DNA from: an uncultured Gammaproteobacteria bacterium
GTDB lineage: Bacteria > Patescibacteriota > Microgenomatia > Levybacterales > UBA12049
Assembly (NCBI GenBank): GCA_964553245.1
Contig: CAZKJM010000003.1
Coordinates: forward strand, 1 to 59,100
Length of the DNA: 59,100 nucleotides
Direction: 5' to 3'
In this document: piece by piece, positions 1 through 59,100 of the stretch
Layout of the letters: the number at the start of each line of letters is the position of its first letter
Position numbering within the stretch: position 1 is the first letter of the stretch
The notes under the pieces: generated by a model
Told to the model about the DNA's origin: nothing
Seen by the model: only the letters and a program-made list of their open reading frames with translations
The model's database searches: none
Program-made: the position numbers and the translations under genes

Positions 1-232
1 CAGGAACCGTTACAACAATTCCTCCCTCGGTTGTTGGGACTGTTCCACCGTTTCCGGATGCTTCATTGGTTGTCAGGGTTGCGGTTATATTTGTCTGGGG
101 TTTTTGTTCTTCCTTATTACATCCTCCAAGAAGAGGAAGCGTAGAAATAGCAGTAGCAATGGCTATTCCTTTTTTGTGCTTTTCTATCCCCGATCTTACC
201 CTTTGAATAAATCCCTGTCTTTCCTGTTTCAT
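1..232 (-). CDS. Putative lipoprotein, truncated by window start (MKQERQGFIQRVRSGIEKHKKGIAIATAISTLPLLGGC...)
   Basis: Hand-translated open frame from ATG at 232 to the window edge; basic N-region, hydrophobic stretch, lipobox LGGC, then a Thr/Gly-rich linker; not in the supplied ORF track. Confidence 0.7.
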   Translation of the reverse strand, partial: MKQERQGFIQRVRSGIEKHKKGIAIATAISTLPLLGGCNKEEQKPQTNITATLTTNEASGNGGTVPTTEGGIVVTVP

Positions 233-303
233 AATCCAGAGAGTATAACAAGCAAGAAGAAAATATTCAAGAAAATACCAATCCCACACGTCCCAAATTA
301 CAC

Positions 304-322
304 TTAGGGGTTGAACCCCTAA
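304..322. repeat. Short REP-like palindrome TTAGGGG-TTGAA-CCCCTAA
   Basis: Perfect 7-bp inverted repeat in a divergent intergenic region; degenerate copy at 17070-17089. Confidence 0.5.
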
Positions 323-396
323 TTAGACCTAATTATTGTTCTTGAATTTAAACGCGCTATTTGACTGATGTTTTAAATTCGGCTTACAATATAAAT

Positions 397-888
397 GTGA
401 TCCAAAAACAAAATAAAAACTTATTGCCAAGTCTTGACTATATTATTTTAATTGCTGTTTTTATTCTTGCCATTTCTTTTGCGGGACTGCTTTTGCCCTT
501 TTCTAAAACTCCAATTTTAGAAGAAAACCAAGAAAATACCCTTTTCCCTTATTCAGATAAAACCAGCGATGAAAGCCTTCAGCTTAAAAGCGTTAAGCTA
601 AATTCAAAATCACCGGAAATTCCCGAAGAAGAAAGCGAAACCTGCGAAGATAAAACCTCAAAAATAATTATTAAAACCGTCACTGCTACCCCTGGTCCAA
701 CAACAGAGTGGCATATTTGTAAGGTTTGTTCAAGAACAATAGCAGGTCAGTGTGTTGATTCAAAAAGTTCAAGACCTTGCGAACCTATCGACTGTTCAAA
801 ATGTATAACACCAACACCTAAGCCACCCCAAACAACTACAACAACAAAACCAAAAGCTAACTTTACAGAAGAATATGAACTCAATTAA
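397..888 (+). CDS. Membrane-anchored Cys-rich/Pro-Thr-rich surface protein
   Basis: ORF 361..888; the TTG at 361 looks like a -35 box (TTGACT..TACAAT), so GTG 397 is the likelier start; N-terminal TM, SLQLK motif shared with the next two genes, six-Cys domain. Confidence 0.7.
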   Translation: MIQKQNKNLLPSLDYIILIAVFILAISFAGLLLPFSKTPILEENQENTLFPYSDKTSDESLQLKSVKLNSKSPEIPEEESETCEDKTSKIIIKTVTATPGPTTEWHICKVCSRTIAGQCVDSKSSRPCEPIDCSKCITPTPKPPQTTTTTKPKANFTEEYELN

Positions 889-1831
889 ACCTGTTAAAAA
901 ACCAAAAATTGTAAGACTTGACTTATTTACTATTGCTATCATTTCTTTAATGATAATATTTGGGGTTTTTCTTGCCGGTGGACTAATGCCAAAAAATTTT
1001 AAAGTTACCAAGTACTCTGACAATCAAAAATACACGCCTGCAAATCCCGATGCAAAAGCAGATTCCGCACAAGGACTACAATTAAATTTAATAAAACTAA
1101 AAGGATGTTCGTCTACTGCTGCTGTTAATTTTTTGGTTGACCGATCCGGCTCAATGGGTTTTGACGGCGGTAAAAAAATTAAAAACCTTAGGAATGCACT
1201 TTTAAGTTTTAAAAATAAATTATCGGATGACAATATTTTTGGTCTTCAAATTTATAGCGATGATAGCGCAAACAGATCTTGCAATAATCAAGGAAAACCA
1301 TGGTGCAACATAGTTGATCCTGATTATTATAAAAATGTTAAAAACGGTTTAAAAAATAAAATTTGTGCAGTACAACCAAACGGAGGAACTTATACAAGAG
1401 ATGCATTTTTAGAAACAGAAAAAGTTTTAGATGAAGCGATTAAAAAATTTCCCAATTACAAATTTGCCCTTATTTTTATATCCGATGGCATTCCGGAAGA
1501 TGCTACTAATATAGAATGTCCGGGAGGAATAGGCGGAGCGTGGTGTGGAGCAAACGAAAACGGCGGATGCCGTTGTTATTCTCAAAAACAGGATCCCACA
1601 AATTTTTATGATTCTTCAAAAGTTGATATCCCTAAAAGAATCAAAGATAAGGGCGTAAGAATTTTTTCTATTTCCTATATAGACAAAACAGATGAACATC
1701 TAAATAATCTCCTACAGGGATTAATGGAAAGAATTGCATCATCCAAAGATGATTATTACAGCGCTCCTGACGAAACAAAAATTAAAGAAATCCTCGACCA
1801 AATTGCTGTTAAAATCTGCCAAGAAGGTTAA
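875..1831 (+). CDS. vWA (von Willebrand A) domain protein with N-terminal TM anchor
   Basis: MIDAS DRSGS, GGT, ISDG motifs; Cys-rich insertions. Confidence 0.9.
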   Translation: MNSIKPVKKPKIVRLDLFTIAIISLMIIFGVFLAGGLMPKNFKVTKYSDNQKYTPANPDAKADSAQGLQLNLIKLKGCSSTAAVNFLVDRSGSMGFDGGKKIKNLRNALLSFKNKLSDDNIFGLQIYSDDSANRSCNNQGKPWCNIVDPDYYKNVKNGLKNKICAVQPNGGTYTRDAFLETEKVLDEAIKKFPNYKFALIFISDGIPEDATNIECPGGIGGAWCGANENGGCRCYSQKQDPTNFYDSSKVDIPKRIKDKGVRIFSISYIDKTDEHLNNLLQGLMERIASSKDDYYSAPDETKIKEILDQIAVKICQEG

Positions 1832-1874
1832 AAATTATTTGACAGACTACTTTTTAAAAAATACAATAAATTAA

Positions 1875-2669
1875 GTGAACAAACAAAAAGGATTTGCAAA
1901 TATACTTTCTGCTTTTGTTGTTGCGATACTTCTTGTAGCATTTGTGTTTGGTTTTTTACTCATAGGTGGATTCGATTTACCAAAATATGATTATTCCGAA
2001 GATGCTAATACGGGATACATTCCCATTGAAGCAGAAGATGAATCAAAAGATAATTCTTTACAGCTCAAAACTTTAAAATTTAAATCCTGCTCGTCAACCG
2101 CTGCATTAATTTTCTTACTGGACAGATCTTATTCGATGAACGGAAATAAGATTTCTAAACTTAAAAGTGGAATGCTTTCTTTTGCAAATAAATTATCCGA
2201 CAATTCAATTATCGGCATACAGGATTTTAGTTCACCAGAGCATCCAAATGGAATATTAGTAAAAGTACTTGTGCCTGTAGATTATTATAAAAATGTAAGA
2301 TCTAATTTACCAAGTCTTATTAACAGCTTGTCCGCAGGTGGCAACACTAATATGAAGTCTGCGCTTAATTTTACAAAAGAAAGGATTAAAGAGGCACAAG
2401 TTAAATTTCCTGATCGTAAATTTGCCTTTCTTTTTTTATCTGACGGATTACCTGTTCCACCAGACACCGAAACACCCAATGACGCATTAATTAATGAATT
2501 AAAAAATATGAATGTTAGAATTTTTACAATCGCCTATGGTTCTTCTGCAGAAGGAGTAAAACCGCTTATGAAAAAGATCGCAACATCTCCCGATGATGCA
2601 TATTATGTTCCCAATGAAGAACAGATCGAAAAAATTTTAAACGAAATTGCTATAAAAATTTGCCAGTAA
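1875..2669 (+). CDS. vWA domain protein with prepilin-like N-terminus
   Basis: MIDAS DRSYS, GNT, LSDG; N-terminus MNKQKG|FANIL followed by a hydrophobic helix. Confidence 0.9.
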   Translation: MNKQKGFANILSAFVVAILLVAFVFGFLLIGGFDLPKYDYSEDANTGYIPIEAEDESKDNSLQLKTLKFKSCSSTAALIFLLDRSYSMNGNKISKLKSGMLSFANKLSDNSIIGIQDFSSPEHPNGILVKVLVPVDYYKNVRSNLPSLINSLSAGGNTNMKSALNFTKERIKEAQVKFPDRKFAFLFLSDGLPVPPDTETPNDALINELKNMNVRIFTIAYGSSAEGVKPLMKKIATSPDDAYYVPNEEQIEKILNEIAIKICQ

Positions 2670-2712
2670 AAATCTTACAAAAATTCCAACTTAATAGTAT
2701 AATTTAACTTTT

Positions 2713-3501
2713 ATGGATAAAAGAAAATTCAAAATCAACATTACGATTTCCGACTTTCCTATTTTTAGAAATCTTGATTATTCATTTAAAATTGCCAAGG
2801 AATCCGGAGCAGACGGAATAGAACTTGTAAGTGGATTTAAATGTCATCGTCCATTTAAATCTGTCAAAAAGCTTTCTCAAAAATATAATCTTCCTGTATT
2901 TTCTATTCATATGCCAATATGGACAGGTATTAATATTTTCCCGGATTTTAGTTTTTTTAAACTCGCAAAAGAATTAAAAACAAAATATATCGTTTTACAC
3001 CCTCTTCCTTGTTTAAACTTGGATGATGTAAAAAGTTTACAATTTTTTAGAAAAATGCATAATTATTCCAAGAAATACAAAGTAAAAATACTTTTGGAAA
3101 ATTTGCCAAACAATTATCAAATTAAAATTGTTGACAAATACTTCCCTGCCGGAAAAGATTCAAATGACCTTTTAAAAATTTTAAAAATCGCCGATAAGTA
3201 TGATTTTGGGATTACTTTTGATACAACTCATTTAGAAAATGAAATACCACAAAGCGAAGAATGGTTTAAAAAAGTTTTTCCAAAAATAAAAAATATTCAT
3301 TTAAGCAGTTTTACAGAAAACAAATTTCATCTTCCACTTTATTTAGGTAATTTTAAAACTGATGAATTTATTAATTTTTTAATTAAGAATAATTACGATG
3401 GACTTGTTACTTTGGAAATTTTCTATCCAAGACTAATTACTTTTACAAAGCTTAATCTTGAATCCTTCAAAAAATCAGTAGAAATTATAAGAAAAGTTTA
3501 A
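2713..3501 (+). CDS. Sugar phosphate isomerase/epimerase (xylose isomerase-like TIM barrel)
   Basis: GADGIEL, SIH, LENL, ITFDTTH, IHLS, HLPL, TLEI metal-binding motifs. Confidence 0.85.
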   Translation: MDKRKFKINITISDFPIFRNLDYSFKIAKESGADGIELVSGFKCHRPFKSVKKLSQKYNLPVFSIHMPIWTGINIFPDFSFFKLAKELKTKYIVLHPLPCLNLDDVKSLQFFRKMHNYSKKYKVKILLENLPNNYQIKIVDKYFPAGKDSNDLLKILKIADKYDFGITFDTTHLENEIPQSEEWFKKVFPKIKNIHLSSFTENKFHLPLYLGNFKTDEFINFLIKNNYDGLVTLEIFYPRLITFTKLNLESFKKSVEIIRKV

Positions 3502-4157
3502 ATCCTTCTTCTGGCAATAAGTTGGGTAAAATGATCGGTATGATATAAAAACGGTTTCCTTCTTGCTTTAAAAACTTGAATATCCAAATTCATCCCCGCT
3601 TTGTCAAAAACTCTTATCCAATCCCATTCGCTTGCAAAATGTTTCCTACTAAGGTTATTAATTAAAAATGATTGAGCATTATTTACGTGGTTTTCTTTTG
3701 TAAACACAGTCATTGTCGTAACCCCATCAGGTGTTAGAACGCGTCCTATCTCCCCGACGATTTTTTCACATTGTTCCAAAGAGCACATATTAAACAAAAA
3801 ATCAGTGGTTACTACATCAAAGCTAGAATCGGAAAACGGAACGCTACAAGCATCTAGTTTTATTGCTTTTACTGTAGAATCTTTTTTGTGTAATTTTCTT
3901 AACGGCCTACTTGCAAGATCTACAACAGTTATATCCGAAGCGTAACCTAATTCTGAAATTGCATCTTTAACATCCAGTGGATTTTTTGCAGTTGCTGTCC
4001 CAAGATATAAAACGCTTAAATCATGTTTTCCGTTATTGGAAAACGTGCGTCTTATTACATCCACGTGTTGTTCTTTTGATATTTCCCAAGAACCAACAAA
4101 ACCCAAGGGCTGTAAAACTTCATAACTCAAATGATAAAATTTACCGATTTCTGCCAT
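3498..4157 (-). CDS. Class I SAM-dependent methyltransferase
   Basis: VLYLG, VVD, LDACSVPFSDSSFDVV, RVLTPDG motifs. Confidence 0.8.
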   Translation of the reverse strand: MAEIGKFYHLSYEVLQPLGFVGSWEISKEQHVDVIRRTFSNNGKHDLSVLYLGTATAKNPLDVKDAISELGYASDITVVDLASRPLRKLHKKDSTVKAIKLDACSVPFSDSSFDVVTTDFLFNMCSLEQCEKIVGEIGRVLTPDGVTTMTVFTKENHVNNAQSFLINNLSRKHFASEWDWIRVFDKAGMNLDIQVFKARRKPFLYHTDHFTQLIARRRI

Positions 4158-4164
4158 AAAAGAA

Positions 4165-5484
4165 TTAGTGTTTTATGGGGAATTTTTGACAAAGTGACTT
4201 AATTTCTTTTGCAATTTTCAAAAGTTTTTTATTTTTAACAATTTCCGTTTTTGTTTTTTTCCAAACAACAGCCCTTTCCTCTTTTGTTTTTGGTAAATCA
4301 ATCTTAGGACAAATTTCAATTACGTCATTAATCCATTTTGCAATTTTAACCATTTCTTTTTCTTTCATTCCCCTAGTTGTAATTGCAGGTGTACCAAGTC
4401 TTAGACCGGATGGGAAAAAAGGAGGCATCGGATCATTTGGAACAGCATTTTTATTTAAAACAATTCCTGCAATTTCCAAAGCAAGGGCAGCAACTGCACC
4501 ATTTACTTTTTTATTGGTTAAATCCATTAAAATCAAATGATTATCTGTTCCACCACTTACCATATTAAATCCATATTTTTTTAATTCTTCAGCGAGCTTT
4601 TTGGAATTTTTAACAATCTGCTCTCCGTATTTTTTAAACGACAATGTACTTGCCTCTTTTAACGCAACTGCAATTGCTGCAGTTTGATTATCGTGTGGCC
4701 CACCTTGAAGTCCGGGGAAAACTGCCTTATCAATTTTACTTGGCAAATCTGGGTCTTTTTTTATTCCTTTTTTTGTAACCATTATCATTGCTCCCCTTGG
4801 TCCGCGAAAAGTTTTATGAGTTGTAGAAGTAACAATGTCTGCATACGGAAAAGGACTTGGATGAACCCCTGCAATTATAAGTCCTGTTATATGGGAAACA
4901 TCTGCCAAAAGATAAGCACCGACTTTTTCGGCAATTTCTGCAAATTTTTTAAAATCGAGCTTTCTTGGATATGCTGTTGTTCCGCAAACTAAGATTTTTG
5001 GTTTCTCCTTAATTGCCATTTTTTCGATTGCATCGTAATCCAGCTTTCCATCCTTACCTAATTCGTAAAGAACAGAATTAAAATGTTTGCCGGAAAACGA
5101 AACTTTCGCTCCGTGAGTAAGATGCCCTCCAAATGCCAATGATAATCCCATTATTTTATCCTTTACGGGAGTGAGTAATGCCAGATAAACTGCAGCGTTT
5201 GCAGGAGATCCTGAATATGGCTGCAAATTTACATATGGCACGCCAAATAATTTTTTTGCTCTTTCTTCTGCAAGAATTTCTACCTCATCTATAATATCGT
5301 TTCCCTGATAATATCTTGCTCTTGGATAACCTTCTGAATATTTATTGTTTAAAACAGATCCTAATGCTTCTAAAACTTCTTTAGATGCATAGTTTTCCGA
5401 GGCAATCATTTCGAGGACTTCTTTTTGTCTTTTTTCTTCTCCTTTAATTAATTTAAAAATTTGCGGATCTTTTTGTTTTAACAT
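4165..5484 (-). CDS. glyA: Serine hydroxymethyltransferase
   Basis: IASEN, NKYSEGYP, QPYSGSPAN, GGHLTHG, TTHKTFRGPRG, GLQGGP motifs. Confidence 0.99.
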   Translation of the reverse strand: MLKQKDPQIFKLIKGEEKRQKEVLEMIASENYASKEVLEALGSVLNNKYSEGYPRARYYQGNDIIDEVEILAEERAKKLFGVPYVNLQPYSGSPANAAVYLALLTPVKDKIMGLSLAFGGHLTHGAKVSFSGKHFNSVLYELGKDGKLDYDAIEKMAIKEKPKILVCGTTAYPRKLDFKKFAEIAEKVGAYLLADVSHITGLIIAGVHPSPFPYADIVTSTTHKTFRGPRGAMIMVTKKGIKKDPDLPSKIDKAVFPGLQGGPHDNQTAAIAVALKEASTLSFKKYGEQIVKNSKKLAEELKKYGFNMVSGGTDNHLILMDLTNKKVNGAVAALALEIAGIVLNKNAVPNDPMPPFFPSGLRLGTPAITTRGMKEKEMVKIAKWINDVIEICPKIDLPKTKEERAVVWKKTKTEIVKNKKLLKIAKEIKSLCQKFPIKH

Positions 5485-5543
5485 GTCGATTATTTTAACA
5501 CTAGTTCCTAACGATTATCAATTAGTAATTTATGGTTAAGCAA

Positions 5544-5600
5544 GAAATAAAATTTTCGCTAGGACATAGGCGAATTACGGGTCCAAGAAAATTTTGTTTC
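5544..5600. repeat. Imperfect ~57-bp intergenic hairpin (GAAATAAAATTTTC...GAAAATTTTGTTTC)
   Basis: 14-bp arms with one mismatch plus inner GGAC/GTCC pairing, between folA and glyA. Confidence 0.6.
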
Positions 5601-5616
5601 GAGCTAATATAAAAAA

Positions 5617-6150
5617 CTATTTTTCCAATTCAAAAAAAGTATATTCGTAATTTCCCTCTTTGGATTTTTTTTCGAAAATAACTTTTTTAAAATTTGAATA
5701 ATCCGGAAAAAAAGCATCCGAGTCATAATCTCCTTTTACTTTTGTTATATAAAGTTTGTCTGCAAGTTTTATTGCCTGCCCAAAAATCTGCCCACCGCCG
5801 ATAATAAAAATTTCTTCGGAGCCGTTTTGTTTTTTTGCAACATCAATTGCTTCCTCTAGTGAACTAACAATGGAAAAATTATCTCCTATTCTTAAATCCT
5901 GCTTGTCCTGAGCATTGCCGAAGGAAATCTTGAATTCTGGATCCCTCGTAACAATAATATTGTAGCGATCCGGCAATGGTTTAACAGGAAGAGATTCCCA
6001 TGTTTTTCTTCCCATAATAATCGGGTGCCCTGTTGTCTTTTCTTTAAATCTTTTAAAGTCTTCTGAAATATGCCATGACATTTGGTTATTTTTTCCAATA
6101 CCGTTTTTTTCGTCAACTGCAACTATTATTGATAATTTTACTTTACTCAT
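5617..6150 (-). CDS. folA: Dihydrofolate reductase
   Basis: IVAVDEKNGIG, EDFKRFK, IIMGRKTWESL, PLPDR, IIGGGQI motifs. Confidence 0.98.
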   Translation of the reverse strand: MSKVKLSIIVAVDEKNGIGKNNQMSWHISEDFKRFKEKTTGHPIIMGRKTWESLPVKPLPDRYNIIVTRDPEFKISFGNAQDKQDLRIGDNFSIVSSLEEAIDVAKKQNGSEEIFIIGGGQIFGQAIKLADKLYITKVKGDYDSDAFFPDYSNFKKVIFEKKSKEGNYEYTFFELEK

Positions 6151-6572
6151 AACTGCTTTACTAATTCATTTAACAAAACTCCTAAGGAAAAAGCGGGAAC
6201 TAAATTACGAGGGTCGTTTTTTACTTCTTCTGCTTTATCAAAAAATACTTGCTCCTCTTCAGACGAGCAATCTCTTCTATCTTTATGTTCAATCCCGTTT
6301 ACATACCATTCTTTTTTTGTTCTTTCGAAAACTACAACCGGATAACCACCTTTAAATCGTCCACATGGCTCTAGTTTTTTAGTGCCTATATAATAATCAC
6401 ACACATTAGAAGCAGTAGCATGTTTACCGGTATGTATTCTTTGTTGAACAGTCGGCTCATTATCGGAGGGTAAACCAAGAGCGTCTAATATCTTAGGGTC
6501 AATTAAATCATTTAATTCTTTTTGTTTGAAAACATCTGGTCTTAAACAACAAGTAACTAGTTCTTTTGTCAT
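6147..6572 (-). CDS. Hypothetical protein inserted between thyA and folA
   Basis: ATG 6572 immediately follows the thyA stop and its stop overlaps the folA ATG; the longer ORF start (6665) lies inside thyA. Confidence 0.7.
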   Translation of the reverse strand: MTKELVTCCLRPDVFKQKELNDLIDPKILDALGLPSDNEPTVQQRIHTGKHATASNVCDYYIGTKKLEPCGRFKGGYPVVVFERTKKEWYVNGIEHKDRRDCSSEEEQVFFDKAEEVKNDPRNLVPAFSLGVLLNELVKQL

Positions 6573-6573
6573 A

Positions 6574-7575
6574 TTAAAATCCTCCAACAACTGTAATATC
6601 GCCTTTAATTGGTGGATAAGGATTGTATCCCACGATCTCAAAATCTTCAAATTTAAAATCATCAATATTTTTAATTTTTGGATTAATCTTTATAATCGGA
6701 AATTTTCTTGGTTTTCTTTTTATTTGCTCTTTAACTTGCGAAAAATGATTTGAATAAATATGCGCATCGCCAAAAGTATGGACAAAAAATCCTGGCTTTA
6801 AACCAACAACCTGCGAAATCATAATTGCCAAGAGAGAATAACTGGCAATGTTAAAAGGTACACCCAAAAACATATCTGCGGATCTTTGATAAAGTTGTAA
6901 AGAAAGCCTATCGTTTACAACGCTAAATTGATAAATTGTGTGACAAGGCGGAAGTGCCATTGACATTCCAGGAGATGCCATTTCGTAAATAAATTCAGGA
7001 TTCCATGCGGAAACTACAATTGATTTCCTATAAGGTGTAGTTTTTAATTCGTTAATAGCCCAAGCAAGTTGATCAATAATCCTCCCGTCCGATGTTTTCC
7101 ATTTTCGCCATTGAACACCATATACATTTCCAATATCCCCCCATTTTGCAAATTCAGAATTTTTAGAAACTTCTTTTAAATGTGCTATAAATTCATCTTG
7201 ATCTTTAATCTTTTTTTCTTTATCTGTTAATTTATTTCCGGCAATTTTGCCATTTGCCATTTGCCATTTGCCATTCTTTTGCGCTTCTTTGAAGCGCTTA
7301 TACGCCCAGTCATCCCAAATATGAACATCATTGTCAACTAAATATTTAATATTGGAATTGCCACCAATAAACCATAAAAGCTCGTGAATAATCCCGCGTA
7401 AAAAAACTTTTTTTGTAGTTAACAAAGGAAATCCTTTAGATAAATCATAACGGCATTGCCTTCCAAAAACACTTCTGATAAAAACGTCTTTATGTCCAAA
7501 AACCGGTTTATCATTGCCTTTTTTTAAAATATCCGAAAGTAAATCCAAATATTGATATTCCGGATGTTTATGCAT
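6574..7575 (-). CDS. thyA: Thymidylate synthase
   Basis: FPLLTTKK, IIHELLWF, VYGVQWR, LPPCH, YQRSAD, GVPFNIASY, GDAHIY; start MHKHPEYQYL inferred. Confidence 0.99.
   Translation of the reverse strand: MHKHPEYQYLDLLSDILKKGNDKPVFGHKDVFIRSVFGRQCRYDLSKGFPLLTTKKVFLRGIIHELLWFIGGNSNIKYLVDNDVHIWDDWAYKRFKEAQKNGKWQMANGKIAGNKLTDKEKKIKDQDEFIAHLKEVSKNSEFAKWGDIGNVYGVQWRKWKTSDGRIIDQLAWAINELKTTPYRKSIVVSAWNPEFIYEMASPGMSMALPPCHTIYQFSVVNDRLSLQLYQRSADMFLGVPFNIASYSLLAIMISQVVGLKPGFFVHTFGDAHIYSNHFSQVKEQIKRKPRKFPIIKINPKIKNIDDFKFEDFEIVGYNPYPPIKGDITVVGGF
7246..7275. repeat. (TTTGCCA)x4 heptamer tandem repeat inside thyA
   Basis: Four exact copies, encoding NGKWQMANGK. Confidence 0.9.
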
Positions 7576-7669
7576 AGTTTTCACATCTTCTTTTTTAACT
7601 GTTTGCCAAAAATTTTACAATAGATCAAATTATGTCAAATTATTTTAGTTTTGGTATAATACGCTTATA

Positions 7670-8068
7670 ATGAAAACCGCCCAAGCGGAAACGTTGTTTA
7701 CACTAAAACAAGAAAGAAACCCAACGCATCCATTTATACGAACCTTAAAAGCGGATAAAGAACACATGCTTACAATTGTTGATCCTTTTAAATTAGCAGA
7801 GGATAATGACGGATTATTTGAGCAGTTGAATAATTTATCTCTAGATTCAAATACAAAATTACTTGTGTATGAAAAAGAGGAAATGGTTTATTCACCAAAG
7901 ACGCCAAATGACCAGAGAATCTTAATTTCTACCGAAATAGACGGAAAAAAAATATATGGATATATTTTAAAAGGTGAATTTAAAGGCAGAAATATCACGA
8001 GAATAAATCAAGATCAATTGGGAATGGATTCACAAAATGATCCCGACGAAGAGGGTCTTCCGTTTTAA
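7670..8068 (+). CDS. Hypothetical protein
   Basis: 132-aa ORF with its own promoter (ATGTCA-17-TATAAT, 7632-7660). Confidence 0.75.
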   Translation: MKTAQAETLFTLKQERNPTHPFIRTLKADKEHMLTIVDPFKLAEDNDGLFEQLNNLSLDSNTKLLVYEKEEMVYSPKTPNDQRILISTEIDGKKIYGYILKGEFKGRNITRINQDQLGMDSQNDPDEEGLPF

Positions 8069-8529
8069 TCTTTTCTTAAATCCACTAACCCGCCCATATA
8101 ATGAGCTTTGTAAATTCTTTTTCCTTTATAACTAATATATTCATTACCGTAAAAACTTTTAATATTTCCATCCCACTTATTTCTGTATTTTAAATTTGTT
8201 TCGTTATAAATTGCCGGACCTCTAAACGGATAATCTTGCGGAACCAATGACAGGGCTTTTTTTAAAAAGCCATAAATTCCGTTAATGTCATAAATGTTAT
8301 TATTTACTTTTCCGTAATAAACCATTATCCAAACCGGTTTTTCTTTGTAAAAAATAATTGTCCTTCCGCCGTACGGCTCACCGCCAAAATAATTATCGTG
8401 ATATTTCCAATCACCTGATTCATAAATAAATGTATGTGATAAATCTTTTTCTGATTTTTGTTCTTTACCGGAGGTATATCCTGCTTTATTTGCTTCTATA
8501 AGAAATTTTCGAAGACTATCTAAATTCAT
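8065..8529 (-). CDS. DUF5680-like protein
   Basis: YHDNYFGGEPYGGR..PVWIMVYYG..PFRGP pattern, recognised from memory. Confidence 0.7.
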   Translation of the reverse strand: MNLDSLRKFLIEANKAGYTSGKEQKSEKDLSHTFIYESGDWKYHDNYFGGEPYGGRTIIFYKEKPVWIMVYYGKVNNNIYDINGIYGFLKKALSLVPQDYPFRGPAIYNETNLKYRNKWDGNIKSFYGNEYISYKGKRIYKAHYMGGLVDLRKD

Positions 8530-8537
8530 TAAATTTA

Positions 8538-8594
8538 TACGCTATCTCCTATTTGCTATATGCTATTCACTATGTGCCATACGCCATTTCGCCA
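8538..8594. repeat. Degenerate heptamer array (TACGCTA TCTCCTA TTTGCTA TATGCTA TTCACTA TGTGCCA TACGCCA TTTCGCCA)
   Basis: About 8 units, consensus TNTGCYA, directly after the stop of the dCTP deaminase-like gene. Confidence 0.85.
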
Positions 8595-9128
8595 TCATAC
8601 CTGTTTTTCTCTTTTTACTGCCGAAACTCTTCCACCCTGCCATTGCCCACGGTATTTGCTACCAACTCCTTTTATTTCGTTAAAAATAATGTGAACAAAT
8701 CTTGCTCCCATTTCGATTTCTACTGTAACCGGTCCTTCATTTTTAAGACCAAAAGTCAATTCGCCGCTATAGCCCGGCTGAACAGGACCTGTCCTTAAAA
8801 AAAGACCGGAGCGAAAAGTTGTTGTTCTTGGTAAAATTGTTGCGGATAAGCTTATCGGTAAATTAATTTTTTCGATTGTTTTTACTAAGAAAAAATCTCC
8901 GGGTTTTATTTTTACACTTTTATCTTTACCATATTTTTTAACCGATACTATATCTGGAGTTTTTCTGTGTGTTTCACCAAGAAATGCGCTTCCTGAAATC
9001 TTAAAAACTTCTCCTAATCTTAAATCAAAACCAGTTCCTTCCGGATTAGTCAATTCTCTTTCGGATAATCCCTCAACAAGCTTTTTTGTTTTTACAAGTT
9101 TTAATAAAACTTTCGGACTTATAATCAT
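8595..9128 (-). CDS. dCTP deaminase/trimeric dUTPase-family protein (second paralog)
   Basis: GFDLRLG, PRTTTFRSG, VQPGYSG, GARFVHI motifs. Confidence 0.85.
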   Translation of the reverse strand: MIISPKVLLKLVKTKKLVEGLSERELTNPEGTGFDLRLGEVFKISGSAFLGETHRKTPDIVSVKKYGKDKSVKIKPGDFFLVKTIEKINLPISLSATILPRTTTFRSGLFLRTGPVQPGYSGELTFGLKNEGPVTVEIEMGARFVHIIFNEIKGVGSKYRGQWQGGRVSAVKREKQV

Positions 9129-9802
9129 ATAACTTTTTCTACCTTTTTAACGATCTCTTTTGACATCTCTCTGACATCCTTTTCACCATCAAATACGGAC
9201 ATTTCTTTTTTAAACATTTTTATTACAAAAAGATAGCCGTTTCTGATTTTATCAAGCTTTAATACATCTTCGTAAATTTCTTTTTCTTTATCCATTCCCG
9301 AAAGTCTTTTTAAAGCTGTCTTTGAGCTAATATCCAAATAAATAAAAACATCCGGAAGAATGAATTGATAAAACATAGAAAGAATTGATTGACTGATTAA
9401 TAGAAAATTAGTTGTATTTTTATAGTCGGTTGCATCTCTATCGGAGATTCCATAAGCAACAGATGACCAAAAATATCTGTCGGTTATAACTATTTCTCCT
9501 TTTTTTAAATGCTCGATTATTTCTAGCTGCTGAACTTGTCTATCTGCTGAATATAAATATTGAAAAGAAATTAATGGAATTTTGATTTTTCCTCTTAAAA
9601 CCTGGTGAATCAATCTTCCAATCGGACCTTTTCTGGTCGGATTCTTGGTTAAAAAAACTTTCTTTCCTTTCTTCTCCAAGGCTTTTTTTAGTAATTTTAC
9701 TTGTGTTGTTTTTCCTGAACCGTCGATTCCCTCAAAAGCAATAAATTTTCCCTTATATGGATTTCTTTTAAAATCTAGATTTAAACTAATTTTATATCTC
9801 AT
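9125..9802 (-). CDS. tmk: Thymidylate kinase
   Basis: FIAFEGIDGSGKTTQ P-loop, ADR, VITDRY, LPD motifs. Confidence 0.97.
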   Translation of the reverse strand: MRYKISLNLDFKRNPYKGKFIAFEGIDGSGKTTQVKLLKKALEKKGKKVFLTKNPTRKGPIGRLIHQVLRGKIKIPLISFQYLYSADRQVQQLEIIEHLKKGEIVITDRYFWSSVAYGISDRDATDYKNTTNFLLISQSILSMFYQFILPDVFIYLDISSKTALKRLSGMDKEKEIYEDVLKLDKIRNGYLFVIKMFKKEMSVFDGEKDVREMSKEIVKKVEKVI

Positions 9803-9804
9803 AA

Positions 9805-10626
9805 TTATTTATAAACTCCTCTGTATTGATTTGGTAAAAGAGGAGCAATTTTTTGACCCATAATATTATCCATGAGCTCTTGCCTCGAGCTTTTTCTACT
9901 TGCATTATTTCTACCTTTAACTGATTCTCTTAATTCACTTATCGAAAATGGTTTTCCAAAAACAATTTCTGCTCCTGCTCTTACCGGAATCACACTTCTT
10001 AATCCTTTTTCTGTTGGAAGAATTTTTTCTGTACCAGAAATGGCTATCGGCAAAATATAAGTTTCGTCACTTAAATAATGAGCAACCTGCTCTACTCCTT
10101 TTCCAAGCTGACAATCTCTACTTCTTGTTCCTTCTGGAAAAACCATAATTATTTTTCCGTTTTCTAAAGCATAAGAAATTGCATTAAGAGAATTTCTACT
10201 CATTGCCATTGCCTGCTTTCTTTCCTCCGGTGTTGATGGACTAACTGTTGGTGGCCAAACATCTATATGTGTGCAAGAGTTAGAAAGCGTTTTTGTAATG
10301 ATTTTTTTATCCAATCTTATACCTCTTAAAAAAACTAATTTATGTCTTATGTCGGAAAAACCGTGTCTTGATAATGCATATTGAAGAACCGGCGCATCAG
10401 CGTTGCTTAGATGATTTGCCATAAAAAAAACAGGCTTTTTTTCTTCTAGTAAAATTCTTATATCATCCAAATTCTCTAATCCTCTAATTTGCTCTTTACA
10501 AACTAAACCACATTCTATATCTAGTAATCCGGCAATAAAAGAATTTTTTTCTTTAATAGACGGTTTCTTTTGTTCCGTTGTTTCCTGATTAATTCCTTGA
10601 ATCGTCACAATCGCTTCTTTTGTCAT
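9805..10626 (-). CDS. Lysophospholipid acyltransferase (PlsC family)
   Basis: NHLSNAD (HX4D), FPEGTRS, PIAISGT motifs. Confidence 0.9.
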   Translation of the reverse strand: MTKEAIVTIQGINQETTEQKKPSIKEKNSFIAGLLDIECGLVCKEQIRGLENLDDIRILLEEKKPVFFMANHLSNADAPVLQYALSRHGFSDIRHKLVFLRGIRLDKKIITKTLSNSCTHIDVWPPTVSPSTPEERKQAMAMSRNSLNAISYALENGKIIMVFPEGTRSRDCQLGKGVEQVAHYLSDETYILPIAISGTEKILPTEKGLRSVIPVRAGAEIVFGKPFSISELRESVKGRNNASRKSSRQELMDNIMGQKIAPLLPNQYRGVYK

Positions 10627-11198
10627 ATTTTCTCCTCGTTTATCTTTGATTCATAAGGCTGATTTTGATTTTTATATTTTGCAGACTTTTTTTTAATATA
10701 TGGAACTTCTGATTCCGAAGATAATTCTTCGAAGGTCATTGCGCAAATTCTCATTCCTGGATAAAGCGCAATTGGAAGTCTTCCCAAGTTTCCAAGTTCT
10801 AATACTGCTTGACCATCCCAACCCGGATCAAAAATACTGGCTGTTGAATGAACTACAATACCTAATCTTCCAAGAGAAGAACGACCCTCTAATCTACCCA
10901 AAAGAGATGGATCAATAGTAATTCTTTCTTTAGTTATTGCCAAAACAAAATCTCCCGGTTGAATATAAAATGGTTCATTATCTTTAATAATAATTTCTTT
11001 AGTAAAAACTTTATCTTTTATATTTTTTGAGTTTGTATCAATAAGTGAATGCTTGCTATATTCAAAAATTCTAAAAGTATTACCCAAACGAAGATCAATT
11101 GAACAAGAACCAAGTTGTATTTTTAAATCAGGAACCGGAGCTATTTTTATCTTTCCGTTATTTAATGCTTTTTTAATATCTCTATCCGATAGAACCAT
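10623..11198 (-). CDS. dcd: dCTP deaminase
   Basis: MVLSDRDI, SIDLRLG, LEGRSSLGRLG, FDPGWDG, LELGN, PGMRI motifs. Confidence 0.97.
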   Translation of the reverse strand: MVLSDRDIKKALNNGKIKIAPVPDLKIQLGSCSIDLRLGNTFRIFEYSKHSLIDTNSKNIKDKVFTKEIIIKDNEPFYIQPGDFVLAITKERITIDPSLLGRLEGRSSLGRLGIVVHSTASIFDPGWDGQAVLELGNLGRLPIALYPGMRICAMTFEELSSESEVPYIKKKSAKYKNQNQPYESKINEEKI

Positions 11199-11284
11199 AA
11201 AAAAAAGTTTAACACTAAAAAATTTCGAATACAAGAATTAAATTAATCTTGACAAGACGGTAAAAATGTTGCTTAATTAAATTA

Positions 11285-11728
11285 ATGGCTGCTAAAAAAT
11301 CAAGAAAACCGGGGATAAATTTATTAAAAGGATTAAGCGGGTCAAAGTTAATGCAACTCGCATCTTTAGTAATAGTTGTACTTGCAATTCCCTTAACAAT
11401 ACTAATGCTTAAACAACAACAAAACACCCAACAAGAAGCAGCTTCGCTTTGCGCAACAAGAGGAGGAACCTGTATTAACACTGATTTTCAAAATACAGTC
11501 CAGCGATGTTTTTCTTCCGGAAGAACTCTTGTAAAAGGTCTCTGTCCGGGAGCATCTAATATTCAATGCTGCGTTAAAGCAACGCCTACTCCGGCTTTAA
11601 ACACATGCTCCAGTAGAAATGGAAGATGTTTAGATCTTAATATTTATAGTTGCAACGCTTATATTTCTGGACTTTGTCCTGGACCAAACAATATAAAATG
11701 TTGTATTGGAAATTATTATCGTAGATAA
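11285..11728 (+). CDS. Secreted/anchored protein with two six-Cys (beta-defensin-like) repeats
   Basis: TM + QQQ..AA N-terminus; repeats C-x6-C..C..GLCPG-x2-NI-x-CC. Confidence 0.75.
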   Translation: MAAKKSRKPGINLLKGLSGSKLMQLASLVIVVLAIPLTILMLKQQQNTQQEAASLCATRGGTCINTDFQNTVQRCFSSGRTLVKGLCPGASNIQCCVKATPTPALNTCSSRNGRCLDLNIYSCNAYISGLCPGPNNIKCCIGNYYRR

Positions 11729-11741
11729 ATATTTTTTAGAC

Positions 11742-12503
11742 TTATTTAACGTTTCCTATAAACTTAATAGTGGAATTACCCTCTTTATCCAAGATTATAT
11801 CTAATTGCGGAAGGTCTTTTGCTAAAAGTGTTGATGTAGCATTAACTTGCTTCCAATAATTTCTGATTATATCTTCCGAAGTAACATCTTCCATGCTTAG
11901 AATATTACCTATCCTCGTCAACAACTCATTGGTTCTGTCTATATCTACAACGAAATACATTTCTGTCTTATCTTTGTTTTGCGAATGAACCGTTGCATCT
12001 TTACCTCTAATTAGTAATATCGCTTTCTCTCTGTGTGATCCTTCCAACGTAATCCAATTTACATCGGCATCTTTTCTCGAAATTTCCCAAAGCTCAAGAG
12101 AATGCTCTGCCTTTATTCCATATAAATCTTCGTTTTTTTTCAATGCTGCCTGTGCCATATGGCCACAACCGATTTCGTTATGATCATCTGTATGCGCTTG
12201 AAGCTTGTTTTCTTTTCCAAACACACTAAATAAAGCCTGTTTTGTTTTTGAATAAACGTCTTCTACTAAAAATTCTTTGTCTTTCTCTACCAACGAAGCC
12301 ATTATTGCCATAGAAACTCCCAAATGTGCTCCAAATATCCTTATCCAACCACTATCTTGTTCCTGAGTGTATCTACCATCCGGACAAGCAGCGCCCTTAT
12401 TGTTTGCTAAAACAATATTTTCCTTAATATATTTCTCAAATTTTAAAATATCAACTGTTCCGTTTTCCGGATTATTCATAGTTTTATTTTTTACTTCAAC
12501 CAT
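11742..12503 (-). CDS. Putative carbonic anhydrase, cadmium/zeta (CDCA)-like
   Basis: CPDGR ... GAHLG ... HTDDH..GCGH gives a Cys-His-Cys metal triad. Confidence 0.6.
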   Translation of the reverse strand: MVEVKNKTMNNPENGTVDILKFEKYIKENIVLANNKGAACPDGRYTQEQDSGWIRIFGAHLGVSMAIMASLVEKDKEFLVEDVYSKTKQALFSVFGKENKLQAHTDDHNEIGCGHMAQAALKKNEDLYGIKAEHSLELWEISRKDADVNWITLEGSHREKAILLIRGKDATVHSQNKDKTEMYFVVDIDRTNELLTRIGNILSMEDVTSEDIIRNYWKQVNATSTLLAKDLPQLDIILDKEGNSTIKFIGNVK

Positions 12504-12510
12504 AAAATTG

Positions 12511-12583
12511 TGGGTACGGATGGAATCGAACCATCTGCCTCTTCTTTATCAGAGAAGCGTTCTAACCGGTGAACTACGTACCC
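12511..12583 (-). tRNA. tRNA-Ile(GAT)
   Basis: Full cloverleaf, anticodon loop CTGATAA; CCA not encoded. Confidence 0.97.
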
Positions 12584-12668
12584 ATTCTAGCATTTTAGCA
12601 AATTGAATGTATATTTAAAAGAAGATTGAAAATTTTTCCTTAAATCTATATTGTTTATTTTAATATTG

Positions 12669-12742
12669 AGGTGCGAGCCGGATTTGAACCGGCGAATACC
12701 TGTTCTGCAGACAGGCGTGTTAAGCCTCTTCACCATCGCACC
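12669..12742 (-). tRNA. tRNA-Cys(GCA)
   Basis: Full cloverleaf, anticodon loop CTGCAGA, U discriminator; CCA not encoded. Confidence 0.97.
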
Positions 12743-12831
12743 TAATTACCCTTAAATCTTAACACAGCCCTAGGTAAAAATCTAGCTAAGTCGGAAAAAA
12801 TTCAAACAGCTGTTTTTGCAAGGTAAAGGCT

Positions 12832-13974
12832 TTATTTCTTTTTTAAAACCTTATTGTAAATCTCTTCCAGTTTTAAAACTGAATTTTCCACAAACAAATT
12901 TGCGCTAACTCTAGCATTTTTTCCTAATCTTTCTCTTTCTTTCTTGTTTTTTAAAAGTTTTATAACCTCTTCTGCAAACTGAACAACATCATTATCCACC
13001 AATACGCCACTTTCTTTATTTCTAATTACATTCTCGATCGGCGAATCTTTAACAGCAACAACAGGCAATCCTGATGCCATAGCTTCCAACACAACCAAAC
13101 CTTGTGTTTCTGTCTTTGAGGAGAATACAAAAATATCTGCGCTTTTATAAATAATTGGCATATTTTTTGGCTCAATGGCACCTAAAAAATAAACGTTTTT
13201 ATCTATTTTTAATCTTTCCGATAAGCTTTTTAGATAGGTATATTCGGGCCCTTTTCCAATAATCACAAAGTGAGTTCTTGAATTGCTTTTCAAAATAATA
13301 TTAAATGCGTAAATCAAAAAATCGACTGACTTTTCCCTACCTAGTCTACCAGCATAAAGTAAAATTTTTGCATTTCTTGCTATCCCTAATTTTTTTCTTA
13401 AAAAATCAGATTTTTTAATTTGAAAATTTTTAGTCTCTATACCATATGGCACTACAATAACCGGTTTTTTAATTTTTTGATTAATTAATTCGTTTTTAGC
13501 TTTTTCCGAAGGCGCAATAATAACATCACATAAATTGCATGTAACTCTACTTATTTTCCTTATGATGCTGGGACTAAATAATCCTCTCAAAATGTAATGT
13601 GAGTAATCCTGTATCATTGTGTGGTAAGTATAAACAAAAGGAACTCTTTTTATTTTTGCCATAAATAATCCCATTAGACTAATTGATCCATTGGAGTGAC
13701 CGTGGATAATATCAAAATCTGTTCTTAAAAGCTTTATAAAAGTTTTTATTGGTATATATACTGCGAGACGATAATTATAAGCCTTGTTTACTCGTATTGA
13801 AACTAATCTGGAGATGTTTTCTTCGTTTTTTTGTTTTTTATATATCGAATACCTCGGAGCAACTACATGTAACTTGTTTCCTTTTTTTGGCAATTTATTA
13901 AAAATAAAATCAAGATATGTTGTTATGCCATTGGCTTCTGGCAAATATGTATCTGTAAAAATTCCAATTTTCAT
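12832..13974 (-). CDS. Glycosyltransferase family 4 (diacylglycerol glucosyltransferase-like)
   Basis: MKIGIFTDTYLP..NG, YAGRLGREK, ETQGLVVLEAMASG motifs. Confidence 0.92.
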   Translation of the reverse strand: MKIGIFTDTYLPEANGITTYLDFIFNKLPKKGNKLHVVAPRYSIYKKQKNEENISRLVSIRVNKAYNYRLAVYIPIKTFIKLLRTDFDIIHGHSNGSISLMGLFMAKIKRVPFVYTYHTMIQDYSHYILRGLFSPSIIRKISRVTCNLCDVIIAPSEKAKNELINQKIKKPVIVVPYGIETKNFQIKKSDFLRKKLGIARNAKILLYAGRLGREKSVDFLIYAFNIILKSNSRTHFVIIGKGPEYTYLKSLSERLKIDKNVYFLGAIEPKNMPIIYKSADIFVFSSKTETQGLVVLEAMASGLPVVAVKDSPIENVIRNKESGVLVDNDVVQFAEEVIKLLKNKKERERLGKNARVSANLFVENSVLKLEEIYNKVLKKK

Positions 13975-14012
13975 TTAAAAACCATTATACCAATATTGTA
14001 AATTATCTAATT

Positions 14013-14765
14013 TTAAAGACTATATTTTTTATCAGAAATTTTTGTGATAACAAAAGGCCTAATTCCTGTTTCTTCACGTAATTTTATCGCTATTGCTTCC
14101 GTTGAATATGCTTCTTTCTCACTGGACTTATTCTGCCTCCTCATCCGATAAGTGTTTGCAAAAGAACTAATAAGCCCAGCGCTAACTATTGAATAACCAA
14201 CCGAGCGCGAATTAGAAAAAACCGTAATTAATTCTCCTCCCGCTATCATTAGCGTTGGAACCGTCACTCCAATAAAATTACCTATATCTTCTTTTGGATT
14301 TCTCATTTTCTGCGCCACGTGAGTTAGTTCATGAACCAAAACATCATTCATTCTGTTTTCGAAGTTAATTTCTACAGATTTTAAAAATGCATCAACGCTT
14401 GTTATCGGACCATGATCTAAACAAAAAGAACTCATTGCCACCATTTCCGGATATATTTCTACGGTTAATTTTCCATTAATAGGATTATTATGGGTGCTAC
14501 CTAAAATAAATTGTCTCTGAATATGTTTTTTCTTTATACCAGATTTTTTTTCTAAAGGAGGTAATTTAAATACTACTTTTTTTTCAAAATGATCCTTAGC
14601 AGTTTTAGGAGAAAGACCAAGATGTTCTGCAAGCGCACAATAGTAATCACAAATAGATTCTCTTGATGCTTCAATTAATACATCTTCGCAGACGATAGGT
14701 ATTTTTACTTCACAGGTTATCTTTTCACCTATGTTATCATCTAACAGTCGTCTTTCCCTTTCCAT
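14013..14765 (-). CDS. Hypothetical protein with HExxH zincin motif
   Basis: VLVHELTHVAQ, downstream EKEAY, two hydrophobic helices. Confidence 0.65.
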   Translation of the reverse strand: MERERRLLDDNIGEKITCEVKIPIVCEDVLIEASRESICDYYCALAEHLGLSPKTAKDHFEKKVVFKLPPLEKKSGIKKKHIQRQFILGSTHNNPINGKLTVEIYPEMVAMSSFCLDHGPITSVDAFLKSVEINFENRMNDVLVHELTHVAQKMRNPKEDIGNFIGVTVPTLMIAGGELITVFSNSRSVGYSIVSAGLISSFANTYRMRRQNKSSEKEAYSTEAIAIKLREETGIRPFVITKISDKKYSL

Positions 14766-14819
14766 AAGTGACGATTATACAATAAATTGTCGATCTTACA
14801 AAAAAAACCACCCTTATAT

Positions 14820-14885
14820 TAATTTCTAAATCTCCAAAATTCAAACCCCAAATTATTTGAAGTTGAAAATTGAGAATTGGAAATT
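14820..14885. repeat. Heptamer-armed hairpin downstream of the 16S trailer
   Basis: AATTTCT AAATCTC CAAAATT CAAA ... TTGAAGT TGAAAAT TGAGAAT TGGAAAT T. Confidence 0.7.
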
Positions 14886-14940
14886 CCGACAAAGCCACGT
14901 TTGATGTGGCAATGCCGGGATCGGGTGGTTATTTTGTTAT

Positions 14941-14959
14941 TACCAGGAAGTGGTAGGAA
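14941..14959 (-). other. 3' strand of the 16S pre-rRNA processing stem
   Basis: TACCAGGAAGTGGTAGGAA is the exact 19-nt reverse complement of 16831-16849. Confidence 0.85.
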
Positions 14960-15073
14960 AAGCCCCTGCGCTTGAGAACGCTTTTTGCGGGGCAACTGAA
15001 TAGGTTTTTTCCGCCATCTGGCGGACAAGTGCTATTCTCACTTGGGTGTGTTTTTCACTTTATATTAACATTA

Positions 15074-15108
15074 ATGACTATTTGCTATAAGCAATATGCC
15101 ATATGCTA
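15074..15108. repeat. Heptamer array in the 16S trailer (ATGACTA TTTGCTA TAAGCAA TATGCCA TATGCTA)
   Basis: Five units of the same family as 8538-8594. Confidence 0.8.
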
Positions 15109-15166
15109 ACTTCCGTGTCTTCTCTCTTTCTTACTCTGCAAAATAGGACGCGCCTATTTTGATTTT

Positions 15167-16777
<1,611 letters not shown>

Positions 16778-16830
16778 ATCGGATTATTAATTTACCCCGA
16801 TTAGATCGAGGTTTAGGACAATCCGATAAA

Positions 16831-16849
16831 TTCCTACCACTTCCTGGTA
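16831..16849 (-). other. 5' strand of the 16S pre-rRNA processing stem
   Basis: Perfect complement of 14941-14959. Confidence 0.85.
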
Positions 16850-16902
16850 GGCAACCTAATTAAAAATCTTGACATTATTAGTTGCGTATCCTGTCACAAA
16901 AG

Positions 16903-16929
16903 TTGTCAAAGTGCTTCGCCACTTTGGCG
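16903..16929 (-). promoter_or_regulatory. boxB-like hairpin (CGCCA-AAG-TGGCG) followed by boxA-like GCACTTTGACAA
   Basis: Order and position in the rrn leader match Nus antitermination signals. Confidence 0.55.
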
Positions 16930-16938
16930 TATTAAGAC

Positions 16939-16963
16939 AAAAAAACCCGCCAAAGGCGGGATT
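16939..16963 (-). terminator. Terminator-like hairpin CCCGCC-TTT-GGCGGG + T7 inside the rRNA leader
   Basis: GC-rich stem and U-tract about 45-65 nt after the predicted TSS. Confidence 0.5.
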
Positions 16964-17010
16964 GTTCCTCGCAAAACTCTGGCTAGTTAGTCTTACATAT
17001 TAGTTATTCA

Positions 17011-17038
17011 ATTATAGGGAATTTGGACTTTTTGTCAA
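17011..17038 (-). promoter_or_regulatory. rRNA promoter TTGACA-N16-TATAAT
   Basis: Perfect consensus hexamers with the 16-bp spacing typical of rrn promoters. Confidence 0.9.
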
Positions 17039-17092
17039 TAAGCAAAGCTATTTATTAATAAATTAGTATTTAGGGGTTAAGCCTTTGAATTT

Positions 17093-17521
17093 TTAAAGGT
17101 TTTTTAATAATTTCTTTTTTAGCTTATTTAAATCTTTAAAGTTGGTTCTTAACATTCTTTTCGTTTTCCCTATTACCCAAATAGGCTCTTTAGGACTTAA
17201 ATCATCTTTATATCTTGGGATTATGTGCCAATGAAGATGGGGATGACTATTACCCAACAACTCGTAATTTAGCTTAACGGGCTTGAAAGCTTTGAAAACT
17301 GCTTTGGCAACATTACTCATTTCCTCTAAAAATAAGTTTTTGTATTTTCGGTCTAATTCGTGAATTTCAAAAACGTGTTTTTTACATAAAAAAATTGTGT
17401 ATCCTCTATAAAATTGATAATCTTCTAAAACAACATACCCTGTTTTAAGTTCTTTTACAAAGAATTTGTTTTTATTATTTTTGATTTCATTTATTCTTTT
17501 GCAAATTAAACATTTCTTCAT
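17093..17521 (-). CDS. HIT family hydrolase
   Basis: CLIC, HPHLHWHIIPRY histidine triad. Confidence 0.9.
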   Translation of the reverse strand: MKKCLICKRINEIKNNKNKFFVKELKTGYVVLEDYQFYRGYTIFLCKKHVFEIHELDRKYKNLFLEEMSNVAKAVFKAFKPVKLNYELLGNSHPHLHWHIIPRYKDDLSPKEPIWVIGKTKRMLRTNFKDLNKLKKKLLKNL

Positions 17522-17603
17522 TTTATTGTTGAATTATAACAACTACTAGCTTAGTTTGACAAATTAATCTCCATAATATAGTATTCCCTAATTAATACAA
17601 AAT

Positions 17604-18254
17604 ATGCCTATAATAAAAGAATTAAGTAAAGCAGATAATCAACTACAAGAGGCAGAACTAATTACTCCAAGAACCGCTATTAAAAAAGCAATGGAACATG
17701 CTGTAAATGAATTAACAAAAGGTTTAGATTTTGAAAAAATCGATCCTTCTGTCTTTGAAAAAAAACTGGAAAATATAACCGCAGGAAGATGCTTGGAAGG
17801 ATGCCTTATTGCCGCAAGCTTTTTACACAGAAATCATTCAGAACTATTTAAAACGATAGCGCTTTTGCATTACGAAAAATTTGAAACAACAAAACAAAAT
17901 AAGCCAATCGGAGTCTTTCACGAGTATTTCTTGATAAGAGATAATGCTGGAATTTGGCATGCGGCAAGTCCGGCAAATCACGAAAGATATAGTGGGGAAA
18001 ATTCAAGGTTAAAACGATTCTTTAGCTCAGATAATTTACGGGGAGTTTTAAACGATATAGAAAAATTTGAAGGAGGAGCATGGCCAACAGAACAATATAT
18101 TGTCGATGTTTTAAAAAGACGAAAATCACCGCTTGTAACATATGAGGGAAAAGCTGAAGTTATTCAATTTGTAAAAGAAAATACAGGAAATGAATACGAG
18201 CTAACTAAATGCATTTTTCCAATAGAACAACCGCCCATGGGAATGGAGTTTTAA
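17604..18254 (+). CDS. Hypothetical protein
   Basis: 216-aa ORF with promoter TTGACA-17-TAGTAT (17556-17584); 3' end overlaps the convergent methyltransferase. Confidence 0.7.
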   Translation: MPIIKELSKADNQLQEAELITPRTAIKKAMEHAVNELTKGLDFEKIDPSVFEKKLENITAGRCLEGCLIAASFLHRNHSELFKTIALLHYEKFETTKQNKPIGVFHEYFLIRDNAGIWHAASPANHERYSGENSRLKRFFSSDNLRGVLNDIEKFEGGAWPTEQYIVDVLKRRKSPLVTYEGKAEVIQFVKENTGNEYELTKCIFPIEQPPMGMEF

Positions 18255-18780
18255 AATAAATAATTTTTACCTTTTCTGATTCCACAAATTTCCTAAACCC
18301 AAAAGATGTCCAATGATTTATATGGCCAATATCTTTTCCCCATTGAGTAAAATTAAAAATTTCAAAAAATGGTTCATTCGGAACACTAAGTAAAATATAT
18401 TTTTTAGAAACTCTTATTAATTCTTTTAAACCCTTTTTGGGGTTTTCTAAATGCTCTAAAACCTCCGAGCAAATAACTAAATCAAATGAATTATCCTTAA
18501 ATCCTAATTTGTAAATATTGCCTGTTTTTAAATCTAAATCAGAATAAAGTTTCTTGCCGATTTCTATTGCTGTTTTTGAATAATCAATTCCTAAATATTT
18601 TTTACCAACATTATTTTCCTTTAATTTATTTAAGGTAAATCCTTCTCCACAACCAACGTCTAGAATATTTTCTAGATTTAGATTCTTAAGCTGATTCAAA
18701 ACAGTTTTAAAAAAGTTACCAATAAATATCTTCTTAAGTGGATTTTTACTTGTGTGTTTTTCGAAGTTATCTGTTTTCAT
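18205..18780 (-). CDS. Class I SAM-dependent methyltransferase
   Basis: ILDVGCGEG, GID, FKDNSFDLVICSEVLEHL motifs. Confidence 0.92.
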   Translation of the reverse strand: MKTDNFEKHTSKNPLKKIFIGNFFKTVLNQLKNLNLENILDVGCGEGFTLNKLKENNVGKKYLGIDYSKTAIEIGKKLYSDLDLKTGNIYKLGFKDNSFDLVICSEVLEHLENPKKGLKELIRVSKKYILLSVPNEPFFEIFNFTQWGKDIGHINHWTSFGFRKFVESEKVKIIYFKTPFPWAVVLLEKCI

Positions 18781-18859
18781 AATATCCTTAATTTTATCAA
18801 ATCTTTATTAAATATTCTTCTATATGCAAAAAAGCAAATTCTGTGTTATATTTTTTAAT

Positions 18860-19309
18860 ATGACAGACAGGGATTTTGAAAAACGAGTTGAAAAACACAT
18901 TAAAGATAAGCTTTATCAACAACCATTATCCGATAAAGAATTATTAGAAAAAACCCGGGATCTTGGGAAAGAGCTGGATTGCTCTGTAAAAAAGGTAACT
19001 AAGGTCGTCAAAGAACAAACAGAAGACGAATCAATTATTACGGAAGCGGGATTTTCGATAAAAGATGACATCTATTCTTACTTTACTCGTCAATTAGATG
19101 GATGCATAGATATGTCACTTAGATCATATACAGAATCCGGAGATGTAATGAACTTAAGATTATTTTTTCCCTTGGAATCATCCGAATCAAAACAGAAAGC
19201 AATGCTGGATGTTTATGATTCAAGGGTGGGAACTCCAGAGTTCGGAAATGGACGAGCACTTAAAATCGCATGGGAAATAATAGATAAAATCTCCAAAGAT
19301 AAGCCTTAA
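18860..19309 (+). CDS. Hypothetical protein
   Basis: ORF 18824..19309; ATG 18860 is the likelier start. Confidence 0.65.
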   Translation: MTDRDFEKRVEKHIKDKLYQQPLSDKELLEKTRDLGKELDCSVKKVTKVVKEQTEDESIITEAGFSIKDDIYSYFTRQLDGCIDMSLRSYTESGDVMNLRLFFPLESSESKQKAMLDVYDSRVGTPEFGNGRALKIAWEIIDKISKDKP

Positions 19310-19322
19310 AACTCTTGAAACT

Positions 19323-19889
19323 TTATTTTTTTTTAGGAAAACGGAATGGAAATAATAAATAGTTTATTGACTGATAAAGAATAATTCCAAGGCTTACCAT
19401 TACATTTAATGATGTGTTTACTCCAAACATAGGTAATTCCACTATCGTATCTGACAATTCTAAAACTTCGTTTGAAACACCTCTGGTTTCGTTTCCGACA
19501 ACAAAAGCAACCGGAAATTCATAACTTACCACTTCAAAAGGAACTGACTTTTTATCTTGTTCTATTGAAATAATCTTTATTTTCGGGATTTCTTTTTTTA
19601 GTTTTTTAATTGCATCTAGTGTTGATTTACTGTATTCCCAAGGAACCCACTCGGTAGTATTAATAGAAGCTTTTTTGATTCTTGTATTCGGTGGTGTTTC
19701 TGTTTCCCCACATAAAAACACTTTTTCTGCAGCAACTGCATCTGCCAAACGGAAAATCGCGCCAACATTATATGTATCCAAGACATTATCTAAAACAATA
19801 TAAATTGCGTTTCTTTTTTCTCGTATTTTTTTTAACTCCTCTTCCGTTGGAACCTTAGTCCTTAAGTCCGCGGGTTTTAACTTAATCAT
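19323..19889 (-). CDS. TrmH/SpoU family RNA methyltransferase
   Basis: VLDNV..YNVGAIFRLADA, VVGNETRG, ELPMFG..SLNV SPOUT motifs. Confidence 0.93.
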   Translation of the reverse strand: MIKLKPADLRTKVPTEEELKKIREKRNAIYIVLDNVLDTYNVGAIFRLADAVAAEKVFLCGETETPPNTRIKKASINTTEWVPWEYSKSTLDAIKKLKKEIPKIKIISIEQDKKSVPFEVVSYEFPVAFVVGNETRGVSNEVLELSDTIVELPMFGVNTSLNVMVSLGIILYQSINYLLFPFRFPKKK

Positions 19890-19931
19890 TTGCTAATTTT
19901 ATTAAAATTGAGGCGTTTTTACAAGAAATTA

Positions 19932-20834
19932 CTATTGATTAGCTCGAAGAGATTGGTATTTTACTGCTGCTTGTTGTGCTTTTTCCACTAAATCCTGTAT
20001 TTCTTTTATAGCAGCTTCTTCTAATTTAGAAACTTCGCTTTGATTCTTTTTATCCAACTCAAGAGCTTTCTGCTCTTCTTTTTGTATAGTTTCGTTTTGT
20101 TTATTTATTTCCTCTACTAATACTTTTTCTCTATTTTTTAATTCATTTTCCGAAGCTTGCTTTCTTTGCTCCTGTAAATCTAAAAGCGCTTCTTTCAAGC
20201 TTTGTGCGGTATTAGAAGTCTCCTGCATTTGAAGATTTACCTCTCTATTTACGTCATATTTAATTTCATTTGCCAAATCCTCCTCGGAAAGATATTCTTC
20301 CGATTTAATCTTGGCTTCGGTAACCCCCTCCAATGCAGCCTGCAATTGCTTCTTTGTTTCTCCTTCTGCTTTAATAATTAATTCATCCATTACTTCCTGT
20401 TTTAGCTTTATACTATCGTTTATTTCTTTTGCCAAGTCTCTTACGTCTTTTCCGGAAAACTTTGCAGATGCAAGCTGCTCAACTGCATTTTTATAACTTT
20501 GAGAAAGTCCGGCTAATGCAACCCTTAAGCCATCCTCGTTTTGCTTAACTAACATAAACCTAAACTCTGCCATTCTTTCTCCGGCTATGTTGTTATATAC
20601 TTTTGTTTTTGCTTCCGGAGTAAAGGCTAAAAATAACCTTGTATTTTGTTTTAATTGATCAAGAAAATAAAACGGACTATCGGGTAAAATTATTCCGGGG
20701 CCTTCTATTGTTGGAGGCATTGATAATTTACCTGTTTCTGCTCCAAGCACTGCTTTTCTAGAAATCGCAGAGCATGAATTAACGATTGTGAAAAATATAA
20801 CAAATATTATTACAACTCCTATAAATCTTTTCAC
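19932..20834 (-). CDS. DUF5667-like secreted coiled-coil protein
   Basis: Signal/TM, GIILPDSPFYFLD..ERMAE motif, coiled-coil tail. Confidence 0.8.
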   Translation of the reverse strand: MKRFIGVVIIFVIFFTIVNSCSAISRKAVLGAETGKLSMPPTIEGPGIILPDSPFYFLDQLKQNTRLFLAFTPEAKTKVYNNIAGERMAEFRFMLVKQNEDGLRVALAGLSQSYKNAVEQLASAKFSGKDVRDLAKEINDSIKLKQEVMDELIIKAEGETKKQLQAALEGVTEAKIKSEEYLSEEDLANEIKYDVNREVNLQMQETSNTAQSLKEALLDLQEQRKQASENELKNREKVLVEEINKQNETIQKEEQKALELDKKNQSEVSKLEEAAIKEIQDLVEKAQQAAVKYQSLRANQ

Positions 20835-20885
20835 AAATTTAGTATGAACCTAAATATTTATATTTGTCAAGTGTTGTGACAAAAG

Positions 20886-20918
20886 TTGACAACCATATTT
20901 TATCGGATCATAATGATC
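20886..20918 (+). promoter_or_regulatory. Promoter TTGACA-17-CATAAT overlapped by palindrome GATCAT-A-ATGATC
   Basis: Read directly from the sequence; operator role is inferred. Confidence 0.55.
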
Positions 20919-20977
20919 TTTAATATATTATGACCCATTTGACTATCGTTAAGGGTCATGTTGAATAAAATCGAAAT

Positions 20978-21427
20978 ATGACAGCAAGCGCACACGCTTT
21001 AATAGGAACTGTAATTGCGGCAAAAATCGGAAACCCAGTTCTAGGAATTCCTCTTGCAATCGCATCCCACGTAATAGCAGATTCCATACCGCATTGGGAC
21101 ACAGCAACTAATGGTAACGGGAAAGGTTCCGTGCGAATGTTTTACGATACTATAGCCGATGTTTTAATAAGCTTTATTCTTTCCTATTTATTAATTTACT
21201 TTTTGTTTCCAGCTACAAACATAGGCTATGCTTTTCTTTTAGTAATTATGTCTCAAGCCTTGGATTGGCTTACAGTTCCGTTTTATTTTTTTGGGGTTGA
21301 AAAACCCCTTTTTAAATCCGTTTATAAATTTCAAAAAATATTTGACAGAAAACTAGATAAGCCTTGGGGAATTTTAACTCAGGTTATTTTTGTTTCTTTG
21401 GTAATTCTTCTTGGGCTTGTTTTTTAA
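20978..21427 (+). CDS. Membrane protein, metal-dependent hydrolase-like
   Basis: HALIG, SHVIADSIPHWD, QALD motifs; several TM helices. Confidence 0.7.
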   Translation: MTASAHALIGTVIAAKIGNPVLGIPLAIASHVIADSIPHWDTATNGNGKGSVRMFYDTIADVLISFILSYLLIYFLFPATNIGYAFLLVIMSQALDWLTVPFYFFGVEKPLFKSVYKFQKIFDRKLDKPWGILTQVIFVSLVILLGLVF

Positions 21428-23402
21428 TATCCTCCAACTTCCATGCTGCAAAATCACATTTTGGGTAAGTTGAGCAACCATAGAATTTACGACCTTTTCT
21501 TGTTCTTTTGAGGATAATTTTTCCTCCGCATTTTGGACAATTAAATTTAGTTTCCTCAATAAACGGTTTTGTAAATTTACAGTTAGGAAAAGTTTTACAA
21601 GATAAGAATTTTCCGAATCGACCAAGTCTTATTACCAAATTTGAACCACATTCCGGACATTTTTCCGAAGTTTCTTCCACCTTAATCTTTACCCTTTCTG
21701 TATCCTTTGCTTCTTCAAGTGTCTTTTCAAAAGGTTTGTAAAAAGCATTCATAAAAGGAACCCAGTCTTTATTTCCATTTGCAACTTCATCTAATCCATC
21801 TTCCATTTCTGCCGTAAAAGGAATGTCGTCAATCGTAGAAAAATTCTTAACCAAAAAGTCATTTACAGCAACCCCAACAGAAGTTGGAAGAAATCTTCCC
21901 TCAACTCTTTCTATATATTTTCTTGTTTCTATTGTTGAAACAATAGTTGCATAAGTAGATGGCCTTCCTATTCCTTTTTCTTCAAGAGTTGCAATCAATG
22001 ACGCGTCGTTATATCTTGGCGGAGCTTGTGTTTCGTGTTCTAATTCATTTATGCTTTTAATATTCAGGACTTGATTTGCTTTAAAATCCGGCAAAACTTT
22101 ATCGCTTAGAGCCTGCGGTGTCAACTTTAAAAATCCATCAAATAGCAAAATTGAACCATTGGTTTTTAATTTATATTTTTTATTATCGGAGTCTGCAAAT
22201 ACAGTCGTTGACTCAATTATTGCATCATTCATTTGAGAAGCTACTGCTCTTTTCCAGATAAGTTCATAAACCCTGGCATAATCTCTTCCTAAAGTTTCAC
22301 CAATTTCTTCTGCGTTACGGTTAATATGCGTTGGTCTAATTGCCTCATGGGCTTCTTGAGCTAGTTTTTGCTTTGTCGTGTAAAATTTGGGCTTTTCCGG
22401 TAAGTATTTTTTACCATAAATTTTATCTATATAATTCCTAATTGACGTAAGAGCAGAAGTCGCCATTATTACAGAATCTGTTCTGTGATATGTAATAAAG
22501 CCTTCCTCATAAAGTTTTTGCGCAAGAGTCATTGTGCGCCTTCCGGCAAAACCATAACGCCTGGATGCTTCTTGCTGAAGAGTCGATGTTGTAAATGGAG
22601 GAAGCGGTGATCTTTTTGTCTCTTTTTTTAGAACATCTAAAATTTTGTACTTTTCTTGGGACATTTTGGAGATAAAATCCTTTGCCTGATCCAAGCCTCC
22701 TATTAGAGTTTTTTTAAAGCTGTAATTTCCATCGTAAAGGTTAATTACGGTCTGAAACTCAATTTTCTTCCCATCAAGTTCGAATAATTCAAACTCCACG
22801 TCTTTCCCGTCTTCTAGTGTAAAAACGCTTATTGTAAAATATTTTTCTTTTTTAAACTTTTCTATCTCTTTTTCCCGCTCGACAATAAGTCTTAGCGCAA
22901 CTGATTGAACTCTTCCAGCAGATAAACCCCGTCTTACTTTTTGCCATAAAATCGGAGAAATTTTATAGCCTACTAACCTATCCAGAACGCGTCTTGCGGT
23001 TTGCGCCTCAACTAAATGTTCGTCTATTTCCCTGGGGTTTTTAATTGCCTCTTCAATTGCTTCTTTGGTAATTTCATGAAAAACTATTCTTTTGAAATGC
23101 AGTTTTGAACCAAGCAATTCCTTAACATGCGAAGCGATTGCCTCTCCTTCCCTATCCGGATCAGTTGCTAAGATTATTTGATCTACGCTTTTAACAGCTG
23201 ATTTTAACTCACTAATTGTTTTTTTCTTATCTTTTAATTGCTCGTACTGAGGTTGAAAATTGTTCTCGACATCAACGCCTAATGTACTTTTAGGAAGATC
23301 CATAATGTGCCCCATTGAGGCTTTTATTTCGTATCCATCTCCCAAAAATCTTCCGATTGTTTTTGCTTTTGTAGGACTTTCTACTATTACAAGATTTTTC
23401 AT
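21384..23402 (-). CDS. topA: DNA topoisomerase I
   Basis: LVIVESPTKA, ATDPDREGEAI, SAGRVQS, ITYHRTDS, GIGRPSTY, C-terminal Zn ribbons. Confidence 0.99.
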   Translation of the reverse strand: MKNLVIVESPTKAKTIGRFLGDGYEIKASMGHIMDLPKSTLGVDVENNFQPQYEQLKDKKKTISELKSAVKSVDQIILATDPDREGEAIASHVKELLGSKLHFKRIVFHEITKEAIEEAIKNPREIDEHLVEAQTARRVLDRLVGYKISPILWQKVRRGLSAGRVQSVALRLIVEREKEIEKFKKEKYFTISVFTLEDGKDVEFELFELDGKKIEFQTVINLYDGNYSFKKTLIGGLDQAKDFISKMSQEKYKILDVLKKETKRSPLPPFTTSTLQQEASRRYGFAGRRTMTLAQKLYEEGFITYHRTDSVIMATSALTSIRNYIDKIYGKKYLPEKPKFYTTKQKLAQEAHEAIRPTHINRNAEEIGETLGRDYARVYELIWKRAVASQMNDAIIESTTVFADSDNKKYKLKTNGSILLFDGFLKLTPQALSDKVLPDFKANQVLNIKSINELEHETQAPPRYNDASLIATLEEKGIGRPSTYATIVSTIETRKYIERVEGRFLPTSVGVAVNDFLVKNFSTIDDIPFTAEMEDGLDEVANGNKDWVPFMNAFYKPFEKTLEEAKDTERVKIKVEETSEKCPECGSNLVIRLGRFGKFLSCKTFPNCKFTKPFIEETKFNCPKCGGKIILKRTRKGRKFYGCSTYPKCDFAAWKLEDIKKQAQEELPKKQK

Positions 23403-24478
23403 CTTAGATCATAAATACCGTTTTCATTGTTAACATAACCTTTCATCTCCAGTAAAGAAAGAGTGCTTCCGATAACTGACGGTTCAAGTTTTAATCTTCT
23501 AACAATCTCATCAAAATGTAAAGACTCATTTTCTAATATTTTGATAATTTCCTGTTCTTCCCTTGTATTCCCTTTTATCTTTAATTTTTTATTTGCATTT
23601 TTAATGTTTGATTTTTGATACTTAAATTCTTTTAAGATGTCTTCCGCAGATGTTACCAATTTTGCTCCTTTTTGAATCAATTTATAAGGACCTTTTGAAA
23701 ATCTTGAGTTAATCGGACCTGGTACTGCAAAAACCTTGCGGTTAAATTTAAAAGCATAATCTGCGGTTATTAATGATCCACTGTCCTCCTCCCCTTCGGT
23801 TACCAAAACTCCCAAAGAAAGACCGGCAATAATTCTATTTCTTGCAGGAAATAATCCTTTGGTTGGTGTTTGACCTAAGGGAACTTCCGAAACAATTGCC
23901 CCGGAATTTTTAACTATACTATTATATATATTAATATTTGTAGAAGGGTGACACACATCAACGCCCGATCCTAAAACTGCAATAGTCTTACCCTCTTGTT
24001 CAATTGCAGTAGTAGCAGCAACTGCATCAACGCCCAATGCTAACCCCGATACTATCGTAAAACAGTTTTGAACCAGTCCTTGTGTAATAATTTTTGTTAC
24101 TTCCCTGCCATATTGCGTTGTTTTTCTGGCTCCGACAACAGCAATAATTCTGTCATTAATCGGAAGCTTCCCTTTTCCATATAAAACAATCGGAGGGTTG
24201 CTAATTTCTTTTAAAAGCTTTGGATAGTTCTTGTCATTTAAGCACAAAAACCAAACTTTTTTCTTTACTAACTTTCTTTCGTAATCTGTTAATGAAAAGT
24301 TATTTCTGAACTTATCAAATTTAAAGGCTAATTTTTTTCCGATTATTTTTGAAAGATCATCTATAGACGAATACCAAATATTTTTTGCTGACCCAAATTC
24401 GATTAATAAAGTTTTGAATTTAATCGGACCAATTCCGGAAAATGCAGAAAACCCCAAATAGTATTTTTTATCGTCCAC
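23399..24478 (-). CDS. dprA: DNA-processing protein DprA
   Basis: YPKLLKEI..PP, AVVGAR, IVSGLALGVD, FPARNRIIAGLS, GSLITA; GTG start. Confidence 0.98.
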   Translation of the reverse strand: MDDKKYYLGFSAFSGIGPIKFKTLLIEFGSAKNIWYSSIDDLSKIIGKKLAFKFDKFRNNFSLTDYERKLVKKKVWFLCLNDKNYPKLLKEISNPPIVLYGKGKLPINDRIIAVVGARKTTQYGREVTKIITQGLVQNCFTIVSGLALGVDAVAATTAIEQEGKTIAVLGSGVDVCHPSTNINIYNSIVKNSGAIVSEVPLGQTPTKGLFPARNRIIAGLSLGVLVTEGEEDSGSLITADYAFKFNRKVFAVPGPINSRFSKGPYKLIQKGAKLVTSAEDILKEFKYQKSNIKNANKKLKIKGNTREEQEIIKILENESLHFDEIVRRLKLEPSVIGSTLSLLEMKGYVNNENGIYDLR

Positions 24479-24525
24479 TTAATAAGTGTAGCTTTTTTTA
24501 GAAGTTTATTGAAGATGTTTTGTTT

Positions 24526-24996
24526 TTAAACTGGATTTTCTATAACGTGTAAATTTTCTCTTTTTTCATAGATGTAATCCAGTAATTCTCTATACTTTTC
24601 CAAATCAGAAACAAAAGGATCTCTTCTTTGTTCAGAATGAGGTAAAGAAGAACATATCTCCGCAACTCCATCTGTAATTTTTAAAAATCTAAGCGTTTCT
24701 TCTAAATACACTGTAGATTTTGATCCTTCTTTGTTACTTTTTGTTAAGACAACAACAACATCGGGGTTAATTCCATTAATTTTACTTCCTTCCGGCACTG
24801 GTATGCCCAATTTTAATACCATCTCTTCTTTTTGTTGATCAAAAAAATGATCGAAGATTTTTGCAATGGTTTCTGTAAGTTTTGCCGGCTGATTACCCTC
24901 TAAGTTTAATGTCCCATCGTATTTTAAATGACGATTGTCTATAACTTTACTTACTGCCGTTGGTAACAAACCTCTTCGACTTTCTATGTTTCCCAT
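24526..24996 (-). CDS. Hypothetical protein
   Basis: 156-aa ORF with a promoter-like TTGAAA..TAAAAT upstream. Confidence 0.7.
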   Translation of the reverse strand: MGNIESRRGLLPTAVSKVIDNRHLKYDGTLNLEGNQPAKLTETIAKIFDHFFDQQKEEMVLKLGIPVPEGSKINGINPDVVVVLTKSNKEGSKSTVYLEETLRFLKITDGVAEICSSLPHSEQRRDPFVSDLEKYRELLDYIYEKRENLHVIENPV

Positions 24997-25046
24997 TTAT
25001 GTTATTTTAACAAACTAAATCTGTTTTTCAAGGGTTAAATTAAAAA

Positions 25047-25151
25047 TTATTTTTCAGAAAAATAAGCCTCGAGGATTTTTTTAGTAATTGACGCTGCAAT
25101 ATTTGATCCCTCGCCACTTTCTTCTGCCAAAACCGTTACTACAATTTGCGG
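25047..25151 (-). pseudogene. Displaced alternative 3' end of mrdA (PQIVVTVLAEESGEGSNIAASITKKILEAYFSEK*)
   Basis: The first 34 nt (25151-25118) are identical to mrdA 26593-26560; the remaining 23 codons are 14/23 identical to the current PBP2 C-terminus. Confidence 0.9.
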
Positions 25152-25170
25152 GCAAAAATCAAAAAAAATT

Positions 25171-26469
25171 CTATTTTTTAGGAGCAAAAGAACTTAATTT
25201 TCTTACTGCTTCTTCTGAACTTTTTTCAATAATTTGATCTAACTTTCTGCCTTCTTGAGCCCCGGGCTTTGATAAACTAAGCAATATTCTTCTGTACCAT
25301 TTTTCATGTAAATTAGGTATTAAAGAAAATCCGCGAGCCCATTTTCCTTTTTCTTCTTCTGACAAAAGACTGAATTTATTTTTAATAGCCTCTATTGCCA
25401 TATCAACGTCCGGTCCAGACTCCATTTGCCTACAAAAACTAAAAAAATCCTCCATATATTTTACTAACAAAACCGGATCGGATATCGGGTCTTTTCTTAG
25501 TATCGCATCTACAAATTCCAATTGCTCTACTACTGCCGGAAGAATTACTTCATTTGTAAAATATTGAGTATCATATTGAGAATAAATATTTTTTGTCAAA
25601 GCAGAATTTCTAAACATTCTCATATGCTCCAAAACGTTCCTAGCTTGATCTTTTCTGTCTGTATTTTTTATCTGGTCATCTGTTCTTTCGAAAGGAGTAA
25701 AATGATGAATAAAATCTTCTTTTTCGTCTTCTTTTACCTGATGAAATCCTTCTTGTGAATAATCTTCTGTCGGAGTTGCTTTTGTCAGCATATGCCTTGC
25801 CATTCCCTGCATTCCTTGAATATCAACTCTATCTGTCCATCTTGTTAACCAAACTCCCCACCTGTTTTCATCTATGATCTCATCCTCATAAGGTTTTTTA
25901 GTAACAGTTTCTCCGTCCTTTACAACCTCTATGTCTCTTGTGTAGTGAGTGTGAGCTGCAATTGCATAGCAGACTAGTTTTCTTAGGTTAGGCGGAATGA
26001 GGTCTTTTGAAATTTTGTCAAATAAAGCTGCTCCGACTTCTGCATGCCCAGAAAATCTTTTTGATTCTTGATATCTATCTACTACAGAATTTCCAATATC
26101 GTGAAAGACCGCACCAAAAAGACCAACTGTTTTTTCCACATAATCGATTTCTTTTAGTGAGGGATCGTTTTTTAAAACAATAACAATATTTATTAAATCT
26201 CTATAGACATGCCCTTGACTATGACCTGCTTTCGCTTCTTTTATGTAAGGCTTAAATCTTTCCAGTAGCTTAAGTGTAACATCCGGATCTAAGCCTTCGA
26301 TTTCTTCAGCTGCTACTTGTTTTATTTCTTTCCATTTCGACAAAGGTTCAACTTCTTCTCTTAATTTTTTAGTCCAATTAAAAGTCTCCTTGTCATTTTC
26401 TGAAAAAAATTTTTTATAGTCCTCTATTTTCCCACTTTCTGGTAATTCTGACCGTATAAACTCAGTCAT
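25171..26469 (-). CDS. HD-domain protein
   Basis: GHSQGH ... FHDIG ... GHAEVG ... AAHTH ... TDR pattern. Confidence 0.85.
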   Translation of the reverse strand: MTEFIRSELPESGKIEDYKKFFSENDKETFNWTKKLREEVEPLSKWKEIKQVAAEEIEGLDPDVTLKLLERFKPYIKEAKAGHSQGHVYRDLINIVIVLKNDPSLKEIDYVEKTVGLFGAVFHDIGNSVVDRYQESKRFSGHAEVGAALFDKISKDLIPPNLRKLVCYAIAAHTHYTRDIEVVKDGETVTKKPYEDEIIDENRWGVWLTRWTDRVDIQGMQGMARHMLTKATPTEDYSQEGFHQVKEDEKEDFIHHFTPFERTDDQIKNTDRKDQARNVLEHMRMFRNSALTKNIYSQYDTQYFTNEVILPAVVEQLEFVDAILRKDPISDPVLLVKYMEDFFSFCRQMESGPDVDMAIEAIKNKFSLLSEEEKGKWARGFSLIPNLHEKWYRRILLSLSKPGAQEGRKLDQIIEKSSEEAVRKLSSFAPKK

Positions 26470-26476
26470 CTTCTAA

Positions 26477-28267
26477 TTATAATTTATTTTTTATATTCTT
26501 AAAATATTCTTCCAATATTTTTTTGGAGATTGGACCAGCTACATTAGAACCTTCCCCGGTTTCTTCTGCCAAAACCGTTACTACAATTTGCGGATCATAC
26601 GCTGGAGCAAAAAGGGTAATCCATGAATGCGGTAGTGTTTGCTCGCCTCCGTGCTGGGCGGTTCCAGTCTTACAAGCGATTGAAATTTCTCTCATGTCTG
26701 CTGAACCAGAAGAAATTGGTACTTCCATAAAGTTTTTTCCATCTACTTTTAAGTCTTTATTTTTTACTTTAAAATTAAATAAAGGCCATGCAACTCCCCC
26801 CTCGCTACAACTTTCTATCATTCCCTGCTTTATTAAACCAATTGTTTTATCGCTTAAAAATCTTTTATTATTTTCCGTTATTTTTTTATTTTTTAGTAAA
26901 TGCGGTTGATAAAATTTTCCATCATTAGCAATTGCTTCTGTTAAGGAATTAACCTGAAGAGGCGTTGTTAATAAATACCCTTGTCCTATTCCGTAATGGT
27001 ATGTATCCCCTAAGTACCATTGTTCCCCAATTGTTTTTTCCTTCCATTCGGGATTTGGAACAGTTCCACCCACCTCTCCCGGCAAATCTATCCCTAAAGC
27101 TTCTCCTAGACCGAATTTTTTTGCCCATTTAGAAATATTATTAACTCCGATTTTTTCTGCTAATTTATAAAAGAAAATATCATTTGATCTTTTTATTCCT
27201 TTTACAATATCTACTTCTCCTTCTTTTCCTCCATAACTTGTGTAATACCAGTTGGCAAAAGAAAAATCGCCTATTTTTAAGACTCCCGTATCCTCTATGG
27301 TATAATTTTCGTCTATTATATTCTCCTCTAAACCGGCAGCTGCAACAACAAGCTTAAAAGTTGAGCCGGGAGGATACATTCCCGAAATTGTCCTATTTAA
27401 CATTGTTTGATATTTCGTATCTGTAAGAATTTCCTTAAGACTTGCTGAATCAGATGATTGATTATATTTAGAACCCATTGTAAATAAATTTGGATCAAAA
27501 CTTGGCTTAGAAACTAAAGCTAAAATCTCCCCTTTTGTGTTTGAGATGACAACAGCACCTCTTTTTATATCTTTCATAGCATTGTTAGTAGCTTCCTGAA
27601 GCTTTATATCCAAAGTAAGCTTTATGTTTTGTCCCGAAACCGGATCTGTCTGCCCTAGCTTTCTTACCTCTTTTCCAAAACTATCCACTTCAAATAGTTG
27701 TTTTCCGTTTGTCCCTCTTAGTCTTTCTTCATACTCGTTTTCTATACCCATTTTTCCAATTAAATCACCGGATTTGTAATCCACAAATTTTGAATTTTTT
27801 AATTCTTCTTCCGAAATTTGACCAATATAGCCTAAAACGTGAGAAGCGCTCTCTTTATATGGATATTCACGCAAGACATCCATTTCGAATCCCTGTTCGC
27901 CTTTTGCCATTAAATTTACAACCTCGTCTTTTTCTAAAATTTTTGTTTTTCCGTTTACGGTTTTTCTAAACCCCGGAACATTAAACACCAGTGGAGTGTT
28001 GTTTCTGTCTAAAATAATTCCTCTTGGAGCATGGATAATTACCGTTTTAATCCTATTGCTATCGGCTAAATATCTATAATAGGAACCTTTTATCACCTGG
28101 AGATAAAAAAGTTTTAAAAATATTGCTGCAATTATAACCACCAAACAAACTAAAAGAAAATACTCTCTTGTAAAAGCACTTTTAAAACCACTTTCTCCTG
28201 ATCGTTTTTTTGATTTATCCAAATAAATAAATTCCGGAAACGCTGCACCGATTTTATTTTTATACAT
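26477..28267 (-). CDS. mrdA: Penicillin-binding protein 2
   Basis: APRGIILDRN, PPGSTFK (SxxK), SND (SxD/N), KTGTAQ (KTG). Confidence 0.97.
   Translation of the reverse strand: MYKNKIGAAFPEFIYLDKSKKRSGESGFKSAFTREYFLLVCLVVIIAAIFLKLFYLQVIKGSYYRYLADSNRIKTVIIHAPRGIILDRNNTPLVFNVPGFRKTVNGKTKILEKDEVVNLMAKGEQGFEMDVLREYPYKESASHVLGYIGQISEEELKNSKFVDYKSGDLIGKMGIENEYEERLRGTNGKQLFEVDSFGKEVRKLGQTDPVSGQNIKLTLDIKLQEATNNAMKDIKRGAVVISNTKGEILALVSKPSFDPNLFTMGSKYNQSSDSASLKEILTDTKYQTMLNRTISGMYPPGSTFKLVVAAAGLEENIIDENYTIEDTGVLKIGDFSFANWYYTSYGGKEGEVDIVKGIKRSNDIFFYKLAEKIGVNNISKWAKKFGLGEALGIDLPGEVGGTVPNPEWKEKTIGEQWYLGDTYHYGIGQGYLLTTPLQVNSLTEAIANDGKFYQPHLLKNKKITENNKRFLSDKTIGLIKQGMIESCSEGGVAWPLFNFKVKNKDLKVDGKNFMEVPISSGSADMREISIACKTGTAQHGGEQTLPHSWITLFAPAYDPQIVVTVLAEETGEGSNVAGPISKKILEEYFKNIKNKL
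26560..26593. repeat. 34-bp exact direct repeat (partner at 25118-25151)
   Basis: TTTCTTCTGCCAAAACCGTTACTACAATTTGCGG present twice, 1442 bp apart. Confidence 0.97.
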
Positions 28268-28275
28268 AATCTATT

Positions 28276-28701
28276 TTATTCGAATTTATATTTTTTTGTT
28301 TTTATTTCAGAGATCAAAAGCAGCTTAAATATCAAAAGAGTTAAAAAGCTACAAAAAATGCTTTGAATAAATGCATTTTGAATCCCAAAAAAAAGCAAGT
28401 ATATTAAGCTTCCTAAAAATGAACTTATTAAAATAAACGCACTTGTGGAAGTTTCAAATTTATTTTCGTAAAGACTGATAATAATTAAAAAAAATAAAAA
28501 AATTACACTTGTTAATCCGAGATCTCTAACTAACATTAAGTCTAAAATTAAACCAACAATAAGGGCAATCCAAAATAAAATATTTTTTCTTAAAAAAACC
28601 ATTAATATTAAAAAAGAGGATAATACTAGAGGCAATGTTGTAATTGTACCTTCAGCAATAATAGACAAAAATAATATCAACCAAATAATCCATTGCTTCA
28701 T
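28276..28701 (-). CDS. mreD: Rod shape-determining protein MreD
   Basis: Polytopic membrane protein with a GLILDL motif, between mreC and mrdA. Confidence 0.8.
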   Translation of the reverse strand: MKQWIIWLILFLSIIAEGTITTLPLVLSSFLILMVFLRKNILFWIALIVGLILDLMLVRDLGLTSVIFLFFLIIISLYENKFETSTSAFILISSFLGSLIYLLFFGIQNAFIQSIFCSFLTLLIFKLLLISEIKTKKYKFE

Positions 28702-29489
28702 CGGCTTCCTTTATAAACAAAAACTATATTTAGTTTCGTAAAATCAAGCATGCTTTTTACTTCCGCATTCTGAAAAAGCGCGCTGGGATTTTTATCTATG
28801 GAAATTATTTTTCCAACAATTAGATCAGGTGGAAAACCTACTCCGTCGATGTTTAAATCCCCTTTTGTAAAAACGATATCTGAATTTTTTAAAGGTTCCG
28901 ATAAAAGAACATTGCCTAAAATCATTTCTCCTCCACCAAGTCCTTTTACGAGTCCTATTGCGTTTTTAGATCCTGTTTTTACAGCAAGTGTCATATTGGG
29001 ATTCGTAATTAAAGATACTATTGATTTTGACGAATCAATTCTTGTTATTTTTCCAACTAAATTATCTTTGTATAAAACAGCATTGCCGACTTTTAAACCG
29101 TCGTCTAATCCCTTGTCTAGTATTAAATTTTCTGGATACGAAACATTTGGAATAAAACTCGGAAACCCAATAACTTTTGCTGGAAGTAGATTTTGTGCCT
29201 CAGGCTTTTGAACCGAAAATTGATCTCTTAAGGCATAATTATCTTTTTCCAATTTTTCTAAATCTGTTTTTATTTTTAAAAAGTCTAAGTTTTCTTCAGT
29301 TAATTTTAAGTTTTCCTGATTGTTAAAAAGTAAACCAAAAGACTGATAAAAACTCTTTTGTATTGGGAATAAAATTCTTGAAAAAAATGACGTTATACCA
29401 TTTGTAATACCAAAGTTTGATAAAAGTATGATTAAAAATGTTAAAAAAATTACGATTAAAAATACAGTTATTTTGCTTTTCTTAAGCAT
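28698..29489 (-). CDS. mreC: Rod shape-determining protein MreC
   Basis: TM, coiled coil, ILDKG..DG, LVGKI, FPPDLIVG, FQNAEV; ATG 29489 is the likelier start. Confidence 0.93.
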   Translation of the reverse strand: MLKKSKITVFLIVIFLTFLIILLSNFGITNGITSFFSRILFPIQKSFYQSFGLLFNNQENLKLTEENLDFLKIKTDLEKLEKDNYALRDQFSVQKPEAQNLLPAKVIGFPSFIPNVSYPENLILDKGLDDGLKVGNAVLYKDNLVGKITRIDSSKSIVSLITNPNMTLAVKTGSKNAIGLVKGLGGGEMILGNVLLSEPLKNSDIVFTKGDLNIDGVGFPPDLIVGKIISIDKNPSALFQNAEVKSMLDFTKLNIVFVYKGSR

Positions 29490-29616
29490 AATCACTATTT
29501 TAACCCTTTTTGAACTATTGAACAAGCGAAGACAACATTAATTATCAATTAACAATAAATAACTAATTAATCAAATCTCAAACGCCTGAAAATTTAAAAT
29601 TAAAGCAGAAAACAAA

Positions 29617-30759
29617 CTATTTTAGTCCGCCAATTACCTTAACTCTTTGAAGAAGTGTGTTATCCTCCAAGACTTTTCCGGTTCCTCTGGCAACACTGGT
29701 TAACGGATCTTCTGATACTATTACCGGTATGTGTGTTCTTTCGACTATTAAATGATCAAATCCGGAAAGTAAGGATCCTCCACCGGTTAACAATATTCCG
29801 TGTTCTAAAATATCGCTTTCCAGCTCCGGTGGAGCTTCTTCTAAAACATCGGATATTCCATCTATAACCTGTGAAAGAACAGGAGACAATGCTTCTCTTA
29901 CTTCTGTTTCTGTAACTCTTAAGCTTTTAGGAAGCCCTGTTTCTATGTCCCTACCTCTTACGATCGCCATCTTCTCTCCTCTTTCCTTTATTTCGTCAAT
30001 TAATGACTCTTCTTTTTTATCTATGTCTTCGTTTTTTGACTTTTGATCAACCGAGCGGCGAACAATCTTTGATTTAGTAGCAAACGCTGTTCCAATTTTT
30101 ATTTTTAATTCTTCTGCTGTTTTTTCTCCTAATAAAAGCCCGTGTTTTAATCTAATATAATGGATTATTGCCTTATCAAAATCTTCTCCTGCAACTTTTA
30201 AGGACTTACTAACAACAATTCCACCCAAGGAAATTATTGCAACTTCCGTTGTTCCTCCTCCTACATCAACAACCATTACACCTGTTGGAGCAAAAATTGA
30301 AACACCTTCCCCAATTGCTGCTGCCATTGGCTCTTCAATTAAAAAAGCTTCCCTTGCTCCAGCGTTTAAGGCTGCTTCCCAAACAGCTCTTCTTTCTACT
30401 TCGGTAACTGACGAGGGAATTCCAATAACAACTTTAGGCCTTGACCAGGCAACGGGCAAAACATTTCCAACTTCATGTACCTGTTGAATATACTTGGAAA
30501 TCATTGCCGCAGTAGCGTCAAAATCTGCGATTACTCCTCCGTGTAACGGCTTTATGGTTACTATTGGGTCGGGAGTTTTTCCAAGCATTCTTTTTGCCTC
30601 GGTTCCTATGGCAATTACTTTTTTTGTTTTCTTGTGCATGGCAACAACCGATGGCTCTCTAATAACAATGCCTTTTCCTTTTACCCAAACAAGAGTATTT
30701 GCAGTACCTAAATCAATACCAATGTCTTGAGAAAAAAAACTGAAGAATTTTTTAAACAT
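29617..30759 (-). CDS. mreB: Rod shape-determining protein MreB, with a ~30-aa charged insertion
   Basis: DIGIDLGTANT, EPSVVA, IEEPMAAAIG, VVDVGGGTTE, GGGSLL motifs. Confidence 0.99.
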   Translation of the reverse strand: MFKKFFSFFSQDIGIDLGTANTLVWVKGKGIVIREPSVVAMHKKTKKVIAIGTEAKRMLGKTPDPIVTIKPLHGGVIADFDATAAMISKYIQQVHEVGNVLPVAWSRPKVVIGIPSSVTEVERRAVWEAALNAGAREAFLIEEPMAAAIGEGVSIFAPTGVMVVDVGGGTTEVAIISLGGIVVSKSLKVAGEDFDKAIIHYIRLKHGLLLGEKTAEELKIKIGTAFATKSKIVRRSVDQKSKNEDIDKKEESLIDEIKERGEKMAIVRGRDIETGLPKSLRVTETEVREALSPVLSQVIDGISDVLEEAPPELESDILEHGILLTGGGSLLSGFDHLIVERTHIPVIVSEDPLTSVARGTGKVLEDNTLLQRVKVIGGLK

Positions 30760-30848
30760 AATTTAAAAATGAAACTAAAATCATTTTTATAATAACATCT
30801 AATTTGAGGTTTAACAATAGAATTTTAAAAGATTATTTAATGGGAATA

Positions 30849-31001
30849 TTAATGCCCCAAAGAAGATTTTGGCGAATTATCCGCTTGACTTTCTCTTATT
30901 TTTTTATACAGATTATGAAGCCTTCTCCACTCTGCTGCTGATTTTAAATTAGCTTGACCTATTTTCCTAAAATGATCTTCTTTTAATGCTTCTTTTGGCA
31001 T
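30849..31001 (-). CDS. Small hypothetical protein, 50 aa (MPKEALKEDHFRKIGQANLKSAAEWRRLHNLYKKIRESQADNSPKSSLGH)
   Basis: Hand-translated, below the ORF-track cutoff; preceded by TTGACA-17-TATTTT. Confidence 0.5.
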   Translation of the reverse strand: MPKEALKEDHFRKIGQANLKSAAEWRRLHNLYKKIRESQADNSPKSSLGH

Positions 31002-31085
31002 AACAAATTTAAAATACTATTACTTAGTTATTTTGTCAAGTAATTATTGCCCAAAAAACTACAATATGTTAACATAAATTGCGTA

Positions 31086-33368
31086 ATGAAATTACATAAC
31101 ATCTTTAGCAAAATTATTGAGTATAGTTTTTATGCCCTGTTTTTATTGGTTCCGTTAGCTTTTACAAGTGACACATCCGAGCTTTTTGAATTCAATAAGC
31201 TTTGGGTTACTTTTGGCATTACTATTATAATAGCTTTTGCATGGACGGGTAAAATGATTTTAAACAAACAGTTTAGAATCCAAAAAACTCCGCTTGATAT
31301 TCCTATACTTTTATTTTTGGCTTCCCAAATAATCTCTACTCTTTTTTCTATAGATAAACATGTTTCTTTGTGGGGATATTATTCAAGATTTAATGGAGGA
31401 CTATATTCAATGATTACATATATTTTCCTCTATTATGCTTTTATAACTAATCTTGGAACAATAAAATATGTTAAAAGAGTCTTAAAGGTAAGCCTTATTG
31501 CGGGATTAATTGTTTCTTTGTGGGGATTGCCGTCCCATTTTGGATATGATCCGACATGTCTTTTATTTAGGGGCACTTTTGATGTTTCCTGCTGGACAAA
31601 CGAATTTCAGCCAAGAGTAAGAATATTTTCAACTCTTGGACAACCTGACTGGATGGCAGCCTATCTTTTAATTCTTTTACCAGTCTCTACAATTCAATTT
31701 TTAAGATCATTTAAATTTGATTACAGTAAAAATAAAAAACTATTTATCTCCAGAAAAAACCTACTGACTTCAATTTATTATCTGTTTTTAACCATTCTTT
31801 TCTATGCCGATTTAATGTACACAAATTCAAGATCGGGAGGAATTGCAGGATTCTTTATAATTTTTTTAATTTGCGGTGTGTATTTCTTACATCTTTATAA
31901 AAATTCGTTTTTCAAAAATAAATATCATCTGCTCAACTTTACCCCAATTATTCTTTTAATAGCATTCTTTTTAACAACGTTTTTAACAAGCATTCCGTTT
32001 ACTCAACTACAGCCATATACCCTAAACGGAATCCTACAAAATATGGCTGAGAAAAAAACAGAAAAAGAAACTCCTAAAACTCAAGTAGAAAAAGAAACTA
32101 GTGAACCTGTTCATCTGGGCGAATTAGGCGGAACAGATTCTAAAAAAATAAGGCTAATTGTTTGGGAAGGCGCTTTTAATATGTGGAAAGCAAATCCGCT
32201 ATTTGGAACAGGTGTAGAAACTTTTGCTTACGCATACTATACATACCGACCCGCAGCGCACAACTTAACATCCGAATGGAACTTTTTATACAACAAAGCG
32301 CATAATGAATTTTTAAATTATCTTGGGACAACCGGACTTTTCGGATTAGGAACTTACGTTGCATTAATAATAGTATTTTTAATTAAATATGTAAAAGTTT
32401 TAAAAAATTTACATAAGAATAAAGGAAAAGAGCAATTTTTGGTTTTTGCCCTAATATGCAGCTTTCTAACTATTTTAGTTACTAACTTTTTCGGGTTTTC
32501 TGTTGTGATTACCAATATTTATCTGTTTTTGATCCCCGCTTTTGCAATGATAATGCTTGAAAAAATCGAAACAAAAAAAACAATTAATTTCCCTAAAAAC
32601 TCTCTCGAATTAAACGAAAAAACAAAAGTTCCGACTCTTTCAAAAGTTTTTATCGTGATAACGGCAATTATTGCCTTTTATTTAATTGTTCTTTTAATTA
32701 GATTTTGGGAAGCAGATAAAAGCTATGCTATGGGAATGAATTTAAACAGAGCGCGCCAATATCAAGAGGCAAGACCATATCTTTTAAAAGCAATAGAAAG
32801 ACGACCAGGAGAACCAACTTTTAAAGATGAATATTCTATTAATTCATCTATTTTAGCTGTTATGTTTGCGGGACAAAAAGACAGTACTGAATCTGCAGAA
32901 ATTGCCCAAAAACTTGCTCAAGAATCAGCTTATGTAACCGAAAGCTTAACCTCTAATTATCCCAAAAACGTCGTTTATTGGAAATCAAAGGTAAGAGTTT
33001 ACTATACCTTATCGCAAATTGATCCTCAATATATTCAATTTGCACTTCAGGCTATTAAAAAAGTAAGTGAACTTGCACCAACAGATGCAAATATTTTTTA
33101 TAATTATGGTGTCATAAGTGGCCAAGCGGGAGATGTAAAAAAAGCAGTTGAATTATTGGAAAAAACCGTAAAACTAAAACCGGATTATTATGATGCGCAT
33201 TATGCGCTTGGCATATTTTACGAACAACTTGCAACAGACGAAAGCGGACAAATTGTTAACAGAGATTATCATCAAAAAGCAATTAATCAAATGAAGGAGA
33301 TATTGTTAAAAGTTGTTAAAAATGATAAAAGGGCTCAAGAGGCAATTGCTGCCTGGGAAAATAAATAA
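31086..33368 (+). CDS. O-antigen ligase/polymerase-family membrane protein with C-terminal TPRs
   Basis: STLGQPDW, TNSRSG, RLIVWEGA, PLFGTG, KAHNEFL, TPR-like tail. Confidence 0.88.
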   Translation: MKLHNIFSKIIEYSFYALFLLVPLAFTSDTSELFEFNKLWVTFGITIIIAFAWTGKMILNKQFRIQKTPLDIPILLFLASQIISTLFSIDKHVSLWGYYSRFNGGLYSMITYIFLYYAFITNLGTIKYVKRVLKVSLIAGLIVSLWGLPSHFGYDPTCLLFRGTFDVSCWTNEFQPRVRIFSTLGQPDWMAAYLLILLPVSTIQFLRSFKFDYSKNKKLFISRKNLLTSIYYLFLTILFYADLMYTNSRSGGIAGFFIIFLICGVYFLHLYKNSFFKNKYHLLNFTPIILLIAFFLTTFLTSIPFTQLQPYTLNGILQNMAEKKTEKETPKTQVEKETSEPVHLGELGGTDSKKIRLIVWEGAFNMWKANPLFGTGVETFAYAYYTYRPAAHNLTSEWNFLYNKAHNEFLNYLGTTGLFGLGTYVALIIVFLIKYVKVLKNLHKNKGKEQFLVFALICSFLTILVTNFFGFSVVITNIYLFLIPAFAMIMLEKIETKKTINFPKNSLELNEKTKVPTLSKVFIVITAIIAFYLIVLLIRFWEADKSYAMGMNLNRARQYQEARPYLLKAIERRPGEPTFKDEYSINSSILAVMFAGQKDSTESAEIAQKLAQESAYVTESLTSNYPKNVVYWKSKVRVYYTLSQIDPQYIQFALQAIKKVSELAPTDANIFYNYGVISGQAGDVKKAVELLEKTVKLKPDYYDAHYALGIFYEQLATDESGQIVNRDYHQKAINQMKEILLKVVKNDKRAQEAIAAWENK

Positions 33369-33931
33369 TGACAAATATTGTTAACTCTCCAAATCCAGTA
33401 CTGTCAAGCAAAGCAAAATCTGTAAAAAAAATTGACACTAATATAAAAAAGGTTATTGCCAATATGATTGACGCGTTAAATTCTGCAACAGATCCTATTG
33501 GGGTCGGTCTTGCTGCACCGCAAATCGGCGAATCTCTTAGAATTTTTATAACAAAACCAACCCCAAATTCAAAGATTAGAATTTTTATAAATCCGGAAAT
33601 AATTAATATTAGTCTCGAAAAAAAAGTTGATCCTAAAATAAGATCAAAGAAAACAAAAAAAGGACCGATAAAACTTGAAGGTTGTCTTTCCCTACCAAAT
33701 ATTTGGGGAGAGGTAAAAAGAAATTCGTCAATCACGATTACTTTTTTAGATGAAAAAGGGAATAGAAAAGAAGAAACATTTACTGGATTTATGGCAACAA
33801 TTATTCAACATGAAATCGACCACTTGGAAGGAGTTTTGTTTCCAAAAAGAGTCTTGGAGCAAAAACGAACTTTATTTAAATCTTCTAAAAACGAAAAAAA
33901 CGAAGATATTTTTGAAGAAATATCCATATGA
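33368..33931 (+). CDS. def: Peptide deformylase
   Basis: GVGLAAPQIG, EGCLS, QHEIDHLEG. Confidence 0.98.
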   Translation: MTNIVNSPNPVLSSKAKSVKKIDTNIKKVIANMIDALNSATDPIGVGLAAPQIGESLRIFITKPTPNSKIRIFINPEIINISLEKKVDPKIRSKKTKKGPIKLEGCLSLPNIWGEVKRNSSITITFLDEKGNRKEETFTGFMATIIQHEIDHLEGVLFPKRVLEQKRTLFKSSKNEKNEDIFEEISI

Positions 33932-34749
33932 AACTTGTTTTTTTTGGATCCGGAGACTACGTAATCCCAGTTATTGAAGCGTTAAAAAAAGATTTTGAAC
34001 CGTTTATTATTACAACAGAAAAAGAAAAACAAAATCCGCTAATTAAATACTCAATAGAAAACAAAATCCCCTATGTTTCTATATCGGCTTTTGATGAAAA
34101 TATTAAATTAATAATCTCAAATCTTAAATCCGATGTTGCTGTATTGGCAAATTTTAGATTAATAATTCCCAAGCAAATTCTTAATACTTTTAAGTTTGGT
34201 GTCTTAAATATTCACCCTTCATTATTGCCGAAATACCGCGGTGCAACACCCGGACAAACTGCGATTTTAAATGAAGATAAAACAACTGGGGTAAGTATTA
34301 TAAAACTAGACGAAGAAATGGATCATGGTCCAGTTCTTGCCCAAAAAGAAGAAGAAATATTAGCAAATGACACCTCGGAAAGTTTATATTTAAGACTTTT
34401 TAAAGTCGGCGCTGAACTATTAAAAGACACAATTCATAATTATCTGAATAACGAAGTAAAGCTTATTGAACAAAACCATAAACTGGCAACTTACTCGAAT
34501 AAATTATCAAAGGAAGACGGATATATTGATTATAAAAATCCTCCGGATAACTTAAGAAGAATAATAAAGGCTTACTATCCCTGGCCCGGTGTTTGGATTA
34601 AAACAAATTTAAAAAACAAAAATACAAGAATTAAACTTTTGCCGAATAATAAAATTCAAGTCGAAGGAAAAAAACCGATGAGTTATAGGGATTTTTTAAA
34701 CGGATATAACGAAGGAAAAATTATTCTTGAGAAGCTTCAACTTTTTTAG
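33928..34749 (+). CDS. fmt: Methionyl-tRNA formyltransferase
   Basis: LVFFGS, NIHPSLLPKYRGATP, DEEMDHGP motifs; adjacent to def. Confidence 0.97.
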   Translation: MKLVFFGSGDYVIPVIEALKKDFEPFIITTEKEKQNPLIKYSIENKIPYVSISAFDENIKLIISNLKSDVAVLANFRLIIPKQILNTFKFGVLNIHPSLLPKYRGATPGQTAILNEDKTTGVSIIKLDEEMDHGPVLAQKEEEILANDTSESLYLRLFKVGAELLKDTIHNYLNNEVKLIEQNHKLATYSNKLSKEDGYIDYKNPPDNLRRIIKAYYPWPGVWIKTNLKNKNTRIKLLPNNKIQVEGKKPMSYRDFLNGYNEGKIILEKLQLF

Positions 34750-34951
34750 CTTCTAATGTGTCTTTTAAAGGAAGCTTTTTTAATGCCCTTAAGCACTTTG
34801 TGCAAAGCTTTAATTTTCTACTTAAACCGTTAATAACAACTTTCGCTGAATGCAAATTTGGTTTAAAAATTTTTCTTGTCCTTCTTTTTGAATGCGAAAC
34901 ATTATGTCCGTACATAACGCCTTTTCCGCAATAATCACATCTATAAGCCAT
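34721..34951 (-). CDS. rpmB: 50S ribosomal protein L28 (Zn-ribbon type)
   Basis: CDYCGK..GHNVSHSKRRTR..FKPNL..CTKC. Confidence 0.97.
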   Translation of the reverse strand: MAYRCDYCGKGVMYGHNVSHSKRRTRKIFKPNLHSAKVVINGLSRKLKLCTKCLRALKKLPLKDTLEAKKVEASQE

Positions 34952-35022
34952 AGTAAATTTTCCTTTTTTGGATTATAATAATATACCATAGTTAAGCTAA
35001 TATAACAAGAAGTAAGGATTTT

Positions 35023-35664
35023 ATGGAACTAATACCAATGATTATATCGCTTATAATTTTAATTTACTCTGCAATTCTTCATGAGGTCGCTCACGGTTTT
35101 GTTGCAGATAGACTCGGCGATCCAACAGCAAGGCTTTTGGGAAGACTTACTTTAAATCCTAAAAATCATATTGACCCCTTTATGAGCATTGCAATTCCAC
35201 TTCTTTTATTAATTTCCGGCTCACCCGTAATAATTGGCGCTGCAAAACCTGTTCCGGTTGATCCATTCAATCTCAAAGAAGGAAGAAAAGATATTGCATT
35301 AGTTTCCTTAGCTGGTCCATTAACCAATATTCTGATTGCGATTTTTGCTGCTCTTATTTTAAGAACTTTATCTTTAGTTTTTACCGAAGAATTATTCTTT
35401 TTAGTATTAAATTATTTACTTACTATAATAATTCAGTTAAATCTTTTACTTGCTATTTTTAACTTAATTCCAATTCCTCCGCTTGATGGTTCAAAAGTTT
35501 TTGCTCTAATTCTGCCGGAAAAGGACGCAAGAATTTATTTGTCTTTTGGTTCAATCGGTTTTTTTGTAATTTTTTTCCTACTTATGTTTCCAATCGGCGG
35601 ACTTTCTCTTTCTTCCTTAATTTTTAATCTCCTAAGCTTTGCTATGACTCTTTTGGGAGCCTAA
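35023..35664 (+). CDS. Site-2 protease family (M50) membrane metalloprotease
   Basis: HEVAH, GDPT, GRLTLNP, AGPLTN, FNLIPIPPLDG. Confidence 0.95.
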   Translation: MELIPMIISLIILIYSAILHEVAHGFVADRLGDPTARLLGRLTLNPKNHIDPFMSIAIPLLLLISGSPVIIGAAKPVPVDPFNLKEGRKDIALVSLAGPLTNILIAIFAALILRTLSLVFTEELFFLVLNYLLTIIIQLNLLLAIFNLIPIPPLDGSKVFALILPEKDARIYLSFGSIGFFVIFFLLMFPIGGLSLSSLIFNLLSFAMTLLGA

Positions 35665-35670
35665 AGTTAC

Positions 35671-35699
35671 TTGACTTTTTACAAAAGATTTCCTACACT
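35671..35699 (+). promoter_or_regulatory. Promoter TTGACT-17-TACACT for the 6S-like RNA
   Basis: Predicted TSS (~35705) coincides with the 5' end of the long closing stem. Confidence 0.7.
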
Positions 35700-35704
35700 A
35701 TACT

Positions 35705-35879
35705 CGTTCTTTGGTATAAGAGAAAAGTTGGGAGATTTTCCCTACATTTTCGCTAGACTTGAGGTACCCTAAGTATAATCGAAGGGGACAGAACAAAGCG
35801 TTTCATCCTAAAAAATGAAACTGAGTTCACCTAATTAACGGTCTAGGGAAACGCCGACCGGACTCTATACCAAGGATCG
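35705..35879 (+). ncRNA. Putative 6S RNA (ssrS-like), about 175 nt
   Basis: Rod-like fold: closing stem CGTTCTTTGGTATAAGAG/CTCTATACCAAGGATCG, internal stems, central bubble, terminal stem GTTTCAT/ATGAAAC; G-U pairs favour the + strand. Confidence 0.6.
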
Positions 35880-35971
35880 TATTTATCTTATTATTAACCT
35901 CTGCTTTCATTTAAGAAGGCTTGTTTAGCTTTAACCTTTTTGATAAAATCATATAGTCGTTGGTGATTTTT

Positions 35972-36047
35972 GCCGTCTTAGCTCAGTGGTTAGAGCAGCT
36001 GTTTTGTAAACAGCAGGTCCTCGGTTCGAATCCGAGAGACGGCTCCA
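35972..36047 (+). tRNA. tRNA-Thr(TGT)
   Basis: Cloverleaf, anticodon loop TTTGTAA, encoded CCA. Confidence 0.98.
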
Positions 36048-36048
36048 T

Positions 36049-36132
36049 GCTGGGGTGGCAGAGTAGCAATTGCACGTGGCTGTAGACCACGCGTCCGAAA
36101 GGGCTACGGGGGTGCAATTCCCTCCTCCAGCA
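36049..36132 (+). tRNA. tRNA-Tyr(GTA)
   Basis: Anticodon loop CTGTAGA, long variable arm, atypical T-loop TGCAATT. Confidence 0.95.
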
Positions 36133-36140
36133 CAAATCTT

Positions 36141-36212
36141 GCCGACATAGTTTAATGGTAAAACAAGTCATTGGTAATGACTAGAGCATGGGTCCGATTC
36201 CCATTGTCGGCT
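36141..36212 (+). tRNA. tRNA-Thr(GGT)
   Basis: Anticodon loop TTGGTAA, atypical T-loop TCCGATT. Confidence 0.95.
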
Positions 36213-36214
36213 CA

Positions 36215-36641
36215 AGATAGTTATGGGTTATTAGTTCGGAGTTATGAGACGATGGATAGTTTATTTAATTTTGAAAAGCTTGAAGTTTATAAAAGAACCG
36301 TAAATTTTGTTAATCAGGTTTATAAAATTACAAAATTATGGTCAAGAGATTTAAGTTTTTCCCTAACCGACCAATTTAGAAGAGCTTCGTTATCAATTGC
36401 TCTAAATATTGCTGAAGGAGCAAGTAGAACAAAACCCGAGTTTAAAAGATTTATAACTATCTCAAGAGGATCTGCTCATGAATGCATACCGATTCTTGAG
36501 ATTGCAGAAAAACAAGGTATAATTAATAAGAAAAGAAAGGAGGAATTAAGAGAAGAGATTATTATTATTTCTAAGATGTTAAGCAAGTTAAAAAATTCTA
36601 TTAGAATCTCATAATTAAAATCTCATAACTCATTACTATCT
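36215..36641 (+). mobile_element. Four-helix-bundle cassette bounded by inverted five-unit heptamer arrays and AGATAG/CTATCT termini
   Basis: Left array GATAGTT ATGGGTT ATTAGTT CGGAGTT ATGAGAC is the inverted counterpart of right array ATCTCAT AATTAAA ATCTCAT AACTCAT TACTATC; mobility is inferred. Confidence 0.65.
36252..36614 (+). CDS. Four helix bundle protein (23S rRNA IVS protein / bAvd-like, TIGR02436-type)
   Basis: FEKLEVYK, LTDQFRRASLSIALNIAEG, ISRGSAHE motifs; ATG 36252. Confidence 0.95.
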   Translation: MDSLFNFEKLEVYKRTVNFVNQVYKITKLWSRDLSFSLTDQFRRASLSIALNIAEGASRTKPEFKRFITISRGSAHECIPILEIAEKQGIINKKRKEELREEIIIISKMLSKLKNSIRIS

Positions 36642-36818
36642 ATGGCAAAAAAAGGTGAACACAGAATAAAATTAGGATTGGTTTGCAGTATTTGCAAAAA
36701 CAGAAATTACGTAACAACAAGGAATAAATTAAATACGGTAAATAAATTGTTATTAAAAAAATTCTGTAACCATTGCAGAAAAATAACCGATCATAAAGAA
36801 ACCGAAAAATTAAAATAG
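36642..36818 (+). CDS. rpmG: 50S ribosomal protein L33 (58 aa, Zn-binding type)
   Basis: Hand-translated: LVCSICKNRNYVTTRNK..LKKFCNHCRKITDHKE; conserved position before tRNA-Trp. Confidence 0.96.
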   Translation: MAKKGEHRIKLGLVCSICKNRNYVTTRNKLNTVNKLLLKKFCNHCRKITDHKETEKLK

Positions 36819-36877
36819 CATATAGCGTATAGCAAATGGTAAATGGTTAAATAATATACTATAATCTATATGCTATT
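36816..36877. repeat. Heptamer hairpin between rpmG and tRNA-Trp
   Basis: TAGCATA TAGCGTA TAGCAAA TGGTAAA TGGTTAA ... CTATAAT CTATATG CTAT; the first TAG is the rpmG stop. Confidence 0.85.
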
Positions 36878-36889
36878 TTGTTGCTTAAT

Positions 36890-36960
36890 AGGGGTATCGG
36901 TTAACGGTAAACCAGCGGTCTCCAAAACCGCGACTGGGGGTTCGATTCCCTCTACCCCTG
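36890..36960 (+). tRNA. tRNA-Trp(CCA)
   Basis: Cloverleaf, anticodon loop CTCCAAA; CCA end not encoded. Confidence 0.97.
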
Positions 36961-37006
36961 CTGATATAGTTTGATATACTAATAAGAGTTGCCGAGGCTT
37001 TCTAAA

Positions 37007-37780
37007 TTATTTTATTTGTAGATAGGAGGAAATATCAAAAACTTTTGTCTCTATTCCTTTTTCTCCTAGCCCCGCATCTATTATTTGAGCATTTTTATCT
37101 ATCAATCCTTCTTCTATTCCTTTTGACAATTTTTCTATAAATTTTTGCCTACTGTTTATAGAGTAATCAAAAATATTTGAAACATATAATAACCTTATTG
37201 AGACTCCTGTTTCTCTGGCAATTTGAAAACCTAAATCAATTCCTTCTGTGGTCATATCTCCGGAGGCCCATTTTATTTTTCCATCTAACAAAGCCTGCTT
37301 AACTTTATCAAAATATTCAGGATTAGACCAACCACCCATACTTGCGTCTTGTCCAACTGGAAAATCCCATCTTGTTTTATCTATTTTTCTTATAACTTTT
37401 ACAAAATAATCGCCAACTCTTCGCCAATAATCATTCCCATCTTCCGATTCTAGAATTGGTTTTATTCGACCATCGACAGAAATATTCATTGCTTTTTTGT
37501 TAACATCCGTAATTATTGTCAAATCTGGATTTGCTACTGCAACTTGTCCCAACACGGGGTCCAATCCTCCCATAACAGCTAAATGAATACCTCTTCTAAC
37601 TTTTATTTCTTTGAGTAGATCTGGATAGTCATATTCATTAGTCGTAAAATGACCAACTTCATCGAAGAAAGCTTTTGGCGTTGGCGTCGATGAGCTATAT
37701 TTCGCCATAAAGTCTTGAGAAGATAAGCTCTGAAAAGCTTCAATATTTGTCTGAATTTGAAATTCCTGTTGTCCGATCAT
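37007..37780 (-). CDS. Hypothetical protein, possibly a Rossmann/SAM-binding fold
   Basis: ATG 37780 follows promoter TTGAAT..TATAAT; TNE, MGG, TDVN, ASGD, LYVSNIFDY pattern. Confidence 0.7.
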   Translation of the reverse strand: MIGQQEFQIQTNIEAFQSLSSQDFMAKYSSSTPTPKAFFDEVGHFTTNEYDYPDLLKEIKVRRGIHLAVMGGLDPVLGQVAVANPDLTIITDVNKKAMNISVDGRIKPILESEDGNDYWRRVGDYFVKVIRKIDKTRWDFPVGQDASMGGWSNPEYFDKVKQALLDGKIKWASGDMTTEGIDLGFQIARETGVSIRLLYVSNIFDYSINSRQKFIEKLSKGIEEGLIDKNAQIIDAGLGEKGIETKVFDISSYLQIK

Positions 37781-37876
37781 TAAGGTAATTATAACCAAAT
37801 AGGAATATAATTCAACCTTTTTCAAATGAATTTGTATTGATACTCGCTATAATAATTTCCAACATAGTTACTTAGT

Positions 37877-37888
37877 CCCTGCTGATAT
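37877..37888. repeat. 12-bp direct repeat CCCTGCTGATAT of the tRNA-Trp 3' end (partner at 36956-36967)
   Basis: Exact match flanking the 37007-37780 gene. Confidence 0.75.
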
Positions 37889-37939
37889 TTAATCCGTTCA
37901 TGCCTTGATATAGCTCTACATTCTGATATAATCTTTTAC

Positions 37940-38287
37940 GTGAAAGAGAAACAAAAAGCAATTAATCATCCTTGTTTAATGAGATTTGCAAAGTTTTTTT
38001 TAACAAAACGAGAAGTTGATAATACCAAAACGCCTTTAAAAAGAACAAAATATTCTGTTGCGGCAAGAATCGCAGACCTAAGAACAAGACTTTCCGAACA
38101 ATATGTAGCGCTTGAAAGAGCAAAAAACGATAAAATAATTCCGGAAATTAACTCTATCACAGGAATTCCTGTTAGATCGGAAAAACATCATAAGCGTCAT
38201 ATTATAGACTTAAGAAAACGGATAGAACGAATTAGAAATAGTGCGCATTGCTGCCGTAATCCAAAATGCAAAAATCATAAAAAATAA
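37940..38287 (+). CDS. Hypothetical basic protein with a C-terminal CCxxxxC cluster
   Basis: GTG start after TTGATA-16-TATAAT. Confidence 0.65.
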   Translation: MKEKQKAINHPCLMRFAKFFLTKREVDNTKTPLKRTKYSVAARIADLRTRLSEQYVALERAKNDKIIPEINSITGIPVRSEKHHKRHIIDLRKRIERIRNSAHCCRNPKCKNHKK

Positions 38288-38294
38288 TGATGAA

Positions 38295-38537
38295 TTATTT
38301 TTTACCTGTATATGGAGCTTTTGGATCACAATCAGAAGGAATATAACCGCAATTAAAACTTGGTTCCTTAGGCTGCCAATTTGATCCATCCCAATTACTA
38401 AATCCCCAAACTTTTCCTTTTCCTGTGTACGGTTCTTTATTAACTTCGCGTATAGGGAAAGTTGTGTGATTTTCCTTTATTCCCAAAATTCCCATATGTC
38501 CGTTGCCAATAAAAAATCCCTCTATTTTTCTTTCCAT
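38295..38537 (-). CDS. Small hypothetical protein
   Basis: 80-aa ORF with an AT-rich promoter-like upstream region. Confidence 0.55.
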   Translation of the reverse strand: MERKIEGFFIGNGHMGILGIKENHTTFPIREVNKEPYTGKGKVWGFSNWDGSNWQPKEPSFNCGYIPSDCDPKAPYTGKK

Positions 38538-38603
38538 ATCGAATTATTATACAATAATTTGTCAAATTATTATTCTTTGTTATGATATAATCCAATCTTA
38601 ATT

Positions 38604-38798
38604 ATGAACAAAAAGGAAATTAATAATAATTTGTGTGATTTTTGCAAGCCGGAAGGTCATTGCTTAAGAGAAAAATATCTAGCTCAATACGCTAATGCTG
38701 TAGAAAAAGGAATGATGACAATGAAAGAAGCAAGCGAGGAATATGACAAGCTTAAGACATTTGCAAAATCTAAAGGATGTAAAAGGGCGCAAATATGA
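38604..38798 (+). CDS. Small Cys-motif protein (CxxCxPxGxC...C)
   Basis: CDFCKPEGHC; paralogous to the next gene; ATGA overlap. Confidence 0.65.
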   Translation: MNKKEINNNLCDFCKPEGHCLREKYLAQYANAVEKGMMTMKEASEEYDKLKTFAKSKGCKRAQI

Positions 38799-39007
38799 AC
38801 ACAGAACTATGTTCCTCTTGTAGACCATTTGGCTATTGCACGGCACAAAAATTAATAGAAGAAGCAAGACAATTAGTACCTGTTGATCTTACAGAAAATC
38901 AATTTACTACTCTTTATAAATATATTTCTAGAGATGCTATGGGAAGAAACGCCTGTAAGCTTGTTAAGGACTTGCAAACCTATTTAGGCGAAGTTAAAGA
39001 AGACTAA
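38795..39007 (+). CDS. Small Cys-motif protein (CxxCxPxGxC...C)
   Basis: CSSCRPFGYC; paralogous to the previous gene. Confidence 0.65.
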   Translation: MNTELCSSCRPFGYCTAQKLIEEARQLVPVDLTENQFTTLYKYISRDAMGRNACKLVKDLQTYLGEVKED

Positions 39008-39630
39008 GTAAACACTAAAGATATGACCGCAAAAGATATTCCGAGTAGTATTCCCCCAATTACGTCTGTTGACCAATGCTCCCCAAGATAAATTCTGCTT
39101 GTAAACATAATTAAATCAAATATAAGTACTAATGAATAAATGACCACTTTTTGTGTTTGATTAATCTTTTTACTTTTATGTATTAAGAATAAAAAAATTA
39201 ATGAAATAAAGGCTGTTCTTGCAGAATGACCAGATGGATAAGAATAACCCGGCTGAACATAACCGCTTGGAAATTGAAATGGAACTTCTGTGCGTAAAAA
39301 GAAGAAAGGAGGGTTATTTTGATCAATTATTGTCTTTCCAAAAATTTCTATAAGATGTAGAAAAAAGTAAGGAATTAGAATAATTATTCCCTTCAATTTT
39401 TTTAAAAAAACTATTAATATCAATAAAAGCAAGCTTACAATTTCAAAGCTTCCAATAATACTAAAGGTCGAAAATGCTTCATCTAGTCTTCTGGACAAAT
39501 TATCCTGCATTTTTACTGTTGTATCAAAGTCTAGCTGCACAAAATGTTCCCTGGCAACAAAATATGAAAATATTAAAAATACTAAAAACACTAAAAAACC
39601 TATTCCAAAAATTTTTATATTTTTTTTCAT
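39004..39630 (-). CDS. PAP2-family phosphatase (membrane)
   Basis: YSYPSGHS, SRIYLGEHWSTDVIGG motifs. Confidence 0.93.
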   Translation of the reverse strand: MKKNIKIFGIGFLVFLVFLIFSYFVAREHFVQLDFDTTVKMQDNLSRRLDEAFSTFSIIGSFEIVSLLLLILIVFLKKLKGIIILIPYFFLHLIEIFGKTIIDQNNPPFFFLRTEVPFQFPSGYVQPGYSYPSGHSARTAFISLIFLFLIHKSKKINQTQKVVIYSLVLIFDLIMFTSRIYLGEHWSTDVIGGILLGISFAVISLVFT

Positions 39631-39637
39631 TATTAAA

Positions 39638-40516
39638 TTATAAATCTAATTCTTTGAGGAATTTGCGGAATTCTCCATTTATCTCTTCGTGTTTTAAGGC
39701 CATTTCTACAACTGTTTTCATATACTCAATTTTATTTCCCGTATCGTAGTATTTACCGTTTTCAATTTCTACTGCATAAATCGGCACGCCTTTATTTTTA
39801 AGAAGATTAATTGCATCTGTAAGCCAAATTTCTCCACCCTTTCCCGGACCGACTTCTTTTAATGCACCAAAAATTTCCGGCGGTAAAATATATGCACCAT
39901 GAGTTGCTAGATTAGAAGGGGCTTTGTCCGGTTCCGGTTTTTCTATAATCTCGTTAATTCTATAAACATTTCCCTCAACTTTTGTAACATCTGCTATTCC
40001 ATAGCGCTTTAAATCTTCCTGTTTTTCTATTCTAACTCCAGAAATAACAATCCCTCCGTATTTTTCGTAAACACCAACCATTTGTTTAAGTCTTGGGGGC
40101 GTTGCGTAAATAAACTCATCTCCCCATAAAACTGCAAACGGCTCGTCTTCTATGACAGATTCTGCGGATAAAACAGGAGTTCCATTACCATATGGACCTT
40201 TTTGCCTTATATAAATAAAATTAGCCATCTCTGAAATTTTTTTAACATCATCTAAGAGCTTATGCTTTTCTCCTGCCTCTAAGTTTTTGATTAATTCTGC
40301 ATTGGGTAAATCAAAATGATCCTCAATTGCCCTTTTTACGTAACCTGTTACTATTACTATATCCTGAATTCCCGATTCAACCGCCTCTTCTACGACATAT
40401 TGAATTACCGGTTTATCTACGATCGGGAGCATTTCTTTAGGCATTGCTTTTGTCTGGGGTAAAAATCTCGTTCCAAAACCTGCTGCAGGGATTACTACTT
40501 TTCTGATCTTTTTCAT
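39638..40516 (-). CDS. galU: UTP--glucose-1-phosphate uridylyltransferase
   Basis: VIPAAGFGTRFLPQTKAMPKEMLPIVDKP, RQK, EKP, GEIWLTDA. Confidence 0.97.
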   Translation of the reverse strand: MKKIRKVVIPAAGFGTRFLPQTKAMPKEMLPIVDKPVIQYVVEEAVESGIQDIVIVTGYVKRAIEDHFDLPNAELIKNLEAGEKHKLLDDVKKISEMANFIYIRQKGPYGNGTPVLSAESVIEDEPFAVLWGDEFIYATPPRLKQMVGVYEKYGGIVISGVRIEKQEDLKRYGIADVTKVEGNVYRINEIIEKPEPDKAPSNLATHGAYILPPEIFGALKEVGPGKGGEIWLTDAINLLKNKGVPIYAVEIENGKYYDTGNKIEYMKTVVEMALKHEEINGEFRKFLKELDL

Positions 40517-40587
40517 AAGGTGACAAAATTTATTTTACAGTTAATCCCCTTTACATGTCAACCAGCTTCTGGTAAAATATCTTGAAT

Positions 40588-40773
40588 ATGGCGACAACGC
40601 CTGTTAATTTTTTTAAGGAGGTCAAAGACGAACTTAAAAAAGTAGTCTGGCCCACTAAAAGCGAAGTAATAAGATTAACCTCTATTGTAATAATAGTAAG
40701 CCTTGGGGTAGGATTATTCTTAGGAGGAGCTGATTACATTTTTACTACGCTTCTAGCCTTATTTGTTAAATAA
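40588..40773 (+). CDS. secE: Preprotein translocase subunit SecE
   Basis: [15 protein letters not shown] + single TM; upstream of nusG. Confidence 0.96.
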
Positions 40774-40774
40774 T

Positions 40775-41458
40775 ATGGACGACAAAAAAATACAAGAAGA
40801 AACAAAAAGTCAATCAATGTCTGATACAACAGAAGTTGAACCGGAAAAAATCGAAGATAAAAATCCGCCAGCGCCAAGCAACGAAGAAAAAACACTGGAT
40901 GAAGCATTAAACCCTTCTGTAAAGGTAGATGATACTGGCGCAAGCTGGTTTATTGTTCACACTTATTCCGGTCACGAAAATAAAGTTGCCAAGAATTTAA
41001 AACAAAGAGTTCAGGCTTTAGGTTTCGAAAACCGAATTTTTGACGTATTAGTACCTGTTAGAAATACGATAAAAGTAGCCGGTGGAAAAAAAGAAAGCGT
41101 AGAAGAAAAGATTTTTCCAGGCTATGTCTTGGTAAAAATGATTCTAGATAATGAATCATGGCTTTTAGTAAGAACAACTCAAGGAGTAACCTCTTTTATT
41201 GGGGCAGGAAACAAACCAACGCCTATTTCCGGAAAAGAAGTAGAAGCAATTCAAAAGTTTATGAAAACCGAAGAGCCTCTTTATAAAGCAGCTTTTATTA
41301 CAGGTGAAGCAGTTAAGATTGTAGATGGTCCGTTTGCAGATTTCTTAGGTACAATTGATGAAATTGACGAAGCAAAAGGAAAATTAAAAGTTTTAGTAAG
41401 TATTTTTGGACGCGAAACACCCGTAGAACTGGACTTTTTACAAGTCAGTAAGCTATAA
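40775..41458 (+). CDS. nusG: Transcription elongation factor NusG with an acidic N-terminal extension
   Basis: [38 protein letters not shown]. Confidence 0.98.
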
Positions 41459-41471
41459 TAATAAAACTTAA

Positions 41472-41595
41472 CCCGATTAAATCGGGAGTAATCAAATCTG
41501 GGAGATCCAAAGACATTTGAGGGCCGAAGGTCTTGAGCAAAGTCGAAGGAGCGCTTGAACCAGTAGATAAGAACCGCAAGGATCTCCTCTACTGG
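41472..41595 (+). promoter_or_regulatory. Structured rplK leader; possible L1-binding autoregulatory site with embedded palindromes
   Basis: CTGG-GAG..TCC / GGA..CTTGAA-CCAG resembles the L1 motif; competing stems CCAGTAGA/TCTACTGG and GGAGATCC/GGATCTCC. Confidence 0.4.
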
Positions 41596-41598
41596 AAC

Positions 41599-41695
41599 AA
41601 ATTCGAAACAAGAATATCGAAATTCGAAGCAATAATAAAATTAAAATGGTGGACATTCAAAAGTTTCGGATTTTAGGATTTTTAAATTAGAATTT
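41599..41695. repeat. Heptamer-armed hairpin of the same family as the 16S helix-6 insert
   Basis: AAATTCGAAAC..ATCGAAATTCGAAGC ... TTTCGGATTTTAGGATTT..TAGAATTT. Confidence 0.8.
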
Positions 41696-41713
41696 ACGAA
41701 TTAAACGAGAAAT

Positions 41714-42136
41714 ATGGCAAAAAAGATAAAAACATTAATTAAATTAAACATTCCGGCAGGAGCAGCAACTCCTGCGCCACCTGTTGGACCTGCTTTGGGT
41801 CAACATGGACTTCCTATTATGGAATTTGTTAAAGCATTTAATGACAAAACAGCTGATCAAAAAGGCACAATCGTACCAGCAGTAATTACTGTTTATGAAG
41901 ATAGAACTTTTTCTTTTATAACCAAAAAACCGCCGATTGCCGAAATGATTAAAAAGGCGCTTGGAAAAGAAAAGGGTTCACAAAAACCGGGAAAAGAAAA
42001 AGCCGGAACTTTAACACAAACTCAAGCAGAAGAAATAGCGGCGGCAAAACTGGAAGATCTTAACACAACCGACATAAAACAAGGTGCAAAGATAGTTGCA
42101 GGAGTTGCAAGATCAATGGGAGTGGAAGTTAAATAA
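41714..42136 (+). CDS. rplK: 50S ribosomal protein L11
   Basis: [38 protein letters not shown]. Confidence 0.99.
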
Positions 42137-42137
42137 T

Positions 42138-42956
42138 ATGGGAAAAATCAGAGTAAAAACATTAGGAGTTGAAGAGCTCGAAGAAAAAGAAAAAAAAGAA
42201 GCTAAAAAAAGAGCGGAAGCTAAAAAAGCTGCTTTTAAAGCCGTTGAAAATAAAGAGGAAATTGAAGAAAAAAAAGAAGCCAACGATAAACCAACCGAAA
42301 AAAAACTGAACGAAGAAAAATCATCCTCTAGCATAAAAAAGAAAACAAAATTTGCAAAAAAAGATCAAAAAACTCCAAGATCTGAAAAATATCAGGGTTT
42401 AAAAGACTCTTTTGAAAAGAATAAAACTCATTCTCTTTCCGAAGGACTGGATATCCTAGAAAAACTACAAAGAAAAAGTTTTGACGAAACAGTTGAGCTC
42501 CATATAAACACTATTGCTACCGGAATTTCCGGAAACGTTACACTTCCTCATGGAACAGGTAAAAAAACAAAAGTTGTTATTGCAAGCGATCAAATAATTG
42601 CCGAAATAGAAAAAGGCGTAATAAGCTTTGATATTTTAGTTGCAGAACCGGCAATGATGCCAAAATTGGCAAAAGTAGCTAAAATTTTAGGACCAAGAGG
42701 ATTGATGCCTAATCCTAAAAACGGAACAATTACACCAAAGCCGGAAGACTTAGTTAAAAAATACGAAGGTGGTCAAATTTCCTTTAGAACCGAAGCTAAA
42801 GCACCACTTCTTCATATATCTGTAGGAAAAGTTTCTTTTGGAAAAACCAAACTAACCGACAATATAAAATCATTAATTTCCGCTATTAAAAAAGAGAATA
42901 TTCAGAAAATTACTCTTAAATCCACAATGTCCCCCGGAATTAAGATTCAGATATAA
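42138..42956 (+). CDS. rplA: 50S ribosomal protein L1 with a charged N-terminal extension and a shortened core
   Basis: FDETVELH, LPHGTGK, ILGPRGLMPNPK, STMSPG; ATG 42138. Confidence 0.97.
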   Translation: MGKIRVKTLGVEELEEKEKKEAKKRAEAKKAAFKAVENKEEIEEKKEANDKPTEKKLNEEKSSSSIKKKTKFAKKDQKTPRSEKYQGLKDSFEKNKTHSLSEGLDILEKLQRKSFDETVELHINTIATGISGNVTLPHGTGKKTKVVIASDQIIAEIEKGVISFDILVAEPAMMPKLAKVAKILGPRGLMPNPKNGTITPKPEDLVKKYEGGQISFRTEAKAPLLHISVGKVSFGKTKLTDNIKSLISAIKKENIQKITLKSTMSPGIKIQI

Positions 42957-43008
42957 ACTTATAGTATTTGACAGCGTAAATAATTTTTGCTAAAATTAAC
43001 TCCTTAAT

Positions 43009-43944
43009 ATGGCAAAACAAGAACTCGGAATTTCAGATCCGGGAAAATGCAGACAATTAATTTCTCCATCCGAGGCTTTAAGAAGAAATCCTAATTTCTT
43101 TGAAGGCAGACCGACTGATGTATCTTGGACTTTAACGGTTCGCCACTTAGATGGAAGAATCGAAAAACTTCCTGCCGGAACAGATTGGGAAGCTGTAAGT
43201 AGATTCGGAGTAATAAGATCTGCTGTTGTCACAAATCCGGACGGTTCCCCTGCTTTTGACAGACCCCGTTACGACGAAGCCCCAAACGTTAACATCGTAG
43301 CATGGGGAAAAGATAAGAAAGGAAAAGTAAAAGTTGCATTAATTAGTCAATCAAGACCACACGCCGATAATGAATTTGAGCCTGAAAACACTGAGCCAAT
43401 GATATTTGAGCAAATTCCAATGGGTTTCGTAGATAAAGTTATTGGAAAAGATCAGATGGAAAGATTTGAACACGCACATGAAGCAGCTACTAGAGAGACA
43501 CAAGAAGAAACAGGTGCAATTGCAGTTTTAGATATTGCATGCCCTGAATATTCAAAACACTATCCTAATCCAACGTTTATCGGGACTAACTCTGATTTGG
43601 TTTTTGTAGAAGTTGATTTAACACAAATTGATAAAATGAAAATGGATAGAACAGAACCAATATTTAATGCTGACTACGTTCCTGTATCTGAAGTATTGGC
43701 TGATATCAAAAAAGGTAAAACAGATAGAGGTTACGCTAGAATGTGCACAGCAAATTCTGCCATTTTAATATTTTTAGCTGGACTTGAACAATTTCATCGC
43801 GCGGAAAGAAATCATACTGTTGTTTCCAGAAAAATTGAAACTTACAAAAAAGTAAAAACTAATTTGTCAGATGAGGAAAGAAGAAAATTATTTAAATTGA
43901 AATCAGAAATTAGAGAGCTTGAAAAAAAAGCTACTAAGAAATAA
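43009..43944 (+). CDS. Nudix-family hydrolase-like protein
   Basis: E-x7-RETQEETG Nudix box with an insertion after the PMG; own promoter 42968-42996. Confidence 0.75.
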   Translation: MAKQELGISDPGKCRQLISPSEALRRNPNFFEGRPTDVSWTLTVRHLDGRIEKLPAGTDWEAVSRFGVIRSAVVTNPDGSPAFDRPRYDEAPNVNIVAWGKDKKGKVKVALISQSRPHADNEFEPENTEPMIFEQIPMGFVDKVIGKDQMERFEHAHEAATRETQEETGAIAVLDIACPEYSKHYPNPTFIGTNSDLVFVEVDLTQIDKMKMDRTEPIFNADYVPVSEVLADIKKGKTDRGYARMCTANSAILIFLAGLEQFHRAERNHTVVSRKIETYKKVKTNLSDEERRKLFKLKSEIRELEKKATKK

Positions 43945-43997
43945 TTCCTTACCCCAGCTTTACAAAAATTCAACTATAAGATATAATCTGCGTTTAT

Positions 43998-44594
43998 ATG
44001 AAAGAAAAATTAATTCCAGATGCAACAGAAAAAGAACCAGTAAAAACTCCTAAAGAGATCTTTGAGGGACTCGTCGGAAAACTAACAAAACACGGGGAAA
44101 CAAGGGAATCTTACGGAGCATCTTACAAGCTTAGCGATAATCTAACCTTAACTCTTTTGCATAATGCATCATTTAGAAACGGAAAAACCGGTCATACAAC
44201 CTCTGATCAATATATGGCTTTTTTGGTCGAAAAAGCTGTTATTAACGGTTATACGATACGTGTTAGAGAAAGTTATTTTTCGACCAAAAAAGGTGTTCAT
44301 TACGGAATAAGTATTGCCGGCTTTACGGATCCTGATGGAAAACATACAATAATCAGGGATAAAACCGGAAGACCTGACCATATATATCTTCAGGGCAAGG
44401 ACTCAATTCCTCCGGAAGCAAAACTCGCATTGCTTGAAAAATGCGTTAAAGAAAAACAATTATCAAAAGACGATAAAATTAACGGATTAGTAAAAATTAT
44501 GGAAGAAATAGATATAAATACAAGAATCGATCCTAAAAAATATCATTTTGACTGGCACGGACAAAAACATATTTTAGGCGGAGATCCTAAATAA
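43998..44594 (+). CDS. Hypothetical protein
   Basis: 198-aa ORF; promoter TTTACA-17-TATAAT 43959-43987. Confidence 0.75.
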   Translation: MKEKLIPDATEKEPVKTPKEIFEGLVGKLTKHGETRESYGASYKLSDNLTLTLLHNASFRNGKTGHTTSDQYMAFLVEKAVINGYTIRVRESYFSTKKGVHYGISIAGFTDPDGKHTIIRDKTGRPDHIYLQGKDSIPPEAKLALLEKCVKEKQLSKDDKINGLVKIMEEIDINTRIDPKKYHFDWHGQKHILGGDPK

Positions 44595-44702
44595 CCCCCT
44601 ATTTTCTATAAGTCTTTTTTTCTTTTTAATTTTTAGTTTACTATCGGTTTTTGTATTGACTTTTTTATTTATTAAATATAGGATATATTTTTATTAAAAC
44701 AT

Positions 44703-45443
44703 ATGAAAGAACGCGGAAGAGCAATTTGGAAAGCAGTAGAATTAAAAACCATAGAAGAAAACGGACTTTTTTTAGATAACGCCTTAAGCACTCTAAATAG
44801 CAAGTCGCTAATTATTTATTTTAATCACTTTAGTTTATTGGATCCTGGTGTTTTATTAAAATCATTACAACACCATCAAAAAGGAAGGTTAGATAATGTT
44901 TATGTTTTTACCTCTAGAAGACATATGGATCCAAGTCAAGGATATGCTCTTAAATTTCAATCGGCAATTGTGAATTCAGTTAGTAAATCAGAGGGATTTA
45001 TTCCGATTGAAATAATTCAAAAAAAAGATTTAGACAAATACAAAGAAGCTACTAAATATAACTTTGAGATGCTTAGAAAAGCAATAGAAACGTTAAATAC
45101 GACAGGAAATATTGTTTTAATTGCCCCTGAAGGAGAAAGATCCAGAACCGGTGGTCTCCAAAATGCAGACAGAACCTTAGAGCTACTACTGGAAAGGTCA
45201 AAAAATACCGCTCTTGCCTACCCCGTTGCAATGCCTCATAAATCAAAAATAGTACCTTATTTTACAACTACGAGATTAATTTATGGAGCTTCAACTTTTT
45301 CTTACGAACAATTAAAAAATGAAGTTGCAGACAAAAGACAACAAGATGGTCAAAATCTGACAATTACAGACATTATGATGATTAAACTTGCCTCCTTACT
45401 ACCAAATAAAAACAGGGGTTGTTATGCCCGTTTTTTTGAATAG
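44703..45443 (+). CDS. Lysophospholipid acyltransferase (PlsC family), second paralog
   Basis: NHFSLLD, APEGERS, LLP..RG.Y C-terminus; promoter TTGACT-17-TAGGAT. Confidence 0.8.
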   Translation: MKERGRAIWKAVELKTIEENGLFLDNALSTLNSKSLIIYFNHFSLLDPGVLLKSLQHHQKGRLDNVYVFTSRRHMDPSQGYALKFQSAIVNSVSKSEGFIPIEIIQKKDLDKYKEATKYNFEMLRKAIETLNTTGNIVLIAPEGERSRTGGLQNADRTLELLLERSKNTALAYPVAMPHKSKIVPYFTTTRLIYGASTFSYEQLKNEVADKRQQDGQNLTITDIMMIKLASLLPNKNRGCYARFFE

Positions 45444-45486
45444 ATTGTCTTGACAAGTAAAAAAGCCTTTCATAAAATAACCTCCT

Positions 45487-46011
45487 ATGAGTATGCAAGA
45501 AATATTAGGATTAAGAGAAGCCCGAATAGAACAACCAATGCTTTTTGTGCAAAACTGTATGGAACTTGCAGAAAACGGCATAATCCGGGAAGAAAAAGCG
45601 CAACCAGGATTTCATTTTTGGGCATCTTATGACATTGGTCCAATTATAACAGTCAAATACTCAAGTTTTAATGACATAGATCGCTTTAAGGCTGCCATTG
45701 TCGATTCCTACAGTTACGATCCATATATTATTTATTTAAGAACAATTTCCGAAACCACAATGCATCAACATTTTATTGATCCGGTCAGGCACAAAATAGA
45801 TGTTTTTGGTTTTGTAAATACAGAAAAAGATCCAAATTGGCTAGTAAGACCACATAGTGATCCGAGTCTTTTACCAAGAGATGTTGAATACTTTTTGGAA
45901 AATCAAAAGCAAAAAGCAAAAAAATCAGATCCGAATTTAAGAATAAATTCTGTTTTAAAACAGGCAAAGCAACAAAAGCCGTTTGGTCCCGTTTTTGCAT
46001 TTTTAACTTAG
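45487..46011 (+). CDS. Hypothetical protein
   Basis: 174-aa ORF; promoter TTGACA-17-TAAAAT 45450-45478. Confidence 0.75.
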   Translation: MSMQEILGLREARIEQPMLFVQNCMELAENGIIREEKAQPGFHFWASYDIGPIITVKYSSFNDIDRFKAAIVDSYSYDPYIIYLRTISETTMHQHFIDPVRHKIDVFGFVNTEKDPNWLVRPHSDPSLLPRDVEYFLENQKQKAKKSDPNLRINSVLKQAKQQKPFGPVFAFLT

Positions 46012-46057
46012 TTCTTGTTGACAAAATACTTTTTAAAAAGTATTATTCAGAATAATT

Positions 46058-46285
46058 ATGACTTGCGAAATAAAATTCAGCTGTCACCCTCGAAGAAAAT
46101 CTTTACCTCACGATTGTATAAGAATTCCTAAATACTTTGGTCGTGGTGATACATTAGAAAAACAAAGAAAGAGAAACGAAGATAGATTTGTCAATGAATT
46201 ATTTGCAAGAATCGCTAAAAAAATTAAAATATCTCAGTTTGAATGGGATAAACTTGGAGAAGTCATAGGCAACAGGTTCCATTAA
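46058..46285 (+). CDS. Small hypothetical protein
   Basis: 75-aa ORF; promoter TTGACA-17-TATTAT 46018-46046. Confidence 0.65.
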   Translation: MTCEIKFSCHPRRKSLPHDCIRIPKYFGRGDTLEKQRKRNEDRFVNELFARIAKKIKISQFEWDKLGEVIGNRFH

Positions 46286-46325
46286 TATGGTTTAATTAAT
46301 AATATAAATAACTATTACTTAAAGT

Positions 46326-46547
46326 ATGTCTAAACCAGAGCAACAACCGATTGACAACAAAACAAAAATGGCAATAGAAATTAGACAAGAAGAATTGAGA
46401 AAGCTTTTATCTGAAGGAATTAAATTAAGAAGAGAAATTGATGAAACCTATAAAAGTCCTAGAGATATAGACCAAAAAGCTTTTAATCTCGTTTGCGACT
46501 CTCCAAAAACAGATACAGATATTAATCACGGAAAAAACTTTCATTAA
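46326..46547 (+). CDS. Small hypothetical protein
   Basis: 73-aa ORF, co-oriented with the array. Confidence 0.6.
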   Translation: MSKPEQQPIDNKTKMAIEIRQEELRKLLSEGIKLRREIDETYKSPRDIDQKAFNLVCDSPKTDTDINHGKNFH

Positions 46548-46580
46548 ATACTATTGTTAAAAATAAAGCATAAATTAAAT

Positions 46581-46609
46581 TTGACTAATTAAAACTAATC
46601 TGCTAAACT
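46581..46609 (+). promoter_or_regulatory. rplJL promoter TTGACT-17-TAAACT
   Basis: Consensus-like hexamers just upstream of the L10 leader. Confidence 0.7.
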
Positions 46610-46618
46610 CTTAAGTTA

Positions 46619-46746
46619 CCTAAGACAGCGGGCAAAATAAGACCTGCCGAGGATGTTAGCAAATAGCTAATGGCAAATAGTATATAGAACAATAGGTAAT
46701 AAGCTATGCGCCATAAACTAGAAACACTCGGCAAGAGTGTTTTTTT
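46619..46746 (+). ncRNA. L10 leader attenuator with an inserted heptamer hairpin (46657-46720)
   Basis: AAGACAGCGGGC..CCTGCCGAGG core; terminator ACACTC-GGCAA-GAGTGT-T6; antiterminator pairing TGCCGAG/CTCGGCA. Confidence 0.75.
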
Positions 46747-46749
46747 ATT

Positions 46750-47292
46750 ATGAAAGATGAAACAAAAATGAATAAAAATAAAGAAAAGAAACAGCAAATT
46801 GTGGCTTCTTTAACAGAAAAACTACAAAAAGCCAAAGCTATAGTCTTTACTAATTACCAAGGCTTAACTCATAAGCAACTTGAGGATTTTAAAAAGAAGA
46901 TTAAAACTATGGATAGTGACTACGTTGTGGCTAAGAATACCTTAGTTTTAAGATCTTTAAATGAAGCTAAGCTAAAAATAGACGACGAAAAATCTATTGA
47001 TGGACCAACCGGAACCATGCTTTTATATTCGGATGTTGTAAATCCATTAAAACAATTAGCAAAAACTATTAAAGAATTCGGACTCCCAAGTATAAAAATT
47101 GGCATTCTTGATAATCAAGCGCTTACAGCAAATGAAGTGCTAAAATTATCCACTCTCCCTTCTCGCGAAATGCTTCTTGCCCAAGTTGTCGGTGGCTTAA
47201 AAGGACCAATTTACGGACTTCATCGAAGCCTACAATGGAATATCCAAAAATTAGCAATGACACTCAATGCGGTCGCATCGAGCAAATCCTAA
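46750..47292 (+). CDS. rplJ: 50S ribosomal protein L10
   Basis: YQGLTH, VAKNTL, GPTG, LSTLPSREMLLAQ; the start may be ATG 46768. Confidence 0.97.
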   Translation: MKDETKMNKNKEKKQQIVASLTEKLQKAKAIVFTNYQGLTHKQLEDFKKKIKTMDSDYVVAKNTLVLRSLNEAKLKIDDEKSIDGPTGTMLLYSDVVNPLKQLAKTIKEFGLPSIKIGILDNQALTANEVLKLSTLPSREMLLAQVVGGLKGPIYGLHRSLQWNIQKLAMTLNAVASSKS

Positions 47293-47341
47293 GCATGAAA
47301 CTCGAATTTAGAGTTTTTTACAGGAGGAGGTGAACTAATAA

Positions 47342-47734
47342 ATGGCAAAACTTTCAAAAGATGAATTAATAAAAGCAATCGAAGAAATGTCTGTTTTAGA
47401 ACTTTCCGAATTAGTTAAGGCTATAGAAGAAAAGTTTGGAGTTTCAGCTCAAGCAATGGTTGCCGCAGCACCAGCTGGTGCAAACGGAGCAACAGCAACT
47501 GATGAACCAAAAGAAGAACAGACAGTATTTAACGTCGTTATTGCTTCTTCGGGAGCAAACAAACTTGCTGTAATTAAGGCCTTAAGAGAATTAGTTCCAA
47601 CCTTGGGTCTTAAGGAAGCAAAAGACTTAGTTGATGCTGCACCAAAAGAAGTAATGACTGCTGTTAATAAGAAAACTGCTGACGAAGCAAAGGAAAAATT
47701 AACAACAGCAGGCGCAACTGTTGAGTTAAAATAA
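47342..47734 (+). CDS. rplL: 50S ribosomal protein L7/L12
   Basis: [39 protein letters not shown]; strong SD AGGAGGTG. Confidence 0.99.
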
Positions 47735-47817
47735 CGAAACAGTGAAGTCCTTCTAAAATCGCTCCGTGAGGCGTATTTGAATAAAATCGAAAAGCCGAAC
47801 GGTAAGATTAGGAGGAA

Positions 47818-47838
47818 GCCACAGTTGAACTTAAATAA
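47818..47838 (+). pseudogene. Duplicated, synonymous-diverged 3' end of rplL (ATVELK*)
   Basis: GCCACAGTTGAACTTAAATAA vs GCAACTGTTGAGTTAAAATAA: 16/21 identical, all five differences synonymous. Confidence 0.7.
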
Positions 47839-47871
47839 GATTTAGGTAAAATTGTTGCCTTCTTTCTAAAC

Positions 47872-47895
47872 AACTCCTTGAAAGAGGAGTTTTTT
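47872..47895 (+). terminator. Intrinsic terminator after rplL
   Basis: AACTCCT-TGAAAG-AGGAGTT followed by a T-run. Confidence 0.75.
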
Positions 47896-47996
47896 AGTGG
47901 CTAATTCATTTTAGTCCCTTGACATTCTTGTTATACTTTGTTACTTTATAGATGATTAATATTCATAATGATTAATATTAATCTAGTATCAAAGCT

Positions 47997-48212
47997 ATGG
48001 CTGATCAAAATATATCAATCAACAATCTACCCGATCTTTTAACTGTTAGAGAAGTTGCTCAAGTATTAAGAGTATCCCCACTTACAATTAAACGCTGGGG
48101 TAAAAGAGGAAAACTTCCAGCCATTAGAATTAATTCAAGAGGAGACAGACGCTATAAAAAGGAAGCAGTCCTCTGGCTTTTGGGAATTCAGCAAAAAAGC
48201 GAAGTCGTCTAA
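47997..48212 (+). CDS. BldC/excisionase-like (HTH_17, MerR-type) DNA-binding protein
   Basis: LLTVREVAQVLRVSPLTIKRW..GKL.AIR...G.RRY pattern. Confidence 0.9.
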   Translation: MADQNISINNLPDLLTVREVAQVLRVSPLTIKRWGKRGKLPAIRINSRGDRRYKKEAVLWLLGIQQKSEVV

Positions 48213-48225
48213 CTACCTATAAAAA

Positions 48226-48993
48226 CTATTTAAAATCATTACCGACAATAACTAAAATATCTGCGTCCTTATAGCCTTGCTGATTTGATACTTGTGACTT
48301 AGCTACTACTCTACCGCCCAATATTGTTGCCACCTCTTTAGCAACCTGTTCATTTTTTCCAGATAAATCAGCAACAAAAGTAGTATCGTAATCGCTTTTA
48401 TCTGCTTTTAGCTGTACAGCTAATTCATAATTATCTATTTTTCCCAAAATCCTACTCTCTGCCTTATCGGTTATTCCAACAGTTTTGGTACCATTATATA
48501 AAGCAAATTTGATCTTTTCCTGTTTTGGAGTAAGAGTTGCCGTAGGAGAAGCCTGTTCTGTTTCTTGAATTTGTCCTAAATTAACAGGAGCAACATCAAT
48601 GATTTTGTTTATACTGGGTCTATATAGAATTATCTTTTTGGATTGAGAGTAAACTAAAACTTTATCTCCATTTTCCGCCTTAAGAAAAAACTGCTGATTT
48701 TGAAGCTTGTTTTTATCGGTAACTGTTGCTATTTGAGGCAATTCATTCTTGGGAAGCTCAATTAACTTACCTATTGTCTCTATTAATTTACTGTTTTCTT
48801 CTTCCGTTGAGATCTTTGTACTCCCTAAGAGTTTCTGTGCATTTTGATATTGGCTATAAAAATAAAATGAGGGAACAACAGCGATAGCAATTAATGAAAT
48901 CGCGAGTGCAATATATAAAATGTATTTTTTATTTATTTTTGTTGCCGCAGTCACAGTAATAAACATAATAGTTAAGCATAATACTTTTGTCAA
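48226..48993 (-). CDS. Membrane-anchored protein with a LytR C-terminal domain
   Basis: N-terminal TM; FALYNGTKTVG...ADILVIVG.D; the real start is probably GTG 48954. Confidence 0.8.
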   Translation of the reverse strand: MTKVLCLTIMFITVTAATKINKKYILYIALAISLIAIAVVPSFYFYSQYQNAQKLLGSTKISTEEENSKLIETIGKLIELPKNELPQIATVTDKNKLQNQQFFLKAENGDKVLVYSQSKKIILYRPSINKIIDVAPVNLGQIQETEQASPTATLTPKQEKIKFALYNGTKTVGITDKAESRILGKIDNYELAVQLKADKSDYDTTFVADLSGKNEQVAKEVATILGGRVVAKSQVSNQQGYKDADILVIVGNDFK

Positions 48994-49034
48994 TAATCTG
49001 GCTTTATTTTAAAATTATTGTTAACATAGAACTA

Positions 49035-51452
49035 ATGCACTATCTGTTAAAATTTTTATACAAAAATAAACTAAAAATGTTTATTGCGGTTTTTGCTCTT
49101 TTATTTTTTAAACAAGCCGCTTTTTCATCGGAATTAGATTTAAGCGTTACGGTTCCATCTAAAGCAACTGATTTTGAACTTACAGTTAATGCTGATGTTT
49201 CCGCTCCGGTCCCTCAATACGAAACTGTTACTTACGAAATAACCTATGGATCCAATTTGGATTATGCCGATAATTTAGAAATTCAGGCAGAATGGAGCCT
49301 GGGAACAATCGAAGGCGAATCAACACCAGCCGTAGATATTGCTGAATATGTCATCGGCAGCGCTTCAACTGCATACAATAGTACCCCCGCTGTAATTGAC
49401 CTAGTAAACAGAAAAATTATATGGAATATCAGTTCTTTTCCTGCCAATACAACAAATCAAACAGTAAGCTTTAAATTAAAAACAACCGCAAATTATACAG
49501 GTTCAAAGCAAGTTGCATTCACGATATCTTCAAGGCTCACCAACGACGATATGACTACTTCGGATGAAACTGTAACGAATTATTATGAATATGATCTAAG
49601 CATTACTCCATCCCCAACTCCAAGTCCAACATCAGCCCCTACTTCAACTCCAATAATCACTCCAACTCCAACCCTAACTCCTACTCCTGGTGCAACTGCT
49701 GTAACTTCATCTACTACTCCAACCCCAACAATATCGCCTACTCCAACGCCTATAATTCCTAAAACTCCGGTTATTGAAGATCTCATAATTAGATCATTAT
49801 CGAGTAATAATGCTGTTGTTTCTGTTACCACTGACCAAGCTACAACTGCTAAATTTTACTATGGAACTTCCCTTAAATCACTAACTAATACCATTAATTC
49901 ATTAACGCTAACAAAAGAACACGAACTTAACCTAGAGGACTTAATAGAAGAAACAACTTATTATTTTAAAGTAAATGTTACAAATGCTAATCTTAAAACC
50001 TCATTCTCTGATATTTTTACCTTTAAAACTCCCCCCATTTCAATTGCCCCTGAAGTAAATAACACTTCAGTTATTATCACTAGTAATAATAATGTTTTAG
50101 CTTCTCCTTCAATCGAAGGAATTACTCAGAAGCAACCAAATGCCTCAATTGTTATTCCAAAAGATACTATTTATGAGTTTAAATTTTCTTTAAAAAAATA
50201 TGAAAGCATAAAGGAAATAAAAGCAGTTTTAAAAAACAAAAATGTCTTAGGAATTAGTAGTTTTATAAGAGAAGCTGATGCAAGTGTTGTCTTAACTAAT
50301 ATTACTGAAATTGAGCCTGGAATTTTTATCGGGAAATTAAAAAGCCCTAAAGAGCCTGGAAATTACGAGGTAATTGTTCGAATTATTGATGTAAATGGAA
50401 ACATTAATGAACAAAAAATTGCTGATGTAAGAGTTTCAAGTCCTTTGTCAGTGTTTAATAAAAATAATAAACCAATTGAGGGAGCAAGATTATTACTTTA
50501 TTTATATAACGCAAGACTTGGAGAATTTGAACCAATCTCTTCAGAGAATATACCAATTAAAAACCCGAGTTTTTCAAACGCAAAGGGAGAATTTAATGTA
50601 GTTTTACCAAATGGGATATATAAAGCGGAAGTAATAGCAATTGGCTATGAAAAAAACACTCAAAATTTTAGAATAAACTTTCAAGGAGGAAATGACTACC
50701 CAAGGATTTTACTTAAAAGTCAAGGTTTTAGTGTTTTAAATTTAATTGAATATTACTGGGCAGCATTAAATGACTTTATAAGTCTAACTGCAAACTATGT
50801 TTCTCAAGTAACAGTCTCCGTTAGATTTTTTGAACTTATCTCAATTTTAATTATAATTACTTCAATTCTCTTATCTTGGCTGTCAATCTCTCTTAGAGCA
50901 CATATTCCAATCGTCTTTCTATTCTGGCATCCAATCGTAGAAATAAAAGACAGATTTACAAAACATAAATTGCAAAGATACTATTACGGAATTGTTACGG
51001 AGACAAATGGCTTTGCTCAAGGTAAAGCAATGGTCTATTTAATTAATGCTGATAAAAATATTATTCTTTCAAAAACAATGACCAATCATCTTGGTGAATT
51101 TTTCTTAAAAAGAGTTCCTGCAAAACATTACAAGATCCTAGTTGCAAAAAAAGGGTTTGAAATTAAGCCATTTTTTGAATACAGCTCTGAATCCTTGGAG
51201 ACAAATCAAAAACTCGTTTTAGAAATTAACCGATTAGAAGAACAAAAGCACATAATAATAACAGTTATCGAACGAACTTTTGATAGGATTGCTGAACTAA
51301 GCTTCTCTACCCTACTTGTAATCTCTCTCGTTTTTGAACTCTTGCTTACATTTGAAGTTGGTTTAGAAAAAGTAGCACCCTTTATTTTAATTTCACTTTT
51401 TAACATCTACCTTTGGGGTTTTTATTTACGAAAAGACCGCATTAAAAACTAA
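49035..51452 (+). CDS. Large membrane-anchored surface protein (beta-sandwich, PT linker, FN3-like and carboxypeptidase-regulatory-like domains)
   Basis: Signal peptide, TPTP-rich linker, FN3-like YYGTS/YYFKV, internal and C-terminal TM helices; start uncertain. Confidence 0.85.
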   Translation: MHYLLKFLYKNKLKMFIAVFALLFFKQAAFSSELDLSVTVPSKATDFELTVNADVSAPVPQYETVTYEITYGSNLDYADNLEIQAEWSLGTIEGESTPAVDIAEYVIGSASTAYNSTPAVIDLVNRKIIWNISSFPANTTNQTVSFKLKTTANYTGSKQVAFTISSRLTNDDMTTSDETVTNYYEYDLSITPSPTPSPTSAPTSTPIITPTPTLTPTPGATAVTSSTTPTPTISPTPTPIIPKTPVIEDLIIRSLSSNNAVVSVTTDQATTAKFYYGTSLKSLTNTINSLTLTKEHELNLEDLIEETTYYFKVNVTNANLKTSFSDIFTFKTPPISIAPEVNNTSVIITSNNNVLASPSIEGITQKQPNASIVIPKDTIYEFKFSLKKYESIKEIKAVLKNKNVLGISSFIREADASVVLTNITEIEPGIFIGKLKSPKEPGNYEVIVRIIDVNGNINEQKIADVRVSSPLSVFNKNNKPIEGARLLLYLYNARLGEFEPISSENIPIKNPSFSNAKGEFNVVLPNGIYKAEVIAIGYEKNTQNFRINFQGGNDYPRILLKSQGFSVLNLIEYYWAALNDFISLTANYVSQVTVSVRFFELISILIIITSILLSWLSISLRAHIPIVFLFWHPIVEIKDRFTKHKLQRYYYGIVTETNGFAQGKAMVYLINADKNIILSKTMTNHLGEFFLKRVPAKHYKILVAKKGFEIKPFFEYSSESLETNQKLVLEINRLEEQKHIIITVIERTFDRIAELSFSTLLVISLVFELLLTFEVGLEKVAPFILISLFNIYLWGFYLRKDRIKN

Positions 51453-54400
51453 ATACTTTCTCTATTCCATAATCGCTAAACCAATTACCATGCCTCATTT
51501 CTTGTGAATCTAACGGATCGCTTGATCCCCCGGATTCAATCCATTGCGGACAAACCATAAGAAAATCTACATCCCAGTTGTTTGCAGATGTTACTGTTGA
51601 TCTCTCTGTTCTAATACGCATATTTATTGTATTGGTTGCGTAGTTTACATAGTCATTTGGATTCTGCTGGAAGTAGAAATTAGTTGGTGCATTAAATACT
51701 GAATAAGTGGCTGAAGCATTATAAGTTGACCCATTTGTCCACCCTCCCATCGTACTGGTGTTAAGACCTGAATAATCTCGAAACTGATAGTATACTCTCT
51801 GCGAGGTTGTATTTGCTCTGTATCTTAAGAAATAACCATGGCCAGCAATTGATCCATGTTCTGGAACCTTAACTGAAAAGTTTGCGTTAACAGCAGCCGT
51901 GTATTCATTAACTACTGCATCTATGTCTCCATCGTAAGGATAAAAATCTGTTGCTCTTGTTGCAGCATCTGCCTCGTTTGCAATTACCCAAGGAGTAGTT
52001 GCTCCAATGGTATCAAGGGTTGCGGTATCTGTACAACTACCACTGCCACTGGTTCCAAGACTCAAATCGCAATCCGAAGCGCTTGAAACAGTAGTTCCCA
52101 GGGCAATAAAGGCAAAATCAAATCTAATTGTAACTGTACTATTAATATCACCGAAAAATCCAAGCCAAACCTGCTTATTTTTACTCACGTATTCATTAAT
52201 ATTAATATTGTTAAGTGCAATGTAATGAATTGTGTCCGTAGTTGAACAAGCGTATGCTGAACCAATGTTTACCCACTGATCAGAAGTAAAATTATAAAGT
52301 TTTGTTTGAACACTGGGTCCTGTATTGGTACAGTCAAACTCTATTCCAGCTGCAATAGTATTTATTCCTTCATATTTTCTAACATCATCAAATACCATAT
52401 ACGATTCAGATGGCAATTCTGAAGTTCCGGGTAACCCAACGTAATAACCGTCAGACCCATTGGCATTTGTTCCGCTAACCTGAGTAGGAGGATTTTCCGC
52501 GTTTATATAAGATCCAGCTACTGATCCACCTCTTATTTTAAGATATCCACTGGGATAATAATATGAGTCAATAACCGGCTGAACAGCGATATAATCCCAG
52601 TAATGAATAGCTGCTACAGAAGCTGGAGCATATGTTCTTATTAAAACTCTATTTACTCCTGGTTCCACAAAATTCGCTAGTGGAGTATTAACTGGAGTAT
52701 TTCCCGTATCAGAAGTTGTCCAATAGCCATTGTATATAAACCAACGATAAGTTCTTTGGGTTGTTTCGGCGATTGCGGCCCTTGCTGTTCCATTGGTTTT
52801 GTTTAAAGTTCTCCACCCACCACCAGTACATTCAGTGTCTGCAACGTTGTTTACAAAATTAGGATTCTTCCAATCACAAATTTGGTAATACCTGTTTAGG
52901 GTAGCAGCGCTTGCACTTGCAATTGTTGTAATTATTAATGTATTTGCATTGTTTAATCTTACATCATCTATTTGTACTTGCTGATTTAAACCATTACTAG
53001 TATCTTGATTAACCTGCCAATAAAAAACATCATCATTCATTGTCCCTTTGTATGACCCAGCACTACCTTGTGCTCTAAGTTGAGTTGGGATTTCTGTTCC
53101 TGATACAAGTTGGCCACCTGTTCCTATAAATTGAGCATTTAAAGAAGGGTAATCTCTTGCCTTTTGAATATACTGAACGCTTAAAAATATAAAATCAATA
53201 TCTGGGGAAACATTACTACCAACTAACGTTGATGCGCTGGTTCTAAATCTAATTGTTGATACTTGATCCCGCCTGTCTACATAGTCTGTTGGATTTGAAG
53301 CAAAATAATTAGTAATTATTGAGTCTGTGTAAGTATAGGTAGTTGTAGCGTTTGAGGTAGCAAAGTTTGTATATCCTCCCATCGTGACCGTATTTCCTCC
53401 TGATTCATCTTTCATTTGAGGATAAAGAGTTACGGTTGTTGCATTGGATCTAAAATATAATGCATATGCAAATCCAACGAGGCTAACATTGTTAGGGATA
53501 ATATTACTAATTCTTACGTGTGGTGTTGCAATTGCTTCATTTACGACATTATCAGCATCATTTCCATACGGGACATAGTCTGCTCTTCCATCTGCTTCCA
53601 ACTCTGTTGTTATTGACCAAGGATCAATATTTGTTGTATCCAAACTTCTGGTTTTTGTACAATCAGACGCCACTCCTGTTCCAAATTCTAATCTACAATA
53701 TTCACTACTTGAGTCTTTATTAGTCATCCCAACCATAATATACATATAATCAACTGTTATTGTTGTTGTAGCTGCCGATGAATCTCTAAGCCCTATTCTT
53801 GCTTCTCCATTTTGAACATAATCTTCAATTACAATGTTATTTTTTGCAAATCTATACACCGTATCTGAAGTTGGACATGCAGTAGTTGCTGAAGATAAAT
53901 CTTCAAAAAAACCCGTTTTAAAATTATAAATTTGAGGAATTATGTTTTGACCTGAGGCACCGCAGCTATATTCTCCTGCCATAACAATTGTATTAAATGC
54001 AGGTAATGTTTTTATGTTTTGAAATTTAAAATAAAAATCCGCTATCTCACTATCTGTTCCAGGAATAGAAAAATCAACATTGTCAGACCCTGTTGCGGCT
54101 CCATCTCCTGAAATTAAAGTCGGTGGATTTTGAGCATTAATATAACTGGTTGTTGCATCTCCGCCACTATTTTTCCCATATCCTGCAGGGTGATAAACAG
54201 GATCAATTACAGTTTGAACTGAAACTAAATCAAAATAATGAGTCGTTGCTATCAAACCAGTTGCTGAATATGCTCTGATTATCATTCTCTTATTGGCATT
54301 TATAAAATTAGTAATTGGGGTAGAAACAGGAGTATTGCTTGTCCCAACTGTTCCGCTATTCCAATAGCCGTCATAAATATGATAAGTTAATGTTCTTTCA

Positions 54401-54864
54401 TTAGTTTCATCAATGTATCTTCTAATTGAGCCGTCTGTCTTATTAAGTGTTCTCCATCCTCCAGAACAATTTCCGGACGTATCCGCAACAGTATCTGTAC
54501 TATTTACAAAGTCACAAATTTGATAGTAACGAGGATGTGTAGAATAATTGCTTTTTACTATCATTTTAATGATTAACTTATTAGCATTATTAGAGTCCAC
54601 GTTATCTAAGAAAACCTGTTGATCAAGGCCAGTTGAAGAATTAACATCGACATCCCAACGATATGCATCGTCGTTTAACGTCCCTTTCCATGATCCAATG
54701 TTTCCAGCCGTTGCTCCATTTGCATCTATTGTTCTTTCTGCCCCAACTACTAATTGCCCACCGGTTGGTGTAAATTGGCCAATTGCAAATGTGTCTTGTT
54801 TAAAAACAAATTGAAAGATTACTAAAAATAAAATTAAAATAATAAATTTATTATTTTTTAACAT
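51442..54864 (-). CDS. Secreted 1140-aa protein made of two ~548-aa tandem repeats
   Basis: Signal peptide; QF.(P/G)TGGQLV, RYYQICD, GGWRTLNKT and D.DF motifs repeated 1644 nt apart. Confidence 0.9.
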   Translation of the reverse strand: MLKNNKFIILILFLVIFQFVFKQDTFAIGQFTPTGGQLVVGAERTIDANGATAGNIGSWKGTLNDDAYRWDVDVNSSTGLDQQVFLDNVDSNNANKLIIKMIVKSNYSTHPRYYQICDFVNSTDTVADTSGNCSGGWRTLNKTDGSIRRYIDETNERTLTYHIYDGYWNSGTVGTSNTPVSTPITNFINANKRMIIRAYSATGLIATTHYFDLVSVQTVIDPVYHPAGYGKNSGGDATTSYINAQNPPTLISGDGAATGSDNVDFSIPGTDSEIADFYFKFQNIKTLPAFNTIVMAGEYSCGASGQNIIPQIYNFKTGFFEDLSSATTACPTSDTVYRFAKNNIVIEDYVQNGEARIGLRDSSAATTTITVDYMYIMVGMTNKDSSSEYCRLEFGTGVASDCTKTRSLDTTNIDPWSITTELEADGRADYVPYGNDADNVVNEAIATPHVRISNIIPNNVSLVGFAYALYFRSNATTVTLYPQMKDESGGNTVTMGGYTNFATSNATTTYTYTDSIITNYFASNPTDYVDRRDQVSTIRFRTSASTLVGSNVSPDIDFIFLSVQYIQKARDYPSLNAQFIGTGGQLVSGTEIPTQLRAQGSAGSYKGTMNDDVFYWQVNQDTSNGLNQQVQIDDVRLNNANTLIITTIASASAATLNRYYQICDWKNPNFVNNVADTECTGGGWRTLNKTNGTARAAIAETTQRTYRWFIYNGYWTTSDTGNTPVNTPLANFVEPGVNRVLIRTYAPASVAAIHYWDYIAVQPVIDSYYYPSGYLKIRGGSVAGSYINAENPPTQVSGTNANGSDGYYVGLPGTSELPSESYMVFDDVRKYEGINTIAAGIEFDCTNTGPSVQTKLYNFTSDQWVNIGSAYACSTTDTIHYIALNNININEYVSKNKQVWLGFFGDINSTVTIRFDFAFIALGTTVSSASDCDLSLGTSGSGSCTDTATLDTIGATTPWVIANEADAATRATDFYPYDGDIDAVVNEYTAAVNANFSVKVPEHGSIAGHGYFLRYRANTTSQRVYYQFRDYSGLNTSTMGGWTNGSTYNASATYSVFNAPTNFYFQQNPNDYVNYATNTINMRIRTERSTVTSANNWDVDFLMVCPQWIESGGSSDPLDSQEMRHGNWFSDYGIEKVFSF

Positions 54865-57088
54865 TATTCTCCTCCTCTATAGCACTTTTTGAAGAAGCAT
54901 CATCCTCAACACCTGCAACCATTTGGGATAAGCTTGGATTATTTTTTTCCTCTCCTAGGAAATCTTGTGCAAAAGCAATATTTTCTATCTCGTTATCGTC
55001 AGTTTCTAACTCTTCATTGCTTTGTAGATCCATAAAGGCGATGTTGCCATCTTTATAAAATGCTTTTTTATTTTGCCCAAATGCAATTTGGCTTTCTTCT
55101 TCTTGAGTCTTATCAATTGTTTGACTAAAGTAACTGTTTCCTGATATTTGATATCCATTTAGTGCATTTCCATCGGGAGATAACCAAAAAACACTTCCCT
55201 CTTTAAATGAAATCACTGAATTTTTCATTAACTCCTCTTGCGAGGCAATTCTTTGCCAAGACTCTCCATTTAATCTTTGCAAAACCCAAAGAGACTGATA
55301 ATTTGTTAATTTATTTTCCAATAGAAGAACCGATGAACCATCTTGACTTAAGATTTTTAAAACTTTCTCATTGGCAAGATCTGGTTTTTCGCCGTTCAAA
55401 AGAGCAATTGAACTCTTATCTAAAACCGTTTGATAAACCCTTTGGCTTTCAAAGCTTTGATTACTATTATCAAGATATCCTGTTTTTCCAGTAAAATAAT
55501 ATTGAAGTTTTGGATTGCTAGTATTTATTTTATACCCAAGAACTATTTCCTCACCCTTTTTAAGTTTTAAGTTCCAAACTAACTTTTTTGTTGAAAAAGA
55601 ATTTAATACGGTTGCAGGGAGCATATTTTGAGGATCAATTTTTCCAAAATACCCGTTTTTTTTATCAAGACTATTCTCTTCTAGGGAAAAATGCAAATGT
55701 GGCCCGGTGCTGATCCCAGTATTTCCAGAAAGTGCTATTATGGTACCTTTTGAAATATTTTGACCTACTTCAAATAATGCCCTACTTAAGTGGCCATAAT
55801 ATGTTCTTCCCCATTGATGTTTTACAACTACAGTTAATCCATACGATGTTTTATCGTTTCTTACATCCTCAATATATCCATCATCAACTGCATGGACATT
55901 ACTTCCCTCTTCAACTGCAAAATCTAAACCGTCGTGCTTTTCAAGACCTAAGGTTTTGATTTTTGCCCTAACTTCTTCCGGCTCATCTTCTCCAAAACCT
56001 AAAGTAAACACAAAATTATCCTGAACTGGATCAGTTAAATAATGTGTTGTGTTATCTAAAACTGAAGGAACTTTGTATTTTGCCGAATCTGTCCCTATTT
56101 CATCAAAAAACTTTGCATTTTCAAGCTCCTGTAAATCAAAATATTTGGAGACTAATTCAGTTAATTTCCCCTCAAAATCCTCATTTGCTCTAACTTTTAT
56201 TAAAACATCGTAATCTTTTTTGTAATGTAGCCTTGATGGAAAGATTTTTTGAATAGATAATTTATTGTTTTCAACAGTGAAGCTATCAAAAACTGTTTTT
56301 GCTATTCCTAAAGAAGAATCAGTTAAAATTATTTTATACTCTCCTATCTCTTTAACTTTGTAACTAAATGAGTAATTAGAATCGCTTATCGGTCTATGAA
56401 GACTACAATCAGAAGCCTTATTAATTGTTCCTTTCTCTGTTGAAAATTCTTCTTCGGTTCCACTTGGGCTAATTATTTTTAAGACTAGAATTGCTCCACA
56501 ATTTAAATCTTGATATTGATCAAGTGCTTCAATTTTAATATTTACCGTATCCTGGGGATTAATTGTTGTATTGTCAAAATTAATACTTAAAAAACCCCAG
56601 TTAATTTGTTTTTCTGCCAATATTTTATTGCTGGAATTTAAAACTTTAATTTTATAAATATTTGGCTTAAAAGAAATTGGAGGATAAAGTTTTATTTTTA
56701 AAATTTCTGATTCAAATTTTTCTTCTATTTCAACGGGGATTCTTGTTCCTGATTGATCAAAAAGACCAATAAAGTAATCTCCTTTTTCTAAATTTATAAC
56801 TTCAAAATCTATTGCCTCTGCTGCTTGAAAATCAGATCTCGAAAACAAGAGATAAATATCTGGACTCATAATTGCAGAACTATTATCAATCCTAATATTT
56901 AAATCCACCACCGCACCGCTAGTAGATGATTGATCATTGTTTAGAATTGGTGTCGGATCAACACTGATAACTTCCTCTTTATTATTCGCGCTTTTTGTTG
57001 CAATACTTAAATCTTCTTCTGCGTAGGTATATTTACCAAACGTCGATGAAATAAAAAATAATAAAAATATTACAGATAATTTTTTCAT
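54851..57088 (-). CDS. Secreted multidomain protein with an M23 metallopeptidase domain
   Basis: HDGLD, YGHLS, GNTGISTGPHLHF; Ig/MG2-like segments N-terminal. Confidence 0.9.
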   Translation of the reverse strand: MKKLSVIFLLFFISSTFGKYTYAEEDLSIATKSANNKEEVISVDPTPILNNDQSSTSGAVVDLNIRIDNSSAIMSPDIYLLFSRSDFQAAEAIDFEVINLEKGDYFIGLFDQSGTRIPVEIEEKFESEILKIKLYPPISFKPNIYKIKVLNSSNKILAEKQINWGFLSINFDNTTINPQDTVNIKIEALDQYQDLNCGAILVLKIISPSGTEEEFSTEKGTINKASDCSLHRPISDSNYSFSYKVKEIGEYKIILTDSSLGIAKTVFDSFTVENNKLSIQKIFPSRLHYKKDYDVLIKVRANEDFEGKLTELVSKYFDLQELENAKFFDEIGTDSAKYKVPSVLDNTTHYLTDPVQDNFVFTLGFGEDEPEEVRAKIKTLGLEKHDGLDFAVEEGSNVHAVDDGYIEDVRNDKTSYGLTVVVKHQWGRTYYGHLSRALFEVGQNISKGTIIALSGNTGISTGPHLHFSLEENSLDKKNGYFGKIDPQNMLPATVLNSFSTKKLVWNLKLKKGEEIVLGYKINTSNPKLQYYFTGKTGYLDNSNQSFESQRVYQTVLDKSSIALLNGEKPDLANEKVLKILSQDGSSVLLLENKLTNYQSLWVLQRLNGESWQRIASQEELMKNSVISFKEGSVFWLSPDGNALNGYQISGNSYFSQTIDKTQEEESQIAFGQNKKAFYKDGNIAFMDLQSNEELETDDNEIENIAFAQDFLGEEKNNPSLSQMVAGVEDDASSKSAIEEENNVKK

Positions 57089-57091
57089 AAA

Positions 57092-59100
57092 TTAAAATTG
57101 AGCAAGATAATTTAAAACAATATCTCCAACTTGAACGTAATTATCGTCTTTTGAATACATTTTGATATATATAACTGCTGTATGCCCCGCTGTGTCCCAA
57201 GAAGTTGTAGTTGTTAATTCGCTATCATCAATTGTTAAAGTTGCCCAGGTTTTCTCTGTTGCTGATTTTTGAGCTTGCCTATATACAACTGGCGTTGATG
57301 GATCTGTTTCGCTTGGATTATAAATAATTAAATCGAATTTATTTGTATCTATGGTCGTAAGCTCTGTATTGTAATCTATTTGTAGGGCATCGGAAGTTGT
57401 CCAAGAAGAGAAGTCTTTTGGCAAAGTTATCCTTACTGCAATTGTGTAATCTTGAAGACTTGCGTGCGATGAATTCCATTCGTAATAAGTTCTATAATTT
57501 GCAGATGGAGATGCATCGGATGTCATATTTCCAAATACATTTGCCGAACCGGAAGCTGTTAAAGAAGCCCCTGCATATTCTGGAGACAATACAATCTTTT
57601 TTGTAAGCCTTGCTGTACCTGAATAAGTTACCCCGCTTGATGGATTGAACACAATTTTATTACTACCAGACCCAAGGCTAATTAAACCTGATCCATTCCC
57701 AGCGTTAAGTATTATTTCCCCTGTTGTGTCTCCGCCAATTGTCAAAGTCTGATTATTGGTTGTTTGAATTAATCCATCTGCTCTAATATACAAACCACCA
57801 GTTAATCCAGCTGAGACAGAAGCTGAAGGAGTATCAGATAATACTCCTAATACTGCAAACTTTGCCGATTCCGTACTGTTTCCACCAATTACAAAATCTA
57901 CAGTTTCGTTTCCTGCTCTAAGAAGTCCCTGGTCTAATAATGTCCAGTAATTTACAGAATCGCCTCCAGGACCACCCGAACCAATACAATCTGTCCATCC
58001 ACTATTCTGATAACATCTAAATTTATTATCAAAAGTATTGTAATAAATATCTCCTTCTTTTCCATATGCTGGGTCTCCAGTTGTGGACTTAACTGCCAAA
58101 CCTAAAAGTGCTGGCGTTTCTGTTCCCGTTCCTGCTTGTCCAATCTGAACAAGACCGGAAATTCCGTTGTTTGGCGAAAAAACAATATTTCCAGTTGAAT
58201 CTCCGCCAATAGTTAAGGTTTTATTGGCGGTTCCCTGAATTGTTTGAGTCGTGCTAAAAGTAAGCCCACCGGAAACTGTAGCCGCTCCAGCTACATCCAG
58301 TTTTGCAAGTGGATTGGTTGTTCCGATACCAACGTTACCACCTGATTGTATATTTAATCCAGCAGTATTTCTTCCATCAGCGTCAAAACCTAAATTAAAG
58401 TAACCTCCGGTATTTGTTATGTTAAATCTGTTTTGGTCATATGTGGCGCCAGTGTAAAAAACAATTCCCGGCCCTAATCCACCCGGTGTTTGATATTCAA
58501 TTTTACCAACCTCAGCTACATCGGAGTTTATATACCATTCTTGTTTACCGCTATCTCTTAACCTGCTTCTTAATACAGAATTATTGTAAAAATCAATAAT
58601 GTAATTAGAACTTCCCAGCGTATTAAAACCAGAGGAAACTCTCACTGCCTGAGAGGCAGAAGTCTGATTAACTTCTAATTTATAACCAGGGCTAGTTGTA
58701 CCAATTCCAACATTACCAGCAAATACTCCGTGACCAGGTCCTCCTATTACAGAAGAGTATCCAATAGCAAGGGATCCGGAGGCAGTTGCAAAACCAGATA
58801 TGTTTAAACTACCGTTAATATCTAGTGTATGTCCTGGGTTTGTTGTACCAATGCCAATATTACCGTTGGTTTGTAATGCAAGCAATGCGGTATCATATCC
58901 TGCAGAAAAAATAAGCCTATCAGATGAATCTTTCCATATTCTTGAAGAAGTGCCCGTTCCTCTGTAAAGAGTTAAACCACTGTTTGGATCTGTTCCTGTT
59001 ATAATTTGCAGTTTTCCAATAGTAGGATCAGTTGTCCCAATTCCTACATTACCATTGCCTTTTACTATGAATGCAAGATCTGCAGTTGTTTTGTAACCTG
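57092..59100 (-). CDS. Giant repetitive surface/fibre-like protein, 5' end beyond the window
   Basis: Frame stays open from 58885 to the window edge (hand-checked); repeated GN(V/I)GIGTT.P and TLTIGGD(S/T)TG motifs. Confidence 0.9.
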   Translation of the reverse strand, partial: GYKTTADLAFIVKGNGNVGIGTTDPTIGKLQIITGTDPNSGLTLYRGTGTSSRIWKDSSDRLIFSAGYDTALLALQTNGNIGIGTTNPGHTLDINGSLNISGFATASGSLAIGYSSVIGGPGHGVFAGNVGIGTTSPGYKLEVNQTSASQAVRVSSGFNTLGSSNYIIDFYNNSVLRSRLRDSGKQEWYINSDVAEVGKIEYQTPGGLGPGIVFYTGATYDQNRFNITNTGGYFNLGFDADGRNTAGLNIQSGGNVGIGTTNPLAKLDVAGAATVSGGLTFSTTQTIQGTANKTLTIGGDSTGNIVFSPNNGISGLVQIGQAGTGTETPALLGLAVKSTTGDPAYGKEGDIYYNTFDNKFRCYQNSGWTDCIGSGGPGGDSVNYWTLLDQGLLRAGNETVDFVIGGNSTESAKFAVLGVLSDTPSASVSAGLTGGLYIRADGLIQTTNNQTLTIGGDTTGEIILNAGNGSGLISLGSGSNKIVFNPSSGVTYSGTARLTKKIVLSPEYAGASLTASGSANVFGNMTSDASPSANYRTYYEWNSSHASLQDYTIAVRITLPKDFSSWTTSDALQIDYNTELTTIDTNKFDLIIYNPSETDPSTPVVYRQAQKSATEKTWATLTIDDSELTTTTSWDTAGHTAVIYIKMYSKDDNYVQVGDIVLNYLAQF

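Follow-up and report, generated by a model that had tools for sequence, protein, structure and literature searches.

The elements e14 and phage 21 integrate at the 3′ end of icd and supply a replacement end, giving the icd/icdC arrangement (PMC13626634), and elements of the ICESt3 type integrate in fda (PMC7563491). Cis-mobilizable elements (CIMEs) are att-flanked remnants of ICEs or IMEs that lack recombination genes, with sizes of 1.2-13 kb reported for those that carry cargo (PMC7563491). For rhs genes, a C-terminal displacement model has been put forward (Jackson et al. 2009) in which a circular intermediate and homologous recombination leave identical core fragments with distinct tips (PMC2935791). 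In addition, homology-facilitated illegitimate recombination (HFIR) has been proposed for the displacement of effector-immunity modules of type VI secretion (PMC5361080), and in E. coli, single crossovers with recircularised fragments duplicated the homologous segment in 56 of the 60 events selected as candidate HFIR (PMC3240628).

Here, we have analyzed a 59,100-nucleotide stretch of DNA (the window) from a tiny, uncultured bacterium of the Levybacteria, in whose lineage about 1.4 kb of sequence, consisting of a foreign mrdA tail, 7 nt, an HD gene, and 19 nt, was gained at the 3′ end of mrdA and displaced the native tail of this gene. All features from mrdA to dprA lie on the minus strand. 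The mrdA gene (26477-28267), which encodes PBP2 (596 aa; Pfam PBP_dimer, 7.8e-31, and Transpeptidase, 6.5e-59), is the last in an mreB-mreC-mreD-mrdA cluster; its body is native down to 26560 and its final 83 nt are imported. These 83 nt form tail A (26477-26559), which is the end in use, so that the live protein closes with PQIVVTVLAEE-TGEGSNVAGPISKKILEEYFKNIKNKL-stop. Seven nucleotides beyond the mrdA stop comes a gene for an HD-superfamily metal-dependent phosphohydrolase of 432 aa (25171-26469; Pfam HD, 7.2e-6), the imported cargo, followed by an imported 19-nt spacer 3′ of the HD stop (25152-25170, AATTTTTTTTGATTTTTGC). The displaced native mrdA end, tail B (25047-25117), is now a non-coding remnant; the downstream copy reads PQIVVTVLAEE-SGEGSNIAASITKKILEAYFSEK-stop, with its stop codon at 25049-25047. 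It leads into the intergenic region between mrdA and ORF156 (24997-25046), which is native, unaltered by the insertion, and conserved in the sister L042. The native right flank continues with the lineage-restricted ORF156 (24526-24996), dprA (23399-24478; Pfam DNA_processg_A, 1.6e-73), and, after dprA, topA (21384-23402).

This arrangement resembles the rhs case in that an intact gene has gained a new 3′ tip together with a following gene, while the old tip lies downstream behind a core identical to the live copy. No recombinase gene is present, as in rhs displacement, for which either HFIR or homologous recombination by way of a circle has been proposed. Related to the rhs case are the orphan CT/immunity modules known from CDI and the displaced effector-immunity pairs within type VI secretion clusters (PMC5361080). 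However, the event here struck mrdA (PBP2), an essential housekeeping gene, and not one for a polymorphic toxin. Its tips are alleles of each other (14/23 aa identical), in contrast to the unrelated toxin domains of rhs, and the cargo is an HD hydrolase rather than an immunity gene. Moreover, there is a single event instead of a string of orphans, and no sign of selection for tip diversity.

A repeat search of the window detected a single direct repeat of 93 nt (copies at 25059-25151 and 26501-26593; 77% identity, spacing 1442 nt), which is an in-frame copy of the mrdA 3′ end. In gene orientation, its first 34 nt are identical at all 34 positions (26560-26593 versus 25118-25151), which bears out the exact 34-bp repeat, 1442 bp apart, that an earlier note on this DNA had reported. 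Even with up to three mismatches allowed, the window contains just two occurrences of the 34-mer, two matches were obtained in none of 100 shuffles, and the chance expectation for exact 34-mer repeats is ~2e-10; in a self-blastn of the whole window, this 93-nt/34-nt repeat was the sole one of its kind. The copy at 26560-26593, which lies within the live mrdA and covers the codons for PQIVVTVLAEE plus 1 nt, marks a junction in homologous register. The copy at 25118-25151 heads the displaced native tail, and the other junction, at 25152/25151, is without homology: of the 30 nt that precede the orphan 34-mer, only 8 equal their mrdA counterparts. The HD gene is the sole ORF between the two copies. 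Across lineages, the 34-nt block ranks in the top ~12% of mrdA 34-nt stretches by conservation and is the last conserved block ahead of the variable tail of the gene. The longest exact runs shared by the window's mrdA and those of nine non-sister lineages reach only 16-27 nt over the whole gene. Since the 34-nt identity exceeds any such run, either the donor was identical there by chance, or the recipient was the source of both copies through a template switch or sister bridging, or the copies were later homogenised. An att core, too, would show exact identity and a single sharp boundary.

The empty allele predicted by the earlier note was found in a sister lineage represented by four samples (L042-L045); compared with its nearest relative, the window thus carries an insertion. 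The sister shares ~82-86% nucleotide identity with the window (84-86% in the upstream flank and 82% in the downstream flank), and its PBP2 is 86-87% identical to that of the window. Its mrdA (592 aa) ends in AYFSEK and a stop and runs directly into the same intergenic region before the ORF156 homologue, as the note had anticipated; the gene order is mrdA-ORF158-dprA-topA, ORF158 being that homologue, with no HD gene. The mrdA identity to L042 is even (~77-93% per 100 nt) until the repeat begins, and the blastn alignment of L042 to the window breaks, and resumes, exactly at 25151. When 1442 nt are deleted from the window, the remainder aligns seamlessly with L042 (80-89% per 100 nt through the junction), with no foreign tract upstream of the junction. 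Relative to the sister, no recipient nucleotides were lost and 34 nt were duplicated instead; within the 34-mer itself, 3 of the 34 positions are different in the sister. Between mrdA and topA, an HD gene is also absent from the four nearest outgroups, whose PBP2 proteins are 67-69% identical. Considering that the sister and all four outgroups lack it, one gain is more parsimonious than several losses.

The two tails also differ in origin. Tail alignment reproduced the 14/23 residues that the earlier note had counted as identical between the two C-termini; at the nucleotide level, tails A and B agree at 38 of the 59 positions after the 34-mer. Tail B matches the sister's live tail at 50/59 nt, which supports the claim that the downstream orphan is homologous to mrdA ends, and, given this match and its unchanged continuation into the intergenic region, tail B is the native mrdA end and tail A is foreign. 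Tail A matches the sister's tail at 42/59 nt and is roughly equidistant from all sampled lineages (39-44/59 nt); its ending is similar to the EEYFKNK type of tail seen in PBP2s from other Levybacteria, it retains an invariant Pro, and it makes the PBP2 tail 4 residues longer. Tail B carries Ser at the position where all 118 Levybacteria PBP2s have Pro, from which it follows that the native tail is now decaying, and Thr where 117 of the 118 have Ala. Its frame differs from that of HD, and the sole in-frame start is a TTG overlapping the HD end.

Regarding the HD gene, its presence beside mrdA in relatives, which had been suggested as something to look for, was observed in four other Levybacteria lineages. 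In three of them (L007-10, L091, and L092) it lies directly 3′ of mrdA without repeats, and in L011-12 it is separated from mrdA by one opposite-strand gene, again without repeats; the order mrdA-HD-dprA is also present in other lineages. A tail, a short spacer, and HD are thus a normal chromosomal unit in this group, and the imported piece has the look of an ordinary mrdA-HD junction from a relative's chromosome. The identities of HD and of PBP2 are incongruent (77% versus 56% for L091/L092, and 66% versus 65% for L007/L092), and the mrdA-topA interval is different in almost every lineage, which together indicate a recombination hot spot. The dprA-topA order itself is the same in the sister and relatives. 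The hint that the earlier note took from the nearness of dprA is uninformative because dprA-topA also lies 3′ of mrdA in the empty-site sister and several relatives. GC content shows no step at the insert, which fits a donor of similar composition. No donor carrying tail A together with a close HD was found among the sampled lineages, and in L048 and L049, which have A-like tails and were examined, no HD follows mrdA. HD is probably co-transcribed with mrdA by read-through from the mre-mrdA operon.

Taken together, these observations make it reasonably probable that the locus arose by a one-off additive integration, of the insertion-duplication or single-crossover type, of chromosomal DNA that came from a different lineage of Levybacteria. 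The donated piece would have comprised the last ~28 mrdA codons (at least from the divergence point past the 34-nt block), the 7-nt spacer, HD, and 19 nt beyond. It may have joined in register either inside the conserved 34-nt block near the mrdA 3′ end or where this block ends, while its other end would have joined without homology just upstream of the same block, leaving one block copy at the head of the foreign tail and HD and the other at the head of the displaced native tail. Such a topology would follow from one crossover with a fragment that had circularised, and a template switch, or a donor strand that bridged two sister copies, could give an equal result. From this footprint, we infer the nature of the donor as well as the enzymology, namely host homologous recombination or repair rather than an element-encoded recombinase; host recombination, which the earlier note had offered as a driver, is judged the most economical. 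The locus shares with insertion-duplication, and with HFIR in transformation or conjugation, one in-register and one non-homologous junction, the duplication of a short segment, and the sufficiency of host functions. Laboratory insertion-duplications, in contrast, used at least 100 nt of homology, compared with 34 identical nt here, and classic HFIR deletes recipient DNA, whereas here there is a duplication and nothing is deleted. A length of 34 nt is close to the lower limit for RecA-type exchange. Merodiploid formation, reportedly described in one study, is said to be kin to insertion-duplication. The homologues of the HD protein are at best no more than 50% identical, and that even the best reaches only 50% counts against the additive-integration reading.

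The strongest competing explanation, although rather unlikely in our view, is an att-flanked, recombinase-less cassette, either CIME-like or the remnant of a larger element aimed at the mrdA 3′ end, whose tyrosine or serine recombinase would be encoded elsewhere or have been lost, with a circle attP made up of the 34-nt core and a replacement tail. The anatomy would be that of textbook attL and attR sites, with an exact 34-nt core, a sharp boundary, and a diverged, in-frame substitute for the end of the gene, and a maintained core would explain why the 34-nt identity exceeds the runs between diverged mrdA genes. As with e14, phage 21, and ICESt3, there is an exact-core direct repeat, the live end would be element-derived with synonymous and conservative differences, and the native end is a pseudogene fragment; e14 likewise lies between icd and the displaced icdC fragment (PMC13626634). 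With CIMEs, the locus shares flanking repeats at a gene 3′ end, a cargo without an integrase, and a size (1.4 kb) within the range reported for cargo-bearing members (PMC7563491). However, those integrated elements span many kb, carry their own integrase beside att, and excise, whereas the present insert consists of one gene, no recombinase was detected, and it is known neither in excised form nor from a second locus. CIMEs, for their part, are defined by a co-occurring ICE or IME with the same att site, and none was present at the related mrdA loci inspected, a limited sampling.

Direct searches also speak against such a cassette. Neither Pfam, NCBIfam, nor PADLOC revealed a recombinase gene inside the insert, and none of the ORFs of at least 100 aa in the 59-kb window matched an integrase or transposase family, in agreement with the earlier note, which had seen neither. 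At ~20 other Levybacteria mrdA loci, no orphan tails and no integrase-bearing element downstream of mrdA were detected, and flanking repeats were absent from 46 other testable HD-family loci. HD relatives were not found in viral, phage, and plasmid collections, nor was the 34-mer found in viral contigs. These results do not favor the dedicated mobile cassette that the earlier note had envisaged. Furthermore, the cargo family adjoins mrdA elsewhere without repeats, as one would expect of a chromosomal fragment, whereas a mobile element would show this only by coincidence. No dyad symmetry is common to both 34-mer copies; a single 6-nt inverted repeat spans the border between the 34-mer and tail A in one copy and is missing from the other. 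A Xer/dif-type (IMEX) or other dyad-symmetric site was therefore rejected, as no inverted-repeat arms are present in both copies. We also considered HD as a free-standing homing endonuclease and rejected this candidate, since the protein is an HD phosphohydrolase with weak Cas3-HD similarity and the 34-nt duplication and orphan tail are present.

A reversal of polarity is distinctly improbable. In that case, the duplication would already have existed in the common ancestor of the window and its sister, and the sister would have deleted tail A and HD between the 34-nt repeats; the event would be dated differently, and its mechanism would be the same. If the direct repeats recombined, exactly the empty allele of the sister would result, and the orphan tail would have had time for changes at invariant positions. 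Nevertheless, the four nearest outgroups are without HD, the two 34-mers are identical to each other while the sister differs from them at three positions, and the tail of the sister retains the invariant Pro and Ala, as expected if it has always been the live end.

A broader proposal, to which we attach very little weight, is that small recombinase-less cassettes attach at PQIVVTVLAEE in Levybacteria and other CPR bacteria, moved in trans by a recombinase of the host or of an element, or with the aid of HD, and each bringing its own mrdA end; the other mrdA-adjacent HD genes would then be older insertions that have lost their orphan tails. Import in the opposite direction is more improbable still: from an ancestral mrdA(tail A)-HD-dprA order, a sister-like fragment that starts within its mrdA tail (34-mer, tail B, ORF156, dprA, and beyond) would have been added downstream of HD by HFIR anchored in dprA or topA. 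A linear donor with one homologous end would suffice for this, and the mrdA-HD-dprA order is known in other lineages, but both flanks are similarly near the sister, HD is missing from the nearest outgroups, no identity step marks a tract end within dprA or topA, and the model does not explain why the live mrdA becomes less similar to that of the sister precisely where the 34-mer ends (42/59 after it). Finally, a chimeric joining of two strains at the 34-nt repeat, an artefact that the earlier note had raised, is scarcely credible: the data are metagenomic, the repeat is a branching node at k=31, and the two ends of a Logan unitig (L002, SRR8476420) fall exactly in the two repeat copies, a circle and a tandem being indistinguishable at this k, but an independent MEGAHIT k141 contig (L001, ENA ERZ27257500) extends across the two copies and matches the window at 100% identity for 18.6 kb, the unitig itself contains the join between the HD end and the 34-mer, and the orphan tail's own derived substitutions fit a remnant decayed in place. 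The agreement of contig and unitig makes an assembler-made join unlikely.

So far, the footprint is that of one-off recombination without a recombinase gene, and neither a new kind of mobile element nor new machinery is called for. With a filled site, the empty site of a sister, and outgroups, the locus offers a clean, polarised case of a route by which a CPR genome may gain a gene across diverged lineages using a few dozen shared nucleotides, without a recombinase supplied by an element. In the same step, the C-terminus of an essential cell-wall enzyme was silently altered, suggesting that C-terminal displacement, known from polymorphic toxin genes, can also strike housekeeping genes. The locus also marks the mrdA-topA interval as a hot spot of gene exchange in Levybacteria and calls for caution in annotation, where an orphan gene tail and a chimeric PBP2 end may be encountered.

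The AlphaFold2 model of the HD protein has a pLDDT of 91.6. Its fold matches YpgQ, YedJ, and SAMHD1-type HD hydrolases, all weakly (best E ~0.2, none at or below 0.001), and there was no recombinase among the structural matches of the model, the nearest of which, none significant, were HD hydrolases. In a search of 5.8 billion proteins, ORF156 had one homologue (81% identity) besides the window's own. The intergenic region upstream of ORF156 contains a promoter-like site, TTGAAA-16-TAAAAT (25031-25004), which is a consensus match alone.

The 3′ end of mrdA is a well-documented footprint of a single recombination event. The genes of this neighborhood lie on the reverse strand in the order mreB (29617-30759), mreC (28698-29525), mreD (28276-28701), mrdA (26477-28267; PBP2, with the Pfam domains PBP_dimer and Transpeptidase), an HD-domain ORF of 432 aa (25171-26469; HD hereafter), an orphan mrdA tail (25047-25151), ORF156 (24526-24996; no family), dprA (23399-24478) and topA (21384-23402). 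A repeat search of the window returned a single direct repeat of 93 nt (25059-25151 and 26501-26593; 77% identity, spacing 1442 nt), the two copies of which are identical over their first 34 nt when read in gene orientation. This 34-mer occurs exactly twice in the window with up to three mismatches permitted, while two matches were obtained in none of 100 shuffles; the chance expectation for exact 34-nt repeats of such kind is approximately 2e-10, and self-blastn of the whole window identified it as the sole repeat of its kind. In frame, each copy translates as PQIVVTVLAEE, followed by TGEGSNVAGPISKKILEEYFKNIKNKL and a stop in copy 1 (tail A, the live PBP2 end) and by SGEGSNIAASITKKILEAYFSEK and a stop in copy 2 (tail B), the two tails sharing 14 of 23 residues and 38 of 59 nt past the 34-mer, so that repeat search and tail comparison both agree with the description given in the earlier note. 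The HD stop is separated by 19 nt from the second 34-mer, the imported stretch ending in 'AATTTTTTTTGATTTTTGC', and no Rfam match indicative of an RNA gene was found in the mrdA-HD region; the insert is not marked by a step in GC.

An empty site was found in a sister lineage. For ORF156, which has no Pfam, NCBIfam or PADLOC family, a search of 5.8 billion proteins gave a single homologue, 81% identical, confined to this lineage and located on contigs from four Logan samples (L042-L045). The sister DNA is 82-86% identical to the window over approximately 16 kb (PBP2, 86-87%), and its gene order is mreB-mreC-mreD-mrdA (592 aa)-ORF158-dprA-topA, without HD; its PBP2 ends in PEIVITVLAEESGEGSNIAAPIAKKILDAYFSEK and a stop. 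The blastn alignment between L042 and the window breaks off past tail A and picks up again precisely at 25151 on the far side. A version of the window lacking the 1442 nt aligns with L042 seamlessly; identity over the junction is 80-89% in 100-nt intervals, and the alignment shows no divergent or foreign conversion tract upstream of the 34-mer. Because the 59 nt past the 34-mer match the sister at 50 positions in tail B versus 42 in tail A, and tail A is about equally distant (39-44 of 59) from every lineage sampled, tail B is the native end and tail A came in with HD. The insertion, the swapped PBP2 C-terminus and the empty allele in a relative that the earlier note had proposed are thus borne out by the sister locus and the tail comparison, and the downstream copy is indeed homologous to a relative's live mrdA end. 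Searches with PBP2 and HD against the 5.8 billion proteins yielded no donor: no HD exceeded 50% identity, and tail A was absent from the PBP2s retrieved; two loci with A-like tails (L048 and L049) have no HD after mrdA, and a GTDB genome scan with PBP2 returned relatives at no more than 40% identity, of no use for synteny.

By its PBP2 matches the organism belongs to Candidatus Levybacteria (Microgenomates), in which the next relatives after the sister have PBP2s of 67-69% identity. HD is absent from the mrdA-topA interval in all four nearest outgroups, whose orders are mrdA-DUF3467-DUF433-...-topA (P0043), mrdA-217 aa-dprA-topA (P0045) and mrdA-topA (P0046 and P0048), and for this reason a single gain of HD in the window's lineage is the parsimonious reading. 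Tail B has Ser where 118 of 118 Levybacteria PBP2s have Pro, and Thr where 117 of 118 have Ala; the invariant Pro is kept in the live tail A. The orphan tail is decaying. It does not share the HD frame, and the sole start in its own frame is a TTG overlapping the HD end; a read-through fusion of HD with the orphan tail was rejected since the frames differ.

Where mrdA passes into tail A, the sequences join in homologous register, at some point inside the 34-mer or at its end. The second junction, 19 nt past the HD stop into the second 34-mer, is without homology (8 of 30 upstream nt match), and at most 'CC' is in common at the join; a 7-nt 'TTTTTGC' offset by 13 nt was rejected as junction microhomology, with only chance-level matches upstream of the orphan 34-mer. 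The recipient has lost no nucleotides, and 34 nt now occur twice. This is the arrangement expected if a circular molecule composed of the 34-mer, tail A, HD and the 19 nt had entered the chromosome by a single crossover, and the same topology could arise from a donor strand bridging two sister copies or from a replicative template switch out of the recipient and back. Since the 34-nt block is in approximately the top 12% of mrdA 34-nt stretches for cross-lineage conservation and is the last conserved block ahead of the variable tail, its conservation makes it a natural anchor. Exact runs shared by the window mrdA with non-sister lineages reach at most 16-27 nt, so 34 nt of prior identity would be unusual for a donor with the divergence that tail A implies. 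The event may have succeeded only because the donor happened to match there (a selection effect, as recombination needs perfect homology), both copies may derive from the recipient by template switch or sister bridging, or the copies may have been homogenised afterwards. A maintained att core would also account for the identity, and we therefore retain a rival reading, in which the locus resembles a cis-mobilizable element (CIME), an att-flanked cassette whose core is kept for a site-specific recombinase; however, no cognate ICE or IME is present at the site, and we consider this reading rather improbable.

In its anatomy the locus matches rhs C-terminal displacement, the e14 element in icd with its displaced icdC fragment (PMC13626634), and CIMEs at the 3′ ends of fda, rpsI and rpmG (PMC7563491). 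It departs from integrase-bearing elements in having no recombinase, from CIMEs in the missing partner element, and from strict homology-facilitated illegitimate recombination (HFIR) in showing a duplication in place of a deletion, whereas it agrees structurally with C-terminal displacement by additive integration, recurrence excepted. Jackson et al. proposed a two-step circle model for rhs displacement, in which displaced fragments have the core sequence of the live gene and different tips (PMC2935791), and HFIR has been proposed for the displacement of type VI secretion effector-immunity modules (PMC5361080). In E. coli, duplications like the one at this locus, involving re-circularised, partly degraded plasmid molecules, were present in 56 of 60 selected candidate HFIR events (PMC3240628). 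What is new here is the context: an essential housekeeping gene, a CPR bacterium, and tips that are homologous, not unrelated.

The evidence points against HD being a mobile cassette. A tblastn search with four tail variants found no orphan PBP2 tail at any fetched locus besides the window, and blastn/tblastx comparison of upstream with downstream flanks at 46 testable HD loci besides the window left the window alone with a 34-nt blastn match and a strong in-register tblastx match (E 1e-13); 13-14-nt blastn matches at L079 and L088 and weak tblastx matches at L069 and L084 look like chance. The special class of cassettes envisaged in the earlier note is therefore not supported. As that note had observed, no recombinase is encoded: Pfam scans, together with precomputed Pfam matches for contig L001, gave no recombinase or transposase family among window ORFs of at least 100 aa. 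The 34-mer and the HD family are absent from IMG/VR viral contigs, HD is absent from phage and plasmid records, and no dyad symmetry is common to both 34-mer copies. An assembler-made join at the repeat is unlikely, because both copies lie within one further public contig carrying the exact HD protein (L001, a MEGAHIT contig k141_..., ENA ERZ27257500, with k = 141 going by its name; 100% identical to the window over 18.6 kb), and this would hold even if L001 and L002, the second contig with the exact protein, share the window's sample origin. L002, a 1468-nt Logan unitig (SRR8476420), contains the join from the HD end to the 34-mer; its two ends are the final 30 nt of copy 1 and the initial 30 nt of copy 2, as expected of a k=31 graph at a 34-nt repeat.

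The HD protein, which has a Pfam HD match (7e-6), is read as a predicted metal-dependent phosphohydrolase. Residues H83, H87, D91, H123-D124, H142, E144, H173 and D213 are invariant across 34 homologues, a pattern that we take to represent a putative two-metal site. The AlphaFold2 model is confident (pLDDT 91.6, pTM 0.92), and the structure search gave no close neighbour or significant match; the best matches were YpgQ and YedJ, small nucleotide-hydrolysing HD proteins, followed by SAMHD1 and phosphodiesterases (all E at least 0.2), YedJ being the only profile-sequence match in PDB (E 0.006). Similarity to HDIG and Cas3-HD models (PADLOC, NCBIfam) is weak and sub-threshold, and a nuclease or defence role was rejected on these Cas3-HD scores and the non-significant structural matches; nothing points to a recombinase or homing nuclease.

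The earlier note also suggested looking for HD beside mrdA elsewhere. In four further Levybacteria lineages an HD-family gene is indeed found downstream of mrdA and in the same orientation, which likewise speaks against a mobile cassette. HD follows mrdA by 16-22 nt in L007-L010 (mrdA-HD-dprA-topA), L091 (mrdA-HD-61 aa-dprA) and L092 (mrdA-HD-topA), and is separated from it by an opposite-strand exo/endo/phosphatase gene in L011-L012; none of these loci has an orphan tail or flanking repeat. More distant homologues in 41 JGI metagenome loci and L003-L006 occur in unrelated settings, in two cases downstream of topA. In the JGI contigs L055 and L056, an HD homologue (42-43% identity) lies approximately 0.7-2.5 kb downstream of topA, not after mrdA; going by these two, the family keeps to one neighborhood at differing positions. 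HD and PBP2 identities are incongruent (77% for PBP2 versus 56% for HD between L091 and L092; 66% versus 65% between L007 and L092), which suggests repeated exchange of HD alleles, normally without a footprint, or hidden paralogy.

Nearly every lineage examined has its own set of genes between mrdA and topA: nothing in L049 and L093, HD only in L092, HD and dprA in L007 and L091, ORF158 and dprA in L042, DUF3467, DUF433 and 134-aa genes in L046, a 375-aa reverse-strand gene and dprA in L048, and the exo/endo/phosphatase gene, HD and two reverse-strand genes in L011. Because of this variation and the HD/PBP2 incongruence, the interval (21384-26476 in the window) is a variable hot spot in Levybacteria. 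The gene dprA is present in the interval in some lineages and absent in others, and its proximity, previously offered as a clue to mechanism, is ordinary synteny shared with the sister.

Several other features of the window were observed. Four genes, encoding a NUDIX protein (43009-43944), a 198-aa ORF, an acyltransferase (44703-45443) and a 174-aa ORF, lie between rplA (L1) and rplJ (L10), which are usually adjacent; self-blastn detected no DNA repeat in this region (42096-47292). The 16S rRNA gene (15169-16777), which has no adjacent 23S gene, probably holds an insertion, since the match spans 1609 nt versus a 1533-position model. A 23S_rRNA_IVP-family ORF (36171-36614) overlaps the end of a tRNA call (36141-36212). 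A thymidylate/folate cluster (4165-11234) comprises SHMT, DHFR, a thymidylate synthase of 336 aa that exceeds its 266-position model, dTMP kinase and two dCTP-deaminase-like genes (8595-9128 and 10623-11234). Finally, three consecutive large reverse-strand ORFs at 51442-58885 (1140 aa, no family; 745 aa, Peptidase_M23; 597 aa, no family) may form a cell-surface or cell-wall-lytic module.

Follow-up and report, generated by a model that had tools for sequence, protein, structure and literature searches.

What is a small four-helix-bundle (4HB) gene doing between the 3' end of a tRNA and the start codon of a ribosomal-protein gene, and what is the role of the tandem heptamers that enclose it in inverted orientation? 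The question is raised by positions 36215-36641 of the stretch of DNA analyzed here (59,100 nt from an uncultured member of the Patescibacteriota, hereafter the window), in which a preliminary description made from the letters alone had proposed that the gene is the autonomous member of a hairpin-element system, an interpretation that as a whole is partly supported by our analyses. The gene order at this locus is def, fmt, rpmB, an M50 peptidase gene, tRNA-Thr(TGT), tRNA-Tyr, tRNA-Thr(GGT), the cassette, rpmG, and tRNA-Trp, followed beyond tRNA-Trp by three unrelated genes and then nusG, rplK, rplA, and rplJ; the tRNA/(tuf)/rpmG/secE-nusG region is a classical one, and the neighborhood in the window is of this type. 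Judged by the names of homologues and of the nearest rpmG loci, the window belongs to Levyibacteriota / Microgenomates (CPR). The Rfam search found no LSU rRNA in the window; the cassette sits between tRNA-Thr and rpmG, outside 23S rRNA. To our knowledge, rRNA intervening sequences (IVSs) and bacterial heptamer arrays have each gone without explanation for more than 30 years, and the PF05635 family, with structures solved since 2006, still has no assigned function outside DGRs. The packaging described below links the three. The features of the locus are as follows.

36141..36213, + strand: tRNA-Thr(GGT), the upstream host boundary (ARAGORN, Rfam)
36215..36249, + strand: left (5') arm, AGATA followed by the four GTTNNNN heptamers GTTATGG, GTTATTA, GTTCGGA, and GTTATGA
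36252..36614, + strand: 4HB ORF, 120 aa plus stop, PF05635 / TIGR02436
36496..36523, + strand: promoter-like site inside the 4HB ORF, TTGAGA-16-TATAAT, 11/12 matches, which could drive rpmG and is a lead only
36607..36641, + strand: right (3') arm, reverse-complementary to the left one, holding the ORF stop and ending at the last base before the rpmG ATG
36642..36818, + strand: rpmG (L33), the downstream host boundary (Pfam, NCBIfam), with no Shine-Dalgarno or -10 box of its own
36812..36879, + strand: ORF-less heptamer hairpin between rpmG and tRNA-Trp, with 26-nt arms that are 85% complementary and a unit, ATAGCRT, unlike that of the cassette

Geometry of the cassette

The repeat search returned inverted arms of 35 nt each, spaced by 357 nt and complementary at 27/35 positions (77%). 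Counted per 7-nt unit from the outermost to the innermost, the arms pair at 7, 5, 5, 3, and 7 of 7 positions; the five heptamers per side that had been described as pairing unit by unit are therefore real, with a poorly paired fourth unit, and the termini are AGATAG and CTATCT as claimed. The cassette starts 1 nt past the discriminator base of tRNA-Thr(GGT), which ends at 36213. Of the junctions previously reported, the stop TAA of the 4HB ORF (36612-36614) does fall within the right arm and the rpmG ATG (36642) is the base directly after it, whereas the 4HB ATG at 36252 lies 2 nt beyond the left arm and does not directly abut it. The arm-arm duplex is predicted at -30.0 kcal/mol, against -11.4 +/- 2.9 for shuffled arms (z -6.5, 0/2000 as low), a value unmatched by 605 equally spaced segment pairs of the window, the best of which reached -19.7. 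The terminal stem is present in both the MFE and the centroid folds of 36205-36660, in line with the earlier suggestion of a long stem with the ORF looped out, and the whole-region folding energy of the same segment is unremarkable (z -1.44). Terminal inverted repeats that give a stem, with an ORF in the loop, are the organization of an IVS. The left arm, the 4HB ORF, and the right arm together form a discrete and dispensable unit in the tRNA/rpmG/tRNA-Trp cluster.

The cassette boundaries read GGCTCA/AGATAG on the left and CTATCT/ATGGCA on the right; no target-site duplication is evident there, no filled and empty sites being close enough for base-level comparison, and the repeat listing holds no long direct repeat near the 4HB locus. 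The arm mismatches, 33 G-U-compatible against 31 A-C, show no G-U preference and no RNA-specific wobble signature. They are uninformative and give no support for position-by-position selection on pairing of the sense RNA, so that a DNA-level role remains allowed and an RNA-only view is weakened. The polarity of the GTT motif was considered as evidence of ORF orientation and rejected: because an inverted repeat is identical from both strands, this polarity shows only that the elements have the form (GTTnnnn)n...(nnnnAAC)n and that the everted form does not occur.

The four-helix-bundle protein

The single 4HB gene of the window encodes a protein matching PF05635 at 1e-29 (103.3 bits, cut-off 33.8), its sole Pfam match, and TIGR02436 at 1.6e-28 (99.1 bits, cut-off 24). 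The AF2 monomer model has a pLDDT of 94.5 and predicts helices at residues 11-27, 32-57, 61-87, and 93-116. In Foldseek searches the closest solved structures were 2GSC (XCC0516, a crystallized PF05635 member; TM 0.87) and 2RLD (BT_0352; TM 0.80), the DGR protein Avd (4DWL and 8UB7) being more distant at a TM of ~0.76 and a sequence identity of only 10-13%; the stand-alone proteins XCC0516 and BT_0352 are thus much nearer than Avd by both sequence and fold, and the earlier assignment to an Avd-like 4HB family is sound. The family is large, as this one protein matches 10,748 clusters at 50% identity. By analogy with the five-chain entries 2GSC, 2RLD, and 4DWL and with Xcc0516, which has been described as a homopentamer (PMC4990558), the protein is probably pentameric. 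Where dS could be estimated, dN/dS among 4HB orthologues is 0.08-0.21, indicative of purifying selection on the protein. A scan of the 20 flanking ORFs (25171-47289) revealed no nuclease, recombinase, or polymerase motif or neighbor for the 4HB gene, and the Pfam scan of the same ORFs no reverse transcriptase; with PF05635 as its only Pfam match, the gene does not encode a Y1 HUH transposase. The PADLOC defense-system models gave no hit, and no relatives of the protein were found in viral contigs.

History of the cassette at the tRNA-Thr/rpmG site

The order tRNA-Thr(GGT), 4HB, rpmG is kept in 11 distinct Microgenomates-type loci, that is, tRNA-Thr(GGT) lies upstream of the cassette in 10 further distinct loci besides the window, with 4HB identities ranging from 49% to 75%. 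In all 11 the stem closes 1-5 nt past the tRNA on one side and at the rpmG ATG on the other, and the terminal ATAG / CTAT is conserved, whereas the unit type shifts on both arms together, from GTTATGR in the close clade to GTTACTT in L034 and CGTTAAT in L046. One relative, L096, has intact arms and a full-length 4HB gene interrupted by a single in-frame TAA.

Relatives of L33 were gathered by a scan with an L33 alignment. The most similar proteins, those of L089 (81%), L095 (79%), L090 (78%), and L091 (77%), all come from cassette-less loci in which tRNA-Thr(GGT) and rpmG are 21-147 nt apart and neither a 4HB gene nor GTTATGR units occur; over the closest L33 relatives as a whole the spacer is 2-147 nt long and likewise free of a 4HB gene. 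Empty-site alleles therefore exist in the closest relatives and the locus is not strictly conserved, an outcome compatible with the preliminary description. On the L33 neighbor-joining tree, which is weak owing to the short marker, the nearest neighbor of 7/11 bearers is cassette-less; judged by this interleaving of bearers and non-bearers, the cassette is sporadic among close relatives. Among bearers, 4HB and L33 distances are correlated (Mantel r 0.65, p 0.0014), indicating at the level of sequence that the cassette and the adjacent rpmG have diverged together. Given this co-divergence and the purifying selection on the 4HB protein, the cassette looks old, vertically inherited, and functional but dispensable, the simplest history being one of repeated loss; we found nothing to suggest that the ORF-bearing form has moved recently. 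The autonomous mobility originally proposed is accordingly not borne out, as the gene also lacks a known catalytic activity and the boundaries an evident target-site duplication.

Hairpins without an ORF

In several of the relatives, including L009, L010, and L013, the spacers that separate the tRNA genes span 78-110 nt and are made up of a GTTATGR hairpin beginning with ATAGTTATGG directly after the tRNA, whereas the equivalent spacers of the window measure 1 and 7 nt; in L001 and L005 a GTTATGR hairpin lies between rpmG and tRNA-Trp. When aligned with the neighboring cassette from which the ORF had been deleted, these ORF-less hairpins show 76-87% identity with scores of 25-38, compared with 7 +/- 2 for shuffles, and they can therefore be regarded as one element family with and without an ORF. 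Outside the arms, GTTATGR / YCATAAC units number 4-14 per locus in 8/9 cassette bearers, the window being the exception with one, and 0-1 in the eight closest cassette-less loci, so that gene presence and empty-hairpin counts co-occur as had been anticipated. As far as the sequenced loci show, same-unit ORF-less hairpins fill the neighboring spacers only where the cassette is present, and the fact that hairpins in separate spacers vanish together with the cassette suggests that the protein and the hairpins are functionally connected. Empty hairpins sharing the unit of the cassette also adjoin cassettes in unrelated lineages (L042, L072, L026, and L067).

The window itself does not follow this pattern. 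Despite the intact 4HB gene there are no GTTATGR hairpins elsewhere in the window, and TTATGAG is not enriched (14 found against 10.2 expected). The heptamer hairpins said to be scattered through the window thus stand only in part: other period-7 arrays do exist (8536-8600, 15077-15111, 36812-36851, and 46657-46689), but they share the unit ATRGCAW, are sense-oriented with respect to local transcription, mostly without an inverted partner, and include one clear hairpin, that at 36812-36879 (-20 kcal/mol, z -2.5). Apart from that of the cassette, the window holds no GTTATGR hairpin on which the protein could act. One array, TGGCAAA x4, is located within thyA.

Heptamer packaging across the PF05635 family

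We surveyed the 60-nt flanks, upstream and downstream, of 65 non-redundant 4HB homologues from metagenomes, calling an array at >=15 of 21 lag-7 matches. Lag-7 self-identity is 0.44 upstream and 0.42 downstream, compared with 0.24-0.31 at other lags and 0.25 at lag 7 inside the ORF. The flanks of homologues, which could have lacked such arms, carry heptamer arrays upstream in 43/65 loci, downstream in 32/65, and on both sides in 26/65, whereas other periods give counts of 0-7; cognate arms form duplexes with a mean of -26 kcal/mol versus -17 for shuffles, and a pairing downstream arm within 60 nt is missing in approximately one quarter of the loci. On the 5' arm, 65/70 array consensus units contain GTT, the consensus being GTT[C/A][A/G][T/C][A/C]. 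Inverted array pairs fall into a short class without an ORF (n=18, loops of 0-60 nt) and a long class (n=34, loops of 251-500 nt, 30 with a 4HB gene), both counts being biased by the choice of loci. Two further ideas about the unit were discarded: the notion that a 7-nt period serves to place a stop codon in every reading frame holds for GTTCATA, GTTATGA, and GTTCGTA but fails for GTTCGGA, CCGTTCA, and GGGAAAA and is not general, and the likeness of GTTCRTA to the tRNA T-loop GTTCRAN, which differs at position 6, is taken as a coincidence.

The contexts are diverse. None of the 57 homologous loci scanned lies in rRNA (0/57). In the cultured cyanobacteria Nostoc, Geminocystis, and Picosynechococcus, 4HB genes on plasmids are enclosed by inverted arrays of GGGAAAA, GGGTGTA, CAGGAGT, or GGAGATA, and the Picosynechococcus gene is placed between cmr2 and cmr3; an earlier survey had found 23S_rRNA_IVP genes scattered in cas operons. 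In Xanthomonas, a GGGAATC x4 array overlaps the XCC0516 start codon, 6 nt past bccP (Rehm et al. 2015, supplementary table, PMC4692102), and in the Coxiella 23S IVS, which has a 28-bp stem with mapped RNase III cleavage, 2-3 GACAGAT heptamers precede the S23p ATG (PMC4990558). On the evidence of these flanking sequences, inverted heptamer packaging surrounds PF05635 genes in many lineages, although the homologous loci were picked by similarity to this one protein and the rule is therefore established for TIGR02436-like members and, beyond them, for a small number of distant cases.

ORF-bearing IVSs, the Coxiella IVS heptamers, and the Xanthomonas and cyanobacterial heptamer arrays are already published; in the literature within our reach, the link between PF05635 genes and heptamer arrays has been drawn only in the one case of Coxiella, and no paper describes ORF-less derivatives. 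The cyanobacterial STRR-type and Xanthomonas GGGAATC arrays resemble the arms described here in being tandem, 7 nt in unit length, lineage-specific, intergenic, and often arranged as convergent pairs, and on Nostoc plasmids, as at XCC0516, they lie immediately beside 4HB genes, but they were described without a link to any protein family and most are not beside a 4HB gene (PMC4692102). The packaging rule, in which inverted tandem heptamers enclose a 4HB ORF and same-unit ORF-less hairpins lie nearby, provides a concrete candidate ligand for the protein. It yields a simple hypothesis that can be tested by binding, RNase III processing, and hairpin stability, with Nostoc, Picosynechococcus, Xanthomonas, and Coxiella as cultured hosts.

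Proposed mechanism and alternative explanations

Our best explanation, to which we assign about an even chance (a probability of roughly 0.5), is that the locus is an ORF-bearing cassette of the IVS type located outside rRNA, with a stem processed at the RNA level and a protein acting on the heptamer arms. In a read-through transcript, the arms would pair as an imperfect stem of ~35 bp joining the tRNA 3' end and the rpmG AUG. By extrapolation from the rRNA IVSs of Coxiella, Leptospira, and Salmonella, RNase III would cut this stem and thereby free a tRNA precursor and an rpmG mRNA with a short leader and no Shine-Dalgarno, and we propose that processing of the double-stranded RNA formed by its arms is what makes the insert tolerable in an essential gene cluster. 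A crude ORF-based count over the homologous loci shows 4HB genes co-oriented with their neighbors in 42:12 cases upstream and 38:17 downstream, which fits a dependence on host transcription. The 4HB protein probably acts on the heptamer arms: as a pentameric Avd-like protein it may bind those of its own transcript and of ORF-less copies, and such binding could control processing or translation and stabilize or seed the ORF-less hairpins. One unit per subunit of a pentameric ring would be a plausible reason for the 7-nt period; a strict match of five units to the pentamer was rejected, because arms across homologous loci span from 2 to >10 units. Against the IVS-type reading stand the one quarter or so of homologous loci without a pairing downstream arm, the window without same-unit ORF-less hairpins, and the lack of a wobble signature.

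The closest precedent is the ORF-bearing 23S IVS of Leptospira and Coxiella burnetii (S23p, PMC4990558), which shares the protein family, the ORF in the loop of a terminal-inverted-repeat stem, and the tandem heptamers directly before the ATG, the copy number of which varies in Coxiella. Both occupy an essential, highly transcribed unit, both are sporadic, and in both the ORF can decay (here in L096). However, the cassette described here is not in rRNA but separates a tRNA from the start codon of an mRNA, its ORF is under purifying selection, and a same-unit ORF-less hairpin family occupies neighboring spacers; moreover, RNase III cleavage has been mapped in Coxiella and is a prediction for the present cassette. 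The Coxiella authors considered S23p as probably not made and decaying (PMC4990558), in contrast with the conserved protein here.

A broader proposal, which we offer tentatively and regard as doubtful, is that PF05635 pentamers are sequence-specific readers of tandem heptamers, one unit per subunit, that maintain, process, or propagate widespread heptamer-array hairpins. If this were true, rRNA IVSs, cyanobacterial STRR-type repeats, Xanthomonas GGGAATC arrays, and CPR hairpins would constitute one protein-plus-repeat system with a scope like that of RAYT/REPIN.

The strongest competitor of the IVS-type reading is a REPIN/RAYT-like system, in which the 4HB protein would copy or move heptamer hairpins, either at the DNA level or via RNA with a reverse transcriptase acting in trans, the cassette being the autonomous and the ORF-less hairpins the non-autonomous form. 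We consider this unlikely, but it retains appreciable weight because the arms, having no G-U bias, allow a DNA-level structure and because hairpins and gene are lost together. The homology of the ORF-less hairpins to the cassette ends, their restriction to cassette-carrying loci although they sit in separate spacers, and the same-unit empty hairpins next to cassettes of unrelated lineages all point in this direction, as does the operation of Avd homologues with reverse transcriptase and RNA (8UB7). In Xanthomonas, ~186 GGGAATC arrays, 70 of them as convergent pairs, compare with only one documented array adjoining a 4HB gene (PMC4692102), which also favors such a system. As in the REPtron (PMC3116915), a single-copy gene is flanked by an inverted hairpin-forming repeat that is also found gene-free (in the relatives, not in the window), the repeat is lineage-specific and matched to its gene, and inheritance is vertical with loss. 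On the other hand, the RAYT protein is a Y1 HUH transposase whose chemistry is known, no catalytic site is known for the 4HB protein, and the repeats here are tandem 7-nt arrays and not a fixed palindrome. Co-divergence of the cassette at tRNA-Thr/rpmG with rpmG, the lack of an evident target-site duplication, the lack of nuclease, recombinase, polymerase, or PADLOC matches and of a reverse transcriptase in the 20 flanking ORFs, and the window without same-unit hairpins despite its intact gene argue further against it. The resemblance to MITEs is that short non-coding derivatives have the same termini as an element with an ORF, but neither a transposase nor a target-site duplication was seen, and the synteny of the ORF-bearing copy extends over deep divergence.

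Less likely still is a host regulatory structure, that is, an operon-internal processing or attenuation hairpin grown by replication slippage, for which heptamers would be a favored unit, with the 4HB gene as a vertically inherited small gene in its loop, perhaps a domesticated regulator. This would suit the co-divergence with rpmG and the purifying selection, the closure of the stem exactly at the AUG of an rpmG that has neither its own Shine-Dalgarno nor a promoter, and the reported over-representation of heptamer repeats in bacteria; 4HB-free heptamer hairpins are also common near rpmG and tRNA-Trp in Acidobacteriota and Nitrospirota. It leaves unexplained, however, why inverted heptamer arrays recur around PF05635 genes of unrelated phyla and genomic settings (cas operons, the accB region, plasmids, and 23S rRNA) and why the nearest relatives dispense with both hairpin and gene. 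A host-regulatory origin accounts for the local synteny and not for the family-wide packaging.

That the protein is a DGR Avd is effectively refuted for this locus, since the shared four-helix-bundle fold, the pentameric state of solved relatives, and the role of Avd as a nucleic-acid-binding partner in a ribonucleoprotein (4DWL, 8UB7) are outweighed by the lack of a reverse transcriptase in the 20 flanking ORFs, a sequence and fold far nearer to the stand-alone proteins, and the lack of relatives in viral contigs.

Expression of rpmG

In the reduced genomes of the CPR, cassettes of this kind can lie right at the start codon of a ribosomal-protein gene that is essential; this is relevant to the way in which such genomes express tRNA/r-protein clusters. 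For L33, three routes are possible. Besides cleavage of the stem, rpmG may also rely on re-initiation following the ORF stop, which lies 27 nt upstream, or on the promoter-like site inside the 4HB ORF, the TATAAT of which is kept in 7/9 close orthologues, in 6 of them as GGTATAAT, with a TTGNNA -35-like hexamer also retained in most of the orthologues that keep it. In cassette-bearing loci there is neither a TATAAT-like box nor a Shine-Dalgarno before rpmG, whose ATG stands at the foot of the stem, 26-52 nt past the 4HB stop. Several cassette-less relatives, on the other hand, have a TATAAT-like box placed 6-7 nt ahead of the rpmG ATG, an arrangement of the leaderless type, and others, L090 and L105, a Shine-Dalgarno.

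Heptamer hairpins and cassettes at other loci

In Acidobacteriota, in Nitrospirota and in one deltaproteobacterial MAG, rpmG and tRNA-Trp lie among densely packed hairpins built of heptamer arrays (loci L141, L142, L149, L153, L154, L166 and L168, from Pyrinomonadaceae, and loci L134, L152 and L158), with units that include AATCGGC, GGGATGA and AAGAACT. Array density at these loci is 0.37 per kb, as against 0.08 in the cassette-less CPR loci, and no four-helix-bundle (4HB) gene was found within the 3-kb loci taken from these regions. A 4HB cassette is present on a plasmid of Picosynechococcus sp. PCC 7003 (L171, 389-745), where it is inserted precisely at the junction of cas10/cmr2 with cmr3 in a type III-B CRISPR operon, its GGAGATA arms occupying the 36-nt gap on either side.

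Among the relatives, duplicate 3' fragments of tRNA-Thr lie in spacers adjoining the tRNA cluster at two loci (L010, 1107-1190; L095, 1354-1500) and indicate that rearrangement or duplication has been active locally at these sites. At a third locus (L001, 1977-2283), the arrangement of tRNA-Tyr and tRNA-Thr(TGT) is the inverse of that in the window; because the spacer between these two genes carries an inverted GTTATGR array pair (2071-2202), these arrays may have mediated the inversion.

Further arrays and the 16S rRNA gene of the window

The window also holds a second heptamer family, with the unit ATRGCAW, in four arrays whose orientation is always sense to local transcription and whose inverted partner is mostly absent. 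Copies of another heptamer, TGGCAAA, encode the peptide KNGKWQMANGK in thyA and sit in an insertion of about 55 aa that the Pfam thymidylate synthase profile lacks.

Heptamer arrays and 16S rRNA features in the window
7246-7275, minus-strand sense, four perfect TGGCAAA heptamers within the thyA coding sequence
8536-8600, ATRGCAW array between dcd and a DUF5680 gene
15077-15111, ATRGCAW array in the 16S 3' trailer
36812-36851, ATRGCAW array after rpmG
46657-46689, ATRGCAW array upstream of rplJ
15169-16777, minus strand, 16S rRNA
16555-16690, minus strand, hairpin insertion of about 130 nt within 16S rRNA, V1/helix-6 area

The 16S insertion, which has a fold energy of -54.6 kcal/mol (z -6.8) and heptamer periodicity in one arm (16566-16600), looks like an ORF-less hairpin of the intervening-sequence type, here in small-subunit rRNA. 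The perfect 19-bp inverted repeat on both sides of the gene (14941-14959 and 16831-16849) is probably a processing stem. No 23S rRNA follows the 16S gene within the window; tRNA-Ile and tRNA-Cys (12510-12742) lie about 2.4 kb downstream, with two protein-size ORFs in between.

The region upstream of rpmG and the 4HB reading frame

In six cassette-less Microgenomates-type loci (L089, L094, L095, L097, L117 and L121), a TATAAT-like box lies 6-7 nt upstream of the rpmG ATG and a Shine-Dalgarno sequence before the gene is absent, which together suggest that the L33 mRNA would be leaderless in this lineage. One 4HB gene (L096, 1048-1500) is full-length with a single in-frame TAA (RTGA*FKRF), which could be a recent pseudogene mutation or a sequencing error; its GTTATGA arms are intact and ORF-less hairpins lie alongside. 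Synonymous sites of the 4HB orthologues are saturated apart from AAGGAGG (codons R-K-E-E; 36547-36554 in the window), which is conserved at the nucleotide level in most orthologues.
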